A DNA stretch of 64,000 nt, taken from positions 714,681 through 778,680 of the forward strand of contig MHCJ01000003.1 in the NCBI GenBank assembly GCA_001816585.1. Direction: 5' to 3'. This DNA is from Candidatus Chisholmbacteria bacterium RIFCSPHIGHO2_01_FULL_52_32. Lineage in GTDB: Bacteria > Patescibacteriota > Microgenomatia > UBA1400 > Chisholmbacteraceae. This document shows, piece by piece, positions 1 to 64,000 of the stretch (positions within the stretch are counted from its first letter, which is position 1; every line of letters starts with the position of its first letter). The notes beneath the pieces were generated by a model. It did no database searches and had not been told where the DNA came from. It saw nothing but the letters and a program-made list of their open reading frames with translations. Both the position numbers and the translations under genes were made by a program.

Positions 1-932
1 CTATTGTCCGCGGTGGCTGGCTTCCCCGGGGGTATTTGACGCATGTTTGTTATGGTTCTTTTCACCTTCTCAAGCGGCCAGTCATAACGAAATGCGCCTT
101 GAATGACAAGCGTATGCACCCCCTGATATTCCTCCCGGAATTCGCCCAAGGTTTCCGGGGTTAAATGCCCGCGAAACGGAAGGGCCCCCGGACCGATAAT
201 CGGGTAGACCGGGACGCCCGTTTTCTCCTCCACCTCCCGATATTGTGTCAGGGCTGCTTTGTTTGCCAATGTTGCCGGGATCATTCCCGAGTTTAAGGCA
301 GGATCGGACCGTGCGGAAAAGGGCCGGAGGTAGTCCGGGAACTTTCCGTATCGTTTTTTGTATTCGTAAAGGTAGCTTTGGAGAATGGTCCGGACACGGA
401 AGAGCGTTTCCACTTTTTCAAAGATGGGAATGACACCGACCTGCGGCATTCCGCGCAGGCGGAATTTAAACAGCGTGTGGTCGAGGTTTTCCAATTGGGT
501 ATAGGCTTCATGGATCGTTAATAAATCTTTCGGAGACTGTACCAATGGGATAATCACTTCCGTCAGCGGAGGGCTGTTGAGCCCGATTTCATAGGCAAGA
601 CTTTGTGCGGTTTTTAACGCGAACAGCGCCCGACCGATGCGGTAATCCCGCTTCGTATTGAGGTGCGGCAACCTGAAGGTGAGAAAGACGTCCCTCCCGA
701 GCTGTTTTTTGCGGAAGAACCTGAAATACTTCTGATATAACCGTTCGATGACCGCCTCGTCAACAAATTTTCCTTCCCAATCCCAGAGATATTCGTCCGC
801 TTGAAGCTCCGCAAACGAGCGATAGCACTCCTCTATTTCGCTTCTGGTTGAGATGAAGGCTGTTTTTTTCCAGTAGGGCACGCCGGCATGATCCGGATGC
901 TGAGCAATCATTACTTTCGGAGGCGTTTTCAT
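1..932 (-). CDS. ppcA: archaeal-type phosphoenolpyruvate carboxylase (PepcA family), N-terminal ~310 aa; the gene continues past the window start
   Basis: My hand translation of the minus strand from the ATG at ~932 (MKTPPKVMIAQHPDHAGVPYWKK...) stays open to position 1. The QHPD(N/H) N-terminal motif is typical of archaeal-type PEPC. The ORF track omits it because no stop lies in the window. Its start codon overlaps the stop of the upstream aminotransferase (ATGA). Confidence 0.5.
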   Translation of the reverse strand, partial: MKTPPKVMIAQHPDHAGVPYWKKTAFISTRSEIEECYRSFAELQADEYLWDWEGKFVDEAVIERLYQKYFRFFRKKQLGRDVFLTFRLPHLNTKRDYRIGRALFALKTAQSLAYEIGLNSPPLTEVIIPLVQSPKDLLTIHEAYTQLENLDHTLFKFRLRGMPQVGVIPIFEKVETLFRVRTILQSYLYEYKKRYGKFPDYLRPFSARSDPALNSGMIPATLANKAALTQYREVEEKTGVPVYPIIGPGALPFRGHLTPETLGEFREEYQGVHTLVIQGAFRYDWPLEKVKRTITNMRQIPPGKPATADN

Positions 933-2110
933 TCTTCCCTGAGAAACTCCCGTATTCTTTGTAATCCTTTGCGGAGCTGTCCCCTGTTTGCCGCAAAGCT
1001 TATCCTCATGAAGCCCGGAAAGGCGAAGGCTTCGCCGGGGACGACCGCGACCCCCTTTTTTTCAAGTAAGCGGGCGCACCACTGCGCGGATGTTTCTTTC
1101 CCGTTCAGCGCTTTTTTGATGTTTATAAAGACATAGAAAGCCCCTTTCGGCGGGACCGCCGAGAGAAGCGAGATCTTTCCCAGTTGTTCCAGAACCAGGT
1201 TTCTTCGCTTCTCATATTGTTTTGTCATCCGCTCAAGTTCCTTAGGCGTCCTGGTTATGGCTTCGAGCGCGCCGTATTGTGCTATTGAACATGTTCCCGA
1301 GGTCGTCAGGCTATTTAAGGCGGAAAGCTTTTGGGCCAGCAGCGGTGTCGTGTGGGCGTAGCCCACGCGCCAGCCGGTCATCGCATAGGTTTTGGAGAAA
1401 CTATTCACTGTGATCGTCTGCTGTCGGGTTTCCTTTGAAAGCGAGGCGATCGAGGTGTGCGACAGCTCATCGTAAATGAACTGCTCATAGACTTCATCGG
1501 CAAGTATATGAATCGGTCTACCGCGGAGGATCCCGGCGATGGCTTTGAGCTCTTCGCTCGGAATAACAGAACCGGTCGGATTGGATGGGGTGTTGACGAT
1601 AAGGATTTTTGTCCGATTAGTCAGATTCCGATGAACCGTTTCTGCATCAAGAACAAACGGCTGTTTGAGCGGCATGAGAACCGGTGTTGCGTCTGCCAAC
1701 CGGGCCTGCTCAATGAATGTTCCCCAAGCGGGGGTGGGGATGAGCACTTCATCCCCCGGTTCGCAGAGAAGCTGGAAGACAGCTGACAATACTTGTTTGG
1801 CACCCACACCGACAACCACTTCTTCCCAGGCCGCCGGTATGTGATTGACCCGCCGCAGTTTCCCGGCAATTGCTTTGCGGAGTTCTTTTACTCCTCCCGG
1901 CGGGGTGTAGTGTGTTAAGCCAAGATCCAAGGCCGCTTTGGCCGCTTTCCCAATCGACCACGGAGTTCTTCCGTCCGGCTCTCCGGCCGTCAGATTCACA
2001 ATGTCAACCCCTTGTTCTTTCAGCTGCTTTGCCTTGTCATTGAGGCTTAACATCGGCGATGGTTCCAAAAACTTTGCTCTATAACTTAATAATTCTTCCT
2101 GATTTTTCAT
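929..2110 (-). CDS. class I/II pyridoxal-phosphate aminotransferase, aspartate aminotransferase-like
   Basis: ORF 929..2155 contains SFSKTYAMTGWRVGY (PLP-lysine motif) and LTAGEPD, both AspC-like. The likely true start is the ATG at 2110 (MKNQEEL), since the track start at 2155 is a GTG. Confidence 0.85.
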   Translation of the reverse strand: MKNQEELLSYRAKFLEPSPMLSLNDKAKQLKEQGVDIVNLTAGEPDGRTPWSIGKAAKAALDLGLTHYTPPGGVKELRKAIAGKLRRVNHIPAAWEEVVVGVGAKQVLSAVFQLLCEPGDEVLIPTPAWGTFIEQARLADATPVLMPLKQPFVLDAETVHRNLTNRTKILIVNTPSNPTGSVIPSEELKAIAGILRGRPIHILADEVYEQFIYDELSHTSIASLSKETRQQTITVNSFSKTYAMTGWRVGYAHTTPLLAQKLSALNSLTTSGTCSIAQYGALEAITRTPKELERMTKQYEKRRNLVLEQLGKISLLSAVPPKGAFYVFINIKKALNGKETSAQWCARLLEKKGVAVVPGEAFAFPGFMRISFAANRGQLRKGLQRIREFLREE

Positions 2111-2322
2111 AAAAAAACCGTCGCTTCTTAAAGGGTCCAAGAAGGACGGTGCCACCTTTTGTTTATCTCGTTTCAGCTGTCACGGGCTCACCCGGCGTCT
2201 TACTTTCCTGCGCAGCGTTCCCACTTATTTTTTTGGGATTGTCTGTTGTCAGCAGACTCAAACGCTTTTTTACAAATTTTATGCACTATATTCTTTATTT
2301 CTTACGATGTCAACAGTCCCAC

Positions 2323-2352
2323 TTGACAAGGCGGGGTGGGTTCGCTTATTAT
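2323..2352 (+). promoter_or_regulatory. sigma-70-like promoter (TTGACA, 17-18 nt spacer, TATTAT)
   Basis: TTGACAaggcggggtgggttcgcTTATTAT was read directly from the sequence. It points toward the small ORF at 2392 and is antisense to the recJ 3' end. Confidence 0.45.
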
Positions 2353-2391
2353 GTGTAGCTGTTGTGTATTCGCTTTTTATAAATATTTGCA

Positions 2392-2571
2392 ATGGCTAAA
2401 TCACAAGAAACAGCGGAACGCACGGACAGAGATTTTGAGCCGATCACCGATGGATCCGCGGAAGACTTGGCACGCGTTCGCTTCATCCATTTGGCATGGT
2501 TAGAACACGCGCTGTCCGCGGCGGCTAACGAGGAAGCTTTGAATAATCCTTCCGAAGATACGGATTCGTAA
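2392..2571 (+). CDS. hypothetical acidic small protein, 59 aa (just below the ORF-track cutoff)
   Basis: ATG at 2392 to TAA at 2571 encodes MAKSQETAERTDRDFEPITDGSAEDLARVRFIHLAWLEHALSAAANEEALNNPSEDTDS. It sits downstream of a strong promoter, has no clear SD, and could instead mark a small RNA. Confidence 0.25.
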   Translation: MAKSQETAERTDRDFEPITDGSAEDLARVRFIHLAWLEHALSAAANEEALNNPSEDTDS

Positions 2572-2605
2572 CCTTCGTCATAGTGCTCGACTTTGACTCT
2601 CCCCG

Positions 2606-4318
2606 TTATTCTTCGCTCGGTTTGACGTCTTTCAGCTTTACCTGCAGAGTACTTTCTCCGTTCCACTCATTCGTCTCGATCGTAAAGGCAATGTCAATGG
2701 TCCTTTTGCCTTCGAGCGCCCGTATTTGCTCTCCCATGCCAAAACCGATTGCGGAAAGCCAGTGATCTGCCGAGGGCTGATTTCCGCGATCGGGCCCGAC
2801 CACCAATTTCAAGTGTTTTCCGTCGGCACCTACCTGACGCAGTGAGCGGGGGAAAACGCCTTTTGTTACAAACACCGGGACAGGATTGGCCATCCCGAAC
2901 GGTTCAAAGGCTTGGATTTTTTTGTACAATCCGTCTGTGATGTCGGAAAATGCGAGTTCACTGTCGACCTTCAGTGTTTTTTCCTGACGTTTCTTCCCTA
3001 AATGTTTACGGGCGGCCTGATGCATCCTCCGGGCAAAGACCTGGATGTGTTTTGTTTCAATGGTAAATCCCGCCGCCATCGGGTGGCCGCCAACATCAAC
3101 CAGGAGATCCTCGAACTGGCGGATCCTGTCGATGATATTAAATCCCGGAACGGAGCGGGCCGATGCCTTGGAAAGCTGTTGTCCGCGGGAAACGATAATC
3201 GTCGGCTTTGCGAATTCCTCTACCATTTTTCCGGCTATAAGCCCGATAATCCCTTCATGAAATTCCTCATGGTCAATGAAGATGAGTTGTTCTTCGCTTT
3301 TTCCGATGTTCGCGTACAGGGTTTTGGCTATCAATAGTGTTTCTTCCAAAAGCTTTCGGCGCTTCCTGTTCGTGTCTCCGATTCTTTCGGTCAGTTCTTT
3401 GGCACGCTGTTTGTTATGCGTGCATATAAGGCGTAATGCGTCCGTAGCTCTCTCGAGTCTTCCCATGGCGTTGAGGCGCGGGGCAATCATGAAGTTTATA
3501 TGGAAAGTGTTGATTTCTCCCGGGGAAATCTGCGCTTCCAAAAAAAGTTCCCGGAGGCCAATCCGTTTCGTTTCGCGTAATTCTTTTAGCCCCTCTTTGA
3601 CGATGGCGCGGTTTGCGCCAAGAAGCGGCACCATGTCTGCCACCGTGCCGATCGTTGCAAGGTCCAAGGAACTCCGGTGCGGCAATTTGGGAGTGAGCTC
3701 GGTTAAAAGCTCTCTAGCAAAAATCCAACTCACCCCTGAGCCTGCCAGCTTCGTGGTATGAATGATCGCTAAGGCTTTGGGAAGGTGTTTTGATTTCTCA
3801 TGGTGGTCACAAATCACCACATCAATGCCTTTTTTCTTGGCGTAGTCGACCCCGCTTTCGGCTACTATCCCGTTGTCAACGGTCATGATGAGAGTGGGCG
3901 TAGAGCGAAGGGCATAGAGCGAAGGGTTCTTGAGGATAGCATCGATACCTTTGATAGACAATCCGTAGCCGTGTGTTTCCCGATCGGGGATGAAGGGCAG
4001 TACGTTGGCGCCCGCTGAAAAGAGCGCTTCCCAGAGGATGGCTGCGGCACAGACGCCATCGGCGTCGTAGTCCCCATAAACTATGATCAGTTCTTTTGCT
4101 TTGATTGCCTTTCGTATTCGCGTAATTGCTTTTTTCAGTTCCCGTTTGTTTATGCCAACTTCCGTCAAGGTGATGGCTTGCGGATGCCGGGGTTTTAGAA
4201 ATTCCCGTACGTTTTTTGGGGACTTCAGCCCGCGGTTGCGAAGGAGGATTTTTATCACTTCCTCTTTTCGCTCACTTGGTGATTTTTTGGTAAGCTGTGA
4301 TTGGATTTGCCACTGCAT
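2606..4318 (-). CDS. recJ: single-stranded-DNA-specific exonuclease RecJ
   Basis: DHH motifs (VYGDYDADGV, VICDHH) and a DHHA1-like C-terminus, 570 aa. Confidence 0.9.
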   Translation of the reverse strand: MQWQIQSQLTKKSPSERKEEVIKILLRNRGLKSPKNVREFLKPRHPQAITLTEVGINKRELKKAITRIRKAIKAKELIIVYGDYDADGVCAAAILWEALFSAGANVLPFIPDRETHGYGLSIKGIDAILKNPSLYALRSTPTLIMTVDNGIVAESGVDYAKKKGIDVVICDHHEKSKHLPKALAIIHTTKLAGSGVSWIFARELLTELTPKLPHRSSLDLATIGTVADMVPLLGANRAIVKEGLKELRETKRIGLRELFLEAQISPGEINTFHINFMIAPRLNAMGRLERATDALRLICTHNKQRAKELTERIGDTNRKRRKLLEETLLIAKTLYANIGKSEEQLIFIDHEEFHEGIIGLIAGKMVEEFAKPTIIVSRGQQLSKASARSVPGFNIIDRIRQFEDLLVDVGGHPMAAGFTIETKHIQVFARRMHQAARKHLGKKRQEKTLKVDSELAFSDITDGLYKKIQAFEPFGMANPVPVFVTKGVFPRSLRQVGADGKHLKLVVGPDRGNQPSADHWLSAIGFGMGEQIRALEGKRTIDIAFTIETNEWNGESTLQVKLKDVKPSEE

Positions 4319-4376
4319 CTTCGCCCCCTTCGGGAATGAGTCTCGTTTCAGATGAGTTTATAATGGTGTTACACCG

Positions 4377-5810
4377 ATGATCGCTTTCTCTTTACCCTCG
4401 TTGGTCGTTCGCATTCTTTCTACACTGCACGAAGCTGGCTTTCAAGCCTACGTTGTCGGCGGTGCAATCCGTGACCTTATCCAGCAAAAGGAGGTCTATG
4501 ATTGGGATTTCACCACCGATGCGGTGCCTGATGAAATCATGAAACTGTTTTGGGAAAGTTTTTACGATAATACGTTCGGAACCGTACGCGTTTCCGGCAA
4601 GCATCTTGCCATTCAATTTGAGCAACCATCGTTGGGATCGGAGGATATGCTGTTTGATATCACCACCTTCCGAACCGAACACGGGTACAGCGACCGACGC
4701 CGGCCCGACCGGGTGGTGTGGGGGAAAAACCTTGAGGAAGATCTGTCCAGACGGGATTTTACGATCAACGCACTTGCGCTTAAACCCCAGTCGGACGAAG
4801 CGCTGGCGAAAGCCTTGAAAATGGTGAGGGTCTCTCCTGAAGTTTCCCTCGATACCGAGATTATTGATCTGTTTCAGGGTCAAGCAGACCTGGCACGGAA
4901 ACTCATACGGACCGTCGGCGATCCGAACATGCGTTTTAATGAGGATGCCCTGCGGATGATACGGGCAATCCGCATCGGTTCCCAGCTCGCCTTTTTCATC
5001 GAGGAAAAGACACTCACCGCCATTCAGCAGAATGCAAAGCTTCTGACGCATATCAGCTGGGAGAGAATCCGGGACGAGCTCCTGAAACTTTTCGCCTCAC
5101 CTTTTCCCGCGGACGGCGTGATGCTCCTTCATTCTTCCGGTCTTCTTCAATACATCTTGCCTGAGCTTATGGCGGGGCAGAAGATTCCCCAGGCCGGACA
5201 CCACATCTATGACGTTTGGACCCATTCCATTGAAAGCCTGCGCGGATGCCCCTCCACTGACCCAATTGTCCGGCTGGCAACCTTGCTTCACGATATCGGG
5301 AAGCCCCGGACTTTCCGACAGACGAACGGAAAGATTACCTTTTACAACCATGAGGTTGCCGGCGCGACGATCGCTCGGACAATTGCCCTGCGCTTGCGGC
5401 TTTCCAAAGCCCAGACGGAGAAGCTCGTGACGTTGGTGCGCTGGCATATGTTTGCCTACGCTCCGACAATGACCGATGCGGCAATCAGGCGGTTTATCCG
5501 AAGGGTCGGTATTGTCAATATCAACGATATGATGCTGCTTCGGGTGGGAGACAGAAAGGGCGGAGGGAGTAAGGCAACCTCGTGGAGACTGACGGAACTG
5601 CAGCGCCGGGTCGGTGAGCAACTCTATGAACCCCTGACCGTGAGGGATCTTAAGATTGACGGGCATGATGTGATGGAAGTCCTGAAAATCGGGCCGGGAC
5701 CAAAGGTCGGAGAAATCCTCAGCGTACTGTTTGAGGAAATCATGGAAGAAACGAAAAAGAACACGCGGGAGTATCTTTTGGAGAGAATTAAGGAGTTGGG
5801 TCAAAAATAA
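4377..5810 (+). CDS. cca: CCA-adding tRNA nucleotidyltransferase with HD domain
   Basis: PolyA-polymerase head domain (VVGGAIRDLI) and an HD motif (LLHDIGKP), 477 aa. A TATAAT -10 lies at ~4352. Confidence 0.85.
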   Translation: MIAFSLPSLVVRILSTLHEAGFQAYVVGGAIRDLIQQKEVYDWDFTTDAVPDEIMKLFWESFYDNTFGTVRVSGKHLAIQFEQPSLGSEDMLFDITTFRTEHGYSDRRRPDRVVWGKNLEEDLSRRDFTINALALKPQSDEALAKALKMVRVSPEVSLDTEIIDLFQGQADLARKLIRTVGDPNMRFNEDALRMIRAIRIGSQLAFFIEEKTLTAIQQNAKLLTHISWERIRDELLKLFASPFPADGVMLLHSSGLLQYILPELMAGQKIPQAGHHIYDVWTHSIESLRGCPSTDPIVRLATLLHDIGKPRTFRQTNGKITFYNHEVAGATIARTIALRLRLSKAQTEKLVTLVRWHMFAYAPTMTDAAIRRFIRRVGIVNINDMMLLRVGDRKGGGSKATSWRLTELQRRVGEQLYEPLTVRDLKIDGHDVMEVLKIGPGPKVGEILSVLFEEIMEETKKNTREYLLERIKELGQK

Positions 5811-5830
5811 TTTTTTCCTCTGCAGTTGAC

Positions 5831-5965
5831 TTAAGGGCCAAGGGTTTAGGGCGCAGGGTATGGGGAGAGGAAGTTAGAGGAGGTTAGAGGGGATTAGGGC
5901 CCCAGTGAGATAGGGCGGAGCCCATCTCACGGGGTCAGGGAGAAGTAAAGGGTGGTTAAGGGGGG
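5831..5965 (+). repeat. intergenic G-rich octamer array (TTAGGGC, TTAGAGG units) plus conserved hairpin module, copy 1
   Basis: gggtttagggcgcagggtatgggg...gaagttagaggaggttagaggggattaggg is followed by the hairpin CCCCAGTGAGATAG-GGCGGAGCC-CATCTCACGGGGTCAGGGAGAAG at ~5901-5945. The region is the convergent junction of cca and secF. Confidence 0.8.
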
Positions 5966-6847
5966 TTAGGATTTTCTGCGCTTGAAATTCTCCCAAATCA
6001 CGAGTAAGGGCGCAGCGGTAAAAGTAGAACTATAGGTGCCGGTTACGGTTCCGATCAGGAGGGCCGTGGCGAACCAGCGGATGGTCACGCCGCCAAACAA
6101 TAGGAGAGCGGTAAGCATAAAGATAATGGTTAACGAGTTATTGAGGCTTCTTCCCAAGGTTTCGGCCACCGCTAAGTTCACAATCTCTTCATAGTGTGCC
6201 TGCGGATGACGTTTCCGGGATTCACGGATCCGATCATAGACCACAATCGTGTCATGCACGGAAAACGAGAGGATGGTTAAGACCGCCGTGACAAAAAGGG
6301 TATCCACCTCAACACCCAGAAAATGTCCGAGGAGACTGAAGGATCCTAAAATCACGAGCGTGTCATGGAACATTGCAAGGATCGCGCAGATGCCGTACTT
6401 CAGTTCTTTGAATCGGTACGCCACATAGATGAGTATCAGCAAAGCTGCTATGACTACCGCCATGACTGTTTTTTGTAAAAGCTCCCTGCCTATGGTCGGT
6501 CCCACCGATTCAAATCGCCTTTCCACGACTCCTCCAAGCTGTTCTTTTACTCTATCGGTGAAGGCGAGCTTTTGGTCTTCGGAGATCGGTTTGGTGCGCA
6601 ACATCACCGTTCCTTCGCCGGTCTGTTGAACCGCGTAAACCTCGACGTCTTGGCCCACCAGATCCCGGAGTGCCGATTCTGTGACCTGTTTACCTTCGTG
6701 CGGCTGAATTTCAAGCTCAATGAGGGCTCCGCCGGTAAAATCAATTGCAGGCCGTAATCCGAATCGAACCAGAGACCAGGCGCCCGGAAGAATCACCGCG
6801 AGAGAGAGTGCGAAGTAAAGCAGTTTAAAACGCATGAATCGTATCAT
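5966..6847 (-). CDS. secF: protein translocase subunit SecF
   Basis: SecF-like polytopic sequence. The start MIRFMRF overlaps the secD stop (ATGA) at ~6847, so the track ORF 5966..6895 extends into secD. Confidence 0.85.
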   Translation of the reverse strand: MIRFMRFKLLYFALSLAVILPGAWSLVRFGLRPAIDFTGGALIELEIQPHEGKQVTESALRDLVGQDVEVYAVQQTGEGTVMLRTKPISEDQKLAFTDRVKEQLGGVVERRFESVGPTIGRELLQKTVMAVVIAALLILIYVAYRFKELKYGICAILAMFHDTLVILGSFSLLGHFLGVEVDTLFVTAVLTILSFSVHDTIVVYDRIRESRKRHPQAHYEEIVNLAVAETLGRSLNNSLTIIFMLTALLLFGGVTIRWFATALLIGTVTGTYSSTFTAAPLLVIWENFKRRKS

Positions 6848-8301
6848 CGCCCACCCCGAATCTTTGCCAATATACGTCCGATTTTTGCACTCCATTGAAT
6901 TCCCCGGGGTTCGCCGCCTTGCTTTGTCTCATCTCTTTCATAGAGGACCCGCAAAAATGTCCGGGTCACCACGATACCGGTAAACAAGCTTATCAGTACC
7001 CCAATCCCCAGGGTCAGCGCGAAACCGCGCGCCATCCCGCTGGTGGGAAGAAATGTCCATTCGAAGGGATTGAGAAGAACGAAACAAGTGAGCAGGGTTG
7101 CCGTATTCGCGTCCTTGATGCTGTCCCAAGCCCGACCAAACCCCAATTCCATTGCCGCCCGCCACTTTTTTCCGCTCCTCTCCTCCTCTTTCATGCGTTC
7201 GAAGATTAAAATGTTTGCGTCAACCGCCATTCCGACCGATAAAATAAATCCCGTCAGTCCAGGGAGTGTGACGGTGATCGGGACGAGTTTATAAATTGCC
7301 AGGGTAATAATTCCGTAGACCAGGAGCGCAGCATCCGCTATTACCCCCAACCATCCATACGTTGCAGCCATAAAGAAGATGACGATGGTCAGCCCGATTG
7401 CACCCGCTTCGAGACTCTTGACTACCGAATCTTGTCCAAGCGTTGCGCCCACGCTTCGCTGTTCAATCACTTTGATGGGTACCGGCAGGGCTCCGGCGTT
7501 GAGCTGTATCGCAAGGTTCTTGGCTTCCTCGAGCGTGAAATCTCCGGTAATGACCGCATTCCCGGATGTGATTTCTTCTTGGACCGTGGGGGCGGTCAAC
7601 GGACTCTCATCGAGAAAGATTGCCAGTCGTTTTCCCACGTTTCTCGACGTAATTTGCGAAAATTTGTCCTTTCCTTCAGCGGTAAACGACAGCGCCACCA
7701 CAGGCTTTCCGGTTTGACTTTGATCAAACTGCACCTGAGCTCTGGCAAGATCTTTCCCCGTGAGGTTCGTCGGTTGGTATTTGATAATCGATGTTTCCGC
7801 TTCAAGAGACTCGGTTGCGCTTGGTTGGTTATTCTCTCCCGGTTCTTCCCGGAAGTCGAGCTGGGCAGTTTTCCCGATAAGGTCAATTGCCTGCTTCGTA
7901 TTTGCAACACCGGCCAGTTCCACGATAATCCGATATTGATCCTTATTGTTGGCGGTCTGGATGAGCGGTTCCGCAATTCCGTAGAGATCAACCCTCCTTG
8001 AGATGATTTCTTCGGAACTTCGGAGCGCATCTTCCCGATCTTTTTCCTCAATCCCCGACATGTCGGCTTCAAATACTAAGTGGGTTCCCCCTTTGAGGTC
8101 CAGGCCCTGATGAATTGTTAAGTCCCTTCGGAATCTTAGCTGTCCGACGCCGAGGTTAAGAAGAGGGCGGCGGATCACCGTATCGATCCTGAGAGGTCCA
8201 ATACCACCCCTGATCGGAAGCTCACCCGGAAGATCAATGATCAGCGCAACCAGGGCCAAGCCAATCAGGCTTAAGAACAGCTTCCGTGGTTTCTTATACA
8301 T
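6844..8301 (-). CDS. secD: protein translocase subunit SecD
   Basis: LDLKGGTHLVFEAD and a periplasmic domain followed by a C-terminal TM bundle, 485 aa. Confidence 0.9.
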   Translation of the reverse strand: MYKKPRKLFLSLIGLALVALIIDLPGELPIRGGIGPLRIDTVIRRPLLNLGVGQLRFRRDLTIHQGLDLKGGTHLVFEADMSGIEEKDREDALRSSEEIISRRVDLYGIAEPLIQTANNKDQYRIIVELAGVANTKQAIDLIGKTAQLDFREEPGENNQPSATESLEAETSIIKYQPTNLTGKDLARAQVQFDQSQTGKPVVALSFTAEGKDKFSQITSRNVGKRLAIFLDESPLTAPTVQEEITSGNAVITGDFTLEEAKNLAIQLNAGALPVPIKVIEQRSVGATLGQDSVVKSLEAGAIGLTIVIFFMAATYGWLGVIADAALLVYGIITLAIYKLVPITVTLPGLTGFILSVGMAVDANILIFERMKEEERSGKKWRAAMELGFGRAWDSIKDANTATLLTCFVLLNPFEWTFLPTSGMARGFALTLGIGVLISLFTGIVVTRTFLRVLYERDETKQGGEPRGIQWSAKIGRILAKIRGGR

Positions 8302-8414
8302 ACCTCTTTTTTATTTTACATCTCCACTCTTTTGTGCAAAGGAAAGATTTCTTTCTATGATTATAGCGTGTCAAACGTGACTGTTCCTTGTGATTTGACG
8401 GGAGAGAAGGTTTT

Positions 8415-8627
8415 TTACGGTTTCTTTGTGACTGATGGCTTTTCCCTAAAGAGCCGAGTTTCAAGGGTGAGCTGTCTGGCTCCGGAGAAGGTATAGATTA
8501 CCCGTCCTTTTTCGGGAGCGGTCCGTACGTCCACCATATCCCCAACTTTCACCCCAACGCTTTTGACGAACTCCGCAGGTACGGTAACGGCGGTTGAATT
8601 TCCGGCTCGTATTACCTTTTTAAGCAT
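8415..8627 (-). CDS. SpoVT/AbrB-domain small DNA-binding protein (antitoxin-like)
   Basis: AGNSTAVTVPAEFVKSVGVKVGDMV is a swapped-hairpin AbrB/MazE-like motif, 70 aa. It starts 11 nt downstream of the preceding gene. Confidence 0.6.
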   Translation of the reverse strand: MLKKVIRAGNSTAVTVPAEFVKSVGVKVGDMVDVRTAPEKGRVIYTFSGARQLTLETRLFREKPSVTKKP

Positions 8628-8638
8628 ATCCTGGTCCC

Positions 8639-9241
8639 CTATCCTTGGCCAACGAGCTCATCCTCGTTTCCGACAATCATGATTCTTGACCCGCCCAAAA
8701 TGCCCAAGAGGAAGGGATCGCGACGACTACGACGGAATTCAAATTCTTCCGTAGTCATGGCCGTGTAGTTTATTTCCTGACCCCTTCTTGCTTCCTCCTC
8801 CCGGATGAGTGCAGCAAGTTGGGGAAGTACGACGCTCCCGACAATCAACACATCCACTTCATTTTGCTGTCTTTCCTTCCTGCGGACGAACCTCCCTGAG
8901 AACATCACCAACTTCAATTTCCCCAGCTTATTTCGGTTTTTACGGATGGCGCCACCGAGACCTGAGGTTTTTGCAACCAATTGGAGAAGTTCCTGATAAA
9001 AGGAATAGTTTTTCCGCACGAAGTAATACAATCTGTTGCCCCGAGGTTCGCTCTTTATCAAGCCCCTCCGCTGCATGCGCTCGAGTTCTCTTCGAACCGC
9101 GTTGATTTCTTCTCCCACTTTCCGGGTGAGCTCCCTGACGTAGAACATGTCTTGCGGGTCCTGGAGAAATACCTTGAGAAGTTTTGCCCTTACCCTTGAA
9201 ACCATGAAGTCAGAAAGTTTTGCCATCGGTGTTCTCCTCAA
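8639..9241 (-). CDS. winged-helix DNA-binding domain fused to a minimal-nucleotidyltransferase-like (MNT) domain
   Basis: The N-terminus is wHTH-like (YVRELTRKVGEEINAVRRELERMQRRGLI). The C-terminus reads FSGRF-x12-EVDVLIV, which fits the Pol-beta/MNT hG[GS]...[DE]h[DE]h pattern. A TACAAT -10 lies upstream at ~9325. Confidence 0.4.
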   Translation of the reverse strand: MRRTPMAKLSDFMVSRVRAKLLKVFLQDPQDMFYVRELTRKVGEEINAVRRELERMQRRGLIKSEPRGNRLYYFVRKNYSFYQELLQLVAKTSGLGGAIRKNRNKLGKLKLVMFSGRFVRRKERQQNEVDVLIVGSVVLPQLAALIREEEARRGQEINYTAMTTEEFEFRRSRRDPFLLGILGGSRIMIVGNEDELVGQG

Positions 9242-9343
9242 TGTCGGGCAGAAGCTTCGTATGGCGAGGCCGCTTGTTGACTTTATTTCCTCAATATTGC
9301 GATGCGGCTCTTATCCGATCGGTTGAAGCAAGGGTATTGTACA

Positions 9344-10516
9344 CTAATAGTCTACAGTATTTCCAGTGGGAAGAATTTCTATCCAGATTTTCCCCGGAGC
9401 GAAGGTCAGTTCCTTTCCGTTCTTGCCGGTAAAGACAGTTCTTGCCTTTCTTGATATTTTCTGCCAATTGGCTTCGGTCATCTTTCCGTCTTGGAAAACG
9501 AGGGCTTTCCCGGAACTTATTGTTTTGTACAGGATATGTTTTAACTCATCGATCGGCCCATTTTCGTTTAGGAACTGGACGATGACTACCCGACTTTTGA
9601 TTTGCTCTCCGTTGTTGAGGTCCGTGTGGGCTTGCCCATTATTGAGGCGGGCATAGTCTTTGGACTGTGAATTATATTCCCAGGTAACCGCATATTCCTC
9701 CCCGCCTTGCCAGAACTCGAAGCTTACCTTGTTTGCCTCAGGGCCTTCGGTTTCCTTCTCCTCGAGTTTCCACGATTGGAACTGATCCTGCCAGTCAATA
9801 CCTTTGAGATCTTTATTTGTCCATCCGCGACGTTTTCCTTCACCCCAAAGCTTTTCCGTGGTTGTGTACATCGTGTGTTCGGTTGCCACCGTATGGCCAA
9901 TCCGCTCGTAATCCCGCCAAAATGTGGGGTAGCCGATCGCGAATTGATTGAGGTCATTTCCGTTTCTCCCTCCCCAGCCATATTCTTGGATTTGCCCTAA
10001 GGCATTGGCCGGTCCAGGCAGATTGGCTCCTCCGACATGAACGTAGAGCGGGGTAAGCCCGTATTCGGATGCCCAATCGAGAAAGTAGGTCCTGGCACTT
10101 CGCACCGGACCGAGCATGGTATCGCGAGCGACGGCATCACAAAGATAGACTGCCAGGAAGCGGGTGATTCCACCCTCGGCGACTGCCTCATAGACGATAT
10201 CAGCCTTCGTTATCCCTGATTGCGGTCTGGCTTCCGAGTGGTTTTCAATCATCACGACCAAAGGGCGGCGGGTCTCCCAGGCTTTCTTCTCGGTTTTGGT
10301 GTAGAGCTTTCCGTTTAAGGGACAGCTTTCCGTCTTTGGCTCTCCGGGATCGATGGCGAGACCGCCTCCTTCTCCCGGCAGAGGGTTCGCAAATTCAGAC
10401 TGAGGCTCGGTCCGCAAAAAATTAAACGCCGCGAAGGCAATACCGGTTGTTAAAAGGTATAACCCCAGACCAGCAACGAGAAGGAAAAGTTTCGGTCGAA
10501 GAGCGGCAGGAAGCAT
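9344..10516 (-). CDS. DUF3048 (YerB-like) secreted or lipoprotein
   Basis: N-terminal signal/TM segment followed by RPLVVMIENHSEARPQSGITKADIVYEAVAEGGITRFLAVY, the DUF3048 signature. Confidence 0.7.
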   Translation of the reverse strand: MLPAALRPKLFLLVAGLGLYLLTTGIAFAAFNFLRTEPQSEFANPLPGEGGGLAIDPGEPKTESCPLNGKLYTKTEKKAWETRRPLVVMIENHSEARPQSGITKADIVYEAVAEGGITRFLAVYLCDAVARDTMLGPVRSARTYFLDWASEYGLTPLYVHVGGANLPGPANALGQIQEYGWGGRNGNDLNQFAIGYPTFWRDYERIGHTVATEHTMYTTTEKLWGEGKRRGWTNKDLKGIDWQDQFQSWKLEEKETEGPEANKVSFEFWQGGEEYAVTWEYNSQSKDYARLNNGQAHTDLNNGEQIKSRVVIVQFLNENGPIDELKHILYKTISSGKALVFQDGKMTEANWQKISRKARTVFTGKNGKELTFAPGKIWIEILPTGNTVDY

Positions 10517-10519
10517 ATC

Positions 10520-10680
10520 AGTTAAAAAGTGAAAAGTCCCTCCTTCGCATTTACGGCTTCAAGCAGACTGCTTATTCAGCCGTTTCCTGAGCCGAATGCT
10601 TCGGCGGGCAAGTAAAAGTTAAAAGTCAAGAAATAGAATCTCAAAGTTAATAGTCAAAAGTTCAAGGATCTTTGTTGTTG
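10520..10680 (+). repeat. A-rich octamer repeat array (GTTAAAAGT, GTGAAAAGT, GTCAAAAGT units) with an embedded GCCGAA-TGC-TTCGGC hairpin
   Basis: gttaaaaagtgaaaagtcc ... gtaaaagttaaaagtcaagaaatagaatctcaaagttaatagtcaaaagttcaagg. This is the same unit family seen at 27062-27160 and 58412-58465. Confidence 0.7.
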
Positions 10681-10687
10681 AAAAAAG

Positions 10688-11164
10688 CTACCCTTTTGCC
10701 ATTTCTTGGGCTGTTTGAATAGCCTCCTTTTCGTCCCGGGAAAGCTGTTGACCCTCGGTTTTACCTTGGGTTATGGCTTTGGCGTAGACGCGTGTCTGAT
10801 CACGACTATGGAGTGAGCTTATCACAATCCCGTTATCGTGTCCATCAAGAAGTGCAAGACAGAAGCTCTGATTTCCTCCTGTATCCGAAAATGGATTGAA
10901 CCTGATAAATCCTACTTTCTTGAGATCAAACTTTTCCTCCTCTTCAAGGGATTTCAGCCACTGCCTAAGCTCTTTGGTTTCCCGTTTATTTTCTTTCAAT
11001 TGGGAGAGGAGGTGTTCCAAGATTTCGCGCAGTTCCTGCTTCTTTACCCCCCCCGCGAGTCGGTTGTAGTGGCGTATGTTTTGCCACAAAAGTATGGAGA
11101 CTATCAGTAACCACAAAACGAGGAATGTGAAGAGGAAGTTAAGGAGTGTTGGGTTATTTACCAT
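10688..11164 (-). CDS. DUF4446-like protein (N-terminal TM, coiled coil, FIRFNPFSDTGGNQSF motif)
   Basis: 158 aa. The domain layout and the conserved RFNPF..GG..SF segment are what I recall of DUF4446, so the family assignment is from memory. Confidence 0.45.
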   Translation of the reverse strand: MVNNPTLLNFLFTFLVLWLLIVSILLWQNIRHYNRLAGGVKKQELREILEHLLSQLKENKRETKELRQWLKSLEEEEKFDLKKVGFIRFNPFSDTGGNQSFCLALLDGHDNGIVISSLHSRDQTRVYAKAITQGKTEGQQLSRDEKEAIQTAQEMAKG

Positions 11165-11290
11165 CGGTACTTTAAGGGGGTGTTTTTTTCTTTTTTCTTC
11201 CCCTATTATAGCGCAGCGGTTCCCCAGGTGTCATTGCACGGGTTTCCTTAGCCATGTCTTTCTTCTTTCCGTGATACAATAGGGATTGCA

Positions 11291-11578
11291 ATGGCAGGCA
11301 GACGAACGAAAAAGGATAAGATTATCGCGCAATTGAGGCGACAGGTTCAGCACACCGAGCCTCCTTCGGAGGCAGAGTATTCTCTGCCCGGTGTTTCTCA
11401 GAAGGTTTCCCCTCCGCTTGTTTCGCCATCCCTTCCCGTTTCATCGGGTGTCTCCGGTGATTTTTTGTCACTTTTTTCTTATGACCCGGCCTTTATCCGA
11501 AAAGACCTTGTCCGCACTTCAATCCTAACACTCCTCGCTTTTTCAACAGAATTTGGGCTTTATTTTTGGTTACGGTAA
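11291..11578 (+). CDS. hypothetical small protein with C-terminal TM segment
   Basis: 95 aa with a basic N-terminus, a Pro/Ser-rich middle and a hydrophobic C-terminus. A TGATACAAT extended -10 lies 12 nt upstream of the ATG. Confidence 0.4.
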   Translation: MAGRRTKKDKIIAQLRRQVQHTEPPSEAEYSLPGVSQKVSPPLVSPSLPVSSGVSGDFLSLFSYDPAFIRKDLVRTSILTLLAFSTEFGLYFWLR

Positions 11579-11597
11579 TTGTTCGTTTGGAAACGCC

Positions 11598-11762
11598 ATG
11601 ACATTTTATTGCGTTCAGTGCAAAGCCGAGCGGGAAGTTGAAACCTTTGAGGAATTCCGTACGAAACACAATCTCCGGATGGCAAAGGCTACCTGCCCGG
11701 TGTGCGGGTTTCCCCTGTACCGTAAACTCGATACCCAGCCGGAACAGGAAAAGAAAGCGTAA
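11598..11762 (+). CDS. zinc-ribbon small protein (CxxC...CxxC)
   Basis: MTFYCVQCKAEREVETFEEFRTKHNLRMAKATCPVCGFPLYRK. The internal Met of track ORF 11553..11762 is the likely start. Confidence 0.45.
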   Translation: MTFYCVQCKAEREVETFEEFRTKHNLRMAKATCPVCGFPLYRKLDTQPEQEKKA

Positions 11763-11791
11763 GGCCCTCGAGCACGGCTGTTTTTTGTGCC

Positions 11792-13483
11792 TTGAAACTT
11801 CATATCCTATCTGGTACCTTCCATACGCATATGCGTTCAACTTTACCCCAGCACCAGACCAGTCTGACTGGTCGGGGCGGGGTTTCGCCTCATATAATTG
11901 ATAAGAAGCCACGGGCATCAGCCCGTGGAGGCTTACATATCACCAGTCTTGACTCCATTCGTCCACTGGTGGCCCAGGCCCCCAGTGAAGCAAAACGGAA
12001 GCGCTCGATTAAGTACGTTGATGTTCGAGTTCAAATCACTGAAGGGGTCGGTAGCTGGTCGGAAGACGGGGCCCCAAAAGCATCGAGCCAGGACTGGGGA
12101 TTTTCGTTGGGTGTCCGTGTGATTGCCGCCAAGGGTATTGCCGCTTCCGGGTATTACGGACGTCTTTTAGGTGTTTCCGACTTTTTGCACTTTCCCCAAG
12201 TTCTTTTATCCGCCATTGACGCGGCATCCCAGCGTGCATTGGCAAATTCCCTGCACAAAGAACGTTTCGCACAGTTGATGCCCCTCGGCCAATCGGTTAC
12301 GCCTACGGAGCTTGCCAGAATCGATATTCATCAAGCTATCGTTGAAGCAGTTTTTGCTATTGACCCGAGAAACATCACGCCGGATTTTTTTTCGAATTTT
12401 GTCTGTGAAGCCGGCTTGAGGGCCAAACGTTCTCATCCCTCCATCAAAAAGGTTGAAGTTTCCGCTTCTAGTGTTATTTCCCGTCAGCTCTTTTCTTCCT
12501 CGGAAGGTGCTTTTATTGACCAATCCTCCTGTTCTACCGGTGGTACGGTTTTCGTTTTGGCACAAAACGCTTCCGGGAACAGACCGGTTGATCTCTACCA
12601 CCATACGGGGAATCAACTTGGTTTTGAGGCGCTGTCTTTGGGAAAAAACGCCCACAAAATGACCTTGAGTCAGTTTGCCCGCCAGATAGCCGACGAGGCG
12701 AACACGCTTTCCGAGGCCAAGCCGGCTCCGAGCAAAGATAAACCGGTGGTTGTGGTTCTCGATCCGGATTTGGTGGCTCTGTTTGCCCATGAGATCATCG
12801 GACACCCAGCGGAGCTTGACCGTGCAATCAAGATGGAGACCGGCTATGCCGGTCGTTCGTGGTTTTTCACAGACCTTCAGAAAAGCATGGTCGGGAAAAA
12901 GATCGGCTCTCCGCTTTTGACGGCTTTTTCGGATCCGACCTTGCGCGGGGGATACGGGCACTATCTCTACGATGATGAGGGAACTCCCGCCAAGCGTGTC
13001 TATCACATTAACAAAGGCATCTTCCAAGATTTCTTAAATAGTCGGCAGACTGCGGCGATTGTGGGTGCGGCCCCAAACGGACATTACAAAGCCAATGATG
13101 CTTCCGTCGTTCCCCTCATCCGGATGTCCGTCTCAGCGATTGCTCCGGGAAAAAGCAATCCAGCCTCGATTATTTCCGATGTGGAGCATGGCTACTACTG
13201 CGTCGGTCACCGTATCCCTTCTATCTCGGAATCCCGGGAGAATTTTCAGATCGCCCCCCGACTCATTTACGAAATTCGCCACGGTCGGTTGGGACGGGTT
13301 TTTCGCGACGGGCGGGTGACCGCCAATTCCAAGGATTTCTTCAACTCCATCGATGCCGTCGGATCGGATTTCACCATTTTTCCCATTCCAAACTGCGGCA
13401 AAGGCCAACCCATGCAAGCCAAACAGGTCGGTAACGGCGGCCCGACTATCCGAGCACAAGCAATGATCGCCCGAGGAGTGTGA
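11792..13483 (+). CDS. tldD: TldD-family metallopeptidase; the N-terminus is uncertain and the true start is probably downstream of the track start
   Basis: HEIIGHPAELD is the HExxxH motif and a TldD/PmbA fold is evident. The track start is a TTG and about 60 extra N-terminal aa overlap the hairpin CCACGGGC-ATCA-GCCCGTGG at ~11908-11927. Confidence 0.75.
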   Translation: MKLHILSGTFHTHMRSTLPQHQTSLTGRGGVSPHIIDKKPRASARGGLHITSLDSIRPLVAQAPSEAKRKRSIKYVDVRVQITEGVGSWSEDGAPKASSQDWGFSLGVRVIAAKGIAASGYYGRLLGVSDFLHFPQVLLSAIDAASQRALANSLHKERFAQLMPLGQSVTPTELARIDIHQAIVEAVFAIDPRNITPDFFSNFVCEAGLRAKRSHPSIKKVEVSASSVISRQLFSSSEGAFIDQSSCSTGGTVFVLAQNASGNRPVDLYHHTGNQLGFEALSLGKNAHKMTLSQFARQIADEANTLSEAKPAPSKDKPVVVVLDPDLVALFAHEIIGHPAELDRAIKMETGYAGRSWFFTDLQKSMVGKKIGSPLLTAFSDPTLRGGYGHYLYDDEGTPAKRVYHINKGIFQDFLNSRQTAAIVGAAPNGHYKANDASVVPLIRMSVSAIAPGKSNPASIISDVEHGYYCVGHRIPSISESRENFQIAPRLIYEIRHGRLGRVFRDGRVTANSKDFFNSIDAVGSDFTIFPIPNCGKGQPMQAKQVGNGGPTIRAQAMIARGV

Positions 13484-13486
13484 TAA

Positions 13487-15040
13487 ATGAAAAGCATTAC
13501 CCACCTAACACGCACCGTCAAACAGGGTCTTTCGATCCTTAAAGCCGATTCCAAGGTTACTCAAGGCCTCGTCTATGCGTCTGAAAACAGGCGGACCGTT
13601 GGGAGACTCGTCTATACCTCCCATATTCCGTGCAATGGGCTTGAGGAGCTGAAGTCCGACGAGGACTTGGGGGTCTGTGTTGAAGTGTGGTTTCGGAAAG
13701 GGGGAAAGCAGTTGGTCGGGATGGGACATGAGTCAAGCGAACTCTCTCCTGATGCCGTCAGGCAGGCTTTGAAAAAAGCCAAACGGGATGCCGTTCCCGA
13801 TCCGGATTTTCATGGCTTATACCAACCGGAAAAGGGTTATGCTCAAGGCAGGCGGCGGTTAAGCTTTCACGACCGACGACTCTTCTCCCTTTCCGATCGG
13901 GCGGAGGCAAAATTTCTTTCCCGGGCTGCCTGGGAAACGATCAGGGGAACGGTCCATGGGATTGCCCCCTACGCCAGAAAACACCGTCTGTCTCCAAAAC
14001 AGCTGGCGTTTATTCTGAATGGAGACCACTTCATCGTCCGGGAGTCCATGGCCCTGGCTTCAACTAACGGGGTTGTCGATTCCGAATGTTCCACCATTGT
14101 CCTATCGTTTCTGACCGCAATGCTCGAGAAGGAACGATCCAAAGGCTCTGCTTGGTCCGCCCGCTCTTCTTTGTCTGGGTTTTCCCCTTACGTCCTCGGC
14201 AAGCAGGCCGCACGCTCAGCCATCCAAGGTGTCGGAGGGCTGCGTGTGGGAGGGGGAACGTACCCGGTCGTTTTCGGTCCACAGGCAGTAGCCGAGCTGT
14301 TCGGCGGTTTATTGCTTTCACACTTCACTCTGAGTTTGATTGATTTCGGAGCGTCTCTGTTTGCCGGACAGTACGGGAAACCGGTCGCTTCCCCTCTGCT
14401 TTCCCTGTCTGATGACCCGACCATCCGGGGAGGCGCAGGAAGTAAACGGGTAAGCTGTGAAGGCGCGCCAACGGCAAGAAAGGTGCTTTTAAACAAGGGG
14501 GTTCTGACCGGCTATCTGTCTGACTCCCGAACGACCAATAAGATGCTTGGGAGAGTGACGGAGGCAACTGCGAAACTGGGTGTTAGCCCGACAACCATTG
14601 CCCGAGCGATACGGCCTTCAAATGGCTTTCGGTTCTCCGACGGCGGCGGCCGGGCCGCCAGCAGCCCGGTAGGGACCCATGCGACAAACCTTGTCATTGA
14701 CAGCCCAACGCCTTTGTCTATGGAGCGACTGCTGCGCAAAGTCCAAAACGGTCTCTACATCGGACGACTTTGGTATACCTACCCCGTCGGAGGCTATGCA
14801 ACCGGTATTATTTCGGGGACGGCAGTTGCGGATTCCTACCTCATTCGGAACGGAAAGCTCGCTTCGCCCATCCTTCCCAACACGCTCCGCCTGGAAGACA
14901 ATTTAGCGAGAATGGTCCGCGACATCATTGGTGTCGGCAAAGCGAAGGTACCCACCATCCTTTGGGCCTCCGATGAAATTACCTATGCGCCATGTGTGGC
15001 TGTTGACGGTGTGCGTTTCGTTTCAATCGGGCAAGAATAG
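13487..15040 (+). CDS. pmbA: TldE/PmbA-family metallopeptidase partner
   Basis: 517 aa, TldD/PmbA family. The ATG lies 3 nt after the tldD stop, with a GGAG Shine-Dalgarno. Confidence 0.75.
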   Translation: MKSITHLTRTVKQGLSILKADSKVTQGLVYASENRRTVGRLVYTSHIPCNGLEELKSDEDLGVCVEVWFRKGGKQLVGMGHESSELSPDAVRQALKKAKRDAVPDPDFHGLYQPEKGYAQGRRRLSFHDRRLFSLSDRAEAKFLSRAAWETIRGTVHGIAPYARKHRLSPKQLAFILNGDHFIVRESMALASTNGVVDSECSTIVLSFLTAMLEKERSKGSAWSARSSLSGFSPYVLGKQAARSAIQGVGGLRVGGGTYPVVFGPQAVAELFGGLLLSHFTLSLIDFGASLFAGQYGKPVASPLLSLSDDPTIRGGAGSKRVSCEGAPTARKVLLNKGVLTGYLSDSRTTNKMLGRVTEATAKLGVSPTTIARAIRPSNGFRFSDGGGRAASSPVGTHATNLVIDSPTPLSMERLLRKVQNGLYIGRLWYTYPVGGYATGIISGTAVADSYLIRNGKLASPILPNTLRLEDNLARMVRDIIGVGKAKVPTILWASDEITYAPCVAVDGVRFVSIGQE

Positions 15041-15316
15041 CGGTTACCCTCACACCCTCCGTATTTCTCCTTCTTCTTTCATACCTTCGGTTTGTTTTTC
15101 GTTTTTATGGTTGTCGTTTGATTGTGCGTGAAGATATTTGATCGGTTCGGATCGTGTTTGTCTATTTCGTATTAATCCTGTAGCTTCGCGAACTTTTCCT
15201 GCTACTTTTACCTACTGAATTTTTCCCCTTACGCGACGCGGTTTGTCCTACTCTAAGATAGTTTGCGGCTTTAAGCTGCTGTTGACGTAATCGAGCCCAA
15301 AACATACGATTGAACC

Positions 15317-15349
15317 AAACTGCCCGGGCAGCATGGGGGCAGTTTTTTT
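15317..15349 (+). terminator. intrinsic terminator-like hairpin with T-run
   Basis: AAACTGCCC-gggcagcatgg-GGGCAGTTT followed by TTTTTTT. It is preceded by a TTGACG-17-TACGAT promoter-like element at 15282-15310. Confidence 0.5.
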
Positions 15350-15380
15350 CTGCCTCAACGCTGTCCGAACTGCCTCTTTC

Positions 15381-15427
15381 GCCCCCCTGCCCTTCCAGGG
15401 GGCGGACTCATTTTTTGTTTTTTTGTA
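15381..15427 (+). terminator. second GC-rich hairpin followed by T-rich tract
   Basis: GCCCCCCTG-cccttc-CAGGGGGC, then gactca, then ttttttgttttttt. Confidence 0.35.
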
Positions 15428-15433
15428 CAATCC

Positions 15434-15844
15434 ATGTCCAGCGAAAACGCGATCAGCGTTCCTTACCGCGAAGCTATTTCCACACGTGGAAGTTTGGTAA
15501 ATGGGCTTGCCTATTTGGCCGGAGCTTTTCTTCTCTTCGCGCCTGTTATTCCACGAGTTGCGTTATTCATGGCTGTCGTTTCTCTCGCCTACTTTTTCGT
15601 GGTTTTCTTTTCCCTTCTGGCGCGTGATGGCTGGCGTTTCGCCAGACGGCTGGCGATGGGGTTCGTCCGCAAATCGCCATTGTCTTCCCTTTCATGGAAT
15701 CCCGCGCCGGTGGCGGTGCTTTCTTCCCTGACGAGCTTGCGGAGAAAGGCTTTTACCTTGCGGAGGGCCTTGCCTCTGTGGGAGACACGATTCTTTTCCT
15801 CAAGCTCTGCCTCTCCGAACGTTTTATTTAGCTCGCTTGAATAG
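15434..15844 (+). CDS. hypothetical membrane protein ORF that overlaps, antisense, the 3' extension of rdgB
   Basis: 136 aa with a hydrophobic N-terminal half. A GTACAAT -10-like element ends 2 nt before the ATG. It conflicts with the rdgB C-terminal extension, and one of the two is probably not real. Confidence 0.2.
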   Translation: MSSENAISVPYREAISTRGSLVNGLAYLAGAFLLFAPVIPRVALFMAVVSLAYFFVVFFSLLARDGWRFARRLAMGFVRKSPLSSLSWNPAPVAVLSSLTSLRRKAFTLRRALPLWETRFFSSSSASPNVLFSSLE

Positions 15845-16344
15845 AAGATGGGATCGTAGCCAAATCCGGATGTACCTTGGGGCTTTGTCGTAATCCAGCC
15901 TTCGGTTTCTCCCTCAAAAATATATGTTCTTCCTGTCCGTGGGTCGTGGACGGCCACGGCCGTTTTGAACCGGGCTGTCCGTTTGGCGGGCGGGACGCCT
16001 TGTAGCAATTCAAGGACGCGTGTGTACCGCAATTCATCGGGGCCTTCAACGAATCTGGCACTCTGAATACCCGGTTTCCCTCCCAGGGCATCTACCTCAA
16101 GGCCCGAATCATCGGCAAGGGTAAGAAGGTCCGTTTGTTTTGCCAAGGTCTCCGCTTTGATTGCGGCGTTCTCGGCAAAGGTTGTCCCGGTTTCCTCTAT
16201 CACTCCGGAGGGGCGTATACCACTTACCTCATCGATGGTCGTCAGTTCAAAATGAAGACCGGAAAGGATACTTTTTATCTCCCGTATCTTTCCAAAGTTT
16301 CTGGTTGAAAGGAGGAGTTTACGCATCGGCCGGGGAGACATCAT
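15589..16344 (-). CDS. rdgB: dITP/XTP pyrophosphatase (Ham1/RdgB) with ~50-aa basic C-terminal extension
   Basis: FGYDPIF and the SHRGKA end are typical of RdgB at ~200 aa. The ORF then continues with RKLVREESTATGAGFHEREDNGDLRTNPIASRLAKRQPSRARREKKTTKK. Confidence 0.8.
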   Translation of the reverse strand: MMSPRPMRKLLLSTRNFGKIREIKSILSGLHFELTTIDEVSGIRPSGVIEETGTTFAENAAIKAETLAKQTDLLTLADDSGLEVDALGGKPGIQSARFVEGPDELRYTRVLELLQGVPPAKRTARFKTAVAVHDPRTGRTYIFEGETEGWITTKPQGTSGFGYDPIFYSSELNKTFGEAELEEKNRVSHRGKALRKVKAFLRKLVREESTATGAGFHEREDNGDLRTNPIASRLAKRQPSRARREKKTTKK

Positions 16345-16769
16345 TGATTTGAGGATGCTGGTTGGGATGCTTCGGATGCTTCTTCGTCAAGCATACTGCC
16401 GAAGCTGCCTGATGGCGAGGATTCTGCTGAAGGAGAAGCTCCTTCATCTTGGTTGTCTTCTTCCGGTTCCAAGGAAACGGTTGGTTGGATAGTCACCATC
16501 GGTGCATTTTGGCTTTCTTCCGCTCCCTTCATGCCTCTTTGGGTCAGTTTGCCGATGGCGACAGCCAAGCCGATGCCGCCGGCGATAGTGAAGATGACCG
16601 TAAGGAGTGCCACCAGGAATGAAGGATGCGGTTTCGGAAGCGATGGGAAGGCGGCTCTGGTTTTACCCCCTTTTGGCGGGATTTTCGGCTGATCGTTCGG
16701 TGCCGGAGGAGGAGGCGTGGCTTGGGGTGTTACAGGCCCGGGCTGGGGAGGGTTGTTTTGCTCTGCCAT
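16341..16769 (-). CDS. proline-rich single-pass membrane protein, hypothetical
   Basis: 142 aa with a PQPGPVTPQATPPPPAP N-terminus, one TM helix and an acidic S/E-rich tail. It overlaps the rdgB start by 4 nt. Confidence 0.45.
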   Translation of the reverse strand: MAEQNNPPQPGPVTPQATPPPPAPNDQPKIPPKGGKTRAAFPSLPKPHPSFLVALLTVIFTIAGGIGLAVAIGKLTQRGMKGAEESQNAPMVTIQPTVSLEPEEDNQDEGASPSAESSPSGSFGSMLDEEASEASQPASSNQ

Positions 16770-16812
16770 AGTTCTACGATATCACGTTGGTCTCTCTTGA
16801 TACAATACCGAT

Positions 16813-17442
16813 ATGGAAATCTCCTTTGTCCTGACAACCCTTGACCGCATTTACCCCGAGCTTCCACTCCACAGGCTGGCAACAACCCCATTTCGTACGC
16901 TTATCGCAACCATGCTTTCTCAACGGGCACGGGATGAGCAGATTATTCCGGTGGCAAAGCGGCTGTTTACGGCGGCTGAGACTCCGAAAGCGTTCCTTTC
17001 CCTTTCCGACCGAAAGCTTCAGATAATCATCAGACCGGCGGGGAAATATCGGCAAAATGCCAAACGCATCAAGGAGATTTGCAGGATTCTTCTTGAGAAG
17101 TACGGGGGTGAGGTTCCTGACAGCGAAGAGGCATTGCTTTCACTACCCGGCGTTGGGCGGAAGACTGCGAATATTGTCCTTTCCCATTCGTTTGGGCGCG
17201 ATGCGATCGCGGTTGATATCCATGTCCACAGAATTACGAATCGTCTCGGGTGGGTGCGGACGAAGACTCCCGAAGAAACCGAGCGGGCCCTTCAGAAAAT
17301 TATCCCGAAGCGGTATTGGCGAATGGTCAACCGGGTGTTCGTCCGGCACGGACAAACCATTTGTACCCCCCAATCGCCCTTTTGTTTGCGATGTCCGGTT
17401 TTCCGATCCTGCCGACGGGTTGGGGTGAGGAAACAGCGGTAA
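16813..17442 (+). CDS. nth: endonuclease III (HhH-GPD, 4Fe-4S)
   Basis: LPGVGRKTANIVL helix-hairpin-helix and a C-x6-C-x2-C-x5-C cluster at the C-terminus. A TGATACAAT extended -10 lies 6 nt upstream of the ATG, so the mRNA is probably leaderless. Confidence 0.85.
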   Translation: MEISFVLTTLDRIYPELPLHRLATTPFRTLIATMLSQRARDEQIIPVAKRLFTAAETPKAFLSLSDRKLQIIIRPAGKYRQNAKRIKEICRILLEKYGGEVPDSEEALLSLPGVGRKTANIVLSHSFGRDAIAVDIHVHRITNRLGWVRTKTPEETERALQKIIPKRYWRMVNRVFVRHGQTICTPQSPFCLRCPVFRSCRRVGVRKQR

Positions 17443-17470
17443 TCAAGGAAGAACTCGCATAACGTCCGAT

Positions 17471-17514
17471 CTAAATGTTTATTGACTTCCATTTAGTTTA
17501 ATGATAATCTAAAT
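17471..17514 (+). promoter_or_regulatory. vapBC promoter with overlapping inverted repeats (CTAAATG / CATTTAG / CTAAAT)
   Basis: CTAAATGtttaTTGACTtcCATTTAGtttaatGATAATCTAAAT. A palindromic operator straddling -35 and -10 is the usual TA autoregulation architecture. Confidence 0.5.
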
Positions 17515-17519
17515 TCACT

Positions 17520-17762
17520 ATGACTTATACTTTAACTTTATCCTCACAAGGACAGGTGGTAATACCGAGTGAAGTGAGGAAAAAGCTGCGGCTCAAGCCT
17601 GGCAGTAGGCTGGTGATGTCGCTCAAGATAAAAGGGGTGAGTCCAAAGGCGATTCTTGAGCCCGAGCCGGAAAGCTGGGTTGCACATATTACCGGGCTCG
17701 GTAAAGGAATCTGGGGTAAAGGAGAAGAGTACATCGAAAAAGAGCGGAAAGGCTGGAAGTGA
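17520..17762 (+). CDS. vapB: AbrB/MazE-type antitoxin
   Basis: GQVVIPSEVRKKLRLKPGSRL is a SpoVT/AbrB motif, 80 aa. It lies directly upstream of a PIN toxin. Confidence 0.7.
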   Translation: MTYTLTLSSQGQVVIPSEVRKKLRLKPGSRLVMSLKIKGVSPKAILEPEPESWVAHITGLGKGIWGKGEEYIEKERKGWK

Positions 17763-17765
17763 GCG

Positions 17766-18236
17766 ATGCGAAAGATTTCCTCAGTAACCCTCGATTCAAT
17801 GATCTTCGTTTACCTGTTCGAAGAAGATAAACGTTTTATCAAAAAGATAAAACCGCTTTTTGAGAATATTGAGAACGGCCGTCTCAAGGCACTAACCTCG
17901 ATCATTTCTCCGCTTGAAGTTCTCTCCGCGCCGAAACTGGAGAAGGTACCTGAGAAGAGAACCGCTTTTAGGCGCTTTTTCCAAAAGACGCCAAATCTTG
18001 TCGTTCAGGCTTTATCGTGGGAAGTGATGGAGAAAGCAGCCGAGATGAGAAGAAGACACTTCTCCCTTCGGACTCCGGATAGTATCCAGCTTGCAACTGC
18101 GGTCGTTACGAAGAGTCAGCTTTTTATCACCAATGATGAAAAGCTGAAAAAGCTCAGAATCATGAATCTGACTATCTCACTTGTGAATGAACTGAACATC
18201 CAGAAATACTCAAAGATCTCTCGTAGTTCTTCCTGA
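17766..18236 (+). CDS. vapC: PIN-domain ribonuclease toxin VapC
   Basis: PIN acidic residues (LDSMIFVY...TPDSIQLATA...FITND), 156 aa. It starts 4 nt after the vapB stop. Confidence 0.7.
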   Translation: MRKISSVTLDSMIFVYLFEEDKRFIKKIKPLFENIENGRLKALTSIISPLEVLSAPKLEKVPEKRTAFRRFFQKTPNLVVQALSWEVMEKAAEMRRRHFSLRTPDSIQLATAVVTKSQLFITNDEKLKKLRIMNLTISLVNELNIQKYSKISRSSS

Positions 18237-18329
18237 GGTCTTCATTTGAGGGTTTTCCTTCGACTTCGCTCCCTCCGATTTCACTCAGGGTAAACTTCTC
18301 ATCCCTGCCAATCCATCGTCAATCCCAGC

Positions 18330-18405
18330 GCTTAAGCATTGAGCTTGCCGAATGGCTGTCCCGGTGGGACGCACCGCCCCGCATCGAATGGTGCTGGGGA
18401 TTTTC
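18330..18405 (+). other. 76-nt GC-rich structured segment bounded by the inverted repeat CCCAGCG...TGCTGGG
   Basis: cccagcgcttaagcattgagcttgccgaatggctgtcccggtgggacgcaccgccccgcatcgaatggtgctgggg contains internal hairpins (GTCCC-GGTG-GGGAC; GCACC..GGTGC). The minus strand ends CCCCAGCACCA, which resembles a tRNA 3' end, but no canonical cloverleaf folds. It sits at the boundary of a low-GC islet. Confidence 0.2.
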
Positions 18406-18546
18406 GAACTGTTCAGTGCGCTACTCTACTAAATAACCCAGAGGATTTCGATCAACAAACACATCATTTTCTTAAGATTTCGTGACTTATCTTACCCCTC
18501 AACTAACGATGTATTGATAATGATCTGATGAAAGTATAATAGACTC

Positions 18547-19077
18547 ATGAAACTCGTGATCGTATACGGACCTCCGGCAGTCGGAAAGTTGACAGTAGCA
18601 AAGGAATTAGCCGCTTTAACCGGTTACAAACTCTTCCACAATCACCTCACGGTTGACGTAGTAGCATCGCTTTTTGAATTTGGATCTCCTGTGTTTTGGG
18701 ATCAAGTCCGTCTAATGAGGGAACTTCTCTTTGAAGCAGCAGCCAAGAATAACGTGAACATGATTTTTACCTTTGTGTATGCTGCCGGCGAGGACGATAA
18801 AATCATTAACAATTATATCAACATCATTGAAAAGCATAGCGGCGAAGTGTGCTTAGTACAATTGAAAGCCTCAATGGAAGTACTTAAGAAGCGAATAATC
18901 AAGAGGAACAGGACACAATACGAGAAAATGACCAAAACTAACGAACTTGAGAAGTGGGTTGATAAATATAACCTTTTTTCACAAATTCCTGATCGCGAGA
19001 GTTTAATTATTGACAATAGCAGTCTCTCTCCTTCAGAAGTAGCACGACAGATCATCGCGCATTTTCAACTAAAGTAA
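18547..19077 (+). CDS. AAA_33-family P-loop kinase (polynucleotide-kinase / zeta-toxin superfamily-like)
   Basis: Walker A GPPAVGKLT, an acidic residue soon after, and the lid motif KRIIKRNRT (compare RNSKRG in T4 Pnk). 176 aa in a low-GC islet of ~35-40% GC. Confidence 0.5.
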   Translation: MKLVIVYGPPAVGKLTVAKELAALTGYKLFHNHLTVDVVASLFEFGSPVFWDQVRLMRELLFEAAAKNNVNMIFTFVYAAGEDDKIINNYINIIEKHSGEVCLVQLKASMEVLKKRIIKRNRTQYEKMTKTNELEKWVDKYNLFSQIPDRESLIIDNSSLSPSEVARQIIAHFQLK

Positions 19078-19139
19078 CCGTAAAGGGGGATGATTCTTTA
19101 ATACTCTGAAGATTGAGCAAGTGTTGTTGAGAAGGCGAG

Positions 19140-19544
19140 TCAAGGACTTTCCAGATACTTCTTTATTATCTTGCTATGTTCAAAAGCTAAATTTTCAAAC
19201 TCCTCTTTCTTATCTGGAAACACCCATTTGTAACCTAAGGAAAAATTCGGGTTAGGCAGTAATTCATTTTCATTAACTTTTCCCAGAAATACCATGGCTT
19301 CGTCAGTCATTTGGTCACCCTCTATTGGTATGGAAAAAATATATTCTCCTCGAAAAGAATTTGTTGAAAGATCACACCTAACTTCTTCAACTATCCCTAT
19401 TTCCGGCATAATTCCTTTTTTCGATTCTCCAATCCCACTGATTATTGCCCATCTTCCTTTAAAAGGTTCTCTTGCTCTTTTGGTTAAAAGAATTGCTCCT
19501 GCATCATTGATAATAATTGCGCATGCGGTTTTATATTTTTTCAT
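19140..19544 (-). CDS. NUDIX hydrolase
   Basis: Nudix box GIGESKKGIMPEIGIVEEVRCDL. The likely start is MKKYKTACAIII. It is low-GC and convergent with the kinase. Confidence 0.65.
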   Translation of the reverse strand: MKKYKTACAIIINDAGAILLTKRAREPFKGRWAIISGIGESKKGIMPEIGIVEEVRCDLSTNSFRGEYIFSIPIEGDQMTDEAMVFLGKVNENELLPNPNFSLGYKWVFPDKKEEFENLAFEHSKIIKKYLESP

Positions 19545-19620
19545 ATTGCTGGGAGGCGGGATTCCCTTCGGCCCATTCGATGAACTCAGGGCAAGCAAGG
19601 TCAGGGTAAACAATCATCAT

Positions 19621-21150
19621 TTATACTATTTCTTCCTGCGGCCGATACTGCAGGGCCTCCGCTAAATGTGACATTTTTATCTCTTCTTCACCCTCAAGGT
19701 CGGCGATGGTGCGGGAGATTTTGATGACCTTGAAGTAGGAGCGTGCGGTAAGGCCCATTTGGGCGGTGGCGGAGGTCAGAAGCGATTTACACTGGGGAGT
19801 AAGCGGGCAATAGTCCCTTACCTGTCTTGAGTTCATCTCGCCGTTGGTGACAAGGGTTGTTCCTTTGAGGCGCTTCGCTTGGTATTTCCTGGCTTTTTCT
19901 ATCCGTTTCCGGACCGAGTACGATTTCTCACCTTCTGCTACTTCCCCGGTGAGCTTTTTTAGTTCCACTTCCGGAACTTCCACATGGAGATCAATCCGAT
20001 CCAGGATGGGACCGGAGAGCTTTCGTCGGTAACGATTGATTTCTCCGGGCATGCAGGTGCACGGTTTTTTCTTACTTCCCAGATACCCGCAGGGACAGGG
20101 GTTTGCGGCTGCCACCATGATGAACTTTGCGGGGTAGCGCATCGTACCCAGGGCGCGGGAGATCTGCACAACACCATCCTCCATCGGTTGGCGCAGGGCT
20201 TCCAACACATGGCGGGGAAATTCGGGAAACTCATCCAAGAAGAGCACGCCACGGTGAGCAAGAGAAATCTCGCCCGGCTGCGGCCTACTGCCGCCACCAA
20301 TAAGGCCATTTCTTGAGATGGTGTGGTGGGGACTTCTGAATGGCCGGTGTTTGATCAGCGATTCTCCCGGAGGGATTTTGCCGGTGATCGAGTAAATCTT
20401 GGTTACCTCCAAGGCTTCCTGTTCGGTGAGATCCGGAAGGATTGAGGCGAGCGCTTGGGCAAGCATGGTCTTTCCTGCGCCCGGAACACCGCGCATGAGT
20501 GCGTTGTGCCCGCCGGCGGCGGCAATCTCAAGTGCCCGTTTCGCATGCTCCTGTCCTGCGACATCAGAAATGTCGAAGATGTAGGTTGATTCAGACTTTA
20601 ATTCATTAAAGTGGATGTGTTTTTCCCGCTTAATTTCAGAAATTCCTAAAAGGTGAAGGGTAAGCTGTTTGATTGTCTCTACAGGGAAAATTGTTACTCC
20701 GCTAACCACCGCCGCTTCTTTGGCGTTCACGGACGGGAGAAAAACCGATTCGAAGCGGTGCGTTTTCGCCAAGAGGACCAGCGGAAGAATCCCGTTCGTA
20801 TGGCGGAGCGTTCCGTCCAGAGACAGTTCTCCGAAGACAAGGGATTTCCTCACATCTGCTCTGATTTGGTTTGATGCGACCAACAATCCGAGGGCGATAG
20901 GTGCGTCATACGCCGGGCCTTCCTTCGGAAGATCTGCCGGAGCCAGGTTGACAATGATCTTGGTGTCCGGAAAATGCGCTCCCGAATTCTTCAGGGCGCT
21001 TCTGACCCGCTCTTTGGATTCTTCGACGGCTTTATCGGGAAGTCCGACAATGGTAAATGAGGGAAGACCGGTTTCGGAGACATCAACTTCTACCTCAACC
21101 GGAATGGAATCAAGCCCTACCGTTGCACCCGAGAAGACCTTGGCGAGCAT
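19621..21150 (-). CDS. comM: YifB/ComM family Mg-chelatase-like AAA+ ATPase
   Basis: N-terminal ChlI-like domain, Walker A GVPGAGKT and the Mg_chelatase C-terminus, 509 aa. Confidence 0.9.
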   Translation of the reverse strand: MLAKVFSGATVGLDSIPVEVEVDVSETGLPSFTIVGLPDKAVEESKERVRSALKNSGAHFPDTKIIVNLAPADLPKEGPAYDAPIALGLLVASNQIRADVRKSLVFGELSLDGTLRHTNGILPLVLLAKTHRFESVFLPSVNAKEAAVVSGVTIFPVETIKQLTLHLLGISEIKREKHIHFNELKSESTYIFDISDVAGQEHAKRALEIAAAGGHNALMRGVPGAGKTMLAQALASILPDLTEQEALEVTKIYSITGKIPPGESLIKHRPFRSPHHTISRNGLIGGGSRPQPGEISLAHRGVLFLDEFPEFPRHVLEALRQPMEDGVVQISRALGTMRYPAKFIMVAAANPCPCGYLGSKKKPCTCMPGEINRYRRKLSGPILDRIDLHVEVPEVELKKLTGEVAEGEKSYSVRKRIEKARKYQAKRLKGTTLVTNGEMNSRQVRDYCPLTPQCKSLLTSATAQMGLTARSYFKVIKISRTIADLEGEEEIKMSHLAEALQYRPQEEIV

Positions 21151-21204
21151 GAAAACAGCATAGAAGGTTTATCTTTCCCAAGCAAGGCTGTGAAGATCAG
21201 GAAG

Positions 21205-21270
21205 AGAATGTTAGAGGATTATAGAGGAGATTAGAGGACAGTAGAGGAAATTACCGGAAGGGATGTTAAG
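21205..21270 (+). repeat. octamer array (GTTAGAGG, TTATAGAGG, GATTAGAGG, CAGTAGAGG), copy 2
   Basis: gaatgttagaggattatagaggagattagaggacagtagaggaaattaccggaagggatgttaag, immediately upstream of the comM start. Confidence 0.75.
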
Positions 21271-21286
21271 TGTGATTGGGGGTACA

Positions 21287-21976
21287 TTATTCCAGCGGAG
21301 CTTCTCCGAAGATCCGGACTTCGGTGCCGGGGTTGTCCGCGGAAGCGAACATGCTCCGTTTGCCTTTGAGATCCGGTTTTGCCCATTCATAGATCAAGCC
21401 CGCCTCTTCGATCTTCATGTTGATACAGCCGTGGGACATGGGATGACCGAAGTTTGAGTGCCAGTACGTACCATGAATGCCAAATCCCCGCCAAGAAGGA
21501 ATTTCGGCATTGGAAAAATACATCACGAAGGGAACATTGGGAAGGTAGTAATAGGTCCGGAGGGCCTTTGAACCGCCCTCCATCTTCGTATAGCGAAGTT
21601 TTACCCAGATCCGGAAGATGCCGGTCGGGGTGCGGGCCCATTTTCCTGAAGAGATTAAGAAACTATAGATTAGGCGATCACCCTCATATGCAGAGAGCCG
21701 TTGATTGGTTAAATCCACCTCTATCCGTTTTGGTTCGTCGCTTTCCCCTAATACGGTTGGTTTTGGTTTGATTTCTGCAAGGAGTAAAGGGAGCGGTAAT
21801 GATTGGTTGTTGAATACCGCGGTGGTTTCCTTCGGATCAAATTCTCCGCTTACATCCCTCGGATCAACCGTTGCTTGCGGAGAAAATCGTGCGGAGAGCC
21901 AGTCTGAGGAAAGCAACACTTTCACCAGCAGTAAAACCGTTGTCGCTATCGGGAAAATCCACAATATTCGTTTCAT
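21287..21976 (-). CDS. L,D-transpeptidase (YkuD domain)
   Basis: HGTYWHSNFGHPMSHGCINM catalytic His/Cys motif with an N-terminal TM/signal, 229 aa. Confidence 0.8.
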   Translation of the reverse strand: MKRILWIFPIATTVLLLVKVLLSSDWLSARFSPQATVDPRDVSGEFDPKETTAVFNNQSLPLPLLLAEIKPKPTVLGESDEPKRIEVDLTNQRLSAYEGDRLIYSFLISSGKWARTPTGIFRIWVKLRYTKMEGGSKALRTYYYLPNVPFVMYFSNAEIPSWRGFGIHGTYWHSNFGHPMSHGCINMKIEEAGLIYEWAKPDLKGKRSMFASADNPGTEVRIFGEAPLE

Positions 21977-22009
21977 CGCTTTTAGTGTACTAAAAAAATG
22001 GTTGGAATT

Positions 22010-22435
22010 TTAGCGGGTGATCGTGAGGGGTACGTTTATTTCCGCGCTTGAGGCAGAGGCGGTCAGCCTCCCGGATGTTTCCCTGGCCAGTACATAGTCA
22101 GTGACGCCGGTCTGTTGGTTTCCGGTTGAGGGGTCAAACGGAATGGCGGGAATGTAGGTCGGGACGAGATCCGCCTGCAGTGCAAGACATCCGCCGCAGT
22201 TTCCGATGTCAAGCCAGTTGTTGGTCTGGATCTGGGTCGGATAGGTCCCATTGTTGTCGACAGCGAACTGATAGATGGCGTTGAGGATTTGGTACATGTC
22301 GTTTCGGCGGGTCGTATCCCGTGCCTGAGCAAACTGCCTGGCGGGATTGATCGCCACCAGGACTATAGTGGCAAGGATGGTGATGATTCCGATCACCACC
22401 AATAGCTCAATCAGCGTAAAGCCTTTGTTTTTCAT
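22010..22435 (-). CDS. type IV pilin-like protein (prepilin N-terminal methylation motif), paralog A
   Basis: MKNKGFTLIELLVVIGIITILA is a class III signal. The C-terminal half is ~75% identical to the next gene. The track start at 22486 adds 17 aa that typical pilins lack. Confidence 0.8.
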   Translation of the reverse strand: MKNKGFTLIELLVVIGIITILATIVLVAINPARQFAQARDTTRRNDMYQILNAIYQFAVDNNGTYPTQIQTNNWLDIGNCGGCLALQADLVPTYIPAIPFDPSTGNQQTGVTDYVLARETSGRLTASASSAEINVPLTITR

Positions 22436-22570
22436 TTCGATTCCACCTTCCGCCAAGAAGTCTTCCTCTTTTTTCCTTACCAACATACCACCATTCCCAT
22501 CATGCAGCGTTCACAACAACGTTTGAGTGAAAAATCTGTTCCCTTGTGAAATCCACTCCCTTTTCTCTTA

Positions 22571-23020
22571 TTACCTGGTGATGGTTAACGGGATTGTCAC
22601 CTCGGCACTTGAGGCACTTGCTGTCAGTCTGCCGCTTGTTTCCTGCGCCAATACGTAATTCGTCGTTCCCCCGGTGATGTCTCCGGTTAAGGGATCGAAT
22701 GGAATGGCAGGAATGTAGGTTGGGACGAGATCCGCCTGTAAATTGAGACATCCGCCGCAGTTCCCGATGTCAAGCCAGCTGTTCGTTTGGATGGCGACCG
22801 GGAAGTTGCCGTTGTTGTCCACCGAGTATTGATAGATTGCATTCAATACCTGGTAGATATCGTTTCTTCTGGTGGTGTCCCGTGCGATGGCAAATTGTCT
22901 GGCTGGGTTTACCGCAACCAGAACGATTGCTGCCAAGATTGCGATTATTCCGATGACAACCAAAAGTTCAATGAGCGTGAAACCCTTTATCATATTCTTT
23001 CTCATGGTATCTTTCCTCAC
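22571..23020 (-). CDS. type IV pilin-like protein, paralog B (tandem duplicate)
   Basis: KGFTLIELLVVIGIIAILA, with a C-terminus ...WLDIGNCGGCLNLQADLVPTYIPAIPFDP...GRLTASASSAE almost identical to paralog A. The start is GTG at 23020 or the internal MIKGF. Confidence 0.8.
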   Translation of the reverse strand: MRKDTMRKNMIKGFTLIELLVVIGIIAILAAIVLVAVNPARQFAIARDTTRRNDIYQVLNAIYQYSVDNNGNFPVAIQTNSWLDIGNCGGCLNLQADLVPTYIPAIPFDPLTGDITGGTTNYVLAQETSGRLTASASSAEVTIPLTITR

Positions 23021-23158
23021 CCCCCTTCAGCGTTTTGTCTTTTTTATACCCCTTTCACTCCAGAATGTGCGCTTTTTAGGCTTATTCAGCCATATCGCAC
23101 TTCTGGTGTTTTGGGGTATTGCACACTATAGGTATTAGTGAATTTAAGTATAAGGTGT

Positions 23159-23713
23159 TTATTTTTTCCCGAGTGCAATACGAATGTCGGATGTCTGGTT
23201 TTGATCCGGTTCAACGAGGCCAACGATCCACTGCTGATTCTCAAGAATTTGTTTCACCTCTTGCGCTTCTCTCTCTAGGCCGACCTTATAGACTACCGTG
23301 GTTTTCTCAAGTAATGAGGGGGCAGTGGAGATCGCGCTAACTTGGTATCCTTTCGTTTCAAGTACTTCCGCCAGGCTTGCAGCCGCTCCGGTGATGCCGC
23401 TGGCGTTTTCGATTTCTACTTTCGCTCTTATTTCCGGTGTTTCAGAGCCCTCTTGTTCTAATGTAGCAGAGGGGAAAATTGCTGTCAAATCGCCACTCTG
23501 AGAACTCTCGAGAACATCTGCGGCTTCTTCCAGCAACTTTCGGTTGAGTCTCGGGTTGGCTGCCGAGACAATGCGTTCGTCGATGTCTTTTGACTTAAGG
23601 ATATTTTCCAAGATTATCCTGGCATTCCCTGCCACAAGGAGCAGTAAGCCAACTAAGGCCAGGCCCTTGACCAGAAATTTCGGACTAATCTTTGACAAAT
23701 GATTCGTTAACAT
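23159..23713 (-). CDS. LytR_C-domain-like membrane-anchored protein within the pilus locus
   Basis: N-terminal TM, then VEIENASGITGAAASLAEVLETKGYQV...TTVVY, which resembles the LytR C-terminal domain. The family call is from memory. Confidence 0.4.
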   Translation of the reverse strand: MLTNHLSKISPKFLVKGLALVGLLLLVAGNARIILENILKSKDIDERIVSAANPRLNRKLLEEAADVLESSQSGDLTAIFPSATLEQEGSETPEIRAKVEIENASGITGAAASLAEVLETKGYQVSAISTAPSLLEKTTVVYKVGLEREAQEVKQILENQQWIVGLVEPDQNQTSDIRIALGKK

Positions 23714-24266
23714 AAAGCCTCAAGTTTACTTGAATTGACGTTCCTTCCGAGATACCGCTTGGGCTTTCCAGCCTTGCGGAATCAACGGTAAAAAGGTACG
23801 GAGAATTTTCAAGCCTGGTGAGGGCAGCCATTGCCTGCGGCAGAGATCCTTCGAATGCCAAGGCGAGGGGTAAGAAATTGAAACCTCCTGCATCCTTTAT
23901 CGGGGTATCGCTGACGAAGTTAAAGCTCCTTACCTGGCTTATGTCTTTTAACCCTTCCAGGAATTGGATTACTTCAAGAAGCCGAGATTGATCGGGAAGG
24001 GCCTTCTGAATTTTTTCTGCTTGGGTTTTTGTCGCTTGTAAATCCGCGATGAGTTTTTGCGCGCTTTGCTCCTGGAGTTTTTGAGCCAGGATTTCGCTTC
24101 TTAACACCACGATTGCTTTGGTCCTCTGCGGCAAAAGTATGAGCAGTATCACATCGACGGCGATGAAAAGTCCGTTTAGGAAGAGGATTGCCGGTGTCAT
24201 ATACGAACGGTACCCGCCCCTCTTTCCTGAATCCTCTTTTTTGGACTTGTCTTTTTTCGCAGGCAT
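23685..24266 (-). CDS. pilO: type IV pilus assembly protein PilO-like
   Basis: 193 aa, single TM, coiled coil and a periplasmic domain, in the expected position after pilMN. Confidence 0.6.
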   Translation of the reverse strand: MPAKKDKSKKEDSGKRGGYRSYMTPAILFLNGLFIAVDVILLILLPQRTKAIVVLRSEILAQKLQEQSAQKLIADLQATKTQAEKIQKALPDQSRLLEVIQFLEGLKDISQVRSFNFVSDTPIKDAGGFNFLPLALAFEGSLPQAMAALTRLENSPYLFTVDSARLESPSGISEGTSIQVNLRLYVNESFVKD

Positions 24267-24267
24267 C

Positions 24268-25728
24268 TTAGTTCATTTTTATGTTCATGATAAAGTCGAT
24301 GTTTTCCGCTTGCTCGATGCTTGAGAGCGGCAGGGTTGCCTCGCTGAACATATCTGTTCCCTCTATGTTTTCCCGAAACTTGAGGAGTACCGTACGGGTC
24401 CGGGCTTTTCCTACCAGCTTCAATTTCTTCTGGTTTTCGTCAAGAGTAAGACTTACGACGGCTACTCCTTCCGGAATGTTCGGCAGGAGCACGGCGAGAC
24501 GGGTTTGGGGGAATGTCCGACCGCTTCCAACCTCGACAATTGTCCTTCCATTCCGGTTAAGGCGCTCTGTTTCCTTTATTGCTTCCCCTGTCTCCTGAGG
24601 AAGCGGGGCCAAGGTTAGTTTCTCGGACTCAAGCTTTGCTGCGACACCTCCGAGGAAGACCTGCGTTCCCAGTGCCGCTATGGCAACGGTCGCGGTTACT
24701 CCGGTTGCAATGGCGAAAAGATATTTATTTATCCATTGGTTTTGTTTTACATCAAACGCTTCCTGAAGCTTGGGGGGAAGGAGATTGATCGTGCGGACGT
24801 TTTTGGGCTCTTCTATTTCTTTTTGCGCAAGCGATGATGCCACCGCAAAGCTTAATTCTCTCCCTTTCGGTAAGTTTTCAATCGGGAGCGGACACGGTTT
24901 TACCTCTCGCCCGGATCCTTTCCCTATTTCATCGATAGCTTCTTGGGATGCTCCTTCTCCGCAAACGTAGATCGTCTGGACTTTTTCTTCATCTTGATGT
25001 TTTGTTTCGTAAAAGGCGAGCATTTTTTGGATTGTCTGGATAAGGTACGGCAATCCCGCTTCTCCCTCCTCCCCTGCCAGAGAGACAATTGAACTTGCTT
25101 CAATGAGTTTGCCTTTCGTCAAGGTCAGGACAGCGTGCTCCCGTTGTAACTCGAGAATAACGGCCCGTTTCCCTTCCTTTTCAATCAGACGGACCAATGA
25201 GAGGGCAGTGGTTTCGAATGCAACCGGAGTCAAGTGAGCGGCCTCAAGGGCTGCGGTATATCCGTCAATGATCTCTTTCGCTACCGCAATTAAAAGGATG
25301 TTGATATGGTTTTTCTCCTCGCTTATGATCTTCCAATCCATATACACCTGGTCTGCAGGAACGGGGAGGTAGGTTTCCGCTTCCCACTCCACCGCCTCCG
25401 TCAGTTCATCTATCCGTAATAGCGGCATGGAGAGAATCTTCGTGTAGCATTTGTTCTCCGGGATACCGACGACGACTTCACGCTTATCGATTTTGGCTGC
25501 CTGGAACAATCTGAGAAGGGATTGGGAGAGTTTTTCCCCGTTTTTCACCTCTCCCCCTGTGATGACGGAAGGCTCGAGTCTTTCTTCAGCCAAGCGGGAA
25601 GCCCTCTTCCCCGTTTTATCTAAAAGGAGAATTTGAATTTTTTCTTCTGAGATAATGAGGCTTGGGTAGGTTTTGTGCTTAAGAGCAATCATGGCAGGCA
25701 AAGTTTCCCTTTTGCAAGGGTTCTTCAT
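24268..25728 (-). CDS. pilM: PilM (actin-like ATPase) fused to a PilN-like TM/coiled-coil C-terminal region
   Basis: The N-terminal ~340 aa are a PilM/FtsA-like fold. The C-terminal ~140 aa hold a TM helix (LFAIATGVTATVAIAALGTQVFLGGV) plus a periplasmic segment typical of PilN. Confidence 0.7.
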   Translation of the reverse strand: MKNPCKRETLPAMIALKHKTYPSLIISEEKIQILLLDKTGKRASRLAEERLEPSVITGGEVKNGEKLSQSLLRLFQAAKIDKREVVVGIPENKCYTKILSMPLLRIDELTEAVEWEAETYLPVPADQVYMDWKIISEEKNHINILLIAVAKEIIDGYTAALEAAHLTPVAFETTALSLVRLIEKEGKRAVILELQREHAVLTLTKGKLIEASSIVSLAGEEGEAGLPYLIQTIQKMLAFYETKHQDEEKVQTIYVCGEGASQEAIDEIGKGSGREVKPCPLPIENLPKGRELSFAVASSLAQKEIEEPKNVRTINLLPPKLQEAFDVKQNQWINKYLFAIATGVTATVAIAALGTQVFLGGVAAKLESEKLTLAPLPQETGEAIKETERLNRNGRTIVEVGSGRTFPQTRLAVLLPNIPEGVAVVSLTLDENQKKLKLVGKARTRTVLLKFRENIEGTDMFSEATLPLSSIEQAENIDFIMNIKMN

Positions 25729-25782
25729 TAATTATAGCGTCTTGGGACCGCGTGTATACCCCATTGCGGGAAGCGAGATTTA

Positions 25783-25812
25783 TGAATTATGAATCATGAA
25801 TTATGAATCACG
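25783..25812 (+). repeat. tandem 14-mer (ATGAATTATGAATC, two copies plus a partial) in the pilC-pilM intergenic region
   Basis: tgaattatgaatcatgaattatgaatcacg, read directly from the sequence. Confidence 0.7.
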
Positions 25813-25832
25813 GGAAGTTAGGGAAAACAAGA

Positions 25833-27059
25833 CTAGCGGGCGGTGGGTTGCTGGGGTTGAAGGTTTCCAATCACGCTATAGATCGGCCCGATGATTGAGA
25901 TGACCATGGCTCCGACGGCGACGCCGATGATAAGCATGAGGACCGGTTCAAGGATCGAGGTAAAGTTCTTGAGGGAAAAATCCACTTCTTGTTCGTAGAA
26001 ATCTGCCAGTTCTGACAGGACTACTTCGAGGCTTCCGCTTTTTTCTCCAGCGCGGATGGATTGGGTCATCAGGGCCGGGAAAATGCCTTCTCCGGTTGCG
26101 ATTGCATCGGAAAGCGAACTGCCCTTTTTTATTTCCTCTTCAAAAGTTTTCCCGAGCTTTACAAATTTTGTTTGTGTCAAGGCCGCAACAGACACCTTGA
26201 CGGAATCCAAGATGGGCACACCGCTTTTTAAAAGGGTACTTAAGGTACGACTGAACCGAGCCATATCGAGTTGATCGAAGAGCTTTCCTAAAACAGGAAG
26301 TTTACTGGCAATCTTCATCAAGAAAACCCTGGTTTTTGGCAGACGAACGAGAAGGATCAGTCCTACCACTGCCGTTACGGAGGCGGCGATTACCCACAGG
26401 TAGTTTTTCCCAAGAAAGCTTGAAATCGACAAGAGGATTCGCGTTGCCAGGGGGAGTTTGATATTGAGCTTGAGGAATACGGAGCTAATCCTCGGCAACA
26501 CGAACGTCACCATGAGTACCCCGACACCGATCATCGCTGAAATAATCACCGCTGGGTAAAGCAAGGCTCCTTTGACCTTCTGAGACAGTTCGTAGTTCTT
26601 CATGAGCTGGCTTGCAAGGTATTCGAAGGACTGCTCAAGCGTTCCCGATTCCTCACCGGCACGGGTTAGGGTGAGAAAGACAACGTCGAAGACTTCTGGA
26701 TAGCGGGCAAAAACCGTTGAAAGTTTCTGTCCCCTCTGGATGCTGTACTCCAAATCCTGAAGGATTCGGTGCATTTTCCTGTTTGAGGTTTCCTTGGCGA
26801 TGATATCAACCGCTTCTGAGAGGGGAAGACCGGCCTTCATCATCGTCGAAAGGTATCTGCAGAAGACCGCTTTCTCAATCACCGGGACTGCCTGCAGCCG
26901 TTCCCGAAACGACTGGGCTCGCTGAATTTCACGCACCGTTAATACTTGTATGCCTTGGTCTCTTAAGATTGCTCCGGCTTCTTTGCGGGACGGTGCTTCT
27001 ATGGCGTCCTGAAGGATTGTTCCTTGCTTGTCTTTGGCTTTATAGGAAAAGATGGCCAT
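25833..27059 (-). CDS. pilC: type IV pilus platform protein PilC (GspF family)
   Basis: 408 aa with two T2SSF repeats and three TM segments. Confidence 0.85.
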   Translation of the reverse strand: MAIFSYKAKDKQGTILQDAIEAPSRKEAGAILRDQGIQVLTVREIQRAQSFRERLQAVPVIEKAVFCRYLSTMMKAGLPLSEAVDIIAKETSNRKMHRILQDLEYSIQRGQKLSTVFARYPEVFDVVFLTLTRAGEESGTLEQSFEYLASQLMKNYELSQKVKGALLYPAVIISAMIGVGVLMVTFVLPRISSVFLKLNIKLPLATRILLSISSFLGKNYLWVIAASVTAVVGLILLVRLPKTRVFLMKIASKLPVLGKLFDQLDMARFSRTLSTLLKSGVPILDSVKVSVAALTQTKFVKLGKTFEEEIKKGSSLSDAIATGEGIFPALMTQSIRAGEKSGSLEVVLSELADFYEQEVDFSLKNFTSILEPVLMLIIGVAVGAMVISIIGPIYSVIGNLQPQQPTAR

Positions 27060-27061
27060 GG

Positions 27062-27160
27062 GAATAAAAAGTTAAAAGTTAAGAGTTAAAAGTCTAAAGT
27101 TATTAAATACGAATCAAATAGTTAAAAGTGAAAAGTGAAAAGTAAGATATCAACGTCTCC
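27062..27160 (+). repeat. A-rich octamer array (GTTAAAAGT, TAAGAGT, GTGAAAAGT units), pilB-pilC intergenic
   Basis: aaaaagttaaaagttaagagttaaaagtctaaagttattaaatacgaatcaaatagttaaaagtgaaaagtgaaaagtaag. Confidence 0.75.
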
Positions 27161-27167
27161 TTTGCGT

Positions 27168-28847
27168 TTATTCCCGCACGGCGCGCCGGATCTCTTCGAT
27201 GGTGGTAATACCGGCTGCGACTTTGTTCAGGCCATCCTGAAGCATGGTCACCATTCCTTGTTTGAGGGCTGACTGTTTGATCTCTTCTGCGGAGGGACGC
27301 TTGGTTGTTTTCTCGCGGATCTCATCATTCACCTCAAAGACCTCAAAGATGCCCACCCTCGCTTTGTATCCGGAACCACCGCATTCATCGCAGCCTTTCC
27401 CTCTGAAAAATTTCGTTTTTCTCATTGCGACTCCGAATTGTGCGACCAGAAGCTTCATTTCGGTTTCGTTTGGTTCGTACTCAGACACACATGACTGACA
27501 AATCCGGCGAACCAGGCGCTGCGCGATGATCATAATGATGGTTGATGCTACAAGGTACCCCTCAACGCCCATGTCAAGGAGACGCGGAATAGCACCCGGA
27601 GCATCGTTGGTATGCAAGGTTGAAAGCACGAGGTGACCGGTCAGGGCAGCATGGATGGCGATGTTGGCCGTTTCTTCATCACGGATCTCGCCAACCATGA
27701 TAATGTTTGGGTCGTGGCGAATGATCGACCGCAAGCCTTTCGCAAACGTCAGTCCTGCCTTCGGATTAATTTGTGTTTGATTGACACGCCGAACACTGTA
27801 TTCAACCGGATCCTCGACGGTAACGATGTTTACGGCGGTGGTGTTTAAGATCGTTAAAACACTGTAGAGCGTGGTCGTTTTTCCCGAGCCGGTGGGGCCG
27901 GTGACAAGGATCATTCCGTGCGGCTGGTGGATCGCCCGCTGCACCACCTCGAGTCCTTCCTTGGCCAGGCCGAGTTCTTCGAGGCTTAACGGCCGTTCCG
28001 TTTCCGGGAGGAGTCTTAGGACGATGTTTTCTCCGAAATACGTGGGCATGACGGAAACCCTGAGGGCAATAATTTCTTCTTGTGCCTGAAACTTGAACCG
28101 TCCATCTTGAGGAATTCGGTGCTCATCAAGCTTGAGGGAAGAGAGAATCTTGATTCTCGCGATAATTGCGGGCTGTATCTCTTTTGGCAGAATGATGATG
28201 TCGCGCAAGATGCCGTCTACGCGAAACCGTATCAGGAGCGCTTCCTGCATTGTTTCGATGTGGATGTCGGATGCCCTTTCCGCCATGGCATACTCAAGGA
28301 TCGTATTGAAGATTTTAATGACCGGGAGTTCCTCGGCTGCCCTAACGATATCCTTTCCCAGTTTTGCGGCTTTCCTGATGTTATCCTGGATGATTTTCTC
28401 GAACTCCAACTTAATGTTCTTTTTGTATTGTCCAAGAGCTCTGGTGAGATCGGCCGGAGTAATGTAATACGGGATAATCTTGAGTCCCGTTTTTCTTTTC
28501 GTGAATTCCATTGCCTCAAAGTCCGAGGGGTTTTCCATACCTAAATGGAGTTCATTCCCCTTCTTTTCAAACGGTATTATCCTGTAGGAGTGGGCGGTCT
28601 TTTCGGGAACAAGTTCCAACACTTGGGAAGGAATTACTTTGTTGTGAATGGCTAGGAAGGGAACGCTCAACTCCCGAGCAATTTGTTTCCCTAAGAGATC
28701 CTCGGTGATCAGACCACGAAAAATAAGGATGTCAATGACATCCTTATCAAAATCTTTTGCGTCCTTCTCTGCGGCCGTGAATTCTTGATCAGTGACAAAA
28801 CCTGAATCTACGAGGATTTTCTTTAAAGTAGCTTGGTTAAGCTCCAT
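27168..28847 (-). CDS. pilB: type IV pilus assembly ATPase PilB (GspE family)
   Basis: Walker A GPTGSGKTTTLYS, Asp/His boxes, a C-terminal tetracysteine and N-terminal T2SSE_N repeats, 559 aa. Confidence 0.9.
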   Translation of the reverse strand: MELNQATLKKILVDSGFVTDQEFTAAEKDAKDFDKDVIDILIFRGLITEDLLGKQIARELSVPFLAIHNKVIPSQVLELVPEKTAHSYRIIPFEKKGNELHLGMENPSDFEAMEFTKRKTGLKIIPYYITPADLTRALGQYKKNIKLEFEKIIQDNIRKAAKLGKDIVRAAEELPVIKIFNTILEYAMAERASDIHIETMQEALLIRFRVDGILRDIIILPKEIQPAIIARIKILSSLKLDEHRIPQDGRFKFQAQEEIIALRVSVMPTYFGENIVLRLLPETERPLSLEELGLAKEGLEVVQRAIHQPHGMILVTGPTGSGKTTTLYSVLTILNTTAVNIVTVEDPVEYSVRRVNQTQINPKAGLTFAKGLRSIIRHDPNIIMVGEIRDEETANIAIHAALTGHLVLSTLHTNDAPGAIPRLLDMGVEGYLVASTIIMIIAQRLVRRICQSCVSEYEPNETEMKLLVAQFGVAMRKTKFFRGKGCDECGGSGYKARVGIFEVFEVNDEIREKTTKRPSAEEIKQSALKQGMVTMLQDGLNKVAAGITTIEEIRRAVRE

Positions 28848-28883
28848 TTGAGCAGGTTTCCCGGAAGGCAGGACTTAAGCACC

Positions 28884-29291
28884 TTATCCCTTGTGTTGAT
28901 CTTTAAGATACCCTTGGATGCGCTGCACGAGCTGGTCCGGAACAACCGTGCTTTTTATGATTGCTCCGGCTGCACCGAGTGCCTTGCACTTTTCTATAAC
29001 CTCCACTTGATCCGAATTGGTTAGCATGACAATGGGGCCATTCGCTTTTTGAGGAGGATTTTCTTTCAGCTCTTTCAGGATCTGTGTTCCTTCCAATCCC
29101 GGGAGAAGGAAATCTAAAAGCACAAGATCATATCCTCCTTGTTTGGCTTTTTCCAATCCTTCTTTGCCTTCGACCGCCTGGTCAACTTGTAATCCTTCCC
29201 GCTCAAGTACATCTACGTAAAGCGCGCGAAGGGTGCCGTCATCATCCACGAGCAGCACTTTTCCCTTTCCCTTTGGCATAGCAAGATTCAT
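28884..29291 (-). CDS. single-domain response regulator (CheY-like receiver), first gene of the pil operon
   Basis: VLLVDDD...DLVLLDFLLPGLEG...KSTV are receiver motifs. The likely start is MNLAMPKG, with a TATACA -10 abutting the ATG. Confidence 0.75.
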   Translation of the reverse strand: MNLAMPKGKGKVLLVDDDGTLRALYVDVLEREGLQVDQAVEGKEGLEKAKQGGYDLVLLDFLLPGLEGTQILKELKENPPQKANGPIVMLTNSDQVEVIEKCKALGAAGAIIKSTVVPDQLVQRIQGYLKDQHKG

Positions 29292-29306
29292 TGTATACCC
29301 CTTTTG

Positions 29307-29360
29307 CACCAGATTTCAAACTTTTTAGGCCTATCCGGCCAGATTTTGAATCTGGTGCAT
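29307..29360. promoter_or_regulatory. 13-bp inverted repeat (CACCAGATTtCAAA ... TTTTGAATCTGGTG) with internal GGCC-tatcc-GGCC palindrome, overlapping the -35 of the pil operon promoter
   Basis: caccagatttcaaactttttaggcctatccggccagattttgaatctggtg was read directly. On the minus strand, TTGAAA-16-TATACA followed by ATG lies within or adjacent to it. Confidence 0.5.
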
Positions 29361-29555
29361 CGTGGTATTTCACATTATCCGCTTTTTATATTTTAGATAA
29401 GAGGAGTTTATATGATGGGATCCAATTTTCAAGCAAGGTGAGCACTGGCAAGAAGGAAAGTACAGCCAGACAGGCCATGAAATCTTCAGGCTTCACGCGA
29501 GGAGAAATTCTTCAAAAGCCCCTGCTCCAAGCCCAGCATGGATGCCTGGAGCGTG

Positions 29556-30305
29556 TTACTCAATATCCTTGCGGAAGCGTTCGTACCAATCCGTCAGGAA
29601 ACGCGAAACAAGGTCTTTTGCCCCAAGTCCTAATGCAAGACCAAAGCCTAAAGCAAGCATGGCGATTACCCCTGTAAAGATCGTGTTGATGAACGCTTGG
29701 GCAATCTTTAACTCCGAAATTGCGGCGAGTGCCGTAAACACCACAATTGTGTAGCTGGCTATCTTCCCAAGCAGTCTGCCCGCTTTGACGTCAACGCTTC
29801 CGACTGCCCCTTTCACCAGGCTTTCAACAACTCCTGAAATCAGCACCCCGATTGTCAGAATGAGTGCTGCTGAAATGACATTGGGGATATACCCTAAAAT
29901 GCTTTCCAAAACTTGAGAAACGGTGGAAAGTCCAAGAATATTGACCGAAGCGATGAAAAAGACCAAGATGATCAACCATTTGATAATGGCTCCGATCGTT
30001 TCCTCGATCCTCACCGTAATGTCTGCTTTTTTGAGAAATTGTTGGATCCCCGTGTCTTTGATGAGGTTTGACAGCCTGAGCGAATCAAGGATTTTGATTA
30101 TTATCGCCCTTGCCCATCCGGCCACAATCCACCCTACAAGAAAAACGGCAATTGCGGCGATGAGGTTCGGGAAAAACGATAACAGCCTTGTCGTTACATC
30201 CGTCCAGGCTGCAACCAGGGTTCCGCTATAGGTTTGGTTTACGCTCGTTGGCATGTTGTGTTTTTCACCTCCGTCTCTTTGGGCGCGGTGTTCATCATAA
30301 GCCAA
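29556..30305 (-). CDS. membrane protein with conserved TM-helix repeats (MscS-associated TM_helix type)
   Basis: 249 aa with repeated amphipathic/TM segments (LIAAIAVFLVGWIVAGWARAII ... IKWLIILVFFIASVNILGLS ...). Confidence 0.4.
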   Translation of the reverse strand: MAYDEHRAQRDGGEKHNMPTSVNQTYSGTLVAAWTDVTTRLLSFFPNLIAAIAVFLVGWIVAGWARAIIIKILDSLRLSNLIKDTGIQQFLKKADITVRIEETIGAIIKWLIILVFFIASVNILGLSTVSQVLESILGYIPNVISAALILTIGVLISGVVESLVKGAVGSVDVKAGRLLGKIASYTIVVFTALAAISELKIAQAFINTIFTGVIAMLALGFGLALGLGAKDLVSRFLTDWYERFRKDIE

Positions 30306-30568
30306 TCGATCATCTCAGGGATCTTGTTTTTACGACTTGATCTCTATTATCGGATCATCTGAATGATTTGTCAATGAATTTTGCTTTATTCCATAGGTAT
30401 TTTATAATATCCACAGTGAACATCGGCGTACACGGTCATAATGACCTCGGCTGCTTTGCGTGGAAATGATGTTACGGATGAACAAGTTTTTAGTATTCCT
30501 GAACGGGCTAAGGAATTTCAGCCTACACTCACTGATCTTGTAATTCTTTAACTTATTGAATAGGTACT

Positions 30569-31519
30569 ATGGGAGAAAAGCCATCTCATTCATCTGAACA
30601 GTTCCCAGAAACGGATCACGAAATTTTATTCGAAGAAGTTCGTCCTCCTTTGTCATTTCATATGGCAAACCCCGCGCACCGTGAAGAAGTGGCCTTTCGT
30701 GTTGCTCAAGGAGAACCGATAGGAATCTTTGTGGTTCAGTATGGGGTCGTCTTCTCCGCAGAAGATGAGGCCACGACCAACAAGCTTCTTACCCAAGTTA
30801 AGGGTCCTCATCGCACCTCCCCCATTCCGATTTGGATCCAACATCCACGAGAAATCGTTGCTGCGGATATCGTGGATTTTACGAGAATTCATCCCGATTT
30901 ACACTATCTTTTTCAGGATCCATCCGAACTTGCCGATAGAACACAAGGTCTCTGCATGGTTAAATTTCCTATCAAGCCAGACTCAGCGCTTAACGGGACT
31001 CCACTCCATTCCCTCGTTTCCGACGAAGACGAAACTGGCAAATGGCTTCTTTTTTTCCATGCGGGACGGGCTTTCCCTCATGCCCAGAAATTCATTGAGA
31101 GGATCTATGATGGCGGAATTCAACTGGTTGGGATAAGCTCCCTCAATGTGCATGGAGGAGTATCGCCCACATCCCTTGAAGAGGCCATAGCGTTCTGTGA
31201 AGTGAGGAATGTTTCTTCTTTTATTGTTGATCGTGGTTCCCGGTTCACCGAAAGAAGGGGTTCCTATCCCATCATTCAAATAACGCATGAGGGGGCTATG
31301 CTTCGGCGTCTTGGAAATGTGCCGGTTCGATATCTTGAGGCGGCGGGGTGGAGGATAACCGGTGATGATAGTGCCGTTCCTCAGCCAACTATTCCTCCTT
31401 CCGAAAGGAGAGACTTTGAAACCGAGATGCGCACCTTCTCACTGATCTGGGAAGAATTCCCTGAGCTTTCAAACCTCATTATCCAGACCGACCACTCCTC
31501 TTCCCAACTGAAGAAATGA
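30569..31519 (+). CDS. hypothetical protein with weak YrdC/Sua5-like features
   Basis: 316 aa. GIFVVQYGVVFSAEDEATTNKLLTQVKGPHRTSPIPIWI and GISSLNVHGGVSPTSLEEAI loosely parallel the YrdC motifs (KxR..P, STSANxSG). The assignment is tentative. Confidence 0.25.
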   Translation: MGEKPSHSSEQFPETDHEILFEEVRPPLSFHMANPAHREEVAFRVAQGEPIGIFVVQYGVVFSAEDEATTNKLLTQVKGPHRTSPIPIWIQHPREIVAADIVDFTRIHPDLHYLFQDPSELADRTQGLCMVKFPIKPDSALNGTPLHSLVSDEDETGKWLLFFHAGRAFPHAQKFIERIYDGGIQLVGISSLNVHGGVSPTSLEEAIAFCEVRNVSSFIVDRGSRFTERRGSYPIIQITHEGAMLRRLGNVPVRYLEAAGWRITGDDSAVPQPTIPPSERRDFETEMRTFSLIWEEFPELSNLIIQTDHSSSQLKK

Positions 31520-31561
31520 TGTTTATTACCTTAAGAAAAAAAGCGGGACTTTTCTTTCCTT

Positions 31562-31966
31562 CTATTCACTCAAAACAGCTGCCGCCGCTTTTGCGCATTC
31601 CACATCTTGAGAAATATCTGGAGAGCCTCCGACACCAATTGCTCCGATCAGGGTTTTCCCTTGTAAAATTGGTATACCTCCGGCCATAGTCGTTAATTCT
31701 CCACCAAATAGTGTGTTAATCCCAAAGTACGGCATTCCTTCTTTTGCGAACTGCGCTAATCCTTCGCTTGGTACTGCAAGGGCGGCTGATGTCCATGCTT
31801 TTGTCTGGGCAATCCGAGGGCTTATGGGTAGTGCTCCATCCATTCGACTCGCAGCGATGGTTGATCCGTGGTTGTCCACGATAACCGTACTGACTGCGAT
31901 TCCTAGGGATTCTGCTTTCTTCTCGGATGACTGAAGGGCCTTTTTTGCCTGGCTTAACGTCATCAT
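31562..31966 (-). CDS. GlcG/HbpS-family (DUF336) heme-binding-like protein
   Basis: TIAASRMDGALPISPRIAQTKAWTSAA...GGIPI..GKTLIGAIGVGGSPDISQDVECA is typical of DUF336. Confidence 0.65.
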   Translation of the reverse strand: MMTLSQAKKALQSSEKKAESLGIAVSTVIVDNHGSTIAASRMDGALPISPRIAQTKAWTSAALAVPSEGLAQFAKEGMPYFGINTLFGGELTTMAGGIPILQGKTLIGAIGVGGSPDISQDVECAKAAAAVLSE

Positions 31967-32093
31967 GTCTTCACCTCCTTTCAATTCCAGTTTTCATGTT
32001 ATTCTCGGTTTCATACTGATCTTCTGTCTCATCCATCATTCCATAAACTGGTATGCTACTTTTCCCTCGTTTCGGACGCCCTCTCTTTTCACC

Positions 32094-34025
32094 TTAAGCG
32101 ATCAAAGTTGCCAGATGCTTTCCTTGGACAATATATTGTTTATTGTCGTACAAGTCTTCAAGTGTCGGTATCCTGCCCAATTTTGCGGTTAGCGCAGCAA
32201 CTGGGGCGGAGGAAAGATATACTTCTGCTTCCCGATCACCCATTCTTCCTGGGTAATTCCGGTTGTTTGTCGATAATACCCTCTCACCTTTATTCACCCT
32301 TGCTCCTAAACCAAGACAAGGGCCGCATGATCGCTCTCTGGCGATTCTTGCCCCTGATCTAGTTAAAGAGGATAAGATGCCGATTCCTTGAGCATGTTTC
32401 CTGGTGAGGGGATCAGCCAAATGAATATCTATCGGAATTCGGGTCCGTTCTCCCTGCAGAACGCTCGCGAGGATTGCAATATCCTGAAGCGTTGAACCTG
32501 CGCAGGAATTGAATATCAACCGATCAAACGTCATCTGATCGCGCAATTCTGCAAGAGGAGTGACCTCCTTGTGTGAATGTGGCCCAACAACGGCAGGTTC
32601 GGTCTCTGCAAGATTCACACGGATCTTGGCGGCATACTCGGCTCCTGGATCCGGCTGCAGATGTTCAAAGATACGCCCAATTTCTTGGTCAGAAATATCT
32701 TCAAGATTTTTCCCGTAGGCTCTTAAGTAATCTATGACTTGTGGATTTGGCGTTGTGCCGATAGATCCTATTCCACCATACTCCGTGACGGCATTAAAAT
32801 GTTTGGCGGCTTCACTGTAGGGTAAACGCGCAAATCCCTCTCCCCCAATCTCAAACATCATTCCATTTCCCATTGACCCACGAAAGTACCGATGAACTAA
32901 TTGCCAAATTGTGTCCTTCGTGTCACAGATCTCTGGTAAATCTCCGATAAACTCGAGTTTGATCGTTGGTGGTAGCGTGTATGGAATTAAGCCTTCATTG
33001 GCAATGGCACAAGCTGCTGCGGTATATCCGATAGGAATAACCAATGCGCCTGGGATAATTCCCAACTCTGGCGAATGCGAATCCATTCCTACAATCACCG
33101 ATCCTACCGGCAACCTTAGGGGAAGGACTTTGTTGTAGATCCCATCATCCCCTCTAAAGGCTTCTGAGTATTTTTCCCAATACCGTTTGACGGTTTCGAT
33201 AGCCCTAATGGCATTTGGGTCGTCCGAACCGCTGAAATGGTCTGCGAACAGCCAGAAATGATTTGTAGGGAAAGAGATCTTTCCATTGAAGTATCTGTTG
33301 AGTACCCTTTCCATGTGGGCTATAAAAACGTCATATCCGACTAACTCTTGGGTTTGTATAACCATCGAGTCGCCAGCCCTATATCGGTCTTCCCCAGAAG
33401 CTCTTTTGACTTTTCCTGCTACCGTCCCACCAATTACGGAGCACACTTTTTCCACCGCAGTTTGAGGAAATGGTGCACGCTCTGGAATTTCATCTTGAGG
33501 AAATGCTTCTTCACTTTCGTAAATTGCTCGTATGTATCTCGGCAATCCTCCGTAGTGAAGAATTCTCCTCTGAACAAAAGATAGCCCTCTTGTGAATTCT
33601 TCAAGCTGTGGTTCCTTTCCTTCCATAATTTTCTGAAGAAGAAAAAAATCCGTAGAAGGAACTACACCCTGATTAATCAAATTTTCAAAGAATATCGGTC
33701 CAAAAGACTCTGCAAATACTGCGCCGAACCCGTTTAATCGAACCGCTTCTGCTGCGTTTTCTCTTGAGGAACCGATCCCGAAGTTGCGGCCTCCCACTAA
33801 AATTCGGGACCGATCTTCTTGCCGATTACCATAATCCCAATTTGGGAAAATCCTCAGGAGTGCCTGCCGTAATCCTTCCTCCTCCAGAATTAAAGCATCT
33901 TTCCCCGTAATAAGGTGGTCGGTTGTGATGTCCGGGAGAAGATCTTCTGGGAGCCTATTGCCGCCTCTTCTCTCTGGGTGTTCAATTGCTGATTTGGATA
34001 AAAAAACGATTCCTTCAGGACTCAT
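32094..34025 (-). CDS. aconitase-family dehydratase with circularly permuted domain order (LeuD-like swivel domain at the N-terminus, LeuC-like catalytic domains after)
   Basis: The N-terminus has GGRNFGIGSSRENAAEAV...SFGPIFFENLINQGVVP (small-subunit motif). Then come GMDSHS, NSCAGSTLQDIAIL, SCGPCLGLG and STNNRNYPGRMG, the large-subunit Fe-S ligand motifs. 643 aa. Confidence 0.7.
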   Translation of the reverse strand: MSPEGIVFLSKSAIEHPERRGGNRLPEDLLPDITTDHLITGKDALILEEEGLRQALLRIFPNWDYGNRQEDRSRILVGGRNFGIGSSRENAAEAVRLNGFGAVFAESFGPIFFENLINQGVVPSTDFFLLQKIMEGKEPQLEEFTRGLSFVQRRILHYGGLPRYIRAIYESEEAFPQDEIPERAPFPQTAVEKVCSVIGGTVAGKVKRASGEDRYRAGDSMVIQTQELVGYDVFIAHMERVLNRYFNGKISFPTNHFWLFADHFSGSDDPNAIRAIETVKRYWEKYSEAFRGDDGIYNKVLPLRLPVGSVIVGMDSHSPELGIIPGALVIPIGYTAAACAIANEGLIPYTLPPTIKLEFIGDLPEICDTKDTIWQLVHRYFRGSMGNGMMFEIGGEGFARLPYSEAAKHFNAVTEYGGIGSIGTTPNPQVIDYLRAYGKNLEDISDQEIGRIFEHLQPDPGAEYAAKIRVNLAETEPAVVGPHSHKEVTPLAELRDQMTFDRLIFNSCAGSTLQDIAILASVLQGERTRIPIDIHLADPLTRKHAQGIGILSSLTRSGARIARERSCGPCLGLGARVNKGERVLSTNNRNYPGRMGDREAEVYLSSAPVAALTAKLGRIPTLEDLYDNKQYIVQGKHLATLIA

Positions 34026-34231
34026 CGTTCTGTGTCTATTGCTGACATTCTGCCTACCTCTCTCTCTTCCCTTCTACGTTTCATTCTCTGGGCTTGATCG
34101 CTTTTTTCCAATCTTGTATAACTTAGATAGTTTTATTCCAGATACATGATTATTCTTCCTTGAAGAATTATATCAGGCCTGAATTCTGTCACCAATCGGA
34201 TGCCTGTCATGTTGTTTAAGAGCATTCCTTT

Positions 34232-35551
34232 ATGACATATCAGACTACTCCTCAATCCAAAAAAACCATTGAAGCTCTTTGGCGTTTGGAAAAAATCATC
34301 CTCAATTCTCTTGACTTTAATCAGGTTGTCAGAGAAATTGTCGATAGCGTTCTTCTGGAATTAGGATATTTGCAGTTGGGTTATGAAATCGTTGTGCTTT
34401 GTTTGATTGATCCGAAGGAACATGTTCTGCGGCGGATTTCTATCTCGCAAACTTCAAAGGCCCAGCAGGCTCTTGCGGAAAGCCCAGTACCATTCTCTGA
34501 TATTGTTATCCCTCTTTCCTACACAAAGAATTTGCTTATTCAGTCAGTCAAACAAAAATCCCCTCAAACAACTACGTCTTGGGCAGATGTCCTCACCCCG
34601 GCTCTGCCGCCTGATGAATGCATACGCATTCAAGCGCTTGTCGGTATTAAGGCAAGTTTGATTCTGCCTGTTCTTTCCCGAAATAAAGCGATTGGGGCTC
34701 TCATTTTTAGCATGAGTAAACCCTTATCGCGTGTTACTCCAGATGAGCGGGATCTCATACGAAGCTTCTCGGACATCGTCGGTCTCGCTGTCCAAAATGC
34801 TTCCCTCTACTCTCAGACAGAACGGGCAAATTTGAAACTCAAACGCGCAAACCGCAAACTCGTTCACCTAGACAAACTTAAGGATGAATTTGTGTTCATT
34901 GCCACCCATGAGCTGAAAAATCCAGTCACTGCGATGCGCGGATATCTCTCAATGGTCGAGGGCGGTGTCTATGGTTCAACTCCTCCAAAACTCAAGAAAG
35001 TTCTGGAACAACTTAATGCGAGTAATCAACAGCTCGTCCAGCTCGTCAACGACCTCCTGCAAATTGCACGCGCGGAAGCCAAGACCATTAAAATCAAGAC
35101 GCAGCCAACTGACCTTTCTCAATCCGTTACTGAAACCCTGGAATCGCTGAAGCCTTTAGCTGATCAGAAAAAGCTGGCGCTTGTTCACGACAGTACAATC
35201 AACATAAAAGTGATGGCTGATGACTCCCGACTGAAAGAAATCCTTAACAATCTCGTCAGCAATGCCATTAAATACTCCAACCGCGGGACGATCACCGTTT
35301 CGCATCGTCTCGAGGATTCCACCGTTACCACCCAAGTTTCCGATCGGGGCGTTGGTATTTCTGAAGCTGATCAAAAACGGCTGTTTACGCGCTTCTTCCG
35401 ATCTGAAGAAAAAACCGTCCGTGATATCCCGGGAACCGGCCTGGGACTATTCATCGTGAAACAGATTGTGGAGAAAATGGGTGGCAAGATCTGGTTTGAG
35501 TCTCAATTGGGCAAGGGTTCGACCTTCAGCTTTTCTCTTCCTTCCGCTTAA
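34232..35551 (+). CDS. sensor histidine kinase with GAF domain
   Basis: GAF-like N-terminus, HisKA (HELKNPVTAMRGYLSM) and HATPase_c (GTGLGLFIVKQIVEKMGG), 439 aa, no TM. Confidence 0.8.
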   Translation: MTYQTTPQSKKTIEALWRLEKIILNSLDFNQVVREIVDSVLLELGYLQLGYEIVVLCLIDPKEHVLRRISISQTSKAQQALAESPVPFSDIVIPLSYTKNLLIQSVKQKSPQTTTSWADVLTPALPPDECIRIQALVGIKASLILPVLSRNKAIGALIFSMSKPLSRVTPDERDLIRSFSDIVGLAVQNASLYSQTERANLKLKRANRKLVHLDKLKDEFVFIATHELKNPVTAMRGYLSMVEGGVYGSTPPKLKKVLEQLNASNQQLVQLVNDLLQIARAEAKTIKIKTQPTDLSQSVTETLESLKPLADQKKLALVHDSTINIKVMADDSRLKEILNNLVSNAIKYSNRGTITVSHRLEDSTVTTQVSDRGVGISEADQKRLFTRFFRSEEKTVRDIPGTGLGLFIVKQIVEKMGGKIWFESQLGKGSTFSFSLPSA

Positions 35552-35569
35552 GTAGCTTCCGTGTGGAAA

Positions 35570-35971
35570 CTATTTTTCTTGACCGGAAATCCCGCTATGG
35601 CCGTTTTCCTGCAGTATTTTCCTGATGATTTCAACAATTTGTTTTGGATCGGATTCGCTCTTATGAATAATCTTTACAGCTCCTTTTGCACTCGCCAGGT
35701 CCGTTTCATGCTGGTCTGATAAATTTGTCAGAATCACCACAGGGATTTTTTTTGTTTTTGGTTCTGCTTTCAACTGGTCCAGGACTTCTAGACCGCTCAT
35801 CTTCGGCAGCATCAGGTCTAAAAGAATAAGGGAAGGATTACCTGATTTTGCCTTCTCCAAACCTTCTTCACCATTTGAAGCAGTATCTACATCGAACTTC
35901 TCGAATGCGAAAATCTTTTGATGCATTCTTGAGACAAGCGGATCGTCTTCGATAATCAGTATTTTTGCCAT
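35570..35971 (-). CDS. single-domain response regulator
   Basis: MAKILIIEDDPLVSRMHQ..LILLDLMLPKMSG. I place the start at the internal Met because the track start at 36061 would overlap rnpB. Confidence 0.75.
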   Translation of the reverse strand: MAKILIIEDDPLVSRMHQKIFAFEKFDVDTASNGEEGLEKAKSGNPSLILLDLMLPKMSGLEVLDQLKAEPKTKKIPVVILTNLSDQHETDLASAKGAVKIIHKSESDPKQIVEIIRKILQENGHSGISGQEK

Positions 35972-36057
35972 GTTTCCTCTTTTTCTATTGTACGTTTCTC
36001 GCCTCCTCCTTGCAATAGAGTTGTTTTTGCGGCAAAATTTTGGTATATTTTCGGGTG

Positions 36058-36410
36058 CCAAGGAATCGAGGATGATGGGGTCCGACGTTAAGTCGGACTC
36101 AGGAAAGTCCAGACAGCGGAAAGCAAGGTGTTTCCCGCAAGGGGATGTCTCCCGACCTATGTCGGGGGGCCAGTTCGAGCAACAGAGACGAGTCCCCGTG
36201 AAGAATAAAACACTTCATGGGGGGTGAAACGGGCAATCCTCCCTGCTGCAACCTCCGACTGTCCCGCCTTTCGAGTTTAACTCGGAAACAAGATGCTTTC
36301 TCGATACCCCGGTTTTTATCGGGGGGCGGGACGAAGTTCGAGGGCAAAGAGAGATATCATCAGTCCGCCAACCGGCGGATCACAGAATCTGGCTTATCAT
36401 TCCTTGGTAT
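36058..36410 (+). ncRNA. rnpB: RNase P RNA, bacterial type A
   Basis: P4 strands AGGAAAGTCCAGAC and CACAGAATCTGGCTTATC, a P3 hairpin GGTCCGAC-GTTAA-GTCGGACT, AGCAACAGAGA, GGGTGAAACGGG and a P1 pair CCAAGGAAT/ATTCCTTGG. A TGGTATATT extended -10 lies ~8 nt upstream. Confidence 0.8.
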
Positions 36411-36417
36411 TGACTGG

Positions 36418-36445
36418 CCATTTCTTTGCTTGTCCAAAGAAATGG
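36418..36445 (+). other. perfect 11-bp hairpin immediately 3' of rnpB (CCATTTCTTTG-cttgtc-CAAAGAAATGG)
   Basis: Read directly from the sequence. No U-tract follows, so it may be a processing or termination structure. Confidence 0.4.
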
Positions 36446-36678
36446 TCGAAAGAAAAGACACGCTTGGAACTTTTCTTCAGGCCTCGGTTCGCTCAGAGTT
36501 ATGTCATCCAACTCCTTCGGGATAAACCCTCGTCAAGCAGTCGATGACCTTTCAATGGAATTCGCTCACCTTCGTCTTGAGTAAAAGTTCCAAAGCGATT
36601 TCAGAGAGTTTTATGAGGTGTGTTCACGTAGTTTGTTCTTGACCAAGTCTGACTTGGTTCTTGACTATATCGGGAGTT

Positions 36679-37677
36679 TCACGTTTTTCGGAAGCGGTCT
36701 GAAGTATATATCTCTTCGACAATAATCCGCAGGATAAGGTACCCGGGTACTGCCAAAATAGCTCCTAAAACGCCCGCGAGTTTTACTCCAGTCATCAGGG
36801 CAATAATGGTCACCAGCGGTTTCACTCCTACGGCTTTCTGCATGACCTTCGGGACAATAATATTGTTCTCAAACTGTTGGACTAAGAAGAAGAGGGCGAC
36901 GGTTGCGAGGGCAGTTATCGGGGAGGCTGCAAGGGCAACCAACACGGCAGGAATCATAGAAACCGTGGGACCAATATTGGGTATAATCTCAAGAATCCCG
37001 GCAAGAATTGATAGCGGAAGAGCATAGTTGACCCCGAGTATCCGGAGGCCGACATAGGTGAAAAGCCCGATTAAGGCCATCAGTGTTAATTGCCCGCGCA
37101 CCCAGCTTCCGATTCCGTGTTCAAGCTTGTTTACGAATTCTTCCGCCTTTTCCTCCGTCCCGTCGTTTCCGAAGAGAAAGATCAAGTATCGATGGAGGTT
37201 TGCCCGTTCGGACAAAAGGTAGAAGGTCACCACCAAAAGCGTAAATACTGCAATAATGTTTGAGAACGCCCCGATGATAATGCGGGCGATATTTTTCGGA
37301 ATGGGCCCAAGTTGGTCGCTTAATACCCGCTGGTCAATCTTTAAGCCGCCTAGACTCTGGACGATCGCGGGGAATTGATCGATGAGGCTTTTCGTCTGAT
37401 CGACCAGTGGAGGGATAATCGCGGCGATAACCCCTGATAGGCCGATGACTATAATGATGAAAAGAAGCAAAATCGCCACCGGCCGCGGCAACCTTCTTTT
37501 TTCTAAAAAGGTCACTAAGGGGTTAAGCGCGAACATCAGGATTGAAGCAATGAGGATTGCTAAGAGGACTGCCCGAATGGAATACAGAAACCAGAGAAAC
37601 AACAGGAAGACAACCGTGAAGACTATCGTCCGATGGGAAACCTCAACCCGTGTTGGTATTATTGTCGGAGTTTTCAT
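36679..37677 (-). CDS. AI-2E family transporter (PerM/UPF0118)
   Basis: 332 aa, ~8 TM segments, AI-2E-like topology and motifs. Confidence 0.7.
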   Translation of the reverse strand: MKTPTIIPTRVEVSHRTIVFTVVFLLFLWFLYSIRAVLLAILIASILMFALNPLVTFLEKRRLPRPVAILLLFIIIVIGLSGVIAAIIPPLVDQTKSLIDQFPAIVQSLGGLKIDQRVLSDQLGPIPKNIARIIIGAFSNIIAVFTLLVVTFYLLSERANLHRYLIFLFGNDGTEEKAEEFVNKLEHGIGSWVRGQLTLMALIGLFTYVGLRILGVNYALPLSILAGILEIIPNIGPTVSMIPAVLVALAASPITALATVALFFLVQQFENNIIVPKVMQKAVGVKPLVTIIALMTGVKLAGVLGAILAVPGYLILRIIVEEIYTSDRFRKT

Positions 37678-38672
37678 CGTATTATGAGTTTACTATACCA
37701 TTCCCGTACCAGGCCCACAACTCTCTTTTGCCAATTCGTTTCGGTGATGTCATACCATCTGACCGCTTGATCTTTTTTAAACCAGGTAAGCTGCCGGCGT
37801 GCATAATCATGTTCATCGAATTTCCAGCGTCTGGCTACTTCTTCCCTTGTTGTCGTGCCCTCGAAATATGGTTTCCAGTGCCGGTATCCCATCCCCGACA
37901 TGGAGATCAAATCGAATGTATAGCCCTGTTTAATTAATTGTCTTACCTCATTTTTTGCGCCTTGTTTTATTCTTACGTCCACCCGTTCGCCGATTCGTTT
38001 ATCAAGAAGCGGCTTTGGGGCTTTCAATCCGATTTTGAGGATTGAGGTTTCCGCAAGCAGCGTTTCTTTCTCACCTCCCGCAAGCGTCTTGTTTACTTTT
38101 GTGTTGTTTCGCGCCAATTCTATAGCCCTGACGAGACGCCTTTTGTTCTGTTTGTCCGAATTGTTCATTCTATTAAAGTGTTCTTTGTCGAGATTTATCA
38201 GTCTGTGTTGAAGTTCAGTGACCGATTCTTGCTCCACCGACCTCCTCAACTTTTTATCCGGAGGAATATGGAGTGTTATCAAGGGTTCTGTGACTGCCTT
38301 CAGGTACAGGCCGGTCCCGCCGACCAAGACCGGGAGTTTGCCCTGCCTCCAAGTATTTTTTATCACCATCCAGGCAATCTCTTCAAAAAACGCTGCATTG
38401 AATACTTCATCCGGTTTTACGAGATCATAACCCCAAATTCTCACCCCACCGACTGAATAGTACCTGATCGGTTTCCCTCTCCACATGAGTTTTGAGGTTT
38501 GGGGTTTCAGATTTTTTGGGAGATCTTTCCCGGTACCAAGATCCATGCCGATATATACCTGCCTGGAGTCTGCCGAAATAAGTTCCCCATTGAATTTGTT
38601 TGCCAGGGTTAGAGCCAGGGAGGTTTTTCCGGTTGCGGTGGGACCGGCGATGATAAGAAGCTTACGGTTCAT
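37674..38672 (-). CDS. miaA: tRNA dimethylallyltransferase
   Basis: P-loop GPTATGKTSLALTLA, SADSRQVY and LVGGTGLY, 332 aa. It overlaps the miaB stop (ATGA). Confidence 0.85.
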   Translation of the reverse strand: MNRKLLIIAGPTATGKTSLALTLANKFNGELISADSRQVYIGMDLGTGKDLPKNLKPQTSKLMWRGKPIRYYSVGGVRIWGYDLVKPDEVFNAAFFEEIAWMVIKNTWRQGKLPVLVGGTGLYLKAVTEPLITLHIPPDKKLRRSVEQESVTELQHRLINLDKEHFNRMNNSDKQNKRRLVRAIELARNNTKVNKTLAGGEKETLLAETSILKIGLKAPKPLLDKRIGERVDVRIKQGAKNEVRQLIKQGYTFDLISMSGMGYRHWKPYFEGTTTREEVARRWKFDEHDYARRQLTWFKKDQAVRWYDITETNWQKRVVGLVREWYSKLIIR

Positions 38673-39835
38673 TTCACTATTTTGGGCCTGATGTTGAGGT
38701 TTTTCTTATTGATGATCTCATCCAAGATATTCCAGCGGCGGTCTTTCTCTTTGAGGGAAATACCGTCATGGTAAATCCTAAAGGATGCGGTGCCGGGGCG
38801 GGGAGAGTACCGGGCAACGAACGCGATTTTCCAACCCATCGTATTGGCAAGGCTGACTGTTTCTTGGAAATCTGTTTCTGTTTCACCCGGAAAGCCAACG
38901 ATGATATCGGTGCCAATGGCTACATCGGGAACCTTTTTGCGTAATTTTTGTACCAGATTAATATAATCTTCCTTGGTATATCCGCGATTCATTAACTTGA
39001 GTATCTTATTGCTTCCGGATTGGATTGGTAGATGGATGTATCGGTCTATTTTATTATTTCGAGCTATTTCGGCAATAAGCTCATCGTGGAAGTCCCAGGG
39101 GTTACTGGTCAGGAAACGAATCTTCTCAATACCTTTTATTTTTGCGATTCTCCGGATGAGTTTGACGAACGGCGGGGTGCCGTTGGGACGGAGATACTGG
39201 CTTTGGTTGGAGGGAAGGTCTTCTCTTTTGAACTTCTTATCCTTATCCATGAGAAGTTTTCGGAAGCCGATACCGACCTTCTCAAGACCCCAGGAGTTAA
39301 CATTCATCCCGAGGAGTGTCACTTCCCGATATCCCTCTCGAGCCAATTTTTTCACTTCACTGATAATCTCATGCATCGGTCGAGACTTTTCACGTCCCCG
39401 AGAATAGGGCACGATGCAGAAGGTGCAGAACGAATTACATCCGGTGGAAATCGGCACCCAGGCGTGGTATGTGTCCCGACGAACCGCTTGAGAATTGAAC
39501 CCTACTTCTCCGATTGGCAAAATCTCATCGATCATCGGAAACATCTCATAGATTTTACGGTCTCCGTGGTGCGTCATGCAACCCGTTAGGATAAGTTTCG
39601 CATGAGGTAACTTTAATTCGCTAAAGTATGTTTTGACATTCAAAAGAAAACCATTGGCCCGATCTTCAGCACTCTGGCGGACGGCACAGGTGTTCACCAC
39701 GATTTCATGGGCTTCCTTCCAGGAATGTGCTTCTTTATAGCCCCGTGCCTGGTAGTCTCCGGCAATCCGTTCAGAGTCGGATTTATTCATTTGACATCCA
39801 AATGTCTTAATAAAATAAGTCTTGTGGTATTTCAT
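38669..39835 (-). CDS. miaB: radical-SAM methylthiotransferase (MiaB-like), apparently lacking the C-terminal TRAM domain
   Basis: MTTase N-domain cysteines (FGCQMN, NTCAVR, LTGC) and radical SAM CNSFCTFC. The protein ends ~36 aa after the YSPRPGT motif at 388 aa. Confidence 0.75.
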   Translation of the reverse strand: MKYHKTYFIKTFGCQMNKSDSERIAGDYQARGYKEAHSWKEAHEIVVNTCAVRQSAEDRANGFLLNVKTYFSELKLPHAKLILTGCMTHHGDRKIYEMFPMIDEILPIGEVGFNSQAVRRDTYHAWVPISTGCNSFCTFCIVPYSRGREKSRPMHEIISEVKKLAREGYREVTLLGMNVNSWGLEKVGIGFRKLLMDKDKKFKREDLPSNQSQYLRPNGTPPFVKLIRRIAKIKGIEKIRFLTSNPWDFHDELIAEIARNNKIDRYIHLPIQSGSNKILKLMNRGYTKEDYINLVQKLRKKVPDVAIGTDIIVGFPGETETDFQETVSLANTMGWKIAFVARYSPRPGTASFRIYHDGISLKEKDRRWNILDEIINKKNLNIRPKIVK

Positions 39836-40017
39836 ACATTTAAATCTGCCTGCCCGTCCGAAGCTTACGATTTGCGAAACGGCTGAAAAAGCAGTCTGCG
39901 CAAAGTCGATAAGCGTAGGCGGGGCAGCCGAAGGTTTTGATGAAGTATGTTTTCACTCCGATTTTCATTGGCGCTGCGTTGTTAGTCTGCATTCGAGTCT
40001 ATTTTACCAGATCAGGA

Positions 40018-40812
40018 TCAACTCGAGGCGGAGGAATATTGGGTTAAGGCATAGTGCCAGAGTTTGAGGGAAAGCCAGAAGATAACCAGTGAGAAGATGA
40101 TGGAGAAGAGAATCCATTTCAAGGATAAGAGGGCAAGCAATGCTTTCGCCGGAAAGGTAAAAACAAGGGCTATGGGAATGACGAAGGTGAGGATGGCGCG
40201 GATGGCATCGGTGTAAATGTCGATGGGGAACCTGGCCATAGTGGTAAGATCCCGATAAATCATGATTGTATGATCGACTTCTGTGGTGATAACACCTAAG
40301 GCTGCCACAAAAATATGGAAGGCTGTTACTAAGATTATCCCGCTGATACTTACCACTGCAAAGGCGAAGAGGTTTATGAGCGGAAGAGCAACGATATACT
40401 TTCCCAACACTGCAATGACAATAAAAAACAGCGGGAGATCGAGAAAATCGGTATGGACTGTGAGGATTTGGACCAGTGGGTTTATCGGTTTTATCAAATT
40501 AAAGTCGAAATTTCCGGAAACCACGTCCTCCCTAAACCAGTAGATTCCTCGGAAGAATAATTGGCCGAAGAGATCAAAAACATTGAACACCAAGAAGAAA
40601 AGTATTAATTGGCTGAGGGTGTATCCGGCAACCTTTTCAATTCGATCTTCCAGGATGATCAAAAACCAGATGAAGAAGAAAAAACGTATCAGCTTCCCGG
40701 CGATGAATATTGCCGATGCCCCACGGGTTGAGATGACCGCTTGAAAGGAAAGGCCTGATGTTTTAAACCAAAAAATGAGATACTTTTTCCAGTTCATTGA
40801 TCGTTCCTTCAA
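40018..40812 (-). CDS. ABC-2 family transporter permease
   Basis: 264 aa polytopic, downstream of the ATPase and a paralogous permease. Confidence 0.6.
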   Translation of the reverse strand: MKERSMNWKKYLIFWFKTSGLSFQAVISTRGASAIFIAGKLIRFFFFIWFLIILEDRIEKVAGYTLSQLILFFLVFNVFDLFGQLFFRGIYWFREDVVSGNFDFNLIKPINPLVQILTVHTDFLDLPLFFIVIAVLGKYIVALPLINLFAFAVVSISGIILVTAFHIFVAALGVITTEVDHTIMIYRDLTTMARFPIDIYTDAIRAILTFVIPIALVFTFPAKALLALLSLKWILFSIIFSLVIFWLSLKLWHYALTQYSSASS

Positions 40813-40815
40813 TGG

Positions 40816-41622
40816 TCATCTTCCATACGCGCCGTACACCTTCAAACCCTTCCGCCAGACAAACTGAGAAAGTTCAGCAAGAATGAGTACCCATACCACC
40901 ATGATTGCCAATGTGCCTGCCGTCTGTTGAGCATTCAAACGGCCCAGATAGATTTGCATCGGGTAAAAGAGGAAGTACGCCGGAGGCAGCAGGCGAACTA
41001 CGTTGTAGGCAGCGGGAGGAAGGATGTCAAGCGGGAACAAACCGCCCGAGAAGAATTCTATTATTACCATGGAGAGAAATCTCAAGGGCCAGCCGGAATA
41101 CTCCACATACCAGAACGTGACTGAACTTACCAGAAAGCTCAGGAAAAAATAGATCAGCATTGCCAGAATGCCGGCAATAGTAAACGCCAATACCTGCATC
41201 GGTTGATTTTGTATGAATACTGTCGGTTTGAGCAGATAAAAAAGCACGATCAGCTCCCCTATCACGAAGATGAGATTCAATGCCTTATCAGCCAGATCAC
41301 GAGATAACCAGTTGGCAAAATAGTTCACCGGTTTCACCAGGTAGTTATTGAGATCTCCCTTGGCGATTTCGGAAGCAGCATCCACGCTTCGTGATCCAAG
41401 AACAAAGGATCGCAGGATTGACGTCCCTAAAATATAGGTTAAGATCATCGGCTGGTCATAGCCAAACGCCGTTCCCCCTCTTTTGAAGATTGCCACCCAG
41501 AGAAAGTAGACGGCCAAAAGCTGCAGCACCGAGCGCACGCGCCACATGATGAAGTTTAAGCGGTAGACGAAGCTGTCCATCCAGCTTATTTTGGCAATGG
41601 CTATGTACTTCTTCAGCCTCAT
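40816..41622 (-). CDS. ABC-2 family transporter permease
   Basis: 268 aa polytopic. It overlaps the ATPase stop. Confidence 0.6.
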   Translation of the reverse strand: MRLKKYIAIAKISWMDSFVYRLNFIMWRVRSVLQLLAVYFLWVAIFKRGGTAFGYDQPMILTYILGTSILRSFVLGSRSVDAASEIAKGDLNNYLVKPVNYFANWLSRDLADKALNLIFVIGELIVLFYLLKPTVFIQNQPMQVLAFTIAGILAMLIYFFLSFLVSSVTFWYVEYSGWPLRFLSMVIIEFFSGGLFPLDILPPAAYNVVRLLPPAYFLFYPMQIYLGRLNAQQTAGTLAIMVVWVLILAELSQFVWRKGLKVYGAYGR

Positions 41623-42623
41623 TTCGGTTTTTGGAAAGGTTTCATCCTACCGGTGAAGACCTCGCGGATGATCGCTTCAATCGGTGGCTCTTCGATCACT
41701 ACGTCTGCAACAGGGAATTCTTCGAGAAGTTTCGCAGCCTTTTTGGCGGCCTCCGTTCTCGGAACTGTCAACTGTGCTTTCGGAAACTCGTACTCGCGAA
41801 TGTTTCCGAATTCCGCCAATTTCCTCTGATCGATGCTGCTTGAAAATACCACGGTGATGATTTTCTCGCGCGCAAATCGGTTGACAACTTCCTGCAGCTT
41901 CCCGTCATAGAGGATGGTCCCTTCATTGATGATAATGACCCGCTCACACAGCTCCCGTACATCATCCATGTAGTGGCTTGTCAAGATGATGGTCGCCTTG
42001 AATTCCCGATTGTATTCCTTAATGAAATCGCGCATCACCTTTTGCATGACGACATCGAGTCCGATAGTTGGCTCATCCAGGAAGAGGACTTTGGGACTAT
42101 GGAGGAGGGCTGCGATAAGTTCGCATTTCATCCGTTGTCCCAACGATAGTTTTCTTACTTGCGTTTTTAAAATGCCGCCCACATCGAGAAGTCTGACCAA
42201 ACGCTTGAGCGTCTGTTGAAATTGTCCATCGGGGACCTCATAGATTTCCTTATTCAAGGTGAATGTTTCCATCGGCGGCAAGTCCCACCACAGCTGATTC
42301 TTCTGGCCCATGACCAGTCCGAATTGTTTTTGAAATTCCGGCCGCCTCTCCCATGGAATGAACCCGAGCACCCTGGCTTCACCGGAAGTCGGATAGAGAA
42401 GTCCTGACAGGCATTTCAGCGTCGTTGTCTTTCCGGCCCCGTTCGGGCCGATAAAACCCACGAGTTCCCCTTCTCTAATCGTGAAGTCAATATTATTTAT
42501 TGCCTGTACCTCTTCGTATTTCCGTGCGATGAGGGATTTGAAAGACCCGACGAGGCCCGTTTCCTTCTGCAAAACTTTGAAGTACTTTTTCAAATGGCGC
42601 ACTTCAATCGCGTTTTTCCCCAT
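41619..42623 (-). CDS. ABC transporter ATP-binding protein
   Basis: Walker A GPNGAGKTTT, signature LSLGQRMKC and Walker B LFLDEPT, 334 aa. Confidence 0.85.
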   Translation of the reverse strand: MGKNAIEVRHLKKYFKVLQKETGLVGSFKSLIARKYEEVQAINNIDFTIREGELVGFIGPNGAGKTTTLKCLSGLLYPTSGEARVLGFIPWERRPEFQKQFGLVMGQKNQLWWDLPPMETFTLNKEIYEVPDGQFQQTLKRLVRLLDVGGILKTQVRKLSLGQRMKCELIAALLHSPKVLFLDEPTIGLDVVMQKVMRDFIKEYNREFKATIILTSHYMDDVRELCERVIIINEGTILYDGKLQEVVNRFAREKIITVVFSSSIDQRKLAEFGNIREYEFPKAQLTVPRTEAAKKAAKLLEEFPVADVVIEEPPIEAIIREVFTGRMKPFQKPK

Positions 42624-42671
42624 GAAGTTTATTCTACCATGAAGCTTGACGGACTTTGGGGATGCAGGGAG

Positions 42672-42830
42672 AGACAGAAAGGAGGGTTAGAGGAGCTTTG
42701 AAGGTTTGGGGGGGTTCCCCAGTGAGATAGGCAAGCCATCTCACGGGGTCAGAGAGAAGTTAAGGGTGATTAAGGGTAGTTAAGGGTCAATAAGGGTGAC
42801 TAAGGGTGTGGAGGAAGGATTCCACAAAGG
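42672..42830 (+). repeat. repeat element copy 3: partial octamer units, conserved hairpin (42717-42751), then five phased TAAGGGT units
   Basis: ccccagtgagatag-gcaagc-catctcacggggtcagagagaag, then ttaagggtgattaagggtagttaagggtcaataagggtgactaagggtgtggaggaagg. The unit spacing is ~10-11 bp. Confidence 0.85.
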
Positions 42831-42836
42831 GGGGGC

Positions 42837-43112
42837 TCACCACACGGCTTTTCTGAGTGGTTTTCCCGGACGGAAGTTGACGACGCGGTGGGATTTAATG
42901 GTTGTCCGGCGCTCCTCTTGGCCGAAGGGAACAATTGTTTTGTCCGCAACTTTTGAGAGGTAAAACGTGCCGAATCCCGAAAGCACCACTCGTTCCCCTT
43001 TCTTGATCGCTTTGGACATTTCCTCAAGCAATACATCAATTGACTCAGCCGCAGCTTTCTTTGTCAAATGGCCTTTCTTGGAAACGATGTCGACGAACTC
43101 TTTTTTCGTCAT
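42837..43112 (-). CDS. hup: DNA-binding protein HU
   Basis: 91 aa with the HU fold signature (GFGTF...R..R.GRNP-like arm region). Confidence 0.85.
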   Translation of the reverse strand: MTKKEFVDIVSKKGHLTKKAAAESIDVLLEEMSKAIKKGERVVLSGFGTFYLSKVADKTIVPFGQEERRTTIKSHRVVNFRPGKPLRKAVW

Positions 43113-43261
43113 GGCGCTCCTGACAGATTAGTAATAAAAAACTAAAAGAATACGGAGAACAGTAATAATTTTCTCAAACAGAAATCATGAGTATAGTATT
43201 CACTTTTAACCTATACATCAAGCTAAACTGCAAGTCAATGGGGGAATGGGAAGAGCATTAG

Positions 43262-43400
43262 CGTTTAGCGTCTAGGGTTTAGGGTATAGGGTATAGAGAG
43301 AGGAGGAGAGAGGGGGAGGTTAGAGGATATTAGAGGAGGGAGGTTAAGGGTCGATAAGGGTGACTAAGGGTGTGGAGAGAAGGGTTCCGCAAAACGGGGT
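43262..43400 (+). repeat. repeat element copy 4: GGGTTTAGGGTATAGGGTATAG, then TTAGAGG units, then a ~75-nt block homologous to 42760-42836
   Basis: ...ttaagggtcgataagggtgactaagggtgtggagagaagggttccgcaaaacgggg closely matches ttaagggtcaataagggtgactaagggtgtggaggaaggattccacaaaggggggg in copy 3. Confidence 0.85.
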
Positions 43401-43406
43401 CGCGGC

Positions 43407-44939
43407 TCACTTTGCAACGTCGGTGGCTCTGATTTCGCGGATCACCGTGACTTTTACTGTTCCCGGATATGTCATCTCTTTTTCAATTTTCTCCCGCAGG
43501 TCATGGGCAAGTTTTTCGACTGCTGCGTCTGATATTTGCTCCGGATTGACGATAACCCGCACTTCGCGACCCGCTTGAATGGCGTAGGCTTCCGTGACCC
43601 CCGGGAAAGAGGTCGCAAATTCTTCAAGCTTCTTTAAGCGTTTTACGTATTCTTCGTAGTCCTCGTAGCGTGCGCCCGGTCGACTTCCTGAGATGGCATC
43701 TGCAATATAGACGAGGGCGGCCTCTTTCGTTGAAATTGGCTGATCTTCGTGGTGTTGGGCGACACAATCCAACACACCTTGGGGGATTTGAAATCGAGTA
43801 AGGAATTTGACCCCGAGTTCAACATGGCTGCCTTCTTCGTCCGTGATCACCTTTCCAATATCGTGGAGGAGGCAACCCAAGCGAACCGTATCAACGTTTG
43901 CTCCTACTTCATGGGCAAGGGCTATGCCCAGTTTCGTCTCTTCTAATGTATGAACAATCATGTTTTGTCCATATGAGAAGCGGTACTTGAAACGGCCTAA
44001 CATCTGCATGATTTCCCTGGGAAGATTGAAGACGCTGACGGCATGGCAAAGTTGTTTTCCTGCCTCAAATGTTTCGCGTTCGATCTCGCTCTTGGCTTTG
44101 GCAACGAACTCTTCAATTCTTGATGGCTGAATTCGGCCGTCGACAATGAGATGCCTCAAGGAAACTTTTGCGACTTCTCTTCTTATGGGGTCAAAACTCG
44201 AAAGTCGAACTTCTCCCGGAGTTTCATCAAGATCAACATCAACTCCGGTTGCATGTTCAAAGGCTCGGATGTTGCGCCCCTCTTTCCCGATGATTCTGCC
44301 TTTCATCTCTTCATCGGGCAGTTTGACTGTCGAAACGGTATACTCTGCAACATAGTCTGTTGCGGCATGCCGCATGGCATCTACCAGAATCTCCCGTGCT
44401 TTTTCTACCGCTTCTTCTTTCGCTTTCTCTTCGGATTCTCTGATGAGTTTGGCTGATTCTTCCGCGAGCTCTTTCTGAAGTTCGTCAAGTAATTCCTGCC
44501 TGGCTTTGTCCTTTGGTAACCTTGCGATTTCTTCAAGTTTAATAAGCTTCTGTTCTTTTATGCGTTCAAGTTCCTGCAACCGGTCTTGGATCTTTGTTTT
44601 TGCCAGTTCGGCTTCCGCTTGTTGTTTTTGGATTACCGCCTGTCTTTCTTCGAGGGACGCTTCTGTTCGTGTCAGATGTTCTTGGAGCTTTGCCAATTCT
44701 TCCCGAAGAACCCTGGCTTTCTCTTCCGCTTCGTGGCGGATCCGCAATGCCTCATCTTTCGCGTCAATGATAATCTCTCTGGCCCTTGCCTCTGCCAACG
44801 AAAGTTCCCGTCTATCTTCCCGTTTCTCTCTTGGAAGCTCCGGTTTTACCTCCGGCTTTACTCTTTGCGCTTGTGGCACTTTGGGACTGAAGACCTTACT
44901 AAATGTCGTAAAAAGATCCATAGATTCCTCCACATTCAA
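43407..44939 (-). CDS. rny: ribonuclease Y
   Basis: N-terminal TM, coiled coil, KH domain and HD domain (LLHDIGK), 510 aa. Confidence 0.9.
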   Translation of the reverse strand: MNVEESMDLFTTFSKVFSPKVPQAQRVKPEVKPELPREKREDRRELSLAEARAREIIIDAKDEALRIRHEAEEKARVLREELAKLQEHLTRTEASLEERQAVIQKQQAEAELAKTKIQDRLQELERIKEQKLIKLEEIARLPKDKARQELLDELQKELAEESAKLIRESEEKAKEEAVEKAREILVDAMRHAATDYVAEYTVSTVKLPDEEMKGRIIGKEGRNIRAFEHATGVDVDLDETPGEVRLSSFDPIRREVAKVSLRHLIVDGRIQPSRIEEFVAKAKSEIERETFEAGKQLCHAVSVFNLPREIMQMLGRFKYRFSYGQNMIVHTLEETKLGIALAHEVGANVDTVRLGCLLHDIGKVITDEEGSHVELGVKFLTRFQIPQGVLDCVAQHHEDQPISTKEAALVYIADAISGSRPGARYEDYEEYVKRLKKLEEFATSFPGVTEAYAIQAGREVRVIVNPEQISDAAVEKLAHDLREKIEKEMTYPGTVKVTVIREIRATDVAK

Positions 44940-45109
44940 AATCTGTAAACATCACACGAATCGCATTGGTGGAATTTAGCCTAAGAAAGTTATCTCGGGC
45001 CTTTGGTCGGAGAAAGCAGAAGTCTTGGCTTCATTCTGATTCGGCTTTGCATCTTACCTTCAATCGTTATTATTCCACGCACATCGTTTCGTGTGAGGCT
45101 ATTTTACTC

Positions 45110-45742
45110 CTACGGGAGAAGTTCGTCAACGACGGCGCGGATTGTTTCCCAGTTAAATCCCCGCCTGCCTAAGAAATTTCCCAGTTTTAGCCTGGCCTTG
45201 GTGCGATTTTCCTGTCTTAAACTTTTTACCTTTTTCTCTGCGATGAGACGGACGTTCTCCACATCGCTTGTTTCGGAGAGTACTTCCTGGATTATCTCTT
45301 CCTCAATTCCTTTTCGCCTTAGTTCTGAGGCGATTGCCCGTTTGCTTTTCTGACGAAATTCACGTCTTTGATCCACCCACCAGACTGCGAAGTCGTGGTC
45401 ATTAAGTAGGTTTTTTTCTTTGAGCTTGGTTATCAGTTCGTTTATTATCTTTGTTCGCTCCGGGGTCTCGGACACCCTTTTCCAAAACCTCTGGAAATGG
45501 TCCCGTACTTCTTTTGCCGATCGTGGTCTAAAGGAGAGAAAATGGAGCGCCCGATTAAAGAGCTTGGCTGATTCACTTTCCTTCTTTAATTTTGTAAGCA
45601 AAGGTCCGGAAACGTCGGTTCCCACTTTGAGTCCAAGCTTCGTCACTACCACAAGATCCAGACTCGTTTCGAAGTGTCCGTCAACAAAGATATTTACATA
45701 GTTTGGATTTCTTTGGGCCTTTAGCTTCGTGATCCGCGGCAT
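45110..45742 (-). CDS. recX: recombination regulator RecX
   Basis: Three-helix repeats of the RecX family, located directly after recA. I prefer the internal start MPRITKL because it avoids overlap with recA. Confidence 0.8.
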   Translation of the reverse strand: MPRITKLKAQRNPNYVNIFVDGHFETSLDLVVVTKLGLKVGTDVSGPLLTKLKKESESAKLFNRALHFLSFRPRSAKEVRDHFQRFWKRVSETPERTKIINELITKLKEKNLLNDHDFAVWWVDQRREFRQKSKRAIASELRRKGIEEEIIQEVLSETSDVENVRLIAEKKVKSLRQENRTKARLKLGNFLGRRGFNWETIRAVVDELLP

Positions 45743-45749
45743 GCTCGAG

Positions 45750-46811
45750 TTAGGAGGGGAGTTCTTCTTTTGGCGGGCGGCCACGCTTGGGGGTTTCCGT
45801 TCGTTTTCGCTCTACAGCTTTGAAGATTTCCGCTTCTATTTCTTTGGCAAGTTTGTGATTTTCTTCAAGCATTTGTTTAGCCGCTTCACGGCCTTGCGCG
45901 AGCACCTCTCCTTTAAAGCGCAGGAAACTCCCTGATTTTTCGATCACCCCAAGCTCGAGGCCTACGTCGATCAGGCTCCCCGAATAAGAGATTCCCGCGT
46001 CATTCATGATGTCAAACTCCGAGAAGCGGAAGGGAGGCGCTACCTTGTTCTTCACCACTTTCACCCGATGTCGCGATCCAACCACCTGTTCGCCCTCCGT
46101 GATATTCCCGATCTTTCGCATGTCAATCCGTATGGAGGAGTAAAACTTCAGTGCCTGTCCTCCGGTGGTTGTCTCGGGATTTCCGAACATGATTCCGATC
46201 TTCATGCGGAGTTGATTGGTAAAAATCATCACGGTCTTTGAACGGGCGATCGCCCCGGCAAGTTTTCGCATCGCCTGACTCATGAGTCGCGCCTGGAGTC
46301 CCATCATGGCATCCCCCATTTCCCCTTCAATCTCGGCTTTTGGGACAAGGGCGGCAACGGAATCCACACAGATCACATCTACTCCGCCGGAACGGATGAG
46401 GGTTTCCGCAATTTCCAAGGCTTGTTCACCGGTATCGGGTTGTGAAACTAGAAGCTCATCGAGGTTTACCCCGATTGCTTGAGCGCGTTGCGGGTCAAGG
46501 GCGTGTTCAGCATCGATGAAGGCCGCGGTGCCGCCCATCCTTTGCGCTTGGGCAATGACATGAAGACAGAGGGTCGTCTTTCCGCTTGCCTCGGGACCAA
46601 AGATTTCAACAATTCTTCCGCGGGGCAACCCTCCAACCCCAAGGGCAAGATCCAAACCAATTGCTCCTGTCGGAATCGTTGAAAGATGGGTATCACGGGT
46701 TGGGGCAGAACCAAGTTTCATAATCGAACCTTTCCCGTATTGCTTTTCTATCTGCTCCATCGCGATTCTGACTGCTTGGAGTCTTTGTGACTGCTCGCCG
46801 TTCTTTGACAT
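45750..46811 (-). CDS. recA: recombinase RecA
   Basis: GPEASGKTT Walker A and canonical RecA L1/L2 regions, 353 aa. Confidence 0.95.
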
Positions 46812-46821
46812 ATTAAACTTT

Positions 46822-47571
46822 TCAAATGATAGTCGGAGCTTCTTGGGGTTCTATTGTAGCAGGGGCCTTACCATTTTCAAGTAGTGATTCTTTAATTATT
46901 TCCATAATTTGTTGAGCATCATTTTGAAGAACGCTGTTCTCTTTTATTGATTGAACTGCCTTTATACCGAGCATGACATTGACCATTACTAACAGAAAGA
47001 AGAGTACTGCACCGAAGAGCCATTGCTTTTTTTGCTTTACGACCACAACTGTGCCGCTGACATGGTCGTGCCAGCCTTGTTTTTGCGGATCACGAAGGAT
47101 CCAGAGGAATCCTAATCCAAATAACATTCCGGAAACGAAATAGCCCACCACGTAGCGGAATATGGCCTGCCTAAACCTCAGCAATTTTCCATCCTCATCC
47201 GTGACTGCGAGACCGCAAACAAGCTTCCCTATGCCACCGCCGAACTTCACCGTCAGGAGTACTTTGTTGAGGAAGAATTCAAGCACCGGTACGATGAAGA
47301 TGACGCAATAGAGCAGTAAGCCCGTGGCGGGGATGAGTTCTCCCAGGTTAGGTTTTCCTCTTACCACTAACCAAATTGGGATAAGTATGATGGCGAGGCA
47401 TATGAGGAGGTCGAGCAGGTAGGCAAGGAGTCTGACCGCAAATCCCGCTTTTTCCGTCGGACCCGTACCCTTCTTTGCAAGAGCGCTTTCTTTCCCCGGT
47501 TTTTTGGTGGTATTTGATGTGGCCGGCGGTTCAGTTTCCATCTTCAGTCCCGTTTTTCTCCCTTGTCTCAA
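46822..47571 (-). CDS. RDD-family membrane protein
   Basis: RDD topology (R..YLLD ... GWHD...V) with an N-terminal basic extension. Confidence 0.6.
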
Positions 47572-48529
47572 TCTCTCTTTCCACTAAAGTCCAGGTCGCG
47601 GTGTTAAACACTGTGTATATCCCCCGTAAAAGCAATGAAAAGAGGACGAGGGTGAGGATAGGAACGGCAATGATCGCTGAAACGATGAGCCCTGCGGTTT
47701 TGCTGATTGCAAATGCGACTATTACCGAAACAACGAACAGCATGATCAAAAGGACCGTCAGGCAACCGAAGCCACAACCTATCCCCATGTTGATAATCCC
47801 CATTCCAAGCAGGCTTGCAAAGTATTTCTTGGTCAATCTGAAGCCTTTTTTTAATGCCTGGTTTGCGGAAAGATTCTCCCGAATTATCAGCTGTTCTCCG
47901 AGAATGATTGAAAGGTTGAGCAAGAGTCCCGTGGCAACAAGCCCGAATACCCAAACGAGGATACTGATGGCTATGATTGTTATCTTCAGTGCTTCTGATC
48001 CAAGGTTTGCTGTTATTATCACACTCCCGATAGCAAAGATTGTTAACACGACCGCGAGTGCAACCCAAATGAGCCAAGGGCCTACGTGAAGAATGATAAA
48101 CCGCTTGACGACCGAAACACCTGACTTTGAGCCACTTTTCAGGCTGGGGGGTGTCTGATCTTCCAGGTTGTGGATGGAGGCGATGAGGGCTCCCTTACCC
48201 CAGTTGCGGATATACAGGGCCACTCCTATCGCAATGAGTACGGCGAGAAGGATTGTTCCGCCGAGGATGAGCCAGACCCAAATGGGAATGGAGCCAATCA
48301 TTTGTGAAATGGCTGTCGTGGCCTGACCCAGGACTTGGCTTGTTTGGTGAGGCACATCCTGCGGAGGGGATGTTTTCGGTAATGTAAACTTTTCTCCTTC
48401 ACTCCAACTATTGCCGCCGAAATTTGCACTGCCTCCCGAGAGGGCCGCGACGACCATCCCAAAAACCCAAAGTACCTTTGAAGTTTTGGCAATTTCCCAC
48501 GAACGACGAAGGATGCGTTTGTATTCCAA
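47531..48529 (-). CDS. polytopic membrane protein, hypothetical
   Basis: 332 aa with ~6-7 TM helices and no recognisable motif. It is sandwiched between two RDD genes. Confidence 0.4.
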   Translation of the reverse strand: MEYKRILRRSWEIAKTSKVLWVFGMVVAALSGGSANFGGNSWSEGEKFTLPKTSPPQDVPHQTSQVLGQATTAISQMIGSIPIWVWLILGGTILLAVLIAIGVALYIRNWGKGALIASIHNLEDQTPPSLKSGSKSGVSVVKRFIILHVGPWLIWVALAVVLTIFAIGSVIITANLGSEALKITIIAISILVWVFGLVATGLLLNLSIILGEQLIIRENLSANQALKKGFRLTKKYFASLLGMGIINMGIGCGFGCLTVLLIMLFVVSVIVAFAISKTAGLIVSAIIAVPILTLVLFSLLLRGIYTVFNTATWTLVEREIETREKNGTEDGN

Positions 48530-48532
48530 GTG

Positions 48533-49183
48533 TCAGCTCCCGGTTGGTAACGATTTCTTGTATACCACTACCGTTCCGGCAATTTTATCGTGCCACCCTT
48601 GCTTCTTCCCATCCCAAATTACCCAAAGATACCCGAGTCCCAACACGATTCCGGACACGAACTTGCCGATTGCTTCGCGCTTGACCGCTTTTCCGACGGT
48701 AATCTTTCCGAGGTTGGTGTCCACCACCTTCAAGCCGAGGGCCATCTTTCCCGGGGTCGCTCCCTGTATTGCAAGGAAGCCGATCCCATAGCCGAGATTG
48801 ATGATTGCCATTACGATCTGTTTTGCCGCTCCGATTGCCGAGAAGGCCAGGGCATTGGATTCCGGGCTTGAAACCGACTGGGTTACCGTTAAAGGCGCCT
48901 GGAAGACGGCAAATACCAGGTTGATCGGTACGGCGATGACCACGAGGATGAGGCCGTCGATGAGAGTGGCGAGAGAGCGCTTGGTGAAACCGGCATATGC
49001 AACCTGCGGAACCGGGGAGGCCGGCTGCTGCGGGGATGTTTGCTTACTTATGGGTGGTGTCTGAGCTGTTTGAGGCTGCGTTTCTTGCGGCAGTGCGATT
49101 GGTACTTGCGGTAAGGGCTGACTCGGTGTTGGCTGCGATTGAACAGGCGTGGTTACGGTCGGGACGCCTTGTGGCATATCCAT
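48533..49183 (-). CDS. RDD-family membrane protein with Pro/Gln-rich N-terminal region
   Basis: The C-terminus reads WVIWDGKKQGWHDKIAGTVVV (RDD end motif). The N-terminal 60 aa are PQ-rich. Confidence 0.6.
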   Translation of the reverse strand: MDMPQGVPTVTTPVQSQPTPSQPLPQVPIALPQETQPQTAQTPPISKQTSPQQPASPVPQVAYAGFTKRSLATLIDGLILVVIAVPINLVFAVFQAPLTVTQSVSSPESNALAFSAIGAAKQIVMAIINLGYGIGFLAIQGATPGKMALGLKVVDTNLGKITVGKAVKREAIGKFVSGIVLGLGYLWVIWDGKKQGWHDKIAGTVVVYKKSLPTGS

Positions 49184-49370
49184 TTTTTCCTCCTTTCTTC
49201 ATTAAATCACAGAAGGAAGTCATGGTACAATTGCAAGACGACGGGGAGTAGTATACCGGCAGTACACGCGCATGGGGTGCGCGTAGAGGGAGTTCAATTC
49301 TCCCCTCCCCGACATAGGTAGACATACGCCCGAAAAGACTGCGTGCTTAAGAAGTATAGAAGGTGTTTTT

Positions 49371-50114
49371 ATGAGCGTCAGACGATCCCGATACCTGTAC
49401 TCTCCCTCTTCAGCCTCTCCCTTTAAGATCAGCCGATCGAAGATTGATTTATACCTTACATGTCCCAAATGCTTCTATCTTGACCGGAGACTTGGGATTT
49501 CACGCCCCTCATTTCCAACGTTCAGCCTCAACTTGGCGGTGGATGTGCTGCTCAAAAAAGAGTTTGACCTGCTTCGGCAGACGAGACAGCCGCATACGCT
49601 CATGAAACAATACCGGATTAACGCCATACCTTTTGCGCATCCGGAGCTTGAGGTTTGGCGCAACAATTTTCGGGGAAAACAATACCATCATCGGGGTACG
49701 AATCTCGTTATCACCGGCTCGGTTGATGATATTTGGGTCAACCCGGAAGGTGAGCTTCTGATTGTTGATTACAAATCGACAAGCACGGAGAAGGAAATTT
49801 CTTTAGACGATGAATACAAACAGGGGTACAAAAGGCAGCTTGAGGTTTACCAATGGATTTTTCGGCAAAGCGGATTTCCGGTTTCCGATACCGGGTACTT
49901 CGTGTTTGCCAATGCCGGGAAAAACCGGCCGTCGTTTGACGGGAGATTGGAATTTGAACTTTCGATTGTTTCTCACCGCGGCAATGATACCTGGGTTGAG
50001 CCGACTGTTGAAGCCATCAAAAAGTGTTTGGATTCAGATGAGTTGCCCGCCTCGGGAAAAGAGTGCGAGTATTGCCAATACCGGGAAGCTGTGGGTGGAG
50101 AGTTGAGGGAGTAG
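49371..50114 (+). CDS. PD-(D/E)XK nuclease, Cas4/RecB-nuclease-domain-like, standalone
   Basis: D...ELLIVDYKS is the PD-(D/E)XK motif II/III. An N-terminal Cys (CPKC) plus C-terminal CEYCQY give a Cas4-like Fe-S cysteine arrangement. 247 aa. Confidence 0.55.
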   Translation: MSVRRSRYLYSPSSASPFKISRSKIDLYLTCPKCFYLDRRLGISRPSFPTFSLNLAVDVLLKKEFDLLRQTRQPHTLMKQYRINAIPFAHPELEVWRNNFRGKQYHHRGTNLVITGSVDDIWVNPEGELLIVDYKSTSTEKEISLDDEYKQGYKRQLEVYQWIFRQSGFPVSDTGYFVFANAGKNRPSFDGRLEFELSIVSHRGNDTWVEPTVEAIKKCLDSDELPASGKECEYCQYREAVGGELRE

Positions 50115-50220
50115 AGGGAAGAAAATTAGAGGATATTAAAGGATATTAGAGGAACTTGGAGGAAGTTAGAGCCCCAGTGAGATAGTACTTCGTACATCTC
50201 ACGGGGTCAGAGAGAAGATA
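50115..50220 (+). repeat. repeat element copy 5: TTAGAGG-type units plus conserved hairpin (50171-50207)
   Basis: agggaagaaaattagaggatattaaaggatattagaggaacttggaggaagttagag, then ccccagtgagatag-tacttcgta-catctcacggggtcagagagaag. The region is a convergent junction. Confidence 0.85.
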
Positions 50221-51942
50221 TCAGAACGGCGAGAGGAGTCTTAAGCTTTGTTGCGGATAGCGGAAGAAGGAAACGATATCTCTTAAGGTGAGCGTCCCGT
50301 CACTGTTGAAATCCAAGGGGAGCAGACGCTTGAACTCAACCGTTGTCGTTTCTTGGGAAAGATACGCGTACATTTGGCGAGGAAGATAGTACGGTTTCGT
50401 AAGGACGAAGCGATAGACTTTTTCCGGGATGACATCGTGGAGCTCCGAAACCGTGCCGACTCCGTTTTTTATTGAAAATGGTTCAATCTTTTTAACAAGT
50501 TTTCCCTCGTCGTAGATCAAAAGCGTGAAATCGCCGGCGCTGGTTTTGGGCTTTATCCAGAGATCGGCTTTGAGGATTATGCTGGGGGGCGGGAGAATAG
50601 TGATCTTATGCTCCCGGGTCTCTCCGAACGGTTTTCCTTTATGGAGAAGTTCGATTGTCAGAGTCAAATTGCCAGTTTCCTTGGGCGTTCTTATCCTCAC
50701 CTCTACTTCTCCTATGCGGAAGGGGTCGGTTTCCGGAATGTGCCCGACGAATATGTTTGCGGTCTTTTGGGAATTTTCTACCTTGAGTGAAAAATCATCC
50801 CTGTTCCAGATCGATTGGCCGATGTTTTTCAGCCTGATGGTAAATGTGTAATCTGAATCGACGACCAACTCTTCCGGAAGCGATGGCGGGAGAAAGATCC
50901 CCGAATGAACTTGCGGAGGTTCACCGTTCGTTTTGGGAATCGCTTTTACTTCGTCGTATTGTTGGTATTTCTCACTATCTTCCTTCATCCAGGAAAAATG
51001 ATCAAAGGGTTCCTCCGGGTATCGGAGAACAAAGGGGGTAACGGCGATAATTTGGGAGTCCAACCAGATTGATTGATAAGCCTGTTTGAACAAGGCTGCC
51101 ACGGTGTCTGCGGAATGGGCGGAGGGGTCTTTAACCTTTCCTTCCCGGTGGATCCAGCCTGTTTCCGTGATAATAACCGGTATATCGCTCTTTAGTCCGT
51201 ATCTTTTCAGCCATCCGATTTCCCATCTATACCCTTGGAGGCTGGTTTTTCCCTTCTGATTGAGCGAGCCTGAAAAGTTCGGATTGGGATAGGCATGGGA
51301 AGTCCATCCGTCAAACAAGGAAAAGACTGTTGGATCTTCCTGCCGCATCTTCAGCCAATATGCCTCCGGTGTCATGGTTTCCGGTCCGTTTGTGGCGGCG
51401 GCATCAAAGCCAGCCGGAAGAACGAAGAAATCTTCCGAGCGTTTTTTCAGAGCATCGTGAAAGAAGCGAGTGAAGCGGGCGTATTCTTCCGGATCAAGAC
51501 TTCCGCCCCACTCTTTTGCATGGTTCGGTTCATTGAACAGGATCACATAACGGTTTTTTACGACCCAATTGAGGGAGGAAAGAAAACTTACCCAACTGTC
51601 AATATCTTCTTCCCTTGGTTTTGCCCAGCCGCCGTCTTGAGCCTTGGTTGCAAGCCTCAGAAGCGGGATAAGTTTTAATTCCCGCATCCGATCGAAAATC
51701 CTCTGCCATTTTTCAACATTCCTGTCGTCTTCACGAATAACAATGGTCACATAGCCCCAGCCTCCGCCCGCACTGTTGACAAGGGCGGCGGCATCTTCCA
51801 GATCCTCCTCACTGATGATGTGAATGCCGAAGCGGTTGTTCGGAGTTGACCTTGGGTCAACGATGCCTAACACAGGCCTGACCGTCGCAGCGAAGCAGGC
51901 CGCGGTGAAGAGGGCACAGAGCAGAGATTTCATCGGACTCAT
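50221..51942 (-). CDS. secreted glycoside hydrolase, clan GH-A TIM-barrel type, with C-terminal beta-rich domains
   Basis: Signal peptide, FNEPNH (acid/base) and IITETGW (nucleophile) motifs, 573 aa. Confidence 0.5.
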   Translation of the reverse strand: MSPMKSLLCALFTAACFAATVRPVLGIVDPRSTPNNRFGIHIISEEDLEDAAALVNSAGGGWGYVTIVIREDDRNVEKWQRIFDRMRELKLIPLLRLATKAQDGGWAKPREEDIDSWVSFLSSLNWVVKNRYVILFNEPNHAKEWGGSLDPEEYARFTRFFHDALKKRSEDFFVLPAGFDAAATNGPETMTPEAYWLKMRQEDPTVFSLFDGWTSHAYPNPNFSGSLNQKGKTSLQGYRWEIGWLKRYGLKSDIPVIITETGWIHREGKVKDPSAHSADTVAALFKQAYQSIWLDSQIIAVTPFVLRYPEEPFDHFSWMKEDSEKYQQYDEVKAIPKTNGEPPQVHSGIFLPPSLPEELVVDSDYTFTIRLKNIGQSIWNRDDFSLKVENSQKTANIFVGHIPETDPFRIGEVEVRIRTPKETGNLTLTIELLHKGKPFGETREHKITILPPPSIILKADLWIKPKTSAGDFTLLIYDEGKLVKKIEPFSIKNGVGTVSELHDVIPEKVYRFVLTKPYYLPRQMYAYLSQETTTVEFKRLLPLDFNSDGTLTLRDIVSFFRYPQQSLRLLSPF

Positions 51943-51959
51943 CCGATCATTGTAACACT

Positions 51960-52070
51960 AGAAGAGAAAGGGTTGTGGGTAGAGGGTAGAGAGGGGAGGT
52001 TAGAGGATATTAGAGGAAGCTAAGGGTAAATTAAGGGTGAGTAAAGGGAGGAGAAATAGGGTAGAGGCGG
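51960..52070 (+). repeat. repeat element copy 6 (GGTAGAGG, GTTAGAGG, TAAGGGT units)
   Basis: gggtagagggtagagaggggaggttagaggatattagaggaagctaagggtaaattaagggtgagtaaagggaggagaaatagggtagagg. Confidence 0.8.
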
Positions 52071-52075
52071 TTTAT

Positions 52076-52534
52076 TCAGACAAGCGTTTGGCTGAGGCCT
52101 TCGGTCCAGGACCTTATCAGCTCGGTGTTTTTCTCCTGATTGAAGTAAAATCCATCGATCTTTAGCGATTCTCCTGACTTTGTGCCTTTGACGCTGGTTA
52201 CAAATTCCTCAAGATGATTGACGGCGCCGCAGAAATGGGTATAGGAGGAGTCTCCGAGCCCGAAAACGGCAAACTTTTTCCCCTCAAACGTTGTTCCCTG
52301 GCACTTCTTGATCAGATCAATGAAGTCAGCGTGCGGGAGTCCTTCCTGACCTTCATAATCCCAGCTTGGGGAACCAAGGATTACCAGATCGTACTGACCC
52401 AATTCCGGGGGGGAAGTTTGGGCAGCTTGTTTTACCACGACGGTATGGGTCTTCCCTGTCAGGACCTCCTGAATACTTTGGCTTGCGATCTGCGTGCCTC
52501 CGGAGTTGGTGGCGTAGACGATGAGGATATTCAT
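52076..52534 (-). CDS. flavodoxin
   Basis: ILIVYATNSGGTQ FMN-binding loop, 152 aa. Confidence 0.75.
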   Translation of the reverse strand: MNILIVYATNSGGTQIASQSIQEVLTGKTHTVVVKQAAQTSPPELGQYDLVILGSPSWDYEGQEGLPHADFIDLIKKCQGTTFEGKKFAVFGLGDSSYTHFCGAVNHLEEFVTSVKGTKSGESLKIDGFYFNQEKNTELIRSWTEGLSQTLV

Positions 52535-52576
52535 GTTTCTTCAGTATAGCGAAAACTTTTTATGGCAACCAGGGTC

Positions 52577-53374
52577 TCATTCTTCCGTCTTCTCCGGACC
52601 TTGATTTTCGAAGGCGCTTGTAAATGCCCGGATTTGCGCAAGGTCTATCTTTTCCATTGTCTCAATTCTGCCCCAGGCGGTAACGGCGATGGTTGTTTCC
52701 ATGTCCGTCCGGGGAACAATAATAAGACGTTCGTAGTCCTTCAGAAGACCCGTGAGTTCACTTTTTTCCTGACTGCATTCTTCTGTTGTAAACGCCGGAC
52801 TTAGCTCCCTTTCCTTGGGAGGCGGATTGTCCGGAGTATACCAGCTGACTTTGTCGTCCCCTGTCGGGGTCATCCGGCTCAACACCGAACTTATTGCCGA
52901 TGGTGTTGCCGGTGGTTCTTCATGGGGCACCTCGTCTTCGTGGGCAAGGATTTGCGCTACTACCGGAGCCCGACCTACCATGTTCTTTTCGCAGTTGTAG
53001 GAAATGATGACGTATCCGTGTTCAAGCGAGTGGAGAAGGTATCCATCAGAAATCTCCCAATCGTAGACACCCTGCTTGACCCAGACGGGAAAATGCGGTC
53101 CCGAAGTCGGGGGGTTGGAATTGTAGATTACATTTGAAATATCCGTCACATGCTCCCTGCCTAATTCCGCCACTTCCTCGCCCGGTAAAGGCCGTGTGGC
53201 TGACTGCCAGAGCCAGCCACCGATACCCAAAACGAGCGCCGCTGTAACCCCGATGACAAGGAGATTTTTTATCTTTCCTGACCTCTGTTGTCGGTCTTGT
53301 TTTTCTAACCGCAGCTTTCTCGCTAACGCTTTTCTTTCTTTTTTGGTGAGCTGTCTTCCCTCTGCTACTATCAT
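52577..53374 (-). CDS. DUF3105-domain membrane-anchored protein
   Basis: N-terminal TM, then PPTSGPHFPVW...HSLEHGYVIISY, which I recall as the DUF3105 signature. Confidence 0.45.
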   Translation of the reverse strand: MIVAEGRQLTKKERKALARKLRLEKQDRQQRSGKIKNLLVIGVTAALVLGIGGWLWQSATRPLPGEEVAELGREHVTDISNVIYNSNPPTSGPHFPVWVKQGVYDWEISDGYLLHSLEHGYVIISYNCEKNMVGRAPVVAQILAHEDEVPHEEPPATPSAISSVLSRMTPTGDDKVSWYTPDNPPPKERELSPAFTTEECSQEKSELTGLLKDYERLIIVPRTDMETTIAVTAWGRIETMEKIDLAQIRAFTSAFENQGPEKTEE

Positions 53375-54447
53375 TTCGTCCGTTCCATCATAAGCATAAT
53401 GAGGGATTCGAGTAAAGCCTTTGTTTCCGGGTCACCGGAGACTTCCGGAATAACCTTTTTTCCCTGATCAACGTAGTCCCAGCCGAGATCGGTGACGTAC
53501 TTGAGGGTGCCACTGTCTTTAAGCAGTTTTTTCATCTGTCGGACATCTTCTTTTGTGAGCGCTCTTTTTCCAAGAAGATTACGTGTGATTGCCCGCTGTT
53601 TGCCCGTACCGTAGCGGAAAAGATGGTACACCAGCATGGTTTGTTTACCTTCGCGAAGATCAGAACCGACGGGCTTGCCTATTTCCTTTTCCTTCCCATA
53701 GATTCCGAGAATGTCGTCCCGAAGCTGCATCGCCATTCCCAGTGACAGGCCATATTTTTCGAGCGCTTTTTTCTTTCTTTGGTCTTTTAAGCCTGCGAGG
53801 GTTGCGCCTATTAGGAGCGGCATAACTCCAGTGTATTCTGCGGTTTTATGGCGGATGGTTTTTAAGATGGCTGACTTTGGGTTGATTGTGTTTTTCCTCT
53901 TGGTGATATCGAGTGATTGGCCATAGATCAGGCGTGTGACGAACTTGACGTAGAGGCTGCCTGCTTTTATCAGATCCTTGGCGGGGAAATTGCCCTGCAT
54001 GAGTTTTTCCCAGGACAAATAGAATGCCAGGTTTCCGACATTCATCGCCATCGATCTGCCGTACAAAGCGGAAGATGAGCGGATTTTCCATTTTCTCCCC
54101 TCTGCCTCGAATTGTTTGTGTATTGAGGGGAGACCCCGGCGCGTTTCATCTTGGTCCATGAGGTCGTCAAGAACCAGTGCCCCCGTGTGGAACAATTCAA
54201 CAAAAAGGCTTGTGTCAAGAATAGCCCTAATGTCTTTGCCACCGGACGACTGATATCCCAAAACAACCAGGGCTCCACGGAGCCTTTTCCCCAGTTTCGT
54301 CATTTTTTCGAATTTTTGAACCAGGGTTTTTGAAAGACCATCAATTGCTGCAGCTTGGTTGATTTTTTTTCTGAGGAAGTTTGTCAGCAGTGGGTCCGTC
54401 TTTATTCGATATGAGGCGAGGTACTGGGCTCCGAGTTCTCCATTCAT
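53371..54447 (-). CDS. polyprenyl diphosphate synthase (trans-isoprenyl diphosphate synthase)
   Basis: First and second aspartate-rich motifs LVLDDLMDQDETRRG and QLRDDILG, 358 aa. Confidence 0.8.
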   Translation of the reverse strand: MNGELGAQYLASYRIKTDPLLTNFLRKKINQAAAIDGLSKTLVQKFEKMTKLGKRLRGALVVLGYQSSGGKDIRAILDTSLFVELFHTGALVLDDLMDQDETRRGLPSIHKQFEAEGRKWKIRSSSALYGRSMAMNVGNLAFYLSWEKLMQGNFPAKDLIKAGSLYVKFVTRLIYGQSLDITKRKNTINPKSAILKTIRHKTAEYTGVMPLLIGATLAGLKDQRKKKALEKYGLSLGMAMQLRDDILGIYGKEKEIGKPVGSDLREGKQTMLVYHLFRYGTGKQRAITRNLLGKRALTKEDVRQMKKLLKDSGTLKYVTDLGWDYVDQGKKVIPEVSGDPETKALLESLIMLMMERTK

Positions 54448-54465
54448 CGGGATATTTGAGAGGAT

Positions 54466-54933
54466 TTATCGCTTTGGTGATTGTTTTTTGGCTCTGGCTT
54501 TGTGAGCGAGCCCGAACTTCCTTCGTTCTTTCATGCGCTGGTCTCTTGTGAGAAACGAGTATTTCTTCAGTTGCGGCCTGAATTTTTCCCGATCGGCAAA
54601 GGCAAGGGCTCGCGCGAGACCATGGACAACAGCTCCAAGCTGGCCTGTTTTTCCAGAGCCATTCACTCTGATGTTGGCTGAATATTTTTCCAGCGTATCC
54701 GTAATCCGAAACGGAGCAAAGTACGTCCGCTTTTGTGTTTCTAAGGGGAAATACTGTTCAATTGGTTTATCATTGACCACGATTGGCCCTGGCTTGAGGT
54801 AGAGGCGGACCCTGGCCGTGGCGGTTTTCCTCCTCCCGACCGCGTAAAAATAGTCCACTTTCTTTCCGGTCTTTTTCAGTTCCGGTTGATCCTCAACCAT
54901 TCCGTCTTCCTTCTTGATATTCTTTTTTTTCAT
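54466..54933 (-). CDS. rpsI: 30S ribosomal protein S9 with ~25-aa N-terminal extension
   Basis: GRRKTATARV ... the KR-rich C-terminus ending KR is S9-typical. Confidence 0.9.
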   Translation of the reverse strand: MKKKNIKKEDGMVEDQPELKKTGKKVDYFYAVGRRKTATARVRLYLKPGPIVVNDKPIEQYFPLETQKRTYFAPFRITDTLEKYSANIRVNGSGKTGQLGAVVHGLARALAFADREKFRPQLKKYSFLTRDQRMKERRKFGLAHKARAKKQSPKR

Positions 54934-55364
54934 TGGCTTGTATTTCCTTGTACCTGCTGATCGTACGGATGCTTGTTATCAATAAAAATTTTTAATCTTT
55001 TCATTCGCTGGTCGCGGAGCTTGTTCTTCGGAAGCATATTCCGTACAGCGAGCTCGATGACCCTCTTTGTGTCTCTTTTCATCATTTCCTCCAAGGTAAA
55101 CTGTCGAAAACCCCCGGGATAGCCGGAATGATGGGAGTATAATTTTTGTTTCATCTTCTTCCCTGTCACCCTGATCTTTCCGGCATTTATGACAATCACA
55201 TAATCCCCGCAATCGAGATTCGGGGTAAAGTACGGTTTTTCTTTCCCAATGAGGAGTTGGGCAATCCTTGAAGCCTCTCTGCCTAATACTTGTTGCGCCA
55301 GATCAACGAGATGCCAATCTCTTTTAATATCGCTCGCTTTCGTGATGTAGGTTTTTTGATTCAT
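54930..55364 (-). CDS. rplM: 50S ribosomal protein L13
   Basis: WHLVDLAQQVLGREAS...GDYVIVINA L13 motifs. Confidence 0.9.
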   Translation of the reverse strand: MNQKTYITKASDIKRDWHLVDLAQQVLGREASRIAQLLIGKEKPYFTPNLDCGDYVIVINAGKIRVTGKKMKQKLYSHHSGYPGGFRQFTLEEMMKRDTKRVIELAVRNMLPKNKLRDQRMKRLKIFIDNKHPYDQQVQGNTSQ

Positions 55365-55370
55365 ACTGCC

Positions 55371-55883
55371 TTAAATCTTTCTTTCCTCTTTTATCACCGG
55401 TGGATTGGGTGCAGGGTTCTTTAGGTTTTCTTTCTTTCCCTTGTCCTGTTTCGCCGGAGCTTCGGAGGATAAATCTTTTTTCGAGTCCGGCTTTGATTCT
55501 TTGTCTTTCCTGGCTTGTTCTTGTCTTTTCTTCTCGATCAGCTCTATTCGTACCAGCATGGCATTGTCTCCCCGCCGTTCTCCAACACGGATGATTCTTG
55601 TAAAGCCGCTCACCCTGTCCCTGAACCTTGGCCCAAGTTCATCGACGATTTTATTCACTGCCTTTTTATTCTGTAGAAATGCGGCAATGGTGCGGCGGAC
55701 ATGGAGTGTCCCTTTCTTTCCGCTGGCAATGAGACTATCGGCCAAGCCTTTGATTGCCTTGGCTTTGCTTTCCGTTGTTTGAATTTCCTCCTTCATCACT
55801 AAGCTTGTGATGAGGTTTTTAAACAACGATTTTCTCTGTTTTATATCGCGGCTGAATTTCTTTCCGAATACTCTATGGCGCAT
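55371..55883 (-). CDS. rplQ: 50S ribosomal protein L17 with ~55-aa K/E-rich C-terminal extension
   Basis: The true start is MRHRVFGKKFSRD. The track start at 55916 reads through the upstream octamer repeat (MPKPYTLNPIP is encoded by ggaatagggtttagggtatagggtttaggcat). Confidence 0.85.
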   Translation of the reverse strand: MRHRVFGKKFSRDIKQRKSLFKNLITSLVMKEEIQTTESKAKAIKGLADSLIASGKKGTLHVRRTIAAFLQNKKAVNKIVDELGPRFRDRVSGFTRIIRVGERRGDNAMLVRIELIEKKRQEQARKDKESKPDSKKDLSSEAPAKQDKGKKENLKNPAPNPPVIKEERKI

Positions 55884-55925
55884 AGGAATAGGGTTTAGGG
55901 TATAGGGTTTAGGCATTAGGGGGGA
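55884..55925 (+). repeat. repeat element copy 7 (GGGTTTAGGGTATAGGGTTTAGG) directly abutting the rplQ start codon
   Basis: ggaatagggtttagggtatagggtttaggcattagggggg. No Shine-Dalgarno lies between the repeat and the ATG. Confidence 0.8.
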
Positions 55926-55953
55926 GAGGTTTTCCCTCGAATCCTGTCTTCCC

Positions 55954-56868
55954 TTACTCCCTCAATGAAACATCCTTCTTCTTTAAGGCTTTTCGGATGA
56001 TCTCTACCGATTTCTCGCCCAGATTTTTTACCTTTGCGATGTCTTTCTCCGGAGCCTCAACCAGGTCAGCCACCGTTCTGTATCCTCCTTTTCGCAGGGC
56101 GTTTGCAATCCGGGTTGACAAGTCAAGCTCTTCAACCGTCAATTTGTATATTTCACTAGCGGCGACGTCTTCAACTTGCGGTTTTTCTGCTTTAACTTTG
56201 GGTTCGTAGACTTGCCGGAAGTAGGCCTCCAATAACTTTGCGGTCTGGTGGAGCGCTTCGGTCGGCTTCAGTGTCCCGTCCGTTATGACCTTTAAAATCA
56301 ACCTGTCTAAATCCGTGCGTCCGCCTACACGGGTCGCTTCCACGTGATATGACACTTGGAGAACCGGCGTGAACGTTGCATCGATCGGAATCACACCGAT
56401 TTGGTTTGATTTCCTTTCTTCTGCGGACGAATATCCCGTGCCCCGCTCCACTTGGAGCTCGGCTTCGAGACCTACCTTTTTGTTTGCCAAGGTTCCCAAT
56501 ATTTGATCTTTATTGATAATGCTCACCATTGGCGGTGCTTTGATTTGTGAGGCTTTGATTTCTCCCGGACCCTGCGCTTCCAGACGGAGGGTTTGGGGTT
56601 CGTCCCCGTCGTAGCGAACGCGAATCCTCTTGAGATTGAGGATGAATTCCACCACGTCCTCGCTCATCCCTTTCAGTGTGGAGAATTGATGACGAATACC
56701 TTTGATTTTGACCTGTGTGATAGCGGCCCCGGTAAGGCTATCTAACATGGCCCGGCGAAGGGCATTTCCTAACGTATGTCCATATCCTTGCTCCAATGGT
56801 TCGAATATGAATGTGGCGGTATTTTCTTCTTTCTCTTCTTGGGTAATGGTGAAGGATGGCATGATCAT
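55954..56868 (-). CDS. rpoA: DNA-directed RNA polymerase subunit alpha
   Basis: 304 aa with N-terminal dimerisation and C-terminal alphaCTD HhH domains. An AAGGAG SD lies 7 nt upstream. Confidence 0.9.
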   Translation of the reverse strand: MIMPSFTITQEEKEENTATFIFEPLEQGYGHTLGNALRRAMLDSLTGAAITQVKIKGIRHQFSTLKGMSEDVVEFILNLKRIRVRYDGDEPQTLRLEAQGPGEIKASQIKAPPMVSIINKDQILGTLANKKVGLEAELQVERGTGYSSAEERKSNQIGVIPIDATFTPVLQVSYHVEATRVGGRTDLDRLILKVITDGTLKPTEALHQTAKLLEAYFRQVYEPKVKAEKPQVEDVAASEIYKLTVEELDLSTRIANALRKGGYRTVADLVEAPEKDIAKVKNLGEKSVEIIRKALKKKDVSLRE

Positions 56869-56921
56869 TTGTCTCCTTTTTTTATAAACGTACTAATAAT
56901 GTTCATTTTTCTGATTTTTTC

Positions 56922-57530
56922 CTACTTTGAATATAACTCGACAATATACTGTTCATTAATATCCGCAGCAATGTCATCTCTCTTCGGCAGACGTTCGACC
57001 TTCCCAACCACCGCCTGTCTCGAAAGCCAGTCCGGCAGGGTCGGTTTTTTTTCCTTTGCAAGAAGCTCAACTTGTGGGATTTTGAGCGCCCTTGCAGAGA
57101 GAGTGATGATATCTCCAGTTTTTGTCATATAGGATGGAATCGTGACTTTATTTCCGTTTACTTGGGCATGACCATGGGTGATGAGTTGACGTGCCATGCC
57201 TCTTGTCGGCGTGAGACCGAGGCGGTAGAGTACATTATCCAATCGGCGCTCAAGAAGGCGCAAAAGCTCCTCGCCTGTGGCGCCTCTAGTCTTGAGGGCT
57301 CTTCGGTAGTAACGGTGAAATTGGCGTTCCAATATCCCATACGTCCACTTCACCCGTTGCTTTTCGGAAAGTTGCTTGGCGTAGTCTGATATCCTTCGTC
57401 TGCCCCGATGGCCATGTTGTCCCGGAGGAACACCAAGTCTTCGCTGGAGCTTTGCGGCAGATGTGGTCAGCTCCAGATCTTTGCCGACTTTCCTTGCAAG
57501 CTTGTTTTTTGGGCCGATATATCTTGCCAT
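56922..57530 (-). CDS. rpsD: 30S ribosomal protein S4
   Basis: MARYIGPKNKLARKVG, 202 aa. Confidence 0.9.
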   Translation of the reverse strand: MARYIGPKNKLARKVGKDLELTTSAAKLQRRLGVPPGQHGHRGRRRISDYAKQLSEKQRVKWTYGILERQFHRYYRRALKTRGATGEELLRLLERRLDNVLYRLGLTPTRGMARQLITHGHAQVNGNKVTIPSYMTKTGDIITLSARALKIPQVELLAKEKKPTLPDWLSRQAVVGKVERLPKRDDIAADINEQYIVELYSK

Positions 57531-57554
57531 TCCGGTCCTCCCTGTTGTTTTTCG

Positions 57555-57953
57555 TTATCTGTTATGCTTCTTTTTTCGAGGGCGGGATCCATTATGCGGA
57601 AGCGGGGTCACATCGGCAATCAGGGTCAACTTCATCCCTGAGCCTCTCAGCACTCTAAGCGCCGCATCCCTTCCTGGGCCCGGCCCTTTGATATATACCT
57701 CGAGCTCTCTTGCCCCATGCTGTTTGGCTTGTTCGACCACCCTTGAAATTGCGACGGTTGCAGCAAACGGGGTTGACTTCTTCGACCCGGAAAAGCCAAC
57801 GGTGCCCGTGGAGCCCCAACTCACCGCATTTCCTTCTGTATCGGTGAAGGTGGCTATCGTATTGTTGAAGGTCGCAATGATATATATCCTTCCTTTCGGA
57901 ACGATTTTTACGGCCTTTTTTGCTGTCTTTTTTTGTTGTGTTTCTTGGGGCAT
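57555..57953 (-). CDS. rpsK: 30S ribosomal protein S11
   Basis: GRIYIIATFNNTIATFTD ... GMKLTLIADVTPLPHNGSRPRKKK. Confidence 0.9.
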   Translation of the reverse strand: MPQETQQKKTAKKAVKIVPKGRIYIIATFNNTIATFTDTEGNAVSWGSTGTVGFSGSKKSTPFAATVAISRVVEQAKQHGARELEVYIKGPGPGRDAALRVLRGSGMKLTLIADVTPLPHNGSRPRKKKHNR

Positions 57954-57992
57954 CCTTTCTCCTTCTTTTACTCCCCTTTTAATGGCTCTTCA

Positions 57993-58409
57993 TTATTCCT
58001 TGGTCGGTGTCTCATGTTTCGTCAGTTCTTCTTTCTTCATTGCGCCGATGGTTTTCCTCTTCCCCCGTTTGGTTCTTGCATTGGTACGGGTTCGCTGGCC
58101 ATGGACAGGCAGACCCATGGCATGACGCAATCCGCGGTACGTCCCGATTCTCTTTAATCGTTCAATATTCTCTCGAATTTGTTTGCGTAGGTTTCCTTCC
58201 GTGTTTATCTTGTCTATCGCCCGTTGCAACCGAGCCACTTCTTCCGTAGCCAGATCTTTCGCCCGTTTATCCGCATTGACGTTGGCTTCCGCAAGAATTT
58301 GCTTCACATTCCGCCGTCCCACTCCGAAAATGTACGTAAGTGCGACTTCGGTTCGCTTCTGTTCCGGTATATCGATTCCTGCAATGCGTGGCATATTCCC
58401 TTCGGTCAA
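57993..58409 (-). CDS. rpsM: 30S ribosomal protein S13
   Basis: [25 protein letters not shown]. Confidence 0.9.
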
Positions 58410-58411
58410 GT

Positions 58412-58465
58412 TACAAATTTAAAGTTTAAAGTTAAAAGTTTTGAATTTTGTATTTTAAACTTTGA
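58412..58465 (+). repeat. A-rich octamer array (TTTAAAGTTTAAAGTTAAAAGT) between rpmJ and rpsM
   Basis: gttacaaatttaaagtttaaagttaaaagttttgaattttgtattttaaac. Confidence 0.7.
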
Positions 58466-58579
58466 TTATCCCTGGCGCTGTTTATGGCGCGGGTTTTCAC
58501 AAACCACATACACTTTTCCGTGACGGCGAATGATCTTACATTTATTACATCTGATTTTCACGCTTGACTTTACTTTCAT
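58466..58579 (-). CDS. rpmJ: 50S ribosomal protein L36 (below ORF-track length cutoff)
   Basis: Hand translation gives [37 protein letters not shown], the canonical Zn-ribbon L36, in the expected infA-rpmJ-rpsM order. Confidence 0.85.
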
Positions 58580-58596
58580 CTTTTTCCCTATTCTAC

Positions 58597-58836
58597 CTAC
58601 TTGTAGCGGAAGATTATTCTTCCGCGTGTTTCATCGTATGGTGTCAGTTCGACCTTCACCCTATCGCCGGGCATGACCCGAATCCTGTATATTCTCATTT
58701 TTCCTGAAAGCGTACACAGGATCACCTTTTCCGGTTGTTCTTCTTCGGTTGCATCGAGTTGCACTCGAAACATCGTATTGGGTAAGGCCCGGATAATCGT
58801 GCCTTCTACCTCAATTGTTTCCTCCCTTTTCACCAT
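58597..58836 (-). CDS. infA: translation initiation factor IF-1
   Basis: [20 protein letters not shown]...[35 protein letters not shown]. Confidence 0.9.
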
Positions 58837-58929
58837 ACGTTCAATTCTTTCACAAGAAGTGTTATTTTAACACACTTCAGGCTACTTTTGTTTCCTCATT
58901 TCGTATTTTATTTGTACTTCTCATGTTTA

Positions 58930-59688
58930 CTATGCTTCTTTGGTAAGGATAATCGGATGGCTTTTGGTTATCATTACTGTTTCTTCAAAGAGCGCCGCTT
59001 TCTTCCCATCTTCGGTGACTAATGTCCATCCATCTTCCTTTAAATGAAGCTTTGATGTTCCCTTCGCATAGATCACCTCAATGGCAAGCGTCTGACCTTC
59101 ATTGAGCAGCGGAGTTTGTTCAATCGGTTCAGCCAGGAAGCAAGGGATGGGTGGGTCTTCGTGCAACTCCTTCCCGACCCCGTGGCCCGTTAGCGACCGG
59201 ATACAGGTGTATCCTCCTCCTTCAACTGTCCCTTGGATTGCTTCGGAAATATGACCTATATGGTTTCCCGATACCGCTTTGGTCATCGCTTCCCTGAGTG
59301 CTTTTTTCCCGGCATCAAGGAACCGGACGTTTTCCGCGTCAATTGTCCCTGCAATTGTTGTGGTTGCAGCGTCGGTATGAAATCCATGGTAGTACATCCC
59401 AATATCTATCTTGACCAAATCCCCATTTTGAATTTTTCGCTTAGTCGGTATCCCGTGAACAACTCCGTCATTCAGGTTAATACATGTTGCATGCTTATAT
59501 CCCGGAACCAACATAAACGAGGGTTTCCCTCCGGCCTTCCGGATTGATGTTTCGGCAAGACCGTTCAGGGCCAGAAGCGTTGTTCCCGGGCGGGCGGCTT
59601 CGACCAACTCCTTCCGAATGCGGGCAAGGATCGCCCCTCCCTCCTGCATTGCTTTTTTTCTATTTCCTTTCAAGGTTCTTCTGATCAC
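58930..59688 (-). CDS. map: methionine aminopeptidase type I
   Basis: Metal-ligand motifs (DIGMYYHGFHTD, HGVG, AIEV), 252 aa. Confidence 0.9.
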   Translation of the reverse strand: MIRRTLKGNRKKAMQEGGAILARIRKELVEAARPGTTLLALNGLAETSIRKAGGKPSFMLVPGYKHATCINLNDGVVHGIPTKRKIQNGDLVKIDIGMYYHGFHTDAATTTIAGTIDAENVRFLDAGKKALREAMTKAVSGNHIGHISEAIQGTVEGGGYTCIRSLTGHGVGKELHEDPPIPCFLAEPIEQTPLLNEGQTLAIEVIYAKGTSKLHLKEDGWTLVTEDGKKAALFEETVMITKSHPIILTKEA

Positions 59689-60284
59689 TGTGGTTCTGTT
59701 TCCTTCAATTCTTTAATCGTTTTCATGATTTCTGCGTGGATTTTTTCAATGGGACGTTCCCCGTCAATGTGGATTAAGAGGTTTCTTTTTTTGTAGTACC
59801 TGAGCACCGCTTTATTCCCCTTTGCGTAATACTTGAGTCGCTCTTTGATTCTTTCCGGCGAATCATGGACTGAACCGTCGGGATTCTTCCTTCCTCTGGC
59901 TAGCAAGCGCCGAATTGACTCCCTCTCTGTAACATCCAAGAAAAAGACCGCGTCAATATCTTGTCCGTACTTTTCTACCTTTCGCTCCAGGAACATCGCT
60001 TGGGTGAGGTTACGCGGAAACCCGTCTAGGACCCAACCTTTTTTCGTATCATCTTCCTTGAATCGTTGTTTCCAGAGGACGTACATTTCAGAATCGGCGA
60101 CGTAATAACCTTTCTCAAGGGCCTCCTGGCAAACCCTTCCCATGATTCCGTGATCCTCCTCTGCGTATTTGCGAACCAAATCCCCGGAAACCAGATGCGG
60201 TATGCCGAGTTTTTCCGCAACTAGTTTTGCCTGTGTTCCTTTTCCCGATCCTTCCGGTCCGTAAAAGACAATATTCAGTCTCAT
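59685..60284 (-). CDS. adk: adenylate kinase
   Basis: GPEGSGKGTQA P-loop, 199 aa, no Zn-lid cysteines. Confidence 0.9.
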   Translation of the reverse strand: MRLNIVFYGPEGSGKGTQAKLVAEKLGIPHLVSGDLVRKYAEEDHGIMGRVCQEALEKGYYVADSEMYVLWKQRFKEDDTKKGWVLDGFPRNLTQAMFLERKVEKYGQDIDAVFFLDVTERESIRRLLARGRKNPDGSVHDSPERIKERLKYYAKGNKAVLRYYKKRNLLIHIDGERPIEKIHAEIMKTIKELKETEPQ

Positions 60285-60299
60285 CGATTTCTCCTTCGT

Positions 60300-61589
60300 C
60301 TATCTTTCTAAAAACCCTTCGTAGCTTCGCATCACCAGCATCGCTTCGAGCTGTTTGGTGGTCTCCAAAATCACCGAAACGACAATAAGAATTCCTGCGC
60401 CTCCGATTGAAAGGGTCACGATGTTCGTCATCTTTTGGACGATTGCGGGGAGAACGGCAATCGTTCCTAAAAACAGCGCTCCCGCGGTCGTGATTCTGGT
60501 TAGAATGTAGTTTAGGTAATCCGCGGTTGGTTTGCCCGGCCGGATTCCGGGAATAAATCCTCCATACTTTTTGATTTCATCGGCGATTTTTATGGGGTTG
60601 AAGATAACCGCTGTATAGAAATAGGTAAATCCGATAACCAGGAGAAAGTAAATGAGATCATAAATCGTACTTCCCGGTGTGAACGTCCTCGATACCAGAA
60701 CGGCAATGCGGGAGATGGTGGGGTTGGGTAGTGCTTCCAGGTACCTACCTACGAGCGAAGGCAAGAGAACTAAGGAAACGGCAAAGATAATGGGAATCAT
60801 TCCCGCTTGATTCACCCGTAAAGGGAGGTGAGTTGTTTGCCCTCCGTACATCCGGCTGCCCTGGATCCTTTTTGCGTATTGCACCGCCACTTTCCGTACG
60901 GCCTCGTTGATAAAAACGACACTCGCAATGACAACTATCGCAAGCATCGTGAACGTTGCCAGATTGAACACGTTCGTGTTCTGGGAAATTGCCGCAGTCT
61001 GTGCGAGCGCTATGGGTAGGCGGCCGACTATCCCAGCAAAGATGATCATTGAGATACCGTTGCCTATTCCATACTCGCTCGTCAGCTCCCCAAACCACAT
61101 AAGAAGTATCGTGCCCGTTGCCATGGTAATCGTCAGGCTTATCAGGGGGAGCGGATCTAAAGAATCGATGATCTGCTGGTTTCTTAAGAGCATGTACATC
61201 CCGAATGCCTGAAGAAGCGATAAGGGAACGGTAAGCATCCGTGTATACTGGTTGATTCTTTCCCTTCCTGCTTCTCCTTCCTTAGAAAGCTCCTCGAGAC
61301 GCGGAAATACCATCGTTAAGAGTTGAAAGATGATTGAGGCGTTGATGTAGGGGTTTAAACCGAGCGCCATGACCGAAAAGTTTGCCAGTGTCCCTCCGGA
61401 AAAAATATCCAGCAAGCTTAAGAGTTCATTCTGGCTGAAAAGTTGCTTTAAGCGCTGGAAATCCACCGCCGGCACGGGGATATGGGCAAACAGCCTAAAA
61501 ATTGCAAACATGAGTAGTGTAAAGAGGATTTTTCTCTTGAGATCCGGTGTTTTCCAAGCTTGGAGGATGGGGAGGATGATCTTATTCAA
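60300..61589 (-). CDS. secY: preprotein translocase subunit SecY
   Basis: 429 aa with 10 TM segments, in the canonical position after rplO. Confidence 0.95.
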
Positions 61590-62022
61590 CTTTTCCTCCC
61601 GCTTTGACGATTTTCTCCTTTGCCCGGTTTGAGATCGGGACTTTGACTAATAGAGGAACCTTAACCTCTCCCTCACCAAGAACCTTGACTCCGAACGTGG
61701 TTACCTGATCCTGTTTTACTATTCCGGCTTTTGCCAGTGTTTCGAGGGTCACCGTTGTCCCTTTCGGAAAGCCGGAAAGATCCTTTAGGTTAACGATAAC
61801 CGGTAAGGACTTCAATTTCCTGAAGCGCCCTTTTCCTCTAATTTTCGGGAGTCTTCTGACTAAGGCTAACTGTCCTCCCTCAAACCAAATGTTTATCTTT
61901 CCGCGGGCCCGTTGGCCTTTCGTTCCTCTTCCTGAGGTATGTCCTCCCTTTCCGGAACCGTATCCGCGGCCGACCCGTTTCTTTTTTCTGTCTACGATCT
62001 TCGGAAGTTTCTCTTGTTTCAT
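61582..62022 (-). CDS. rplO: 50S ribosomal protein L15
   Basis: [27 protein letters not shown]. Confidence 0.9.
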
Positions 62023-62044
62023 GGTTTCTCCTCTTTCTTGTGCT

Positions 62045-62725
62045 TTAGCTCCTTTTCTTCTTATTAATCGACTTTTTCTTATTTGGTTTTTCTGTTCGTT
62101 TCTTTTCTTTCTTTTCTGGAAGTATCGCCGCCTTATTTGTCTTTCTCTTTTCTTGTTCTGCCAATGTTTCCTCTGGTTTAGGTTCTGCTTTTGGTTGTAT
62201 CACGGCCTCTCCAATACCCTTTCTTCTGGCGATCCTCTGCATTTGCGTCAGGGCCTCAAATGTGGCGTAGACATTTGAAGCCTGGTTCGCCGAGCCTAAG
62301 ATCTTGGCTACAACATCGTGAATACCCGCTGCTTCGACCACGGCGCGCACTGCCCCTCCCGCGATGACGCCTGTTCCGGGGGGCGCGGGTTTCAACAACA
62401 CTTCCGCCGCACCGTGCTTCACCCGTATCGGGAAGGGGATCGTTGTCCCCCTCATCGGTACTTTGATAAGCTCTTTTCTTGCCCGGCGAGCGGCCTTCTT
62501 GATCGCCGATAAGGTGTCCGGTGCTTTTCCGAGCGCAACACCGACTCTTCCCTTCCGGTCGCCGACAACCATCAACACCGCGAATCCTATTTTATTGCCG
62601 CCTTTTGTCTTTTTTGAGACTCGGTTTATTCTGACGACCTTCTCTTCAAATTCTGCACTTTCCTGCCGTTGTCTGTACGGTTGTCCTGTCATCGGTCTCA
62701 TTGTACTTCGTTTGCCCCTTTCCAT
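62045..62725 (-). CDS. rpsE: 30S ribosomal protein S5 with ~60-aa Lys-rich C-terminal tail
   Basis: [27 protein letters not shown] is the S5 core. The tail reads ...[35 protein letters not shown]. No L30 gene lies between S5 and L15. Confidence 0.9.
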
Positions 62726-62731
62726 TCTTTC

Positions 62732-63088
62732 TTAAAACTTCAATCCTTCTTTTCTGGCTGACTCCGCAAGCCTTTTTATCCTCCCATGATACCGGTACGG
62801 ACCCCGGTCAAAAACAACCGCTTTGATACCTTTTTTTATTGCCTTTTTTGCTACGGCCTGTCCGATAAGATCCGCTTTGGCCGTTTTTTGCTGTTTACTA
62901 TCCGTTGGCTTTACATCCGTTTCGTTTGCCGAAACAAGAGTGATCCCTTGTTCATCGTCGATGATTTGGGCATACGTATGTTTGTTCGAACGGAACACCG
63001 AAAGGCGGGGTCTTACCTTCGTCCCAAATACCTTGGCTCTTATCCTTTTTTTCCGCCCCCTGGTTGGTGATCTATTGATGTGGCTCAT
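62732..63088 (-). CDS. rplR: 50S ribosomal protein L18
   Basis: RPRLSVFRSNKHTYAQIIDD. Confidence 0.9.
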   Translation of the reverse strand: MSHINRSPTRGRKKRIRAKVFGTKVRPRLSVFRSNKHTYAQIIDDEQGITLVSANETDVKPTDSKQQKTAKADLIGQAVAKKAIKKGIKAVVFDRGPYRYHGRIKRLAESARKEGLKF

Positions 63089-63648
63089 GCTCCTCCGGTT
63101 GCTGCAGTACCTACTTTGGCTACCTTTCCTGGTTTTCGACGGACAATTTCGTTCTTATATCTCACTCCCTTTCCTTTGTATGGTTCGGGCTTTTTCAAGC
63201 TCCTCAACTTGGCTGCGGCAAGACCAACTGCCTCTTTATCTATTCCCTTTACTATGACATCCCGTTCGCCTTCAACCTCAAATTCTATCCCTACTTCGGG
63301 TTCAACAACGATCGGGTGGGAGAATCCCAAATTTAAGGTAAGGCGGTTACCTTCTTTCTTCACTCGGTAGCCCGTGCCGACAAGCTCCAGCCGCTTCTCA
63401 TATCCTTCTACTACTCCTTTGACAGCATTCGCCAGGAGGGCGCGGGTGAGGCCGTGGAGGGCTTTCGTCTTATCATCATTGCGGGTTCTCTTGACCTCAA
63501 TCATCCCCTTTGTTACCTCCACTTTAATATGCGAAAATGTCGGTGAGCGAAGTTCGCCTTTCGGTCCTTTTATTACCACCGCATCATTCCCGACTGCGGC
63601 GGTGACATCTTCTGGGATTTGGATTGGCTGTTTTCCTATTCTAGACAT
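63085..63648 (-). CDS. rplF: 50S ribosomal protein L6
   Basis: MSRIGKQPIQIPEDV ... two L6 repeats, 187 aa. Confidence 0.9.
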   Translation of the reverse strand: MSRIGKQPIQIPEDVTAAVGNDAVVIKGPKGELRSPTFSHIKVEVTKGMIEVKRTRNDDKTKALHGLTRALLANAVKGVVEGYEKRLELVGTGYRVKKEGNRLTLNLGFSHPIVVEPEVGIEFEVEGERDVIVKGIDKEAVGLAAAKLRSLKKPEPYKGKGVRYKNEIVRRKPGKVAKVGTAATGGA

Positions 63649-63679
63649 AGAGAGATAGGGTATAGGGTATAGGAAATAG
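63649..63679 (+). repeat. repeat element copy 8 (AGAGAGATAGGGTATAGGGTATAGG) filling the whole rpsH-rplF spacer
   Basis: It lies between the rpsH stop (63680) and the rplF ATG (63648), and no Shine-Dalgarno is present. Confidence 0.8.
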
Positions 63680-64000
63680 TTACCATACGCGCAATAGCAT
63701 TTCTCCCCCTAACTTTTTGCTTCTGGCGTCCTTATCCGTCATGATCCCGCGGCTGGTTGAGATGATTGTTATCCCATATCCGCCGAGGGTTTTGGGAATA
63801 TTTTTTGCCTTGACGTATATTTTTCTTCCCGGTGTTGAGACGTATTCAATCCGATCAATCGCGGCCTGACCGTTCGTATAGAGGAGGTTTAGGACGATCA
63901 TTTTCCGTGGTTTACGATTCTCCACTCCCAGGTGCCCAACGTATGCCTCTTTCTCTAAGATTTTCCCCAATGTCTCTCCTATACGGGAATGGGGAATTTC
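63680..64000 (-). CDS. rpsH: 30S ribosomal protein S8, C-terminal part; the start lies beyond the window end
   Basis: ...GGYGITIISTSRGIMTDKDARSKKLGGEMLLRVW is the S8 C-terminus. A full-length S8 (~130 aa) needs a start upstream of position 64000. Confidence 0.85.
   Translation of the reverse strand, partial: EIPHSRIGETLGKILEKEAYVGHLGVENRKPRKMIVLNLLYTNGQAAIDRIEYVSTPGRKIYVKAKNIPKTLGGYGITIISTSRGIMTDKDARSKKLGGEMLLRVW

What the first reader, a model, noticed from the sequence alone, without database searches (positions are those of the whole stretch)
5831..5965. Modular intergenic repeat family with a conserved hairpin whose loop co-varies to extend the stem (three copies)
The same module occurs at about 5901-5945, 42717-42760 and 50171-50215: CCCCAGTGAGATAG-[loop]-CATCTCACGGGGTCAG(A/G)GAGAAG. 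Both arms are invariant over ~39 nt. The loops differ (GGCGGAGCC, GCAAGC, TACTTCGTA), but each is itself self-complementary (GGC/GCC, GC/GC, TAC/GTA). The pairing is therefore kept while the sequence changes. Compensatory change of this kind argues for selection on the folded structure rather than on sequence alone. Copies 1 and 5 sit at convergent gene junctions and copy 3 between hup and the ABC operon. No U-tract follows on either strand, so it is not a canonical intrinsic terminator. It could be an RNase III or processing site, a protein-binding hairpin, or a REP-like element specific to this lineage.
Basis: seen in the sequence. Interest (0 to 1): 0.8.

Follow-up and report, generated by a model that had tools for sequence, protein, structure and literature searches.

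The report
Tiny mobile hairpin shared across phyla
The three hairpins are real, but they are copies of a roughly 36-base palindromic insertion element found in many candidate-phyla-radiation and planctomycete genomes, sometimes in frame inside essential genes, so they resemble the REP elements of E. coli more than a lineage-specific regulatory RNA.

Summary
Three exact copies of CCCCAGTGAGATAG-[variable]-CATCTCACGGGGTCAGRGAGAAG lie on the + strand at 5900-5945, 42717-42759 and 50172-50217. Each folds into a hairpin with two bulged A's and sits among purine-rich 10-nt tandem repeats.

"Specific to this lineage" is wrong. The same 23 arm bases occur in 68 loci from Patescibacteria, Planctomycetota and Verrucomicrobiota. 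Homology between loci is the hairpin plus about 4-8 bases on its 3' side.

The element behaves as inserted DNA.
- A 36-nt copy sits in frame in atpD, uvrC, a glycosyltransferase and an ELP3-like gene.
- uvrC shows filled and empty alleles with no target duplication.
- Two of the three window copies are missing from the same spacers in relatives.

The apical region pairs more than chance predicts, but 22 of 52 variants barely pair, so this is a tendency and not a rule.

Two results argue against inert junk. The arms are 23/23 identical where flanking coding DNA is 70-78% identical. Orientation relative to transcription differs between intragenic and post-stop copies.

Best reading: a REP-like miniature palindromic element lacking the GTAG/CGTC tag, transcribed here as a 3'-UTR hairpin. 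The mobilising enzyme was not found. I rate it a new variant of a known kind.

The parts
5900..5934 (+). Hairpin copy 1: CCCC-A-GTGAGAT-A-GGGC GGA GCCC-ATCTCAC-GGGG. It lies 31 nt downstream of the SecF stop on the - strand and 89 nt downstream of the CCA-enzyme stop on the + strand.
5935..5945 (+). Conserved 3' tail TCAGGGAGAAG. The first 4 nt correspond to the tetranucleotide tail of the wider family.
5831..5899 (+). 5' purine-rich block with degenerate repeats of about 10 nt (..GAAGTTAGAGGAGGTTAGAGGGGATTAGGG).
5946..5968 (+). 3' purine-rich repeats of about 10 nt (TAAAGGGTGGTTAAGGGGGGTTAGG).
42717..42748 (+). Hairpin copy 2 (apex GGCAAGCC). It lies 88 nt downstream of the hup stop and 94 nt upstream of the ABC ATPase start, both on the - strand.
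42749..42759 (+). Tail TCAGAGAGAAG.
42662..42716 (+). 5' purine-rich block (GGGAGAGACAGAAAGGAGGGTTAGAGGAGC..GGGGGGGTT).
42760..42808 (+). 3' tandem array TTAAGGGTGA x 4.9.
50172..50206 (+). Hairpin copy 3 (apex GTACTTCGTAC). It lies 14 nt downstream of the stop of the 573-aa - strand ORF and 57 nt downstream of the PD-(D/E)XK gene stop on the + strand.
50207..50217 (+). Tail TCAGAGAGAAG.
50100..50171 (+). 5' tandem array (ATTAGAGGAT-type, period 10, about 4.7 copies, plus GAGTAGAGG).

Best explanation
The three hairpins are copies of a very small palindromic insertion element: 30-40 bp, with a canonical unit of a 32-nt hairpin plus a 4-nt tail. It is the same kind of thing as REP sequences and other 'very small mobile repeats'.

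Shown:
- The unit that recurs between genomes is only the hairpin plus about 4-8 nt on its 3' side.
- It has entered unrelated sites, including the reading frames of essential genes, as an exact 36-nt block without target-site duplication.
- Copies are present or absent at orthologous sites.
- The basal stem with its two one-sided bulges is conserved in sequence, while the apex is free but tends to stay paired.

Inferred:
- It is recognised as a folded single strand by a strand-specific enzyme supplied in trans. The most plausible candidate is an HUH/Y1-type (RAYT- or IS200-like) nuclease-transposase. The bulged bases and the tetranucleotide next to the stem foot (CAGG, CAAG, TAAA, or TCAG in this window; CCTG, CTTG, TTTA or CTGA on the T-bulge strand, placed 5' of the stem like GTAG in REPs) would give strand and cleavage-site specificity.
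- In this window all three copies lie 14-88 nt downstream of the stop codons of minus-strand genes (SecF, hup, 573-aa ORF). They would therefore be transcribed as U-bulged 3'-UTR hairpins. As with REPs, their likely consequence is a stable 3' stem-loop that buffers mRNA 3' ends, not a U-tract terminator.

The purine-rich 10-nt arrays around them are a separate feature of Chisholmbacteria intergenic DNA, and the hairpin sits inside them.
For: Distribution and unit size:
- Identical arms occur in 68 loci of many Patescibacteria, Planctomycetota and Verrucomicrobiota MAGs.
- Homology between loci is confined to the hairpin plus a few 3' bases.

In-frame 12-aa 'PSEIxxxSHGxx' insertions:
- They occur in AtpD, UvrC, a glycosyltransferase, an ELP3-like protein and a GatB N-terminal fragment.
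- All of these have a 32-nt hairpin plus 4 nt, giving 36 nt.

UvrC survey:
- 12 closest clusters carry the 12 aa between ..GTKS and KHQ... About 105 others are contiguous at that point.
- At DNA level the empty allele reads AGC|AAA and the filled allele reads AGC-CCCAGTGAG...GGGGTAAAT-AAA, with no flanking duplication. One lineage is decaying.
- GatB reads GLEIH|12 aa|VEL, again with no duplication.

Orthologous spacers of relatives lack both the hairpin and the 10-mers:
- The hup-ABC spacer is 49 nt in the relative and 213 nt here.
- The CCA-SecF spacer is 83-90 nt in relatives and 155 nt here.

Family behaviour:
- Planctomycete genomes contain nested and partial copies.
- CPR (candidate phyla radiation) loci contain head-to-head dimers of opposite orientation, like BIMEs (bacterial interspersed mosaic elements).
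- Stems covary.
- Both strands fold stably.

Against: - No GTAG or CGTC tag, which defines the described REP superfamilies.
- No Y1/HUH transposase or any recurrent transposase among 300 ORFs within about 4 kb of the hairpins, nor in the window. However, only families matched by 2 or more of those ORFs are certain to have appeared in the output, and the rest of each genome could not be searched.
- Copy number is low in CPR genomes: 3 per 64 kb here and usually 1-2 per 8-kb locus.
- Identical arms across phyla are unlike REPs, which are lineage-specific.
- Different copies in one genome have unrelated apices but perfect arms. In uvrC the arms are 23/23 identical while flanking coding DNA is 70-78% identical. 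Simple copy-and-decay does not predict this. It points to in-situ constraint or gene conversion.
- No transcript data exist, so the 3'-UTR role is pure inference.
Confidence: 0.6

Rival explanations
1. The hairpin is primarily a functional RNA element. It would be a U-bulged stem-loop in mRNA 3' or 5' UTRs, such as a binding or processing site for an RNase or RNA-binding protein, a 3'-end stabiliser, or a factor-dependent terminator. It would be kept by selection in place, and its insertion history would be secondary.
For: - In CPR loci the T/U-bulge strand is the sense strand for 14 of 19 copies lying within 45 nt of a stop codon. All 5 independent intragenic copies have the opposite orientation (Fisher p = 0.006).
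- All three window copies fit this pattern, at 31, 88 and 14 nt after minus-strand stops.
- Several U-bulge hairpins end directly at a Shine-Dalgarno sequence plus start codon, as ..CACUGGGG-AGGUGAuuuugAUG.
- At the orthologous nrdH-like locus of L042 and L055, the partner hairpin differs by three compensatory pairs.
- The arms are conserved beyond the flanking coding DNA.
Against: - Copies sit in frame inside atpD and uvrC, and 12 copies lie in divergent promoter regions.
- Copies are absent from orthologous spacers of relatives.
- No Rfam family matches.
- Almost no G-U versus A-C asymmetry exists to identify an RNA strand.
- In compact CPR genomes any intergenic element lies close to a stop or a start.
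- The orientation counts are small.
Confidence: 0.3
2. It is a DNA-level protein-binding site acting together with the phased 10-nt repeats. Examples would be an iteron-like or nucleoid-organising module, or a cruciform bound by a host protein.
For: - The 10-bp period of the flanking arrays equals one helical turn.
- Arrays and hairpins are all on one strand across the window, and the same holds in L034.
- E. coli BIMEs are known to bind IHF and gyrase (background in PMC8266576 and PMC3733652).
Against: - Outside Chisholmbacteria the hairpin occurs without the arrays.
- In the window the arrays occur without hairpins.
- Intragenic copies exist.
- No protein candidate was found.
Confidence: 0.07
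3. It is a classical MITE or the end of a known insertion sequence: terminal inverted repeats mobilised by a DDE transposase.
For: - The two arms are inverted repeats of 12-14 nt.
- Some planctomycete copies lie at the edge of a longer repeat of about 550 nt.
Against: - No target-site duplication at the two sites where the boundaries can be read.
- Its 30-40 bp is far below MITE size.
- No transposase is linked.
- There are no hits in viral contigs or plasmids.
- The longer planctomycete homology is not contiguous with the hairpin in all loci.
Confidence: 0.04
4. It is a canonical intrinsic terminator, a chance palindrome, or an assembly artefact.
For: A GC-rich stem lies at convergent gene junctions.
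Against: - No T-tract on either strand.
- 0 of 100 shuffles give any match.
- The same insertion occurs in independently assembled data sets with diverged flanks.
Confidence: 0.01

Closest known systems
REP / REPIN sequences mobilised by RAYT (TnpA_REP) Y1 transposases (E. coli, Pseudomonas, Stenotrophomonas)
   Same: - Imperfect palindrome of 20-40 nt, with a conserved lower stem, a functionally required bulge and a non-specific upper half.
- A tetranucleotide adjoining the stem foot.
- Mostly extragenic and downstream of genes, occasionally in frame inside genes.
- Inverted dimers.
- No linked transposase at most copies.
   Different: - No GTAG or CGTC tag.
- Identical stem across phyla, whereas REPs are lineage-specific.
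- Low copy number in CPR genomes.
- No RAYT identified.
- Two single-base bulges on one strand instead of the AA/GC mismatch.
Subterminal hairpins of IS200/IS605 elements (IS608, ISDra2) and their miniature derivatives (PATEs)
   Same: - Imperfect hairpin with an extrahelical base used for strand-specific recognition.
- Insertion without target duplication.
- A tetranucleotide 5' of the stem foot acting as guide (PMC8266576).
- From my own recollection, the IS608 hairpin also has a CCCC/GGGG foot with a bulged T next to it.
   Different: - A single hairpin instead of distinct left and right ends.
- No tnpA or tnpB nearby.
- No conserved target tetranucleotide could be read from the flanks.
Rickettsia palindromic elements (RPE)
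   Same: Palindromic selfish DNA inserted in frame into functional protein-coding genes and tolerated as a short extra peptide.
   Different: - RPEs are about 100-150 bp and restricted to Rickettsia.
- This element is 36 bp and spans phyla.
Cyanobacterial small dispersed repeats (SDR4-6; Elhai et al. 2008, Genome Res 18:1484, cited from the reference list of PMC3116915; the content is my recollection because the paper is not held)
   Same: - Mobile repeats far below MITE size.
- Hairpin-forming.
- Nested in one another.
- Inserted into otherwise conserved sequence.
- Mobilising enzyme unknown.
   Different: Different sequence and a different host phylum. Sequence relatedness was not tested here.
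Integron attC sites
   Same: Recognised as a folded single strand, with extrahelical bases on one strand giving polarity, conserved basal boxes and a variable terminal structure that is often self-complementary.
   Different: - No RYYYAAC/GTTRRRY core.
- Much shorter.
- Not in cassette arrays.
- No integrase context.

Membership tests
REP (RAYT-associated repetitive extragenic palindrome) | Short (20-40 nt) imperfect palindrome that forms a stem-loop with an irregularity in the stem | tested here: met
   30-40 nt, 12 conserved pairs and two single-base bulges
REP (RAYT-associated repetitive extragenic palindrome) | Conserved unpaired GTAG (or CGTC) tetranucleotide at one end | tested here: not met
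   The tails are CAGG(C), CAAG, TAAA or TCAG (CCTG, CTTG, TTTA or CTGA on the other strand). The 5' flanks show no consensus. Definition taken from PMC3733652 and PMC8266576.
REP (RAYT-associated repetitive extragenic palindrome) | A cognate RAYT/Y1 transposase gene in the genome, often flanked by REPs (a REPtron) | tested here: inconclusive
   None was seen among 300 ORFs near hairpins in 58 loci, though only families matched by 2 or more ORFs are certain to have been listed. A crude HUH+Y motif screen of the loci and the window also found none. Whole genomes could not be searched.
REP (RAYT-associated repetitive extragenic palindrome) | High copy number, mostly extragenic, frequent inverted dimers (BIME/REPIN) | tested here: inconclusive
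   There are 3 copies in 64 kb here, and at least 10 loci in one Sedimentisphaerales MAG. Inverted dimers occur in 6 CPR loci but not in the window.
MITE (DDE-transposase derived) | Terminal inverted repeats flanked by a target-site duplication; usually 50-500 bp | tested here: not met
   The exact 36-nt insertions in uvrC and gatB have no duplicated flank. Size is 30-40 bp.
IS200/IS605 end or PATE | Distinct left- and right-end hairpins, insertion 3' of a fixed tetra- or pentanucleotide, and tnpA or tnpB in full copies | tested here: not met
   Single hairpin unit, no consensus in the flanks and no tnpA or tnpB seen. The absence of a target duplication is shared with this family.
Intrinsic (Rho-independent) terminator | GC-rich hairpin followed directly by a U-tract | tested here: not met
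   No terminator-like site coincides with any hairpin on either strand.
Any curated Rfam RNA family | A score at or above the family's gathering threshold | tested here: not met
   0 hits in the window at gathering threshold. At E up to 10 over 5780-6000 only chance-level hits appear.
Integron attC | R''/R' core sites (RYYYAAC ... GTTRRRY) and location in cassette arrays | tested here: not met
   The sequence has no such cores, and copies are solitary between housekeeping genes.

The most novel reading that the evidence does not exclude
The hairpin is the substrate of a strand-specific nucleic-acid enzyme system that has not been described and is shared by Patescibacteria and the PVC phyla (Planctomycetota, Verrucomicrobiota). 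Candidates are a new clade of HUH/RAYT-like enzymes or an RNA-processing factor. The system would keep the 23 stem bases identical across phyla and even inside reading frames, would make the U-bulge strand incompatible with coding sequence, and would spread a 36-bp element, the smallest class of autonomous-looking insertion, between very distant bacteria.
Probability: 0.35. Interest if true: 0.8.

Novelty: new variant of a known kind. Interest (0 to 1): 0.62.

Why it matters
CPR bacteria are usually described as nearly free of mobile DNA. A 36-bp hairpin that inserts without target duplication would add a new REP-like system outside the Proteobacteria, especially one that sits in frame in atpD and uvrC and is shared letter for letter with Planctomycetota. 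It would also give a concrete handle for finding its enzyme, which could be useful as a strand-specific ssDNA tool. It is a marker of gene flow or shared machinery between CPR and PVC bacteria. For annotation, it explains 12-residue 'PSEI...SHG' inserts in otherwise conserved proteins. It also warns against reading such hairpins as gene-specific regulatory RNAs.

Tried and rejected
Searches that found nothing:
- Rfam at gathering threshold and at permissive E-values: nothing.
- Literal sequence search of the literature: only unrelated primers.
- Exact-arm scan of viral contigs: 0 hits.
- blastn against plasmids: 0 hits.
- Metagenome scan with the window-specific right arm plus tail: 3 matches, of which the one inspected (L075) is window copy 2.

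Leads that failed:
- A protein cluster recurring next to planctomycete copies looked like a candidate transposase. It has no Pfam match and is the translation of an 11-nt tandem repeat.
- Pfam scans of 300 ORFs flanking the hairpins showed only housekeeping families among those matched by 2 or more ORFs.
- Crude HUH+Y motif screens found nothing.
- A conserved target motif or target-site duplication was looked for in the flanks and not found.
- G-U versus A-C asymmetry, which could name the functional strand, gave too few informative pairs.
- Group II intron domain V, BHB (bulge-helix-bulge) introns, DNA uptake sequences, attC sites and CRISPR repeats were compared by eye and rejected on anatomy.
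- The Elhai 2008 and Barabas 2008 papers could not be read.

Full report
1. THE OBSERVATION

The pattern CCCCAGTGAGATAG-N(3-15)-CATCTCACGGGGTC occurs exactly three times in the window, all on the + strand, at 5900, 42717 and 50172. None of 100 dinucleotide-preserving shuffles gives any match. Searching the right arm plus tail with up to three mismatches returns the same three sites. A covariance model built from the family and run with filters off finds no other copy in the 64 kb.

The hairpins span 5900-5934, 42717-42748 and 50172-50206. Each is followed by TCAG(G/A)GAGAAG. As single-stranded DNA they fold at -10.3 to -14.8 kcal/mol (z -4.7 to -5.6) on either strand. The structure is CCCC/GGGG, then a bulged A, then GTGAGAT/ATCTCAC, then a second bulged A, then a G-C pair and a variable apex that adds one to three further pairs (two to four counting the G-C).

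No T-tract terminator coincides with any copy.
- Copy 1 lies between the CCA-adding enzyme (+) and SecF (-).
- Copy 2 lies between hup (-) and an ABC ATPase (-).
- Copy 3 lies between a PD-(D/E)XK nuclease (+) and a 573-aa ORF (-).

The flanking 'modules' are real tandem arrays with a 10-nt period (TTAGAGGAnn, TTAAGGGTnn).

2. WHERE THE WINDOW COMES FROM, AND HOW FAR THE HAIRPIN REACHES

The window matches a 1.16-Mb contig of a Rifle groundwater CPR genome (GCA_001816955.1, MHCM01). Its closest named relatives are Candidatus Chisholmbacteria.

A scan of one genome per GTDB species for CCCCAGTGAGAT-N(4-34)-ATCTCACGGGG returned 68 loci. They come from:
- many Patescibacteria lineages (Berkel-, Sacchari-, Kaiser-, Woese-, Wolfe-, Jorgensen-, Harrison-, Colwell- and Chisholmbacteria, and Paceibacterota);
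- many Planctomycetota (Sedimentisphaerales, Phycisphaerae, Pirellulales);
- two Verrucomicrobiota;
- two bins labelled Gammaproteobacteria. One of these (L042) shares neighbouring genes with Patescibacteria contigs and is probably mislabelled.

The element is therefore not lineage-specific. All-against-all comparison of 600-nt flanks shows that what is shared between loci is the hairpin plus about 4-8 nt on its 3' side. That short 3' tail comes in a few types: CAGG(C), CAAG, TAAA and, in the window, TCAG. Rfam has no matching family. Viral contigs and plasmids have no copy. The literature searches found no description of it.

3. IT IS INSERTED DNA

In L067 the hairpin lies inside a 471-aa ATP synthase beta subunit, read through in frame as ..MAEYFRDGGTGG-PSEIEMQSHGAG-KDVLFFMDNVFRF... 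The same reading, PSEIxxxSHGxx, interrupts four other genes: UvrC in two species, a glycosyltransferase, an ELP3-like radical-SAM protein and a GatB N-terminal fragment (GLEIH|PSEIKNQSHGAS|VEL). In every such case the hairpin is 32 nt and the block is 36 nt.

A survey of the 120 closest UvrC homologues gives filled and empty alleles. The 12 clusters most similar to the query carry exactly 12 extra residues between ..KPVGTKS and KHQ... About 105 others read ..GTKS-KHQAAKIEFN.. without interruption.

At the DNA level the empty allele is AAA AGC|AAA CAT. The filled alleles are AAG AGC CCC AGT GAG ATx AAA ATC xxA TCT CAC GGG GTA AAT|AAA CAC. There is no duplicated flank, and one lineage (L084) is decaying (GCC GGT ...). 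This was one insertion in an ancestor, inherited vertically.

For the window copies themselves, the orthologous spacers of relatives are short and lack both the hairpin and the 10-mers:
- The hup-ABC spacer is 49 nt in a relative whose ABC protein is 86% identical, against 213 nt here.
- The CCA-SecF spacer is 83 and 90 nt in relatives at 72% and 71% identity, against 155 nt here.

Planctomycete genomes add nested and partial copies, such as CCCCAGTGAGATAA[CCCCAGTGAGATAACGC..GGGGCAGG]CGTTTCACTATCTCAC. Several CPR loci carry two hairpins of opposite orientation placed back to back. This behaviour belongs to REP-like and very small mobile repeats, not to a gene-specific regulatory RNA.

4. THE CO-VARYING LOOP

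On 70 distinct family members the 12 modelled pairs are 98.7% paired, and 7 pairs show double (compensatory) changes, such as GTTAGAT/ATCTAAC, ATTAGAT/ATCTAAT and TCCC../..GGGA. None of 500 shuffles reaches these values, and shifted registers collapse. This alignment was fitted to the model and most sequences were selected by an exact-arm pattern, so the weight rests on about a dozen variants.

For the apex, 52 distinct variable regions average 1.92 closing pairs against 1.17 +/- 0.11 in shuffles (0 of 1000 shuffles reach this). However, 22 of the 52 have at most one pair, and these include the A-rich apices of intragenic copies. In the Sedimentisphaerales subfamily the apical pair switches C-G to T-A, with C.A intermediates.

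Hairpin stability could matter for a folded DNA strand just as well as for RNA.

5. TWO RESULTS THAT ARGUE AGAINST INERT JUNK

(a) In uvrC of three species the 23 arm bases are identical, while the surrounding 101 coding bases are only 70-78% identical. The apex shares 6-8 of 9 bases, so the copies are homologous by descent. One species has switched its tail from GTAAAT to GCAGGC, which is the other canonical tail type. This needs either sequence-level constraint or gene conversion from other copies.

(b) Orientation depends on context. All five independent intragenic copies have the A-bulge strand as sense, although the other strand leaves two of three frames open. Among CPR copies lying within 45 nt of a stop codon, the T/U-bulge strand is sense in 14 of 19 cases (Fisher p = 0.006; p = 0.008 using only ORFs of at least 120 aa). 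The three window copies follow this pattern, at 31, 88 and 14 nt after the stops of the minus-strand SecF, hup and 573-aa genes.

Some U-bulge hairpins run straight into a Shine-Dalgarno sequence and start codon. At the orthologous nrdH-like locus of L042 and L055, the partner hairpin differs by three compensatory pairs.

The numbers are small, and CPR spacers are short enough that anything intergenic lies near a stop or a start. Still, an effect at the RNA or transcription level is a serious possibility and not exclusive of a mobile origin. E. coli REPs are also both.

6. MECHANISM

I commit to the following reading. This is a REP-like miniature palindromic element, recognised as a folded single strand by a strand-specific enzyme acting in trans.

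The anatomy matches what is known for Y1/HUH enzymes (PMC8266576):
- TnpA_REP and IS200/IS605 transposases read irregularities in the stem. The REP bulge is required for activity, and IS608 flips out an unpaired T.
- They use a tetranucleotide 5' of the stem foot.
- They tolerate any upper stem.
- They act on one strand only.
- Insertion without target duplication, which I saw here, is a property of that family, from established knowledge of IS200/IS605.

On the T-bulge strand the element reads 5'-(CCTG/CTTG/TTTA/CTGA)-CCCCGTGAGAT-..-T-ATCTCAC-T-GGGG, the same layout as GTAG plus palindrome.

The enzyme itself is not shown. No Y1 transposase or other recurrent transposase lies within about 4 kb of the hairpins, and none lies in the window. 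Whole genomes could not be searched with the tools left. The element also fails one defining REP feature, the GTAG/CGTC tag. I therefore file it as 'works like a REP' and not as a member of the described REP superfamilies.

In the window, its likely consequence is a stable U-bulged stem-loop at the 3' ends of three minus-strand transcripts. This step is inferred only.

7. THE FLANKING MODULES

Purine-rich arrays with 7- and 10-nt periods fill at least ten spacer segments of the window, always G/A-rich on the + strand, with or without a hairpin. The related Chisholmbacteria locus L034 shows the same arrays around four to five hairpins, all on one strand. Hairpins in other phyla lack these arrays.

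The 'modular' look is therefore two independent things that share spacers in this lineage. What the arrays do remains unexplained.

8. VERDICT

'REP-like' and 'not a terminator' hold. 'Lineage-specific' does not hold, and loop pairing is not a strict rule.
- Novelty: a new variant of a known kind. It is a tag-less, cross-phylum, 36-bp REP-like element.
- Interest is moderate to high. Identical sequence in Patescibacteria and the PVC phyla, in-frame residence in essential genes, conservation above that of coding sequence, and context-dependent orientation are all unexpected and directly testable.

Noticed in passing
window 21211-21253, 43258-43372, 51969-52048, 55883-55921, 63655-63673 (also 10613-10662 and 27067-27153): Many intergenic spacers are filled with short tandem arrays. 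Period 10 units are TTAGAGGAnn and TTAAGGGTnn, period 7 units are TTAGGGT and AGGGTAG, and A-rich AAAAGTT units also occur. The G-rich ones are always purine-rich on the + strand. The related Chisholmbacteria locus L034 shows the same arrays, but they are absent from orthologous spacers of more distant relatives. Their function is unknown. The 10-bp phasing suggests a protein array or DNA bending.
   Followed up: partly
window 43258-43296: TTAGGGT repeated about 5.6 times. This is a telomere-like sequence capable of forming a G-quadruplex, located between hup and the RNase Y gene.
   Followed up: no
L010 1430-2000, L049 3346-3950, L037 7070-7750 and six further planctomycete loci: A second repeat family of about 500 nt lies upstream of some planctomycete hairpins. 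It is built around 11-nt TTGGSTTTGWA arrays. It translates into spurious ORFs ('FMQNKANF..MNVNKVLTKDY..KANSKPIKAN') that cluster like a protein family but have no Pfam match.
   Followed up: partly
L009 7550-7680: A diverged duplicate of the first ~17 codons of gatB carries the hairpin insertion (MTESKYTLTVGLEIH-PSEIKNQSHGAS-VEL*). It sits directly upstream of, and overlaps, the start of the intact gatB gene.
   Followed up: partly
L082 uvrC, 5 nt directly 3' of the hairpin at 758-789: The orthologous uvrC copy has the tail GCAGGC where sister species have GTAAAT, although the apex is shared. The tail has switched between the two canonical types, which hints at gene conversion between copies.
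   Followed up: partly
L079 545-760: An insertion of about 170 nt after hup in a Chisholmbacteria relative is flanked by a 21-nt direct repeat of the hup 3' end (GAGAAAAGCAGTCTGGTAAAC). It does not contain the hairpin.
   Followed up: no
L042 3938-4003, L052 1367-1429, L055 1476-1544, L071 3773-3836, L063 1315-1379, L066 2635-2714: Back-to-back dimers occur, with the canonical hairpin abutting an inverted hairpin that has a variant stem (ATTAGAT, GTTAGAT, GTTTGAT, GTGGGGT). This resembles a BIME or REPIN. In L022 one hairpin is nested in the loop of another.
   Followed up: partly
window 49242-49313: tRNA-Pro (GGG) lies on the + strand, directly upstream of the PD-(D/E)XK nuclease gene that precedes hairpin copy 3.
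   Followed up: no

Follow-up and report, generated by a model that had tools for sequence, protein, structure and literature searches.

A small-domain-first aconitase-superfamily protein with a substituted active site in a rare Microgenomates/Chisholmbacteria clade, and its proposed role as an orphaned hydro-lyase

One open reading frame in the 64-kb window (the whole stretch of Candidatus Chisholmbacteria DNA analysed here) encodes an aconitase-superfamily protein in which the small-subunit domain precedes the catalytic domains. The protein belongs to a very rare and diverged Microgenomates/Chisholmbacteria clade; it is not an AcnB, an AcnX or an ordinary LeuCD. Judging from its residues and those of its relatives, we lean toward a [4Fe-4S] hydro-lyase that would act on a non-tricarboxylate 2-substituted malate, the product of a neighbouring synthase, and that would have been orphaned in this genome. 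The aconitase superfamily, a textbook example of enzyme recruitment, is classically divided into three architectures. Our analysis documents a LeuCD/HacAB-like lineage with the AcnB-like domain order 4-1-2-3, which some 50 database clusters share, and, among these small-first proteins, a very rare clade of candidate-phyla-radiation (CPR) bacteria whose proteins carry a substitution in the hydrogen-bond network around the catalytic iron.

Domain order, fold and relatives

An earlier note, made from the DNA letters alone, had placed a swivel domain ahead of the catalytic domains in a single chain, and three kinds of match agree with it. Pfam assigns Aconitase_C (PF00694) to aa 69-123 (E 1.5e-15, 58.2 bits against a gathering threshold of 22.8) and Aconitase (PF00330) to aa ~200-620 (E 5.6e-37, 128.2 bits against 28.7). 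NCBIfam small-subunit models align to aa 32-169 and large-subunit models to aa 201-620, while PDB sequence matches comprise LeuD/HacB chains over aa 32-172 and LeuC/HacA and mitochondrial aconitase (mAcn) chains over aa 196-620. Given this agreement, the small-to-large order is real and far beyond chance. The motifs quoted in the note (GGRNFGIGSSRENAAEAV, SFGPIFFEN, NSCAGS, SCGPCLG and STNNRNYPGRMG), with the three cluster cysteines, all lie in the uninterrupted 643-aa frame (Table 1). A frameshift joining leuD to leuC, which the note had named as a possible refutation, is ruled out because five further clade lineages carry the same continuous ORF (632-644 aa, 46-59% identity); we therefore reject a fusion artefact. 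Promoter and terminator scans gave no signal exceeding shuffled expectation.

Table 1. Positions in the window of the permuted gene, its parts and its neighbours
Feature	Position	Strand	Remarks
LeuA/homocitrate-synthase-family (HMGL-like) deletion fossil	30410..30563	(+)	~150 bp, directly upstream of the partner gene
Conserved ~300-aa partner gene	30569..31519	(+)	316 aa; convergent with the permuted gene
HbpS-like/GlcG (DUF336) gene	31562..31966	(-)	134 aa; Pfam PF03928, E 4.6e-30; downstream of the permuted gene, same strand
Permuted aconitase-superfamily gene	32094..34025	(-)	Complete ORF, 643 aa, order 4-linker-1-2-3
C-terminal helical tail and stop codon	32094..32159	(-)	aa 623-643; alignment and AlphaFold2 model
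LeuC/HacA-like catalytic domains 1-3	32160..33425	(-)	aa 201-622
Cluster ligands C567 and C570	32316..32327	(-)	Equivalents of mAcn C421 and C424
Cluster ligand C508	32502..32504	(-)	Equivalent of mAcn C358
DSH triad D315-S316-H317 and E320	33066..33083	(-)
Y297-N298	33132..33137	(-)
Inter-domain linker PQDEIPERAPFPQTAVEK	33426..33500	(-)	aa 176-200; alignment of small-first proteins
Swivel domain (LeuD-like, domain 4)	33501..33944	(-)	aa 28-175; HMM envelope and PDB small-subunit alignments
GSSRE residues S86/S87/R88	33762..33770	(-)
Recognition-loop Leu45	33891..33893	(-)
GAF-HisKA-HATPase histidine kinase	34232..35551	(+)	Pfam; divergent from the permuted gene

The note had also proposed a structure prediction, and the AlphaFold2 model (mean pLDDT 89.1, pTM 0.89) has the four-domain aconitase fold in its permuted order. 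Its best full-length Foldseek match is E. coli AcnB (1l5j; query-normalised TM 0.75, 719 columns), and the large domain of the model fits M. jannaschii HacA (4kp2) at TM 0.91 and rmsd 2.4 A; the Foldseek probability is 1.00 to each of AcnB, HacA, IPMI and mAcn. The linker is modelled confidently (10-residue block means 89-91), and the loop of low confidence (aa 204-211) already belongs to the catalytic region.

The statement that only AcnB has its swivel domain in front does not stand: the order 4-linker-1-2-3 is listed for both AcnB and type I AcnX (PMC8184944), and an exhaustive search found about 50 un-named clusters (at 50% identity) of small-first LeuD+LeuC-like fusions. E. coli AcnB has the same 4-1-2-3 order and the [4Fe-4S] hydro-lyase chemistry predicted for the window protein. 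Yet AcnB is an 865-aa protein with an N-terminal HEAT-like domain, whereas the window protein has only ~30 aa before its swivel domain, and Pfam gave no match N-terminal of that domain for a HEAT-like domain 5. The two share 25% identity over the large domain, where AcnB keeps His147 (mAcn numbering). Membership in AcnB was rejected on the missing HEAT-like domain and on scores far below the AcnB equivalog cut-offs (TIGR00117, 78.5 against 1287.2; NF006690, 114.4 against 782).

Type I AcnX is likewise a single chain of order 4-linker-1-2-3 and acts as a dehydratase only (PMC8184944). It is built from other Pfam families, holds a [2Fe-2S] cluster and has Cys at the His147 position, where the window protein has Asn; Foldseek aligns the two at TM 0.45 and 12% identity. 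AcnX membership was rejected on this TM score, on the Asn and on the Pfam content of the window protein, which is Aconitase and Aconitase_C only.

The closest solved sequences and domain structures are those of M. jannaschii LeuCD (MJ0499/MJ1277) and HacAB (MJ1003/MJ1271), namely, 4kp1, 4kp2, 3vba and 2pkp. The window small domain matches 2pkp at E 2e-23, and its recognition loop is hydrophobic at the key position, as in IPMI. In contrast to the single chain found here, the archaeal enzymes have their subunits on two chains, with the large one encoded first; they also keep the His of "GICH" and act with LeuA/AksA and LeuB/AksF. The archaeal-type subfamily models score the window protein at 178 and 156 against cut-offs of 385 and 410.

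The highest-scoring relatives outside the clade are the un-named small-first fusions (e.g., P0007-P0011 and P0019-P0038), whose small-before-large order was confirmed with local HMMs. P0019-P0038 are collinear with the window protein over aa 25-625 at 27-33% identity. The linker of the window protein resembles that of other small-first fusions (z = 6.2 against shuffles), and the C-terminal helical tail is common to the clade and the P0019-type proteins. Unlike the window protein, these fusions keep the "GICH" His, "GSCT[GN]G" and "PGDPxN", and they reach 212-364 bits with PRK00402.1, against 178. Two of them are operonic with Iso_dh, unlike the clade loci, and none has the synthase/partner/HbpS neighbourhood described below. 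None of the ~50 clusters reaches a curated NCBIfam cut-off. Small-first fusions once counted in Rokubacteria, Methylomirabilota, Binatia and Thaumarchaeota were withdrawn, as local HMMs show a large-to-small order or separate LeuC and LeuD.

In a neighbour-joining (NJ) tree of the large domain, the clade was monophyletic in 200 of 200 bootstraps. It grouped with AcnB in 60/200 and with the P0019 group in 48/200, both on long branches at 25% identity; support for the latter grouping was 24-36% across NJ runs. The nesting of the clade seen in our first large-domain tree was not robust in the bootstrapped NJ trees and was dropped. Scans of GTDB and metagenomes with a clade profile returned only L015, L098 and L099 as true clade loci, and a second homolog search with a 24-sequence profile, in which candidate selection was word-limited, added nothing new. 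Our literature search found no paper on the window protein, small-first LeuDC fusions or related Chisholmbacteria metabolism, and no experimental work for any small-first LeuDC-type protein.

Active site and predicted substrate

The catalytic equipment of mAcn (the general-acid pair Asp100-His101, the triad D165-S166-H167, Glu262, the carboxylate-binding Arg447/Arg452/Arg644 and the catalytic Ser of GSSRE) is retained in full. The swivel region carries a TTD motif (D36) and GSSRE, and the catalytic region D262-H263, N411/E415, N588-R589 and R594. An alignment of 24 small-first proteins shows the three cluster ligands C508, C567 and C570 to be invariant, together with D262, H263, D315, S316, H317, E415, R589, R594, S86 and R88.

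Two positions depart from this pattern: mAcn His147 is replaced by Asn298, invariant in the clade although all other small-first proteins examined keep His, and mAcn Asn170 by Glu320. His147 belongs to the hydrogen-bond network of Fe4, with Asp165 and His167 (PMC8184944). With Asn in its place, the surroundings of the catalytic iron are changed; catalytic activity is therefore not to be assumed. Taken with a remodelled domain-1 loop, the two substitutions would mark either a diverged specificity or a diverged half-reaction. Neither substitution, nor the conserved partner gene considered below, figures in the earlier account of this DNA.

For substrate preference, we turned to the small-subunit recognition loop, a concept set out in PMC7308503, reading the residues for comparison directly from PDB sequences. 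Leu45 is invariant across the clade, whereas the rest of the loop is poorly conserved among its members. It aligns with the Arg of "YLRT" in HacB (2pkp), with the Val of "YLVY" in IPMI (3vba, MJ1277) and with a Leu of P. horikoshii LeuD (1v7l). Isopropylmalate (IPM) isomerases thus have Val or Leu at this position and homoaconitase has Arg. The recognition-loop alignments contain no conserved Arg able to replace mAcn Arg580. Since the loop residue is an invariant Leu, the variable substituent is probably uncharged rather than a carboxylate of the kind that citrate and homocitrate carry. Homoaconitase models agree in scoring the protein low (TIGR01343, 148 against 385.7; NF040615, 113 against 550). 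The range of hydroxy-acid substrates left open in the earlier note can stay open, except that homoaconitate, and by extension citrate, is now disfavoured by the Leu at the homoaconitase Arg position.

The mechanism that we propose would use a LeuD-type swivel domain, a linker of ~25 residues and LeuC/HacA-type catalytic domains in one chain, with the labile fourth iron binding a 2-hydroxy-dicarboxylate. The enzyme would dehydrate and rehydrate (isomerise) a 2-substituted malate, or dehydrate it only. In other clade lineages, its substrate would be the product of a divergent LeuA/homocitrate-synthase-like Claisen enzyme. In this genome, deletion has reduced the synthase gene to a fossil, but the genes for the hydro-lyase, the ~300-aa partner and the HbpS-like protein are all intact.

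Gene neighbourhood and the lost synthase

All other clade lineages examined have a divergent LeuA/homocitrate-synthase-like gene no more than two genes away from the permuted gene. In L001-L003 and L015 it lies immediately upstream, and in L004 and L005 beyond the partner gene; L097 has it intact next to the partner. The encoded protein retains LRDGxQ, HGHNDLG and SGIH. In the PDB it is matched best by homocitrate, isopropylmalate and citramalate synthases, but it falls far below every NCBIfam cut-off (e.g., 140 against 517).

What remains of this gene in the window is a fossil that reads "STVNIGVHGHNDLGC", including the HxH metal motif, and continues in a different frame with what is left of the C-terminal tail. 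It scores z = 12 against the L005 synthase. Blastn against the intact L097 gene matches 30300-30426 to the promoter region, 30415-30453 to the HxH codons and 30451-30600 to the last ~113 nt and the start of the partner gene (81%, E 6e-35); these segments imply deletions of ~680 and ~420 bp. The same fossil is found in strain L096, which is 99.5% identical to the window. The earlier observation that no leuA, leuB or TCA gene is adjacent extends, for intact genes, to the whole 64-kb window, but it overlooked this LeuA-family fossil. The search also found no Iso_dh (beta-decarboxylating dehydrogenase) in the window or within 10 kb of any clade locus; a full LeuA-LeuCD-LeuB-type elongation cycle is thus not encoded locally.

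All clade loci contain the ~300-aa partner gene, which forms an operon with the synthase gene in L097 (5-bp gap), L004 and L005. The partner family comprises only 3 clusters among 5.8 billion proteins. Pfam Sua5_yciO_yrdC is matched by the L003 ortholog only (27.1 bits, GA 25.1), and a PDB profile match to 1jcu has E 0.0024. The YrdC-like label is tentative, since hhalign gives a probability of 4% against E. coli TsaC/YciO and the structure model, from a three-row alignment, has pLDDT 36. The HbpS-like gene, already recognised in the earlier note as a DUF336 heme-binding-like gene, starts at an ATG at 31966 preceded by a GGAGG Shine-Dalgarno sequence; its product, which lacks a signal peptide, shares 64% identity with the L001 copy.

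These neighbours allow a more elaborate reading, which we consider doubtful: a new Microgenomates module in which a deeply divergent acetyl-CoA-dependent condensing enzyme acting on a 2-oxoacid, the permuted hydro-lyase with its rebuilt Fe4 site and the YrdC-like protein would operate without oxidative decarboxylation, the downstream steps running here on an imported compound. The substrate or product of such a module would be a 2-substituted maleate/malate-type metabolite, and this Chisholmbacteria genome would take the compound from a host or the environment. A related version, which we judge unlikely, has a Microgenomates-only set of three enzymes, namely, a divergent alkylmalate-type synthase, a permuted hydro-lyase that, like AcnD and AcnX, is a dehydratase only and a YrdC-like partner that activates or modifies an unsaturated or amino-acid product, again with no oxidative decarboxylation. 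The constant presence of so rare a partner, its operons with the synthase, its weak YrdC/Sua5 signals and the lack of Iso_dh near the clade loci speak for this version, as do the altered residues around Fe4 and the aminotransferase gene between synthase and hydro-lyase in L001. Against it, the hydro-lyase retains every residue for a full isomerase cycle; the partner is assigned to YrdC only weakly; its gene converges with that of the hydro-lyase and is not co-transcribed with it; and co-localisation in six related genomes could in part be inherited synteny.

CPR genomes undergo reductive evolution, and the reduction of the synthase gene to a fossil could mean that the permuted gene is itself a functionless relic, heading for loss since that deletion. 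We hold this to be improbable. The ORF is intact, with all catalytic and clade-invariant residues, and the window copy shows no sign of decay: it is changed at 13 of 181 otherwise-invariant positions (7.2%), against 3.4-13% for other members in a leave-one-out count. The partner and HbpS-like genes are intact too and identical in strain L096, and the former promoter region ahead of the fossil persists. The window and L096 differ by 9 substitutions only, a divergence at which dN/dS is uninformative. Under the hydro-lyase reading that we favour, the intact state of the other genes beside a fossil synthase points to an acquired substrate or to an only recent orphaning of the enzyme here.

CPR bacteria are thought to be minimal in biosynthesis, and the conserved set of synthase, hydro-lyase and partner therefore offers a testable handle on which chemistry they keep and which they outsource. 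In this genome, the set has been caught while losing its first enzyme. Should the protein turn out to be a plain alkylmalate isomerase, the gain would be a modest improvement in annotation only.

Conventional isomerase and sensor readings

A true aconitase, converting citrate to isocitrate and paired with an HMGL enzyme of the Re-citrate-synthase type to feed 2-oxoglutarate/glutamate synthesis, appears very unlikely. The top NCBIfam model for the catalytic region is indeed a "putative aconitate hydratase" of the PRK07229/TIGR01342 type, a group of similar size (~650 aa), but these proteins run in the opposite order, large to small, and the score is 192 bits against a cut-off of 612. Re-citrate synthase reportedly is a member of the IPMS/homocitrate synthase family, and glutamate dehydrogenase and aminotransferase genes lie near the L001 locus. 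On the other side, the loop has an invariant Leu in place of a cationic residue and no substitute for Arg580, His147 is replaced, and isocitrate dehydrogenase was not found near the clade loci.

We give still less credence to an ordinary isopropylmalate isomerase of leucine biosynthesis fused in reverse order, a highly improbable identity despite the hydrophobic, IPMI-like loop, the LeuA-family gene next to it in relatives and the JGI annotation of the relative P0004 as [quoted passage not shown]. The earlier note had allowed that orthology to an ordinary fused LeuCD, together with a complete leucine pathway elsewhere, would make the protein unremarkable, but no such orthology is seen. The protein lies far below the LeuC and LeuD equivalog cut-offs (TIGR00170, 55 against 560; TIGR00171, 35 against 116) and those of further LeuC/LeuD models (TIGR02083, 119 against 611; TIGR02084, 44 against 246), and it carries the active-site substitutions described above. 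In place of the leuA/leuB association of LeuCD, clade relatives have only the deeply divergent LeuA-family gene, whose product scores 123 against 599 with leuA_bact and is without the LeuA regulatory domain. No leuB or ilv gene occurs within the window or close to a clade locus, and this genome has lost the synthase but kept the isomerase. The host, moreover, is a CPR bacterium, a group generally without amino-acid biosynthesis.

In Streptomyces, a sensor kinase receives signals from an HbpS-like protein, and a mainly non-catalytic iron/redox sensor (like apo-IRP1 or apo-AcnB) working with the GAF kinase, a response regulator and the HbpS-like protein could be imagined from the kinase gene adjoining the gene set in 6/6 clade lineages and from the retention of the permuted gene without its synthase, yet it is the least credible of all: the conserved full catalytic set would be needless for a pure sensor, the HbpS-like gene adjoins in only 3/6 lineages and encodes no signal peptide, and no evidence ties the kinase functionally to the permuted protein. 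The histidine kinase, 64-66% identical to the L002 and L003 kinases, serves as genomic context only for the permuted gene.

Domain order, fold and rarity of the permuted protein

The permuted gene, which encodes an aconitase-family protein with a LeuD-like swivel domain ahead of LeuC/HacA-like catalytic domains, runs through 643 codons without interruption, and every motif quoted from it in an earlier note on this DNA was found. The Pfam matches are Aconitase_C (aa 69-123, E 1.5e-15) and Aconitase (aa ~200-620, E 5.6e-37); NCBIfam small-subunit and large-subunit models align to aa 32-169 and aa 201-620, respectively; among PDB chains, LeuD/HacB fall on aa 32-172, and LeuC/HacA and mitochondrial aconitase fall on aa 196-620. 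Since all three sources put the small domain before the large one, the small-first order that the earlier note had described is real. The same unbroken architecture is present in five further lineages of its clade (46-59% identity, all 632-644 aa), which rules out an assembly or frameshift artefact, including a frameshift joining separate leuD and leuC genes. AlphaFold2 produced a confident model (pLDDT 89.1, pTM 0.89). Over the full length, the PDB structure that fits it best is that of E. coli AcnB (TM 0.75, query-normalised; 719 columns), with the order 4-1-2-3, in which the swivel domain is domain 4; for the catalytic domains, the closest superposition is with M. jannaschii homoaconitase HacA (TM 0.91, rmsd 2.4 A).

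The 90%-identity cluster of the protein holds GenBank entries OGY18805.1 and OGY19825.1 ("hypothetical protein, Candidatus Chisholmbacteria bacterium"), and the source of a second clade member is given as "Microgenomates group bacterium"; the clade is therefore a CPR (Patescibacteria) lineage. It is very rare: six protein clusters in a set of 5.8 billion proteins, a single 50%-identity representative along with fragments in 1.84 billion proteins, one of 185,579 GTDB species genomes, and two contigs in 241 million metagenome records.

Relationship to other aconitase-family proteins

Three domain arrangements are described for the superfamily, and 4-linker-1-2-3 is listed for AcnB and type I AcnX (PMC8184944). 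Our exhaustive HMMER search added about 50 further 50%-identity clusters collinear with the permuted protein over aa 25-625 (27-33% identity), and local HMMs for both domains confirmed their small-first order. The architecture is thus not unique, contrary to the earlier statement that only AcnB carries the swivel domain in front. Since none of ten representatives of these clusters reaches any NCBIfam cut-off (best 364 versus 385, for the generic PRK00402.1), this family has no curated name; the permuted protein, at 178 bits for PRK00402.1, is far more diverged. Two of these relatives (P0009 and P0011) have an Iso_dh gene next downstream, the classical LeuCD-LeuB arrangement, and two others have none following. 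The GTDB and metagenome loci that appeared collinear in tblastn summaries proved not to be small-first fusions: Rokubacteria and others are large-to-small fusions, and Nitrososphaeria and most metagenome matches are separate LeuC/LeuD genes. One small-first protein, P0151 (988 aa), has a ~380-residue N-terminal extension before its swivel domain (small domain aa 387-534, large aa 568-987), recalling the extra N-terminal domain of AcnB. A 423-aa gene with no Pfam match lies 36 bp upstream of the distant small-first gene P0008, and that branch may have in it a pathway partner not recognised so far.

Membership in AcnB, LeuC/LeuD, HacA and AcnX was rejected. AcnX belongs to different Pfam families (TM 0.45). 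The LeuC and LeuD scores (55 versus 560 and 35 versus 116) also argue against orthology to ordinary fused LeuCD, which the earlier note had said would, along with a complete leucine pathway elsewhere, make the protein unremarkable, and HacA fails likewise (148 versus 386). AcnB, a solved [4Fe-4S] aconitase, has the same domain order, but the permuted protein has no HEAT-like domain and scores 78 versus 1287 bits. In a phylogeny of the large domain, the clade is monophyletic in 200/200 NJ bootstraps, but its position shifts, with 24-36% of replicates grouping it with P0019-type small-first proteins and 30% with the long AcnB branch. The large-domain identity of the clade is 25-27% to every group, whether other small-first proteins, large-to-small fusions, stand-alone LeuC/HacA or AcnB. 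A fusion event shared with the other small-first proteins is suggested, though not proven, because these are the top-scoring relatives, the P0019 group has a C-terminal tail in common with the clade, and the inter-domain linker resembles that of other small-first proteins above shuffled controls (z = 6.2). Rather than founding a new kind of system, the permuted protein adds a new, strongly diverged variant to a superfamily and an architecture that are both known, the latter under-appreciated, and it makes a good subject for enzymology in CPR bacteria.

Active site and predicted substrate

Across 24 small-first proteins, with mitochondrial aconitase (mAcn) numbering in brackets, the invariant residues include D262-H263 (D100-H101), D315-S316-H317 (D165-S166-H167), E415 (E262), the cluster ligands C508/C567/C570 (C358/C421/C424), R589 and R594 (R447, R452), and S86 and R88 of GSSRE (S642, R644). 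Thus, the default reading is that the permuted protein would be a catalytically competent [4Fe-4S] hydro-lyase. Two positions adjoining the catalytic iron are invariant but altered in the clade: mAcn His147 is Asn298 ("GxYN[KQ]V", versus "GICH" in all other small-first proteins), and mAcn Asn170 is Glu320. In mAcn, His147 joins Asp165 and His167 in the hydrogen-bond network around the fourth iron (PMC8184944). Also clade-specific are "GYDVF" in the domain-1 substrate loop, "NSCAGS" in place of "GSCT[GN]G", and "GPHSHK" in place of "PGDPxN".

A five-residue recognition region in the small subunit sets the substrate preference of isopropylmalate isomerases and homoaconitases (PMC7308503). In this region Leu45, which is invariant in the clade, shares its alignment column with Arg of M. 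jannaschii HacB ("PGPYLRTTDP", 2pkp), Val of M. jannaschii IPMI ("PARYLVYTKP", 3vba) and Leu of P. horikoshii LeuD (1v7l). This loop, which the earlier note had singled out for inspection, argues against a third carboxylate, as in citrate or homocitrate, and would favour an uncharged substituent. By established aconitase-family chemistry, the substrate hydroxyl and carboxylate would bind the fourth iron, Ser86 would take the proton, the Asp262-His263 pair would protonate the leaving hydroxyl, and the ene-acid would flip and be rehydrated (isomerase) or be released (dehydratase). The genomic context suggests that the substrate would be a 2-substituted malate with an uncharged substituent, made by a neighbouring synthase.

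Gene neighbourhood and a synthase remnant

A GAF-HisKA kinase adjoins the permuted gene, and a ~300-aa partner gene converges on it, in 6/6 clade lineages. Each of the other clade lineages examined has an HMGL-like synthase gene at most two genes away, either directly upstream of and co-oriented with the permuted gene (L001-L003 and L015; gap 8 bp in L003) or upstream of the partner (L004 and L005). This synthase belongs to the isopropylmalate/citramalate/homocitrate synthase family, falls far below every equivalog cut-off (e.g. 140 versus 517), is about equidistant from the solved enzymes of all three kinds, and retains LRDGxQ, the HGHNDLG metal site and SGIH. The DUF336 (HbpS-like) gene that the earlier note had placed downstream was found by Pfam, and two other lineages have it as well. 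An aminotransferase is inserted in the gene set of L001, and no Iso_dh gene lies within 10 kb of any clade locus. The partner is almost unique (three clusters in 5.8 billion proteins). Its likeness to YrdC/Sua5 appears faint: one ortholog exceeds the Pfam gathering score (27.1 versus 25.1), the profile matches the YrdC-family structure 1jcu (E 0.0024), and hhalign against E. coli TsaC/YciO is collinear and weak. It seems unlikely that synthase, hydro-lyase and YrdC-like protein form a CPR-specific module that works without oxidative decarboxylation and is partly outsourced in the window genome.

Three side observations concern these loci. The L001 partner (157 aa) aligns to the central part of its orthologs and may be truncated or mis-called. 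In three lineages, 1-4 kb downstream of the permuted gene, there is a cassette of 7TM_transglut, ATPgrasp_ST and a RimK-type ATP-grasp protein (with DUF3541 or MATCAP), absent from the window, which could stem from gene order inherited in common or from a functional tie to a carboxylate or amino-acid product. Three lineages also have, with the gene set, a conserved 102-aa ORF that fits no family clearly (weak DUF2062, E 0.0096).

The window is collinear with L004 (AI-2E transporter 69% identical, MscS-like channel 73%), and between its channel and partner genes the synthase is missing, together with the 102-aa ORF, which was deleted with it. The 263-bp spacer left there still holds synthase traces. 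Translated in frame +2, 30410-30454 gives STVNIGVHGHNDLGC, which matches the HxH metal motif in the synthase of L005 (score 64, against 38 for the best of 300 shuffles; z = 12), and a frame downstream retains a remnant of the C-terminal tail. In the related locus L097 (partner 70% identical), an intact 408-aa synthase lies 5 bp upstream of the partner. By blastn against it, window 30300-30426 matches the synthase promoter region, 30415-30453 the HxH codons, and 30451-30600 the synthase end (its last ~113 nt) together with the start of the partner (81%, E 6e-35); these blocks imply that about 680 and 420 bp were lost in two internal deletions. The same remnant is present in L096, a 99.5% identical strain. 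Collinearity, remnant and alignment so point to a synthase gene that once stood here and was lost recently; the earlier report of no adjacent leuA holds for intact genes but overlooks this LeuA-family fossil. The permuted gene seems free of decay: of 181 positions that do not vary among the other five members, its protein has changed 13 (7.2%), a share within the 3.4-13% seen for those members.

Positions of features in the window and in related loci (L numbers)
Feature	Locus	Position	Strand	Basis
Permuted gene	window	32094-34025	-	
Partner gene	window	30569-31519	+	
Synthase remnant	window	30410-30563	+	
RNase P RNA gene, type A	window	36058-36411	+	Rfam RF00010
Type IV pilus-type cluster	window	23685-28847	-	
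PilB/MshE-like ATPase	window	27168-28847	-	Pfam on L096 copy
PilC/T2SSF-like membrane protein	window	25833-27059	-	Pfam on L096 copy
PilM/N-like protein, 486 aa	window	24268-25728	-	Pfam on L096 copy
PilO-like protein, 193 aa	window	within 23685-28847	-	Pfam on L096 copy
Partner gene, 157 aa	L001	12477-12950	-	
ATP-grasp cassette	L001	13089-16248		
ATP-grasp cassette	L002	15134-18355		
ATP-grasp cassette	L003	13310-16421		
102-aa ORF	L002	12862-13170		
102-aa ORF	L003	12905-13213		
102-aa ORF	L004	7929-8237		
423-aa gene	L178	392-1663	+	

A divergent RNase P RNA gene of bacterial type A lies in the ~600-bp spacer that separates the response regulator from the AI-2E transporter; it is a full-length match (E 4e-24) on which the default Rfam scan was silent because its 78.9 bits fall below the gathering score of 100. 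Blocks of 27-28 nt in this spacer are 96-100% identical to the same spacer of L004, whereas the flanking proteins are only ~69% identical. In the whole 64 kb, the default scan returned nothing at gathering score, be it tRNA, rRNA or another Rfam family, and such sub-threshold RNAs may go unnoticed in other parts of this CPR genome. Just downstream of the permuted locus lies a type IV pilus-type gene cluster, labelled from Pfam matches on the identical genes of L096.

Follow-up and report, generated by a model that had tools for sequence, protein, structure and literature searches.

The question raised by this locus is what the short phased repeats in its intergenic spacers are, how they came to lie there, and whether they belong to a described class of repeat. 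The original prediction, made on the window (the whole stretch of 64 kb that was analysed), had placed degenerate arrays at eight or more intergenic sites, polar with respect to strand and with their G-rich side on the plus strand. Arrays were called by Tandem Repeats Finder, and confirmed by inspection of the sequence, at all eight sites listed, each of which is intergenic and has its G-rich strand on plus, far above chance. The unit spacing, which had been put at about 8-11 bp, was measured as either exactly 10 bp (5866-5897, 21211-21253, 42760-42808, 43299-43372 and 50125-50171) or exactly 7 bp (43258-43296, 51969-52006, 55889-55921 and 63655-63673). The units are degenerate, those of period 10 being of the types TTAGAGGNNN and TTAAGGGTNN and those of period 7 of the type TAGGGTW, and the array at 42760-42808 comprises 4.9 copies of TTAAGGGTGA. 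Within the arrays a 7-nt core is invariant and the spacer is variable, which suggests selection on the motif.

Shuffles and a motif scan of the window, of which 10.6% is intergenic, showed the arrays to be non-random and biased to intergenic DNA. The motif T[TA]A[AG][AG]GG has 27 intergenic and 23 coding occurrences on the plus strand, versus 1 and 18 on the minus strand, and array units are enriched about tenfold in intergenic DNA. Eight pairs of this motif lie in 10-bp phase on the plus strand and none on the minus strand, where shuffles lead to an expectation of 0.04; pairs of TAGGGT in 7-bp phase number five and zero, respectively, and all 11 arrays of the window share one strand orientation. 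A-rich heptamer arrays (AAAAGTN) were observed at three places in addition to the eight sites (Table 1), and TTATGAA heptamers are present beside TAGGGTW, AAAAGTN and the two decamer families. Since identical arrays are found in L075 and L199, which were assembled independently, an assembly artefact is excluded. A change in array length was sought between assemblies that are 99.89% identical over 12.5 kb and none was found, so that no ongoing slippage is visible at such a distance. A metagenome scan for three units of TAAGGGT returned mostly unrelated simple decamer satellites, e.g. TTGATAAGGG, the matches from the organism's own lineage being L075, L088 and L102 only.

Table 1. Repeat modules and associated features of the window (positions counted from its first nucleotide).
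Feature	Position	Strand	Organization and context
Composite copy A	5826..5965	+	Between convergent CCA-adding enzyme and SecF genes; G-rich heptamer-like units, TTAGAGGNNN x2, hairpin, TCAGGGAGAAG, TAAAGGG/TTAAGGG units
Hairpin copy 1	5900..5934	+	CCCC-A-GTGAGAT-A-GGGC GGA GCCC-ATCTCAC-GGGG; 52.7 bits, E = 6.5e-11
A-rich heptamer array	10613..10662		AAAAGTN
Composite copy F	21205..21270	+	Between stop codon of YkuD-domain gene and start of Mg-chelatase-like gene; TTAGAGGNNN-type decamers x4.3, without hairpin
A-rich heptamer array	27067..27153	+ (purine-rich)	AAAAGTN, about 11 units; between T2SS-E and T2SS-F genes
Composite copy B	42655..42836	+	Fills the spacer from hup stop codon to promoter of ABC ATPase gene
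Hairpin copy 2	42717..42748	+	Apical GGC AA GCC; tail TCAGAGAGAAG (42749-42759); 52.2 bits
TTAAGGGTNN decamer array (copy B)	42760..42809	+	5 units; TAAGGGT core invariant, 3-nt spacer variable
Terminal module (copy B)	42807..42835	+	Small hairpin GTGGAGGAAGGATTCCAC, then AAAGGGGGGG; ends 1 nt before hup stop codon; duplicate at 43371-43400
hup (HU)	42837..43112	-	Identity confirmed with Pfam
hup promoter	near 43215-43250		TTGACT..TATAGG
Composite copy C	43258..43400	+	Between rny stop codon and hup promoter; TAGGGTW heptamers, GAGAGG run, TTAGAGGNNN x2, TAAGGGTNNN x3, terminal module; without hairpin
rny (RNase Y)	43407..44939	-	Identity confirmed with Pfam
Composite copy D	50092..50218	+	Between convergent PD-(D/E)XK nuclease gene and 573-aa ORF; TTAGAGGNNN x4.7, hairpin, TCAGAGAGAAG
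Hairpin copy 3	50172..50206	+	Apical GTAC TTC GTAC; 53.3 bits
Composite copy E	51958..52070	+	Between flavodoxin gene stop codon and start of 573-aa ORF; module order as copy C, without hairpin
TAGGGTT heptamer array (G)	55883..55930	+	rpoA-rplQ spacer; abuts L17 start codon (55881-55883)
A-rich heptamer array	58418..58465		AAAAGTN
ATAGGGT x2.7 array (H)	63649..63679	+	Occupies the entire 31-nt spacer upstream of rplF (L6)

When the sites were aligned, six of them (copies A to F) turned out to repeat a single composite, some 90-180 bp long, collinearly, all in one orientation and with a common module order: G-rich heptamers, a GAGAGG run, TTAGAGGNNN decamers, an optional hairpin with its tail, TTAAGGGTNN decamers, and a small terminal hairpin. 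Three of the six copies have the optional hairpin, at the same junction, and near-identical segments are common to copies C and E, and to copies B and C. The composites lie in spacers from a stop codon to the next promoter or start codon, and about 40% of the longer spacers in the 64-kb stretch are occupied by the repeated mosaic. The block that had been described as duplicated downstream of hup and of rny was recovered at 42756-42841 and 43316-43411 with 80% identity over 96 columns (score 88, compared with 29 for the best shuffle) and with a core, 42779-42829 versus 43343-43394, that is about 90% identical; both copies were rightly placed immediately 3' of a stop codon, that of hup at a distance of 1 nt and that of rny at about 6 nt. 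The phased repeats are real, and they are modules of a mosaic repeat of this length in gene-end spacers. The collinear modular order of the sites is an observation that goes beyond the original prediction, as is the presence of a conserved bulged hairpin.

This bulged hairpin, found in three composite copies, has the architecture CCCC-A-GTGAGAT-A-(variable stem-loop)-ATCTCAC-GGGG. A scan that demanded exact arms, and that thereby biases the apparent identity of the arms across phyla, located it in 73 loci, of which most belong to Planctomycetota and CPR, with 22 of 22 arm bases identical across phyla. Its length is 31-45 nt, some 80% of its copies are intergenic, and exact-arm copies number three in the window and up to eight in a single Planctomycetota MAG among the collected loci; they are found in a 16S leader, in 5' and 3' UTRs, in convergent and divergent spacers, and in coding regions. 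Its upper stem covaries, as 50 cells are changed on both sides, a number that 0 of 500 shuffles reached and for which the shuffles give 27.3, and 90.9% of the cells are paired versus 26-54% in slid controls, and in diverged copies the lower stem is kept by compensatory changes (GTGGGAT/ATCCCAC and ATGAGAT/ATCTCAT). Of the unpaired flanks, R before the stem and Y-A-R-R-C after it are conserved. On the complement strand G-U pairs are more numerous (27 vs 9), and this strand is the better-folding one in 31 cases versus 21. Neighbouring copies are co-oriented in 13 pairs and opposite in 2, and in one orientation placement is biased to the 3' side of genes (23 vs 9). Outside the lineage of the window the hairpin is only loosely associated with arrays, one lying within 100 nt in 15 of 75 cases, compared with 7.6% of random positions.

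Several observations show the hairpin to behave as mobile DNA. The ATP synthase beta subunit has an in-frame insertion of 14 aa located exactly at the hairpin, and in-frame hairpins were also found in linkers of UvrC (two genomes), a GT4 glycosyltransferase, an Elp3-like enzyme, a wHTH protein and a propeller protein, the intragenic copies being always in the sole open frame. Nested self-insertions occur after GAGAT-AAC of the outer hairpin copy, and in one locus (L061) deletion of the inner 38 nt gives back the canonical outer hairpin sequence; a further locus (L018) has a hairpin inside the loop of another hairpin, and two (L007 and L065) have hairpins as inverted doublets. Neither the window nor 72 of the 73 loci with the hairpin yielded a homologue of Y1/RAYT or IS200 by tblastn, for which approximate sequences of E. 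coli Rho, IS200 TnpA and E. coli RAYT served as queries. The sole match in the window and the collected loci was a RAYT-like Y1_Tnp gene (L055) located 1.7 kb from the hairpin and flanked by other, GTTTAG-tagged hairpins, and no homologue of this gene was found in the other hairpin loci. All-against-all clustering of the ORFs of the 73 loci identified no protein recurrently encoded beside the hairpin, the sole recurrent "protein" being the translation of a separate Planctomycetota DNA repeat.

Searches for the hairpin among described elements were negative: GTAG/CTAC or CGTC/GACG tags were absent from its flanks, its exact pattern had 0 matches in viral contigs, BLAST against plasmids gave one match at chance level, and a full-text literature search with the arm sequence returned unrelated primers only. 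Rfam 15 gave no match in the window at the gathering threshold, chance-level matches only (E > 1) when 42620-43410 was searched by E-value, and nothing over the hairpins in 18 loci. An integron attC site was rejected on account of flanks and arms without the outer repeats RYYYAAC ... GTTRRRY; k-turn, MS2/PP7-type operator, dif site, NrdR box, hammerhead or twister ribozyme and CRISPR repeat were rejected for mismatches in sequence or architecture, the Rfam results being taken into account.

Comparison with relatives bears on the turnover of the arrays and on what stands in their place. In the orthologous spacers of rny-hup and hup-ABC, relatives keep the promoter and differ in the stretch preceding it, which holds TACTCCA and TCTTAAA arrays in L195/L196, GCAACAAT arrays in L198, canonical terminators in L194 and, again in L198, just 54 nt. 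Array turnover is fast. The genome of L031/L196 contains the unit families TACTCCA, TCTTAAA, TTTCGAA and TTAAGGG, and in L031, which belongs to the same candidate genus, six co-oriented arrays have their G-rich strand in the sense of confirmed genes. Within the window, a hairpin with a downstream T-run follows only 1 of 71 genes, terminator-like sites show no excess (27 found vs 29.1 expected in shuffles), and no canonical intrinsic terminator was found at the array sites.

The explanation that we favour, with a little better than even confidence, is that the arrays are modules of a genome-specific, fast-evolving selfish mosaic intergenic repeat, REP/BIME- and STRR/SDR-like, at terminator positions. 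The composite would have been copied, in one orientation, into spacers bounded by a stop codon on one side and a following promoter or start codon on the other. The optional hairpin in it would represent a miniature mobile palindrome, REP-like and about 40-45 nt long, whose apical stem is free and whose short single-stranded tail is conserved; this palindrome would insert precisely, with no evident target duplication, and with a preference for the loops of existing hairpins, its own copies included. It may move as a folded single strand, presumably the better-folding complement (CCCCGTGAGAT...), and may be mobilised in trans by an HUH/Y1 (RAYT/IS200-like) enzyme, while the arrays would grow by local tandem duplication and spread within the composite. 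Since the composites occupy the positions of intrinsic terminators in relatives, and the window has essentially none of the latter, they were probably co-opted as transcription-unit boundaries, secondarily to their selfish spread; to judge from the sequence, a boundary or termination role for the composites is possible.

The original prediction knew of no described repeat family that fits, which is too strong because close systems exist (PMC3733652, PMC4679880, PMC4692102 and the STRR/SDR elements), namely REP/BIME mosaics, GTAG/CGTC REPs, intergenic heptamer arrays and STRR. REPs occur downstream of genes, show G-T pairing, are found in-frame in uvr genes and in PVC phyla, and form mosaic clusters (PMC3733652). 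Like the REP/BIME elements, including the GTAG/CGTC superfamilies and the Rickettsia palindromic elements (PMC3733652; for REPIN/RAYT PMC3116915), which are 30-45-nt imperfect palindromes as well, the hairpin has an unpaired conserved flank and a variable loop, lies mostly in intergenic DNA on the 3' side of genes, has G-T pairing that favours one strand, forms inverted doublets, and is inserted in-frame in linkers of conserved proteins, a Uvr protein included; PVC phyla are common to both. It agrees with a REP in being a short imperfect palindrome (20-40 bp in REPs) with many, mostly extragenic copies, and the fixed-order mosaic, with six collinear copies in the window, corresponds to a BIME, in which REPs are likewise combined with other short motifs in mosaic intergenic blocks. 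In contrast to REPs, the tail of the hairpin is Y-A-R-R-C (G-Y-Y-T-R on the other strand) without a GTAG/CGTC tag, its stem has two single-base bulges, its arms recur across phyla whereas REP families are usually lineage-restricted, and no RAYT linked to it was found in the window and the collected loci. BIMEs differ in that their motifs are fixed, whereas the partner modules here are degenerate 7- and 10-bp tandem arrays, and in that they consist of alternating REP pairs, whereas most copies here have one hairpin or none.

A second likeness is to the STRR and SDR elements of cyanobacteria. The STRR are reportedly heptamer arrays with embedded SDR elements, and the SDR are said to be hairpins of 21-27 nt that show compensatory changes and nested self-insertion, often in heptamer arrays. 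As in this description, we found tiny dispersed hairpins, compensatory changes, embedding in heptamers and self-nesting, together with tandem units of about 7 nt, several families per genome and intergenic enrichment; the likeness is one of behaviour as described. The phyla here are CPR, Planctomycetota and others, the hairpin measures about 31-45 nt versus 21-27 nt, and decamers are present too, unlike in STRR/SDR, work on which is restricted to Nostocaceae (PMC5861425, PMC3116915). Heptamer repeats of other sequence, to which no function is assigned, are also known, TAACTGA from Beggiatoaceae, Cyanobacteria and Bacteroidetes (PMC4679880) and the G-rich GGGNATC from Xanthomonas and Nostoc (PMC4692102). 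They share with the present arrays the two to tens of short tandem units, intergenic position, strand polarity and occurrence in unrelated phyla, some abut start codons without an SD motif, those of r-protein operons included, and G-rich versions can form G4; they differ in their unit sequences, and the fixed-order composite with hairpin and the period of 10 besides 7 are particular to the arrays studied here. Finally, in the IS200/IS605 superfamily Y1 HUH transposases mobilise single strands, those of PATEs included (PMC6006769). The ends of IS200/IS605 and PATEs resemble the hairpin in being bulged imperfect subterminal hairpins with conserved single-stranded flanks and no target duplication, and co-oriented copies would be expected for lagging-strand template targeting; unlike these elements, the hairpin is single, not divided into distinct left and right ends, and has no transposase gene nearby. 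GC skew was too weak a proxy for the direction of replication (-0.024 on coding DNA, and the same for both gene orientations).

A more far-reaching version, which taken jointly we hold to be rather unlikely, makes the hairpin an active, undescribed, cross-phylum miniature mobile element and has the arrays made or maintained by the same machinery, serving as boundaries; with their invariant core and variable spacer, they would on this view be something other than products of passive slippage. The hairpin would then move among CPR/Patescibacteria, Planctomycetota, Verrucomicrobiota and others, would enter hairpin loops, tandem arrays and even essential genes precisely, and would be recognised at its 22 invariant arm bases by a candidate trans-acting enzyme, and the boundary role of the arrays would be set in genomes without intrinsic terminators.

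An unlikely alternative is that the arrays act as periodic Rho-loading (rut) pads and the composite as a factor-dependent terminator, where the mRNA, as (ACCCUUANNN)n or (NNNCCUCUAA)n, would offer one YC-rich unit per Rho subunit and the hairpins would pause or anchor. The mRNA of the flanking minus-strand genes does carry the C-rich, G-poor complement, as had been predicted: in mRNA sense the array spacers have 30-46% C and 0-16% G (3-12% at the six collinear composites), in contrast to 22% C and 26% G in the rny coding sequence, and the stretch between two hairpins is predicted to be single-stranded. Such C-rich, G-poor, predicted unstructured mRNA resembles a rut site, which spans about 60-80 nt upstream of the points of release; each of the eight sites lies after the stop codon of a gene on the minus strand, the canonical intrinsic terminators absent here are present at the same positions in L194, and the sense strand of L195 carries G-poor heptamers after rny and hup. 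So much of the earlier suggestion of a Rho site stands, in composition and predicted lack of structure within the window; as a general reading it is opposed by the six arrays of L031, whose orientation is the opposite, and by arrays G and H, which lie inside r-protein operons against start codons, H with just 31 nt. The convergent sites A and D, moreover, present the plus-strand gene with the G-rich strand, the A-rich AAAAGTN arrays would be transcribed into U-rich and not C-rich RNA, and tblastn with the approximate query gave no match to a Rho gene in the window and the collected loci.

Quite unlikely, in our judgement, is that the arrays are head-to-tail double-stranded sites for an oligomerising protein, nucleoid-associated or winged-helix/OmpR-like, which would form an orientation-independent roadblock or insulator between transcription units. 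The exact 10-bp period with its invariant 7-nt core and variable 3-nt spacer is a direct-repeat operator pattern, heptamers regain helical register every 21 bp, arrays lie immediately upstream of promoters, and independence of orientation would accommodate L031. The helical phasing and iteron-like binding originally proposed fits the period-10 arrays only: the period-7 arrays, and the several unrelated unit families in one genome (TAGGGTW, AAAAGTN, TTAGAGG and TAAGGGT here, four in L031/L196), argue against a single binding protein. Close relatives carry other units at the same spacer, no candidate protein was found, and the common orientation of 11 of 11 arrays would be needless for a protein that binds double-stranded DNA.

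We give equally little credence to the view that the hairpin is a conserved structured RNA or operator for a widespread host protein (for example a processing, stability or termination signal) and not mobile DNA, with the arrays as unrelated filler. Its attraction lies in the arms, of which the 22 bases are identical across phyla and which look, by this identity in distant phyla, more like sequence-specific function than decaying selfish DNA, although the exact-arm scan biases this impression. Three diverged genomes, with flanking proteins 40-73% identical, have the arms unchanged at an orthologous position in a 5' UTR, where the neighbouring hairpin changes by compensatory substitutions; the 3'-side bias in one orientation agrees with this view, as does a U-rich tract after the hairpin on the complement strand, where 10 of 78 copies have at least six T in the next 10 nt. 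It is opposed by an association with genes that is inconsistent across contexts, by in-frame insertions in essential genes and nested self-insertions, by the numerous near-identical copies that some Planctomycetota MAGs contain, and by the lack of an Rfam family match.

It appears highly improbable that G-quadruplexes, folded by the G-rich strand as template DNA or as RNA, stall polymerases and regulate the flanking genes. The compatibility with G4 that had been noted is borne out by four canonical G3+N1-7 motifs on the plus strand, all within arrays, versus one on the minus strand, by the 3-4-nt loops at site A (5835-5858), and by the GGGNATC heptamer arrays of Xanthomonas and Nostoc, which form G4 in vitro (PMC4692102). 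The G4Hunter peaks of 1.3-1.7 are, however, equalled by many coding stretches and suggest a modest folding potential, TAAGGGT arrays would give 7-nt loops, and G-tracts are missing from TTAGAGG and AAAAGTN as well as from TACTCCA, TCTTAAA and GCAACAAT of the relatives; with most unit types lacking them, G4 potential is not the common denominator. Very unlikely as well is that the pyrimidine-rich arrays are unstructured translation leaders, e.g. bound by ribosomal protein S1, for SD-less genes, as has been hypothesized for the TAACTGA heptamers of Beggiatoaceae (PMC4679880): arrays G and H do abut the start codons of L17 and L6, both without SD motif, and only 15 of 71 window genes have an SD-like motif, but a promoter separates most composites from the downstream start codon and many genes look leaderless, which would put the array outside the mRNA of the downstream gene, the strand is the opposite one in L031, and a downstream gene is lacking at the convergent sites A and D.

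A selfish mosaic repeat at gene ends, as favoured here, would have consequences for how CPR bacteria are viewed. Their genomes, of about 1 Mb, are thought to be streamlined, and spacers filled with a mosaic repeat, together with missing terminators, raise the question of how these bacteria end transcription and how they tolerate selfish DNA. As a lead the hairpin has the greater value, being a small, defined sequence that occurs in very distant phyla, nested within its own copies, and in-frame in ATP synthase and UvrC. It could be a marker of DNA exchanged by episymbiotic CPR bacteria with the rest of their communities, and could serve as bait for the enzyme that moves REP-like elements without a nearby RAYT. 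The pairing of heptamer arrays with tiny hairpins, known from Nostoc, is extended to unrelated phyla, which suggests a general mechanism and not a cyanobacterial oddity.

Tandem Repeats Finder called arrays at all eight of the intergenic sites where the original prediction had placed them, with units that are regular as proposed and a period that is not the loose 8-11 bp then estimated, being exactly 10 (TTAGAGGNNN, TTAAGGGTNN) or exactly 7 (TAGGGTW) at 8/8 sites. The degenerate unit T[TA]A[AG][AG]GG, counted on both strands of the 64-kb window, of which 10.6% is intergenic, occurs 27 times in intergenic and 23 times in coding sequence on the plus strand, and 1 and 18 times, respectively, on the minus strand. 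Pairs of this unit phased at 10 bp number eight on the plus strand and zero on the minus strand, against 0.04 in shuffles, which bears out the claim that the arrays are intergenic and not random. The plus strand is purine-rich in every array of the window. A-rich heptamer arrays (AAAAGTN, TTATGAA), which had not been listed before, are also present, with five phased AAAAGTN pairs on the plus strand and none on the minus strand.

Features of the window, in window coordinates, and of the rny/hup spacers compared (L-numbers denote DNA loci from other genomes or metagenomes)
Feature	Coordinates	Strand	Remarks
Composite A	5826-5965		
Bulged hairpin insert	5900-5934	+	
AAAAGTN heptamer array	10613-10662		spacer after minus-strand gene
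Composite F	21196-21286		
TTATGAA heptamer array	25780-25810		spacer after minus-strand gene
AAAAGTN heptamer array	27067-27153		spacer after minus-strand gene
ABC ATPase	41619-42623	minus	Pfam
Composite B	42655-42836		
Bulged hairpin insert	42717-42748	+	
HU-type DNA-binding protein (hup)	42837-43112	minus	Pfam
Composite C	43255-43400		
RNase Y (rny)	43407-44939	minus	Pfam
RecX	45110-45784	minus	Pfam
Composite D	50092-50220		
Bulged hairpin insert	50172-50206	+	
Composite E	51958-52075		
Array G	55883-55930		rpoA-rplQ spacer
AAAAGTN heptamer array	58418-58465		within long + strand ORF 58224-58523; forms imperfect palindrome
Array H	63649-63679		spacer upstream of rplF
rny/hup spacers, window			G-rich composites
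rny/hup spacers, L195/L196			TACTCCA x4.4 after rny; TCTTAAA x3.6 after hup
rny/hup spacers, L198			GCAACAAT x4
rny/hup spacers, L194	11516-11674, 11951-12028 (compared)		textbook hairpin-plus-T-run terminators after rny and after hup

Six sites (A to F) are collinear copies of one composite element. It opens with G-rich heptamer-like units and a GAGAGGRG run, continues through two to four TTAGAGGNNN units, an optional insert and then two to five TTAAGGGTNN units, and closes with a small hairpin (GTGGAG..TTCCRC) and AAAGGGG. The middle is near-identical between copies C and E, and the right end between copies B and C. The block said to be duplicated 3' of the hup and rny stop codons was recovered as 42756-42841 and 43316-43411 (80% identity over 96 columns, about 90% in the core), with an alignment score of 88 where shuffles did not exceed 29, and a stop codon adjoins the end of both copies. 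A related contig (L088/L102) has a composite of the same layout, whose insert is a compensatory variant. Between copies D and E, at its 3' and 5' ends respectively, lies a minus-strand ORF of 573 aa (50221-51942) for which Pfam gave no match, and which neighbours a PD-(D/E)XK nuclease gene and tRNA-Pro (49242-49313).

The region 42672-43400 comprises two intergenic spacers, one on either side of hup. The hup-ABC spacer is identical in an independent public assembly (L075), and another such assembly (L199) is 99.89% identical to the window over 12.5 kb, with none of the 14 differences within arrays; because two independent public assemblies have the same sequence, an assembly artefact can be dismissed as the source of the repeats. 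Of the 14 differences, 13, including a 3-nt indel, are packed into a 96-nt patch (44784-44879) in the N-terminal part of rny, a localised divergent tract that possibly originated by recombination.

The gene order recA-recX-rny-hup-ABC and the hup promoter (TTGACT..TATAGG) are kept in relatives, and the stretch from the rny stop codon to the hup promoter is different in every lineage compared; the hup-ABC spacer measures 213 nt in the window and 54 nt in L198. Array turnover between relatives is fast. The RNase Y of the window is 71% identical to that of L194 and shares 75% identity with its counterpart in Candidatus Chisholmbacteria RIFCSPHIGHO2_01_FULL_49_18, which assigns the window to a Chisholmbacteria-like member of the CPR/Patescibacteria. 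Canonical intrinsic terminators are almost absent from the window: a stable hairpin with a T-run lies within 110 nt downstream of only 1 of 71 genes, and a consensus scan for terminator-like sites gave 27 where 29.1 were expected, thus no excess. Since L194 carries terminators at the corresponding sites, the composites occupy terminator positions.

A GGAG/GAGG/AGGA motif precedes only 15 of the 71 predicted genes of the window, SD motifs being concentrated in the ribosomal-protein operon (58.9-63 kb), and many genes have a -10-like box (TAGAAT, TACAAT, TATAAT) 6-12 nt before the ATG (e.g. 42624-42645, 51943-51957, 17430-17442), which suggests widespread leaderless mRNAs.

The array RNA had been proposed to act as a Rho utilisation (rut) site, and its composition fits such a site, as it is C-rich and G-poor and, by prediction, unpaired between two hairpins. 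Read in the direction of the upstream minus-strand genes, the array spacers hold 30-46% C and 0-16% G (rny coding sequence, 22% and 26%), and G makes up 3-12% of the sense strand at the six collinear composites. Orientation and position speak against it, as L031, from the same assembly as L196 (RNase Y 75% identical to that of the window), has six co-oriented arrays whose G-rich strand is the sense strand of Pfam-confirmed genes, and arrays G and H lie within r-protein operons, abutting the L17 and L6 start codons. Iteron-like protein binding is suggested by the array 42760-42809, where at period 10 the 7-nt core shows 0 changes in 35 cells and the variable 3-nt spacer 7 in 15. The occurrence of several unrelated unit families, both per genome and per orthologous spacer, speaks against one binding protein. 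As to possible G-quadruplexes, four canonical motifs do occur on the plus strand, all inside arrays (one on the minus strand), but G4Hunter peaks are ordinary and most unit families, in the window and in relatives, are without G-tracts.

Copies A, B and D carry a bulged hairpin of the form CCCC-A-GTGAGAT-A-(3-4-bp stem and loop)-ATCTCAC-GGGG, followed by TCAGRGAGAAG, whose apical stems differ yet pair in all three (GGGC/GCCC, GGC/GCC, GTAC/GTAC). A scan of one genome per species, requiring exact arms, returned 73 loci, of which Planctomycetota (Sedimentisphaerales, Phycisphaerae, Pirellulales) account for about 36 and CPR lineages for about 27, the remainder including two Verrucomicrobiota, two MAGs labelled Gammaproteobacteria and Aegiribacteria. 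The hairpin is a real structure. In a 60-copy alignment, 90.9% of cells pair (26-54% in slid controls) and the three upper pairs covary, with 50 doubly changed cells versus 27.3 in shuffles (0/500 as high); a covariance model picks up further diverged copies in which compensatory changes preserve the lower stem. The unpaired flanks are conserved as a purine 5' and Y-A-R-R-C 3' of the stem. G-U pairs number 27 on the complementary strand versus 9 on the strand as written, and among 62 distinct sequences the complementary strand is the more stable in 31 and the other in 21. No Rfam family matches the hairpin, and its sequence was found neither in the viral contigs scanned nor in the plasmids searched, nor its arm sequence in a full-text literature search.

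This hairpin inserts into coding regions and into its own copies. In ATP synthase beta of L066 it forms a 14-residue in-frame insertion relative to solved structures, and UvrC (two genomes), a GT4 glycosyltransferase, an Elp3-like enzyme, a wHTH protein and a propeller protein likewise contain in-frame copies, placed in linkers or loops and in every case in the sole stop-free frame. Nested copies occur in L061 and L035, where the loop of one copy holds, after GAGAT-RAC (GAGAT-AAC in L061), a second copy plus CAGGC; excising the inner 38 nt in L061 gives back the canonical outer sequence. The outer copy is reduced to its 5' half in L063 and L069, L018 has the hairpin inside a related one, and inverted doublets occur in L007 and L065. 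Longer stems enclose several CPR copies, which is what insertion into the loops of hairpins already in place would produce. Neighbouring copies at one locus are co-oriented in 13 pairs versus 2 opposite, copies between co-directional genes are antisense in 23 cases and sense in 9 (CCCAG orientation), and for many the nearest stop codon is no more than about 40 nt away.

Individual loci showed further features. Three diverged genomes (L039:3900-4030, L050:1330-1440, L053:1470-1590; flanking proteins 40-73% identical) carry the hairpin at an orthologous position immediately 5' of the SD and start codon of a glutaredoxin-like gene. Its arms are identical in the three, and a second hairpin beside it varies by compensatory substitutions (CCACATTAGAT, CCACGTTAGAT, TCACGTTTGAT). 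In L003 (7550-7680) the start of a coding sequence (roughly its first 30 nt) is present twice, in diverged form, once on each side of the hairpin; the N-terminal residues, YTLT[VI]GLEIH, inspected by eye, tentatively point to gatB. The reading frame of the upstream copy continues through the hairpin to a stop codon, and the duplicates may be the trace of a long duplication at insertion. A Paceibacterota MAG has the hairpin 32 nt before the 5' end of the 16S rRNA gene, on the same strand (L015:88-155, minus strand). An apparent ORF with the motif FMQNKANF..VNKVLTKDY..KPIQSQ, common to eight Planctomycetota loci (L005, L011, L029, L035, L046, L049, L060, L063; e.g. L029:3044-3577), looks like another dispersed DNA repeat in translation and not like a gene. 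Lineages other than that of the window carry dispersed arrays of their own. GAATTAGWG octamers recur beside the hairpin in two Phycisphaerae MAGs (L026, L054, L069), many metagenome contigs (matches L074-L193) contain TTGATAAGGG decamer arrays, and some contigs (L105, L110, L156, L174, L188) have inverted array pairs about a short centre.

Cyanobacterial STRR arrays are intergenic heptamer arrays, and Elhai et al. in 2008 reportedly described tiny hairpin elements nested in heptamer arrays of Nostocaceae. REP families lie downstream of genes, contain G-T pairs, form dimers, have intragenic copies in uvr genes and occur in PVC phyla (PMC3733652). The hairpin resembles them in its position 3' of genes, G-U pairs, doublets, in-frame UvrC copies and presence in PVC phyla, but lacks the defining GTAG or CGTC tag. 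No RAYT tied to it was found in the window or the hairpin loci; the only Y1_Tnp gene is flanked by different, GTTTAG-tagged hairpins. This IS200/RAYT-like gene of a Pirellulales contig (L055:3148-3699, E = 2.3e-8) has several G+C-rich hairpins around it (3060-3110, 3695-3790), GTTTAG standing before each, an arrangement that resembles a REP/RAYT unit whose tag is unusual. In many Planctomycetota hairpin copies GTTTA precedes the stem on the complementary strand.

Intergenic heptamer arrays (PMC4679880, PMC4692102), REP/BIME mosaics and in-frame palindromic insertions (PMC3733652) were already known, and tiny hairpin elements in heptamer arrays have been reported as restricted to Nostocaceae (PMC5861425). 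What appears to be new is the array/hairpin phenomenon in CPR bacteria, the combination of decamer and heptamer arrays in a fixed composite and, most notably, the presence of a single hairpin, its arms identical, in CPR, Planctomycetota and other phyla.

The explanation we favour, as somewhat likelier true than false, is that the phased arrays belong, as modules, to a selfish mosaic repeat, dispersed and oriented, which has a REP-like mobile hairpin as its partner. The collinear, co-oriented copies, the real hairpin, its insertions, the fast turnover and the lack of canonical terminators speak for it; that the arms are identical across phyla looks like constraint and speaks against it, as does the result that no RAYT gene in the loci searched could be tied to the hairpin, and the explanation does not account for the invariant array core. 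The hairpin would move as a folded single strand through a Y1/HUH enzyme acting in trans, and the arrays would grow through tandem duplication. Such a mosaic repeat would colonise the sole tolerated places of a compact genome, where its composites may be put to secondary use as transcription-unit boundaries.
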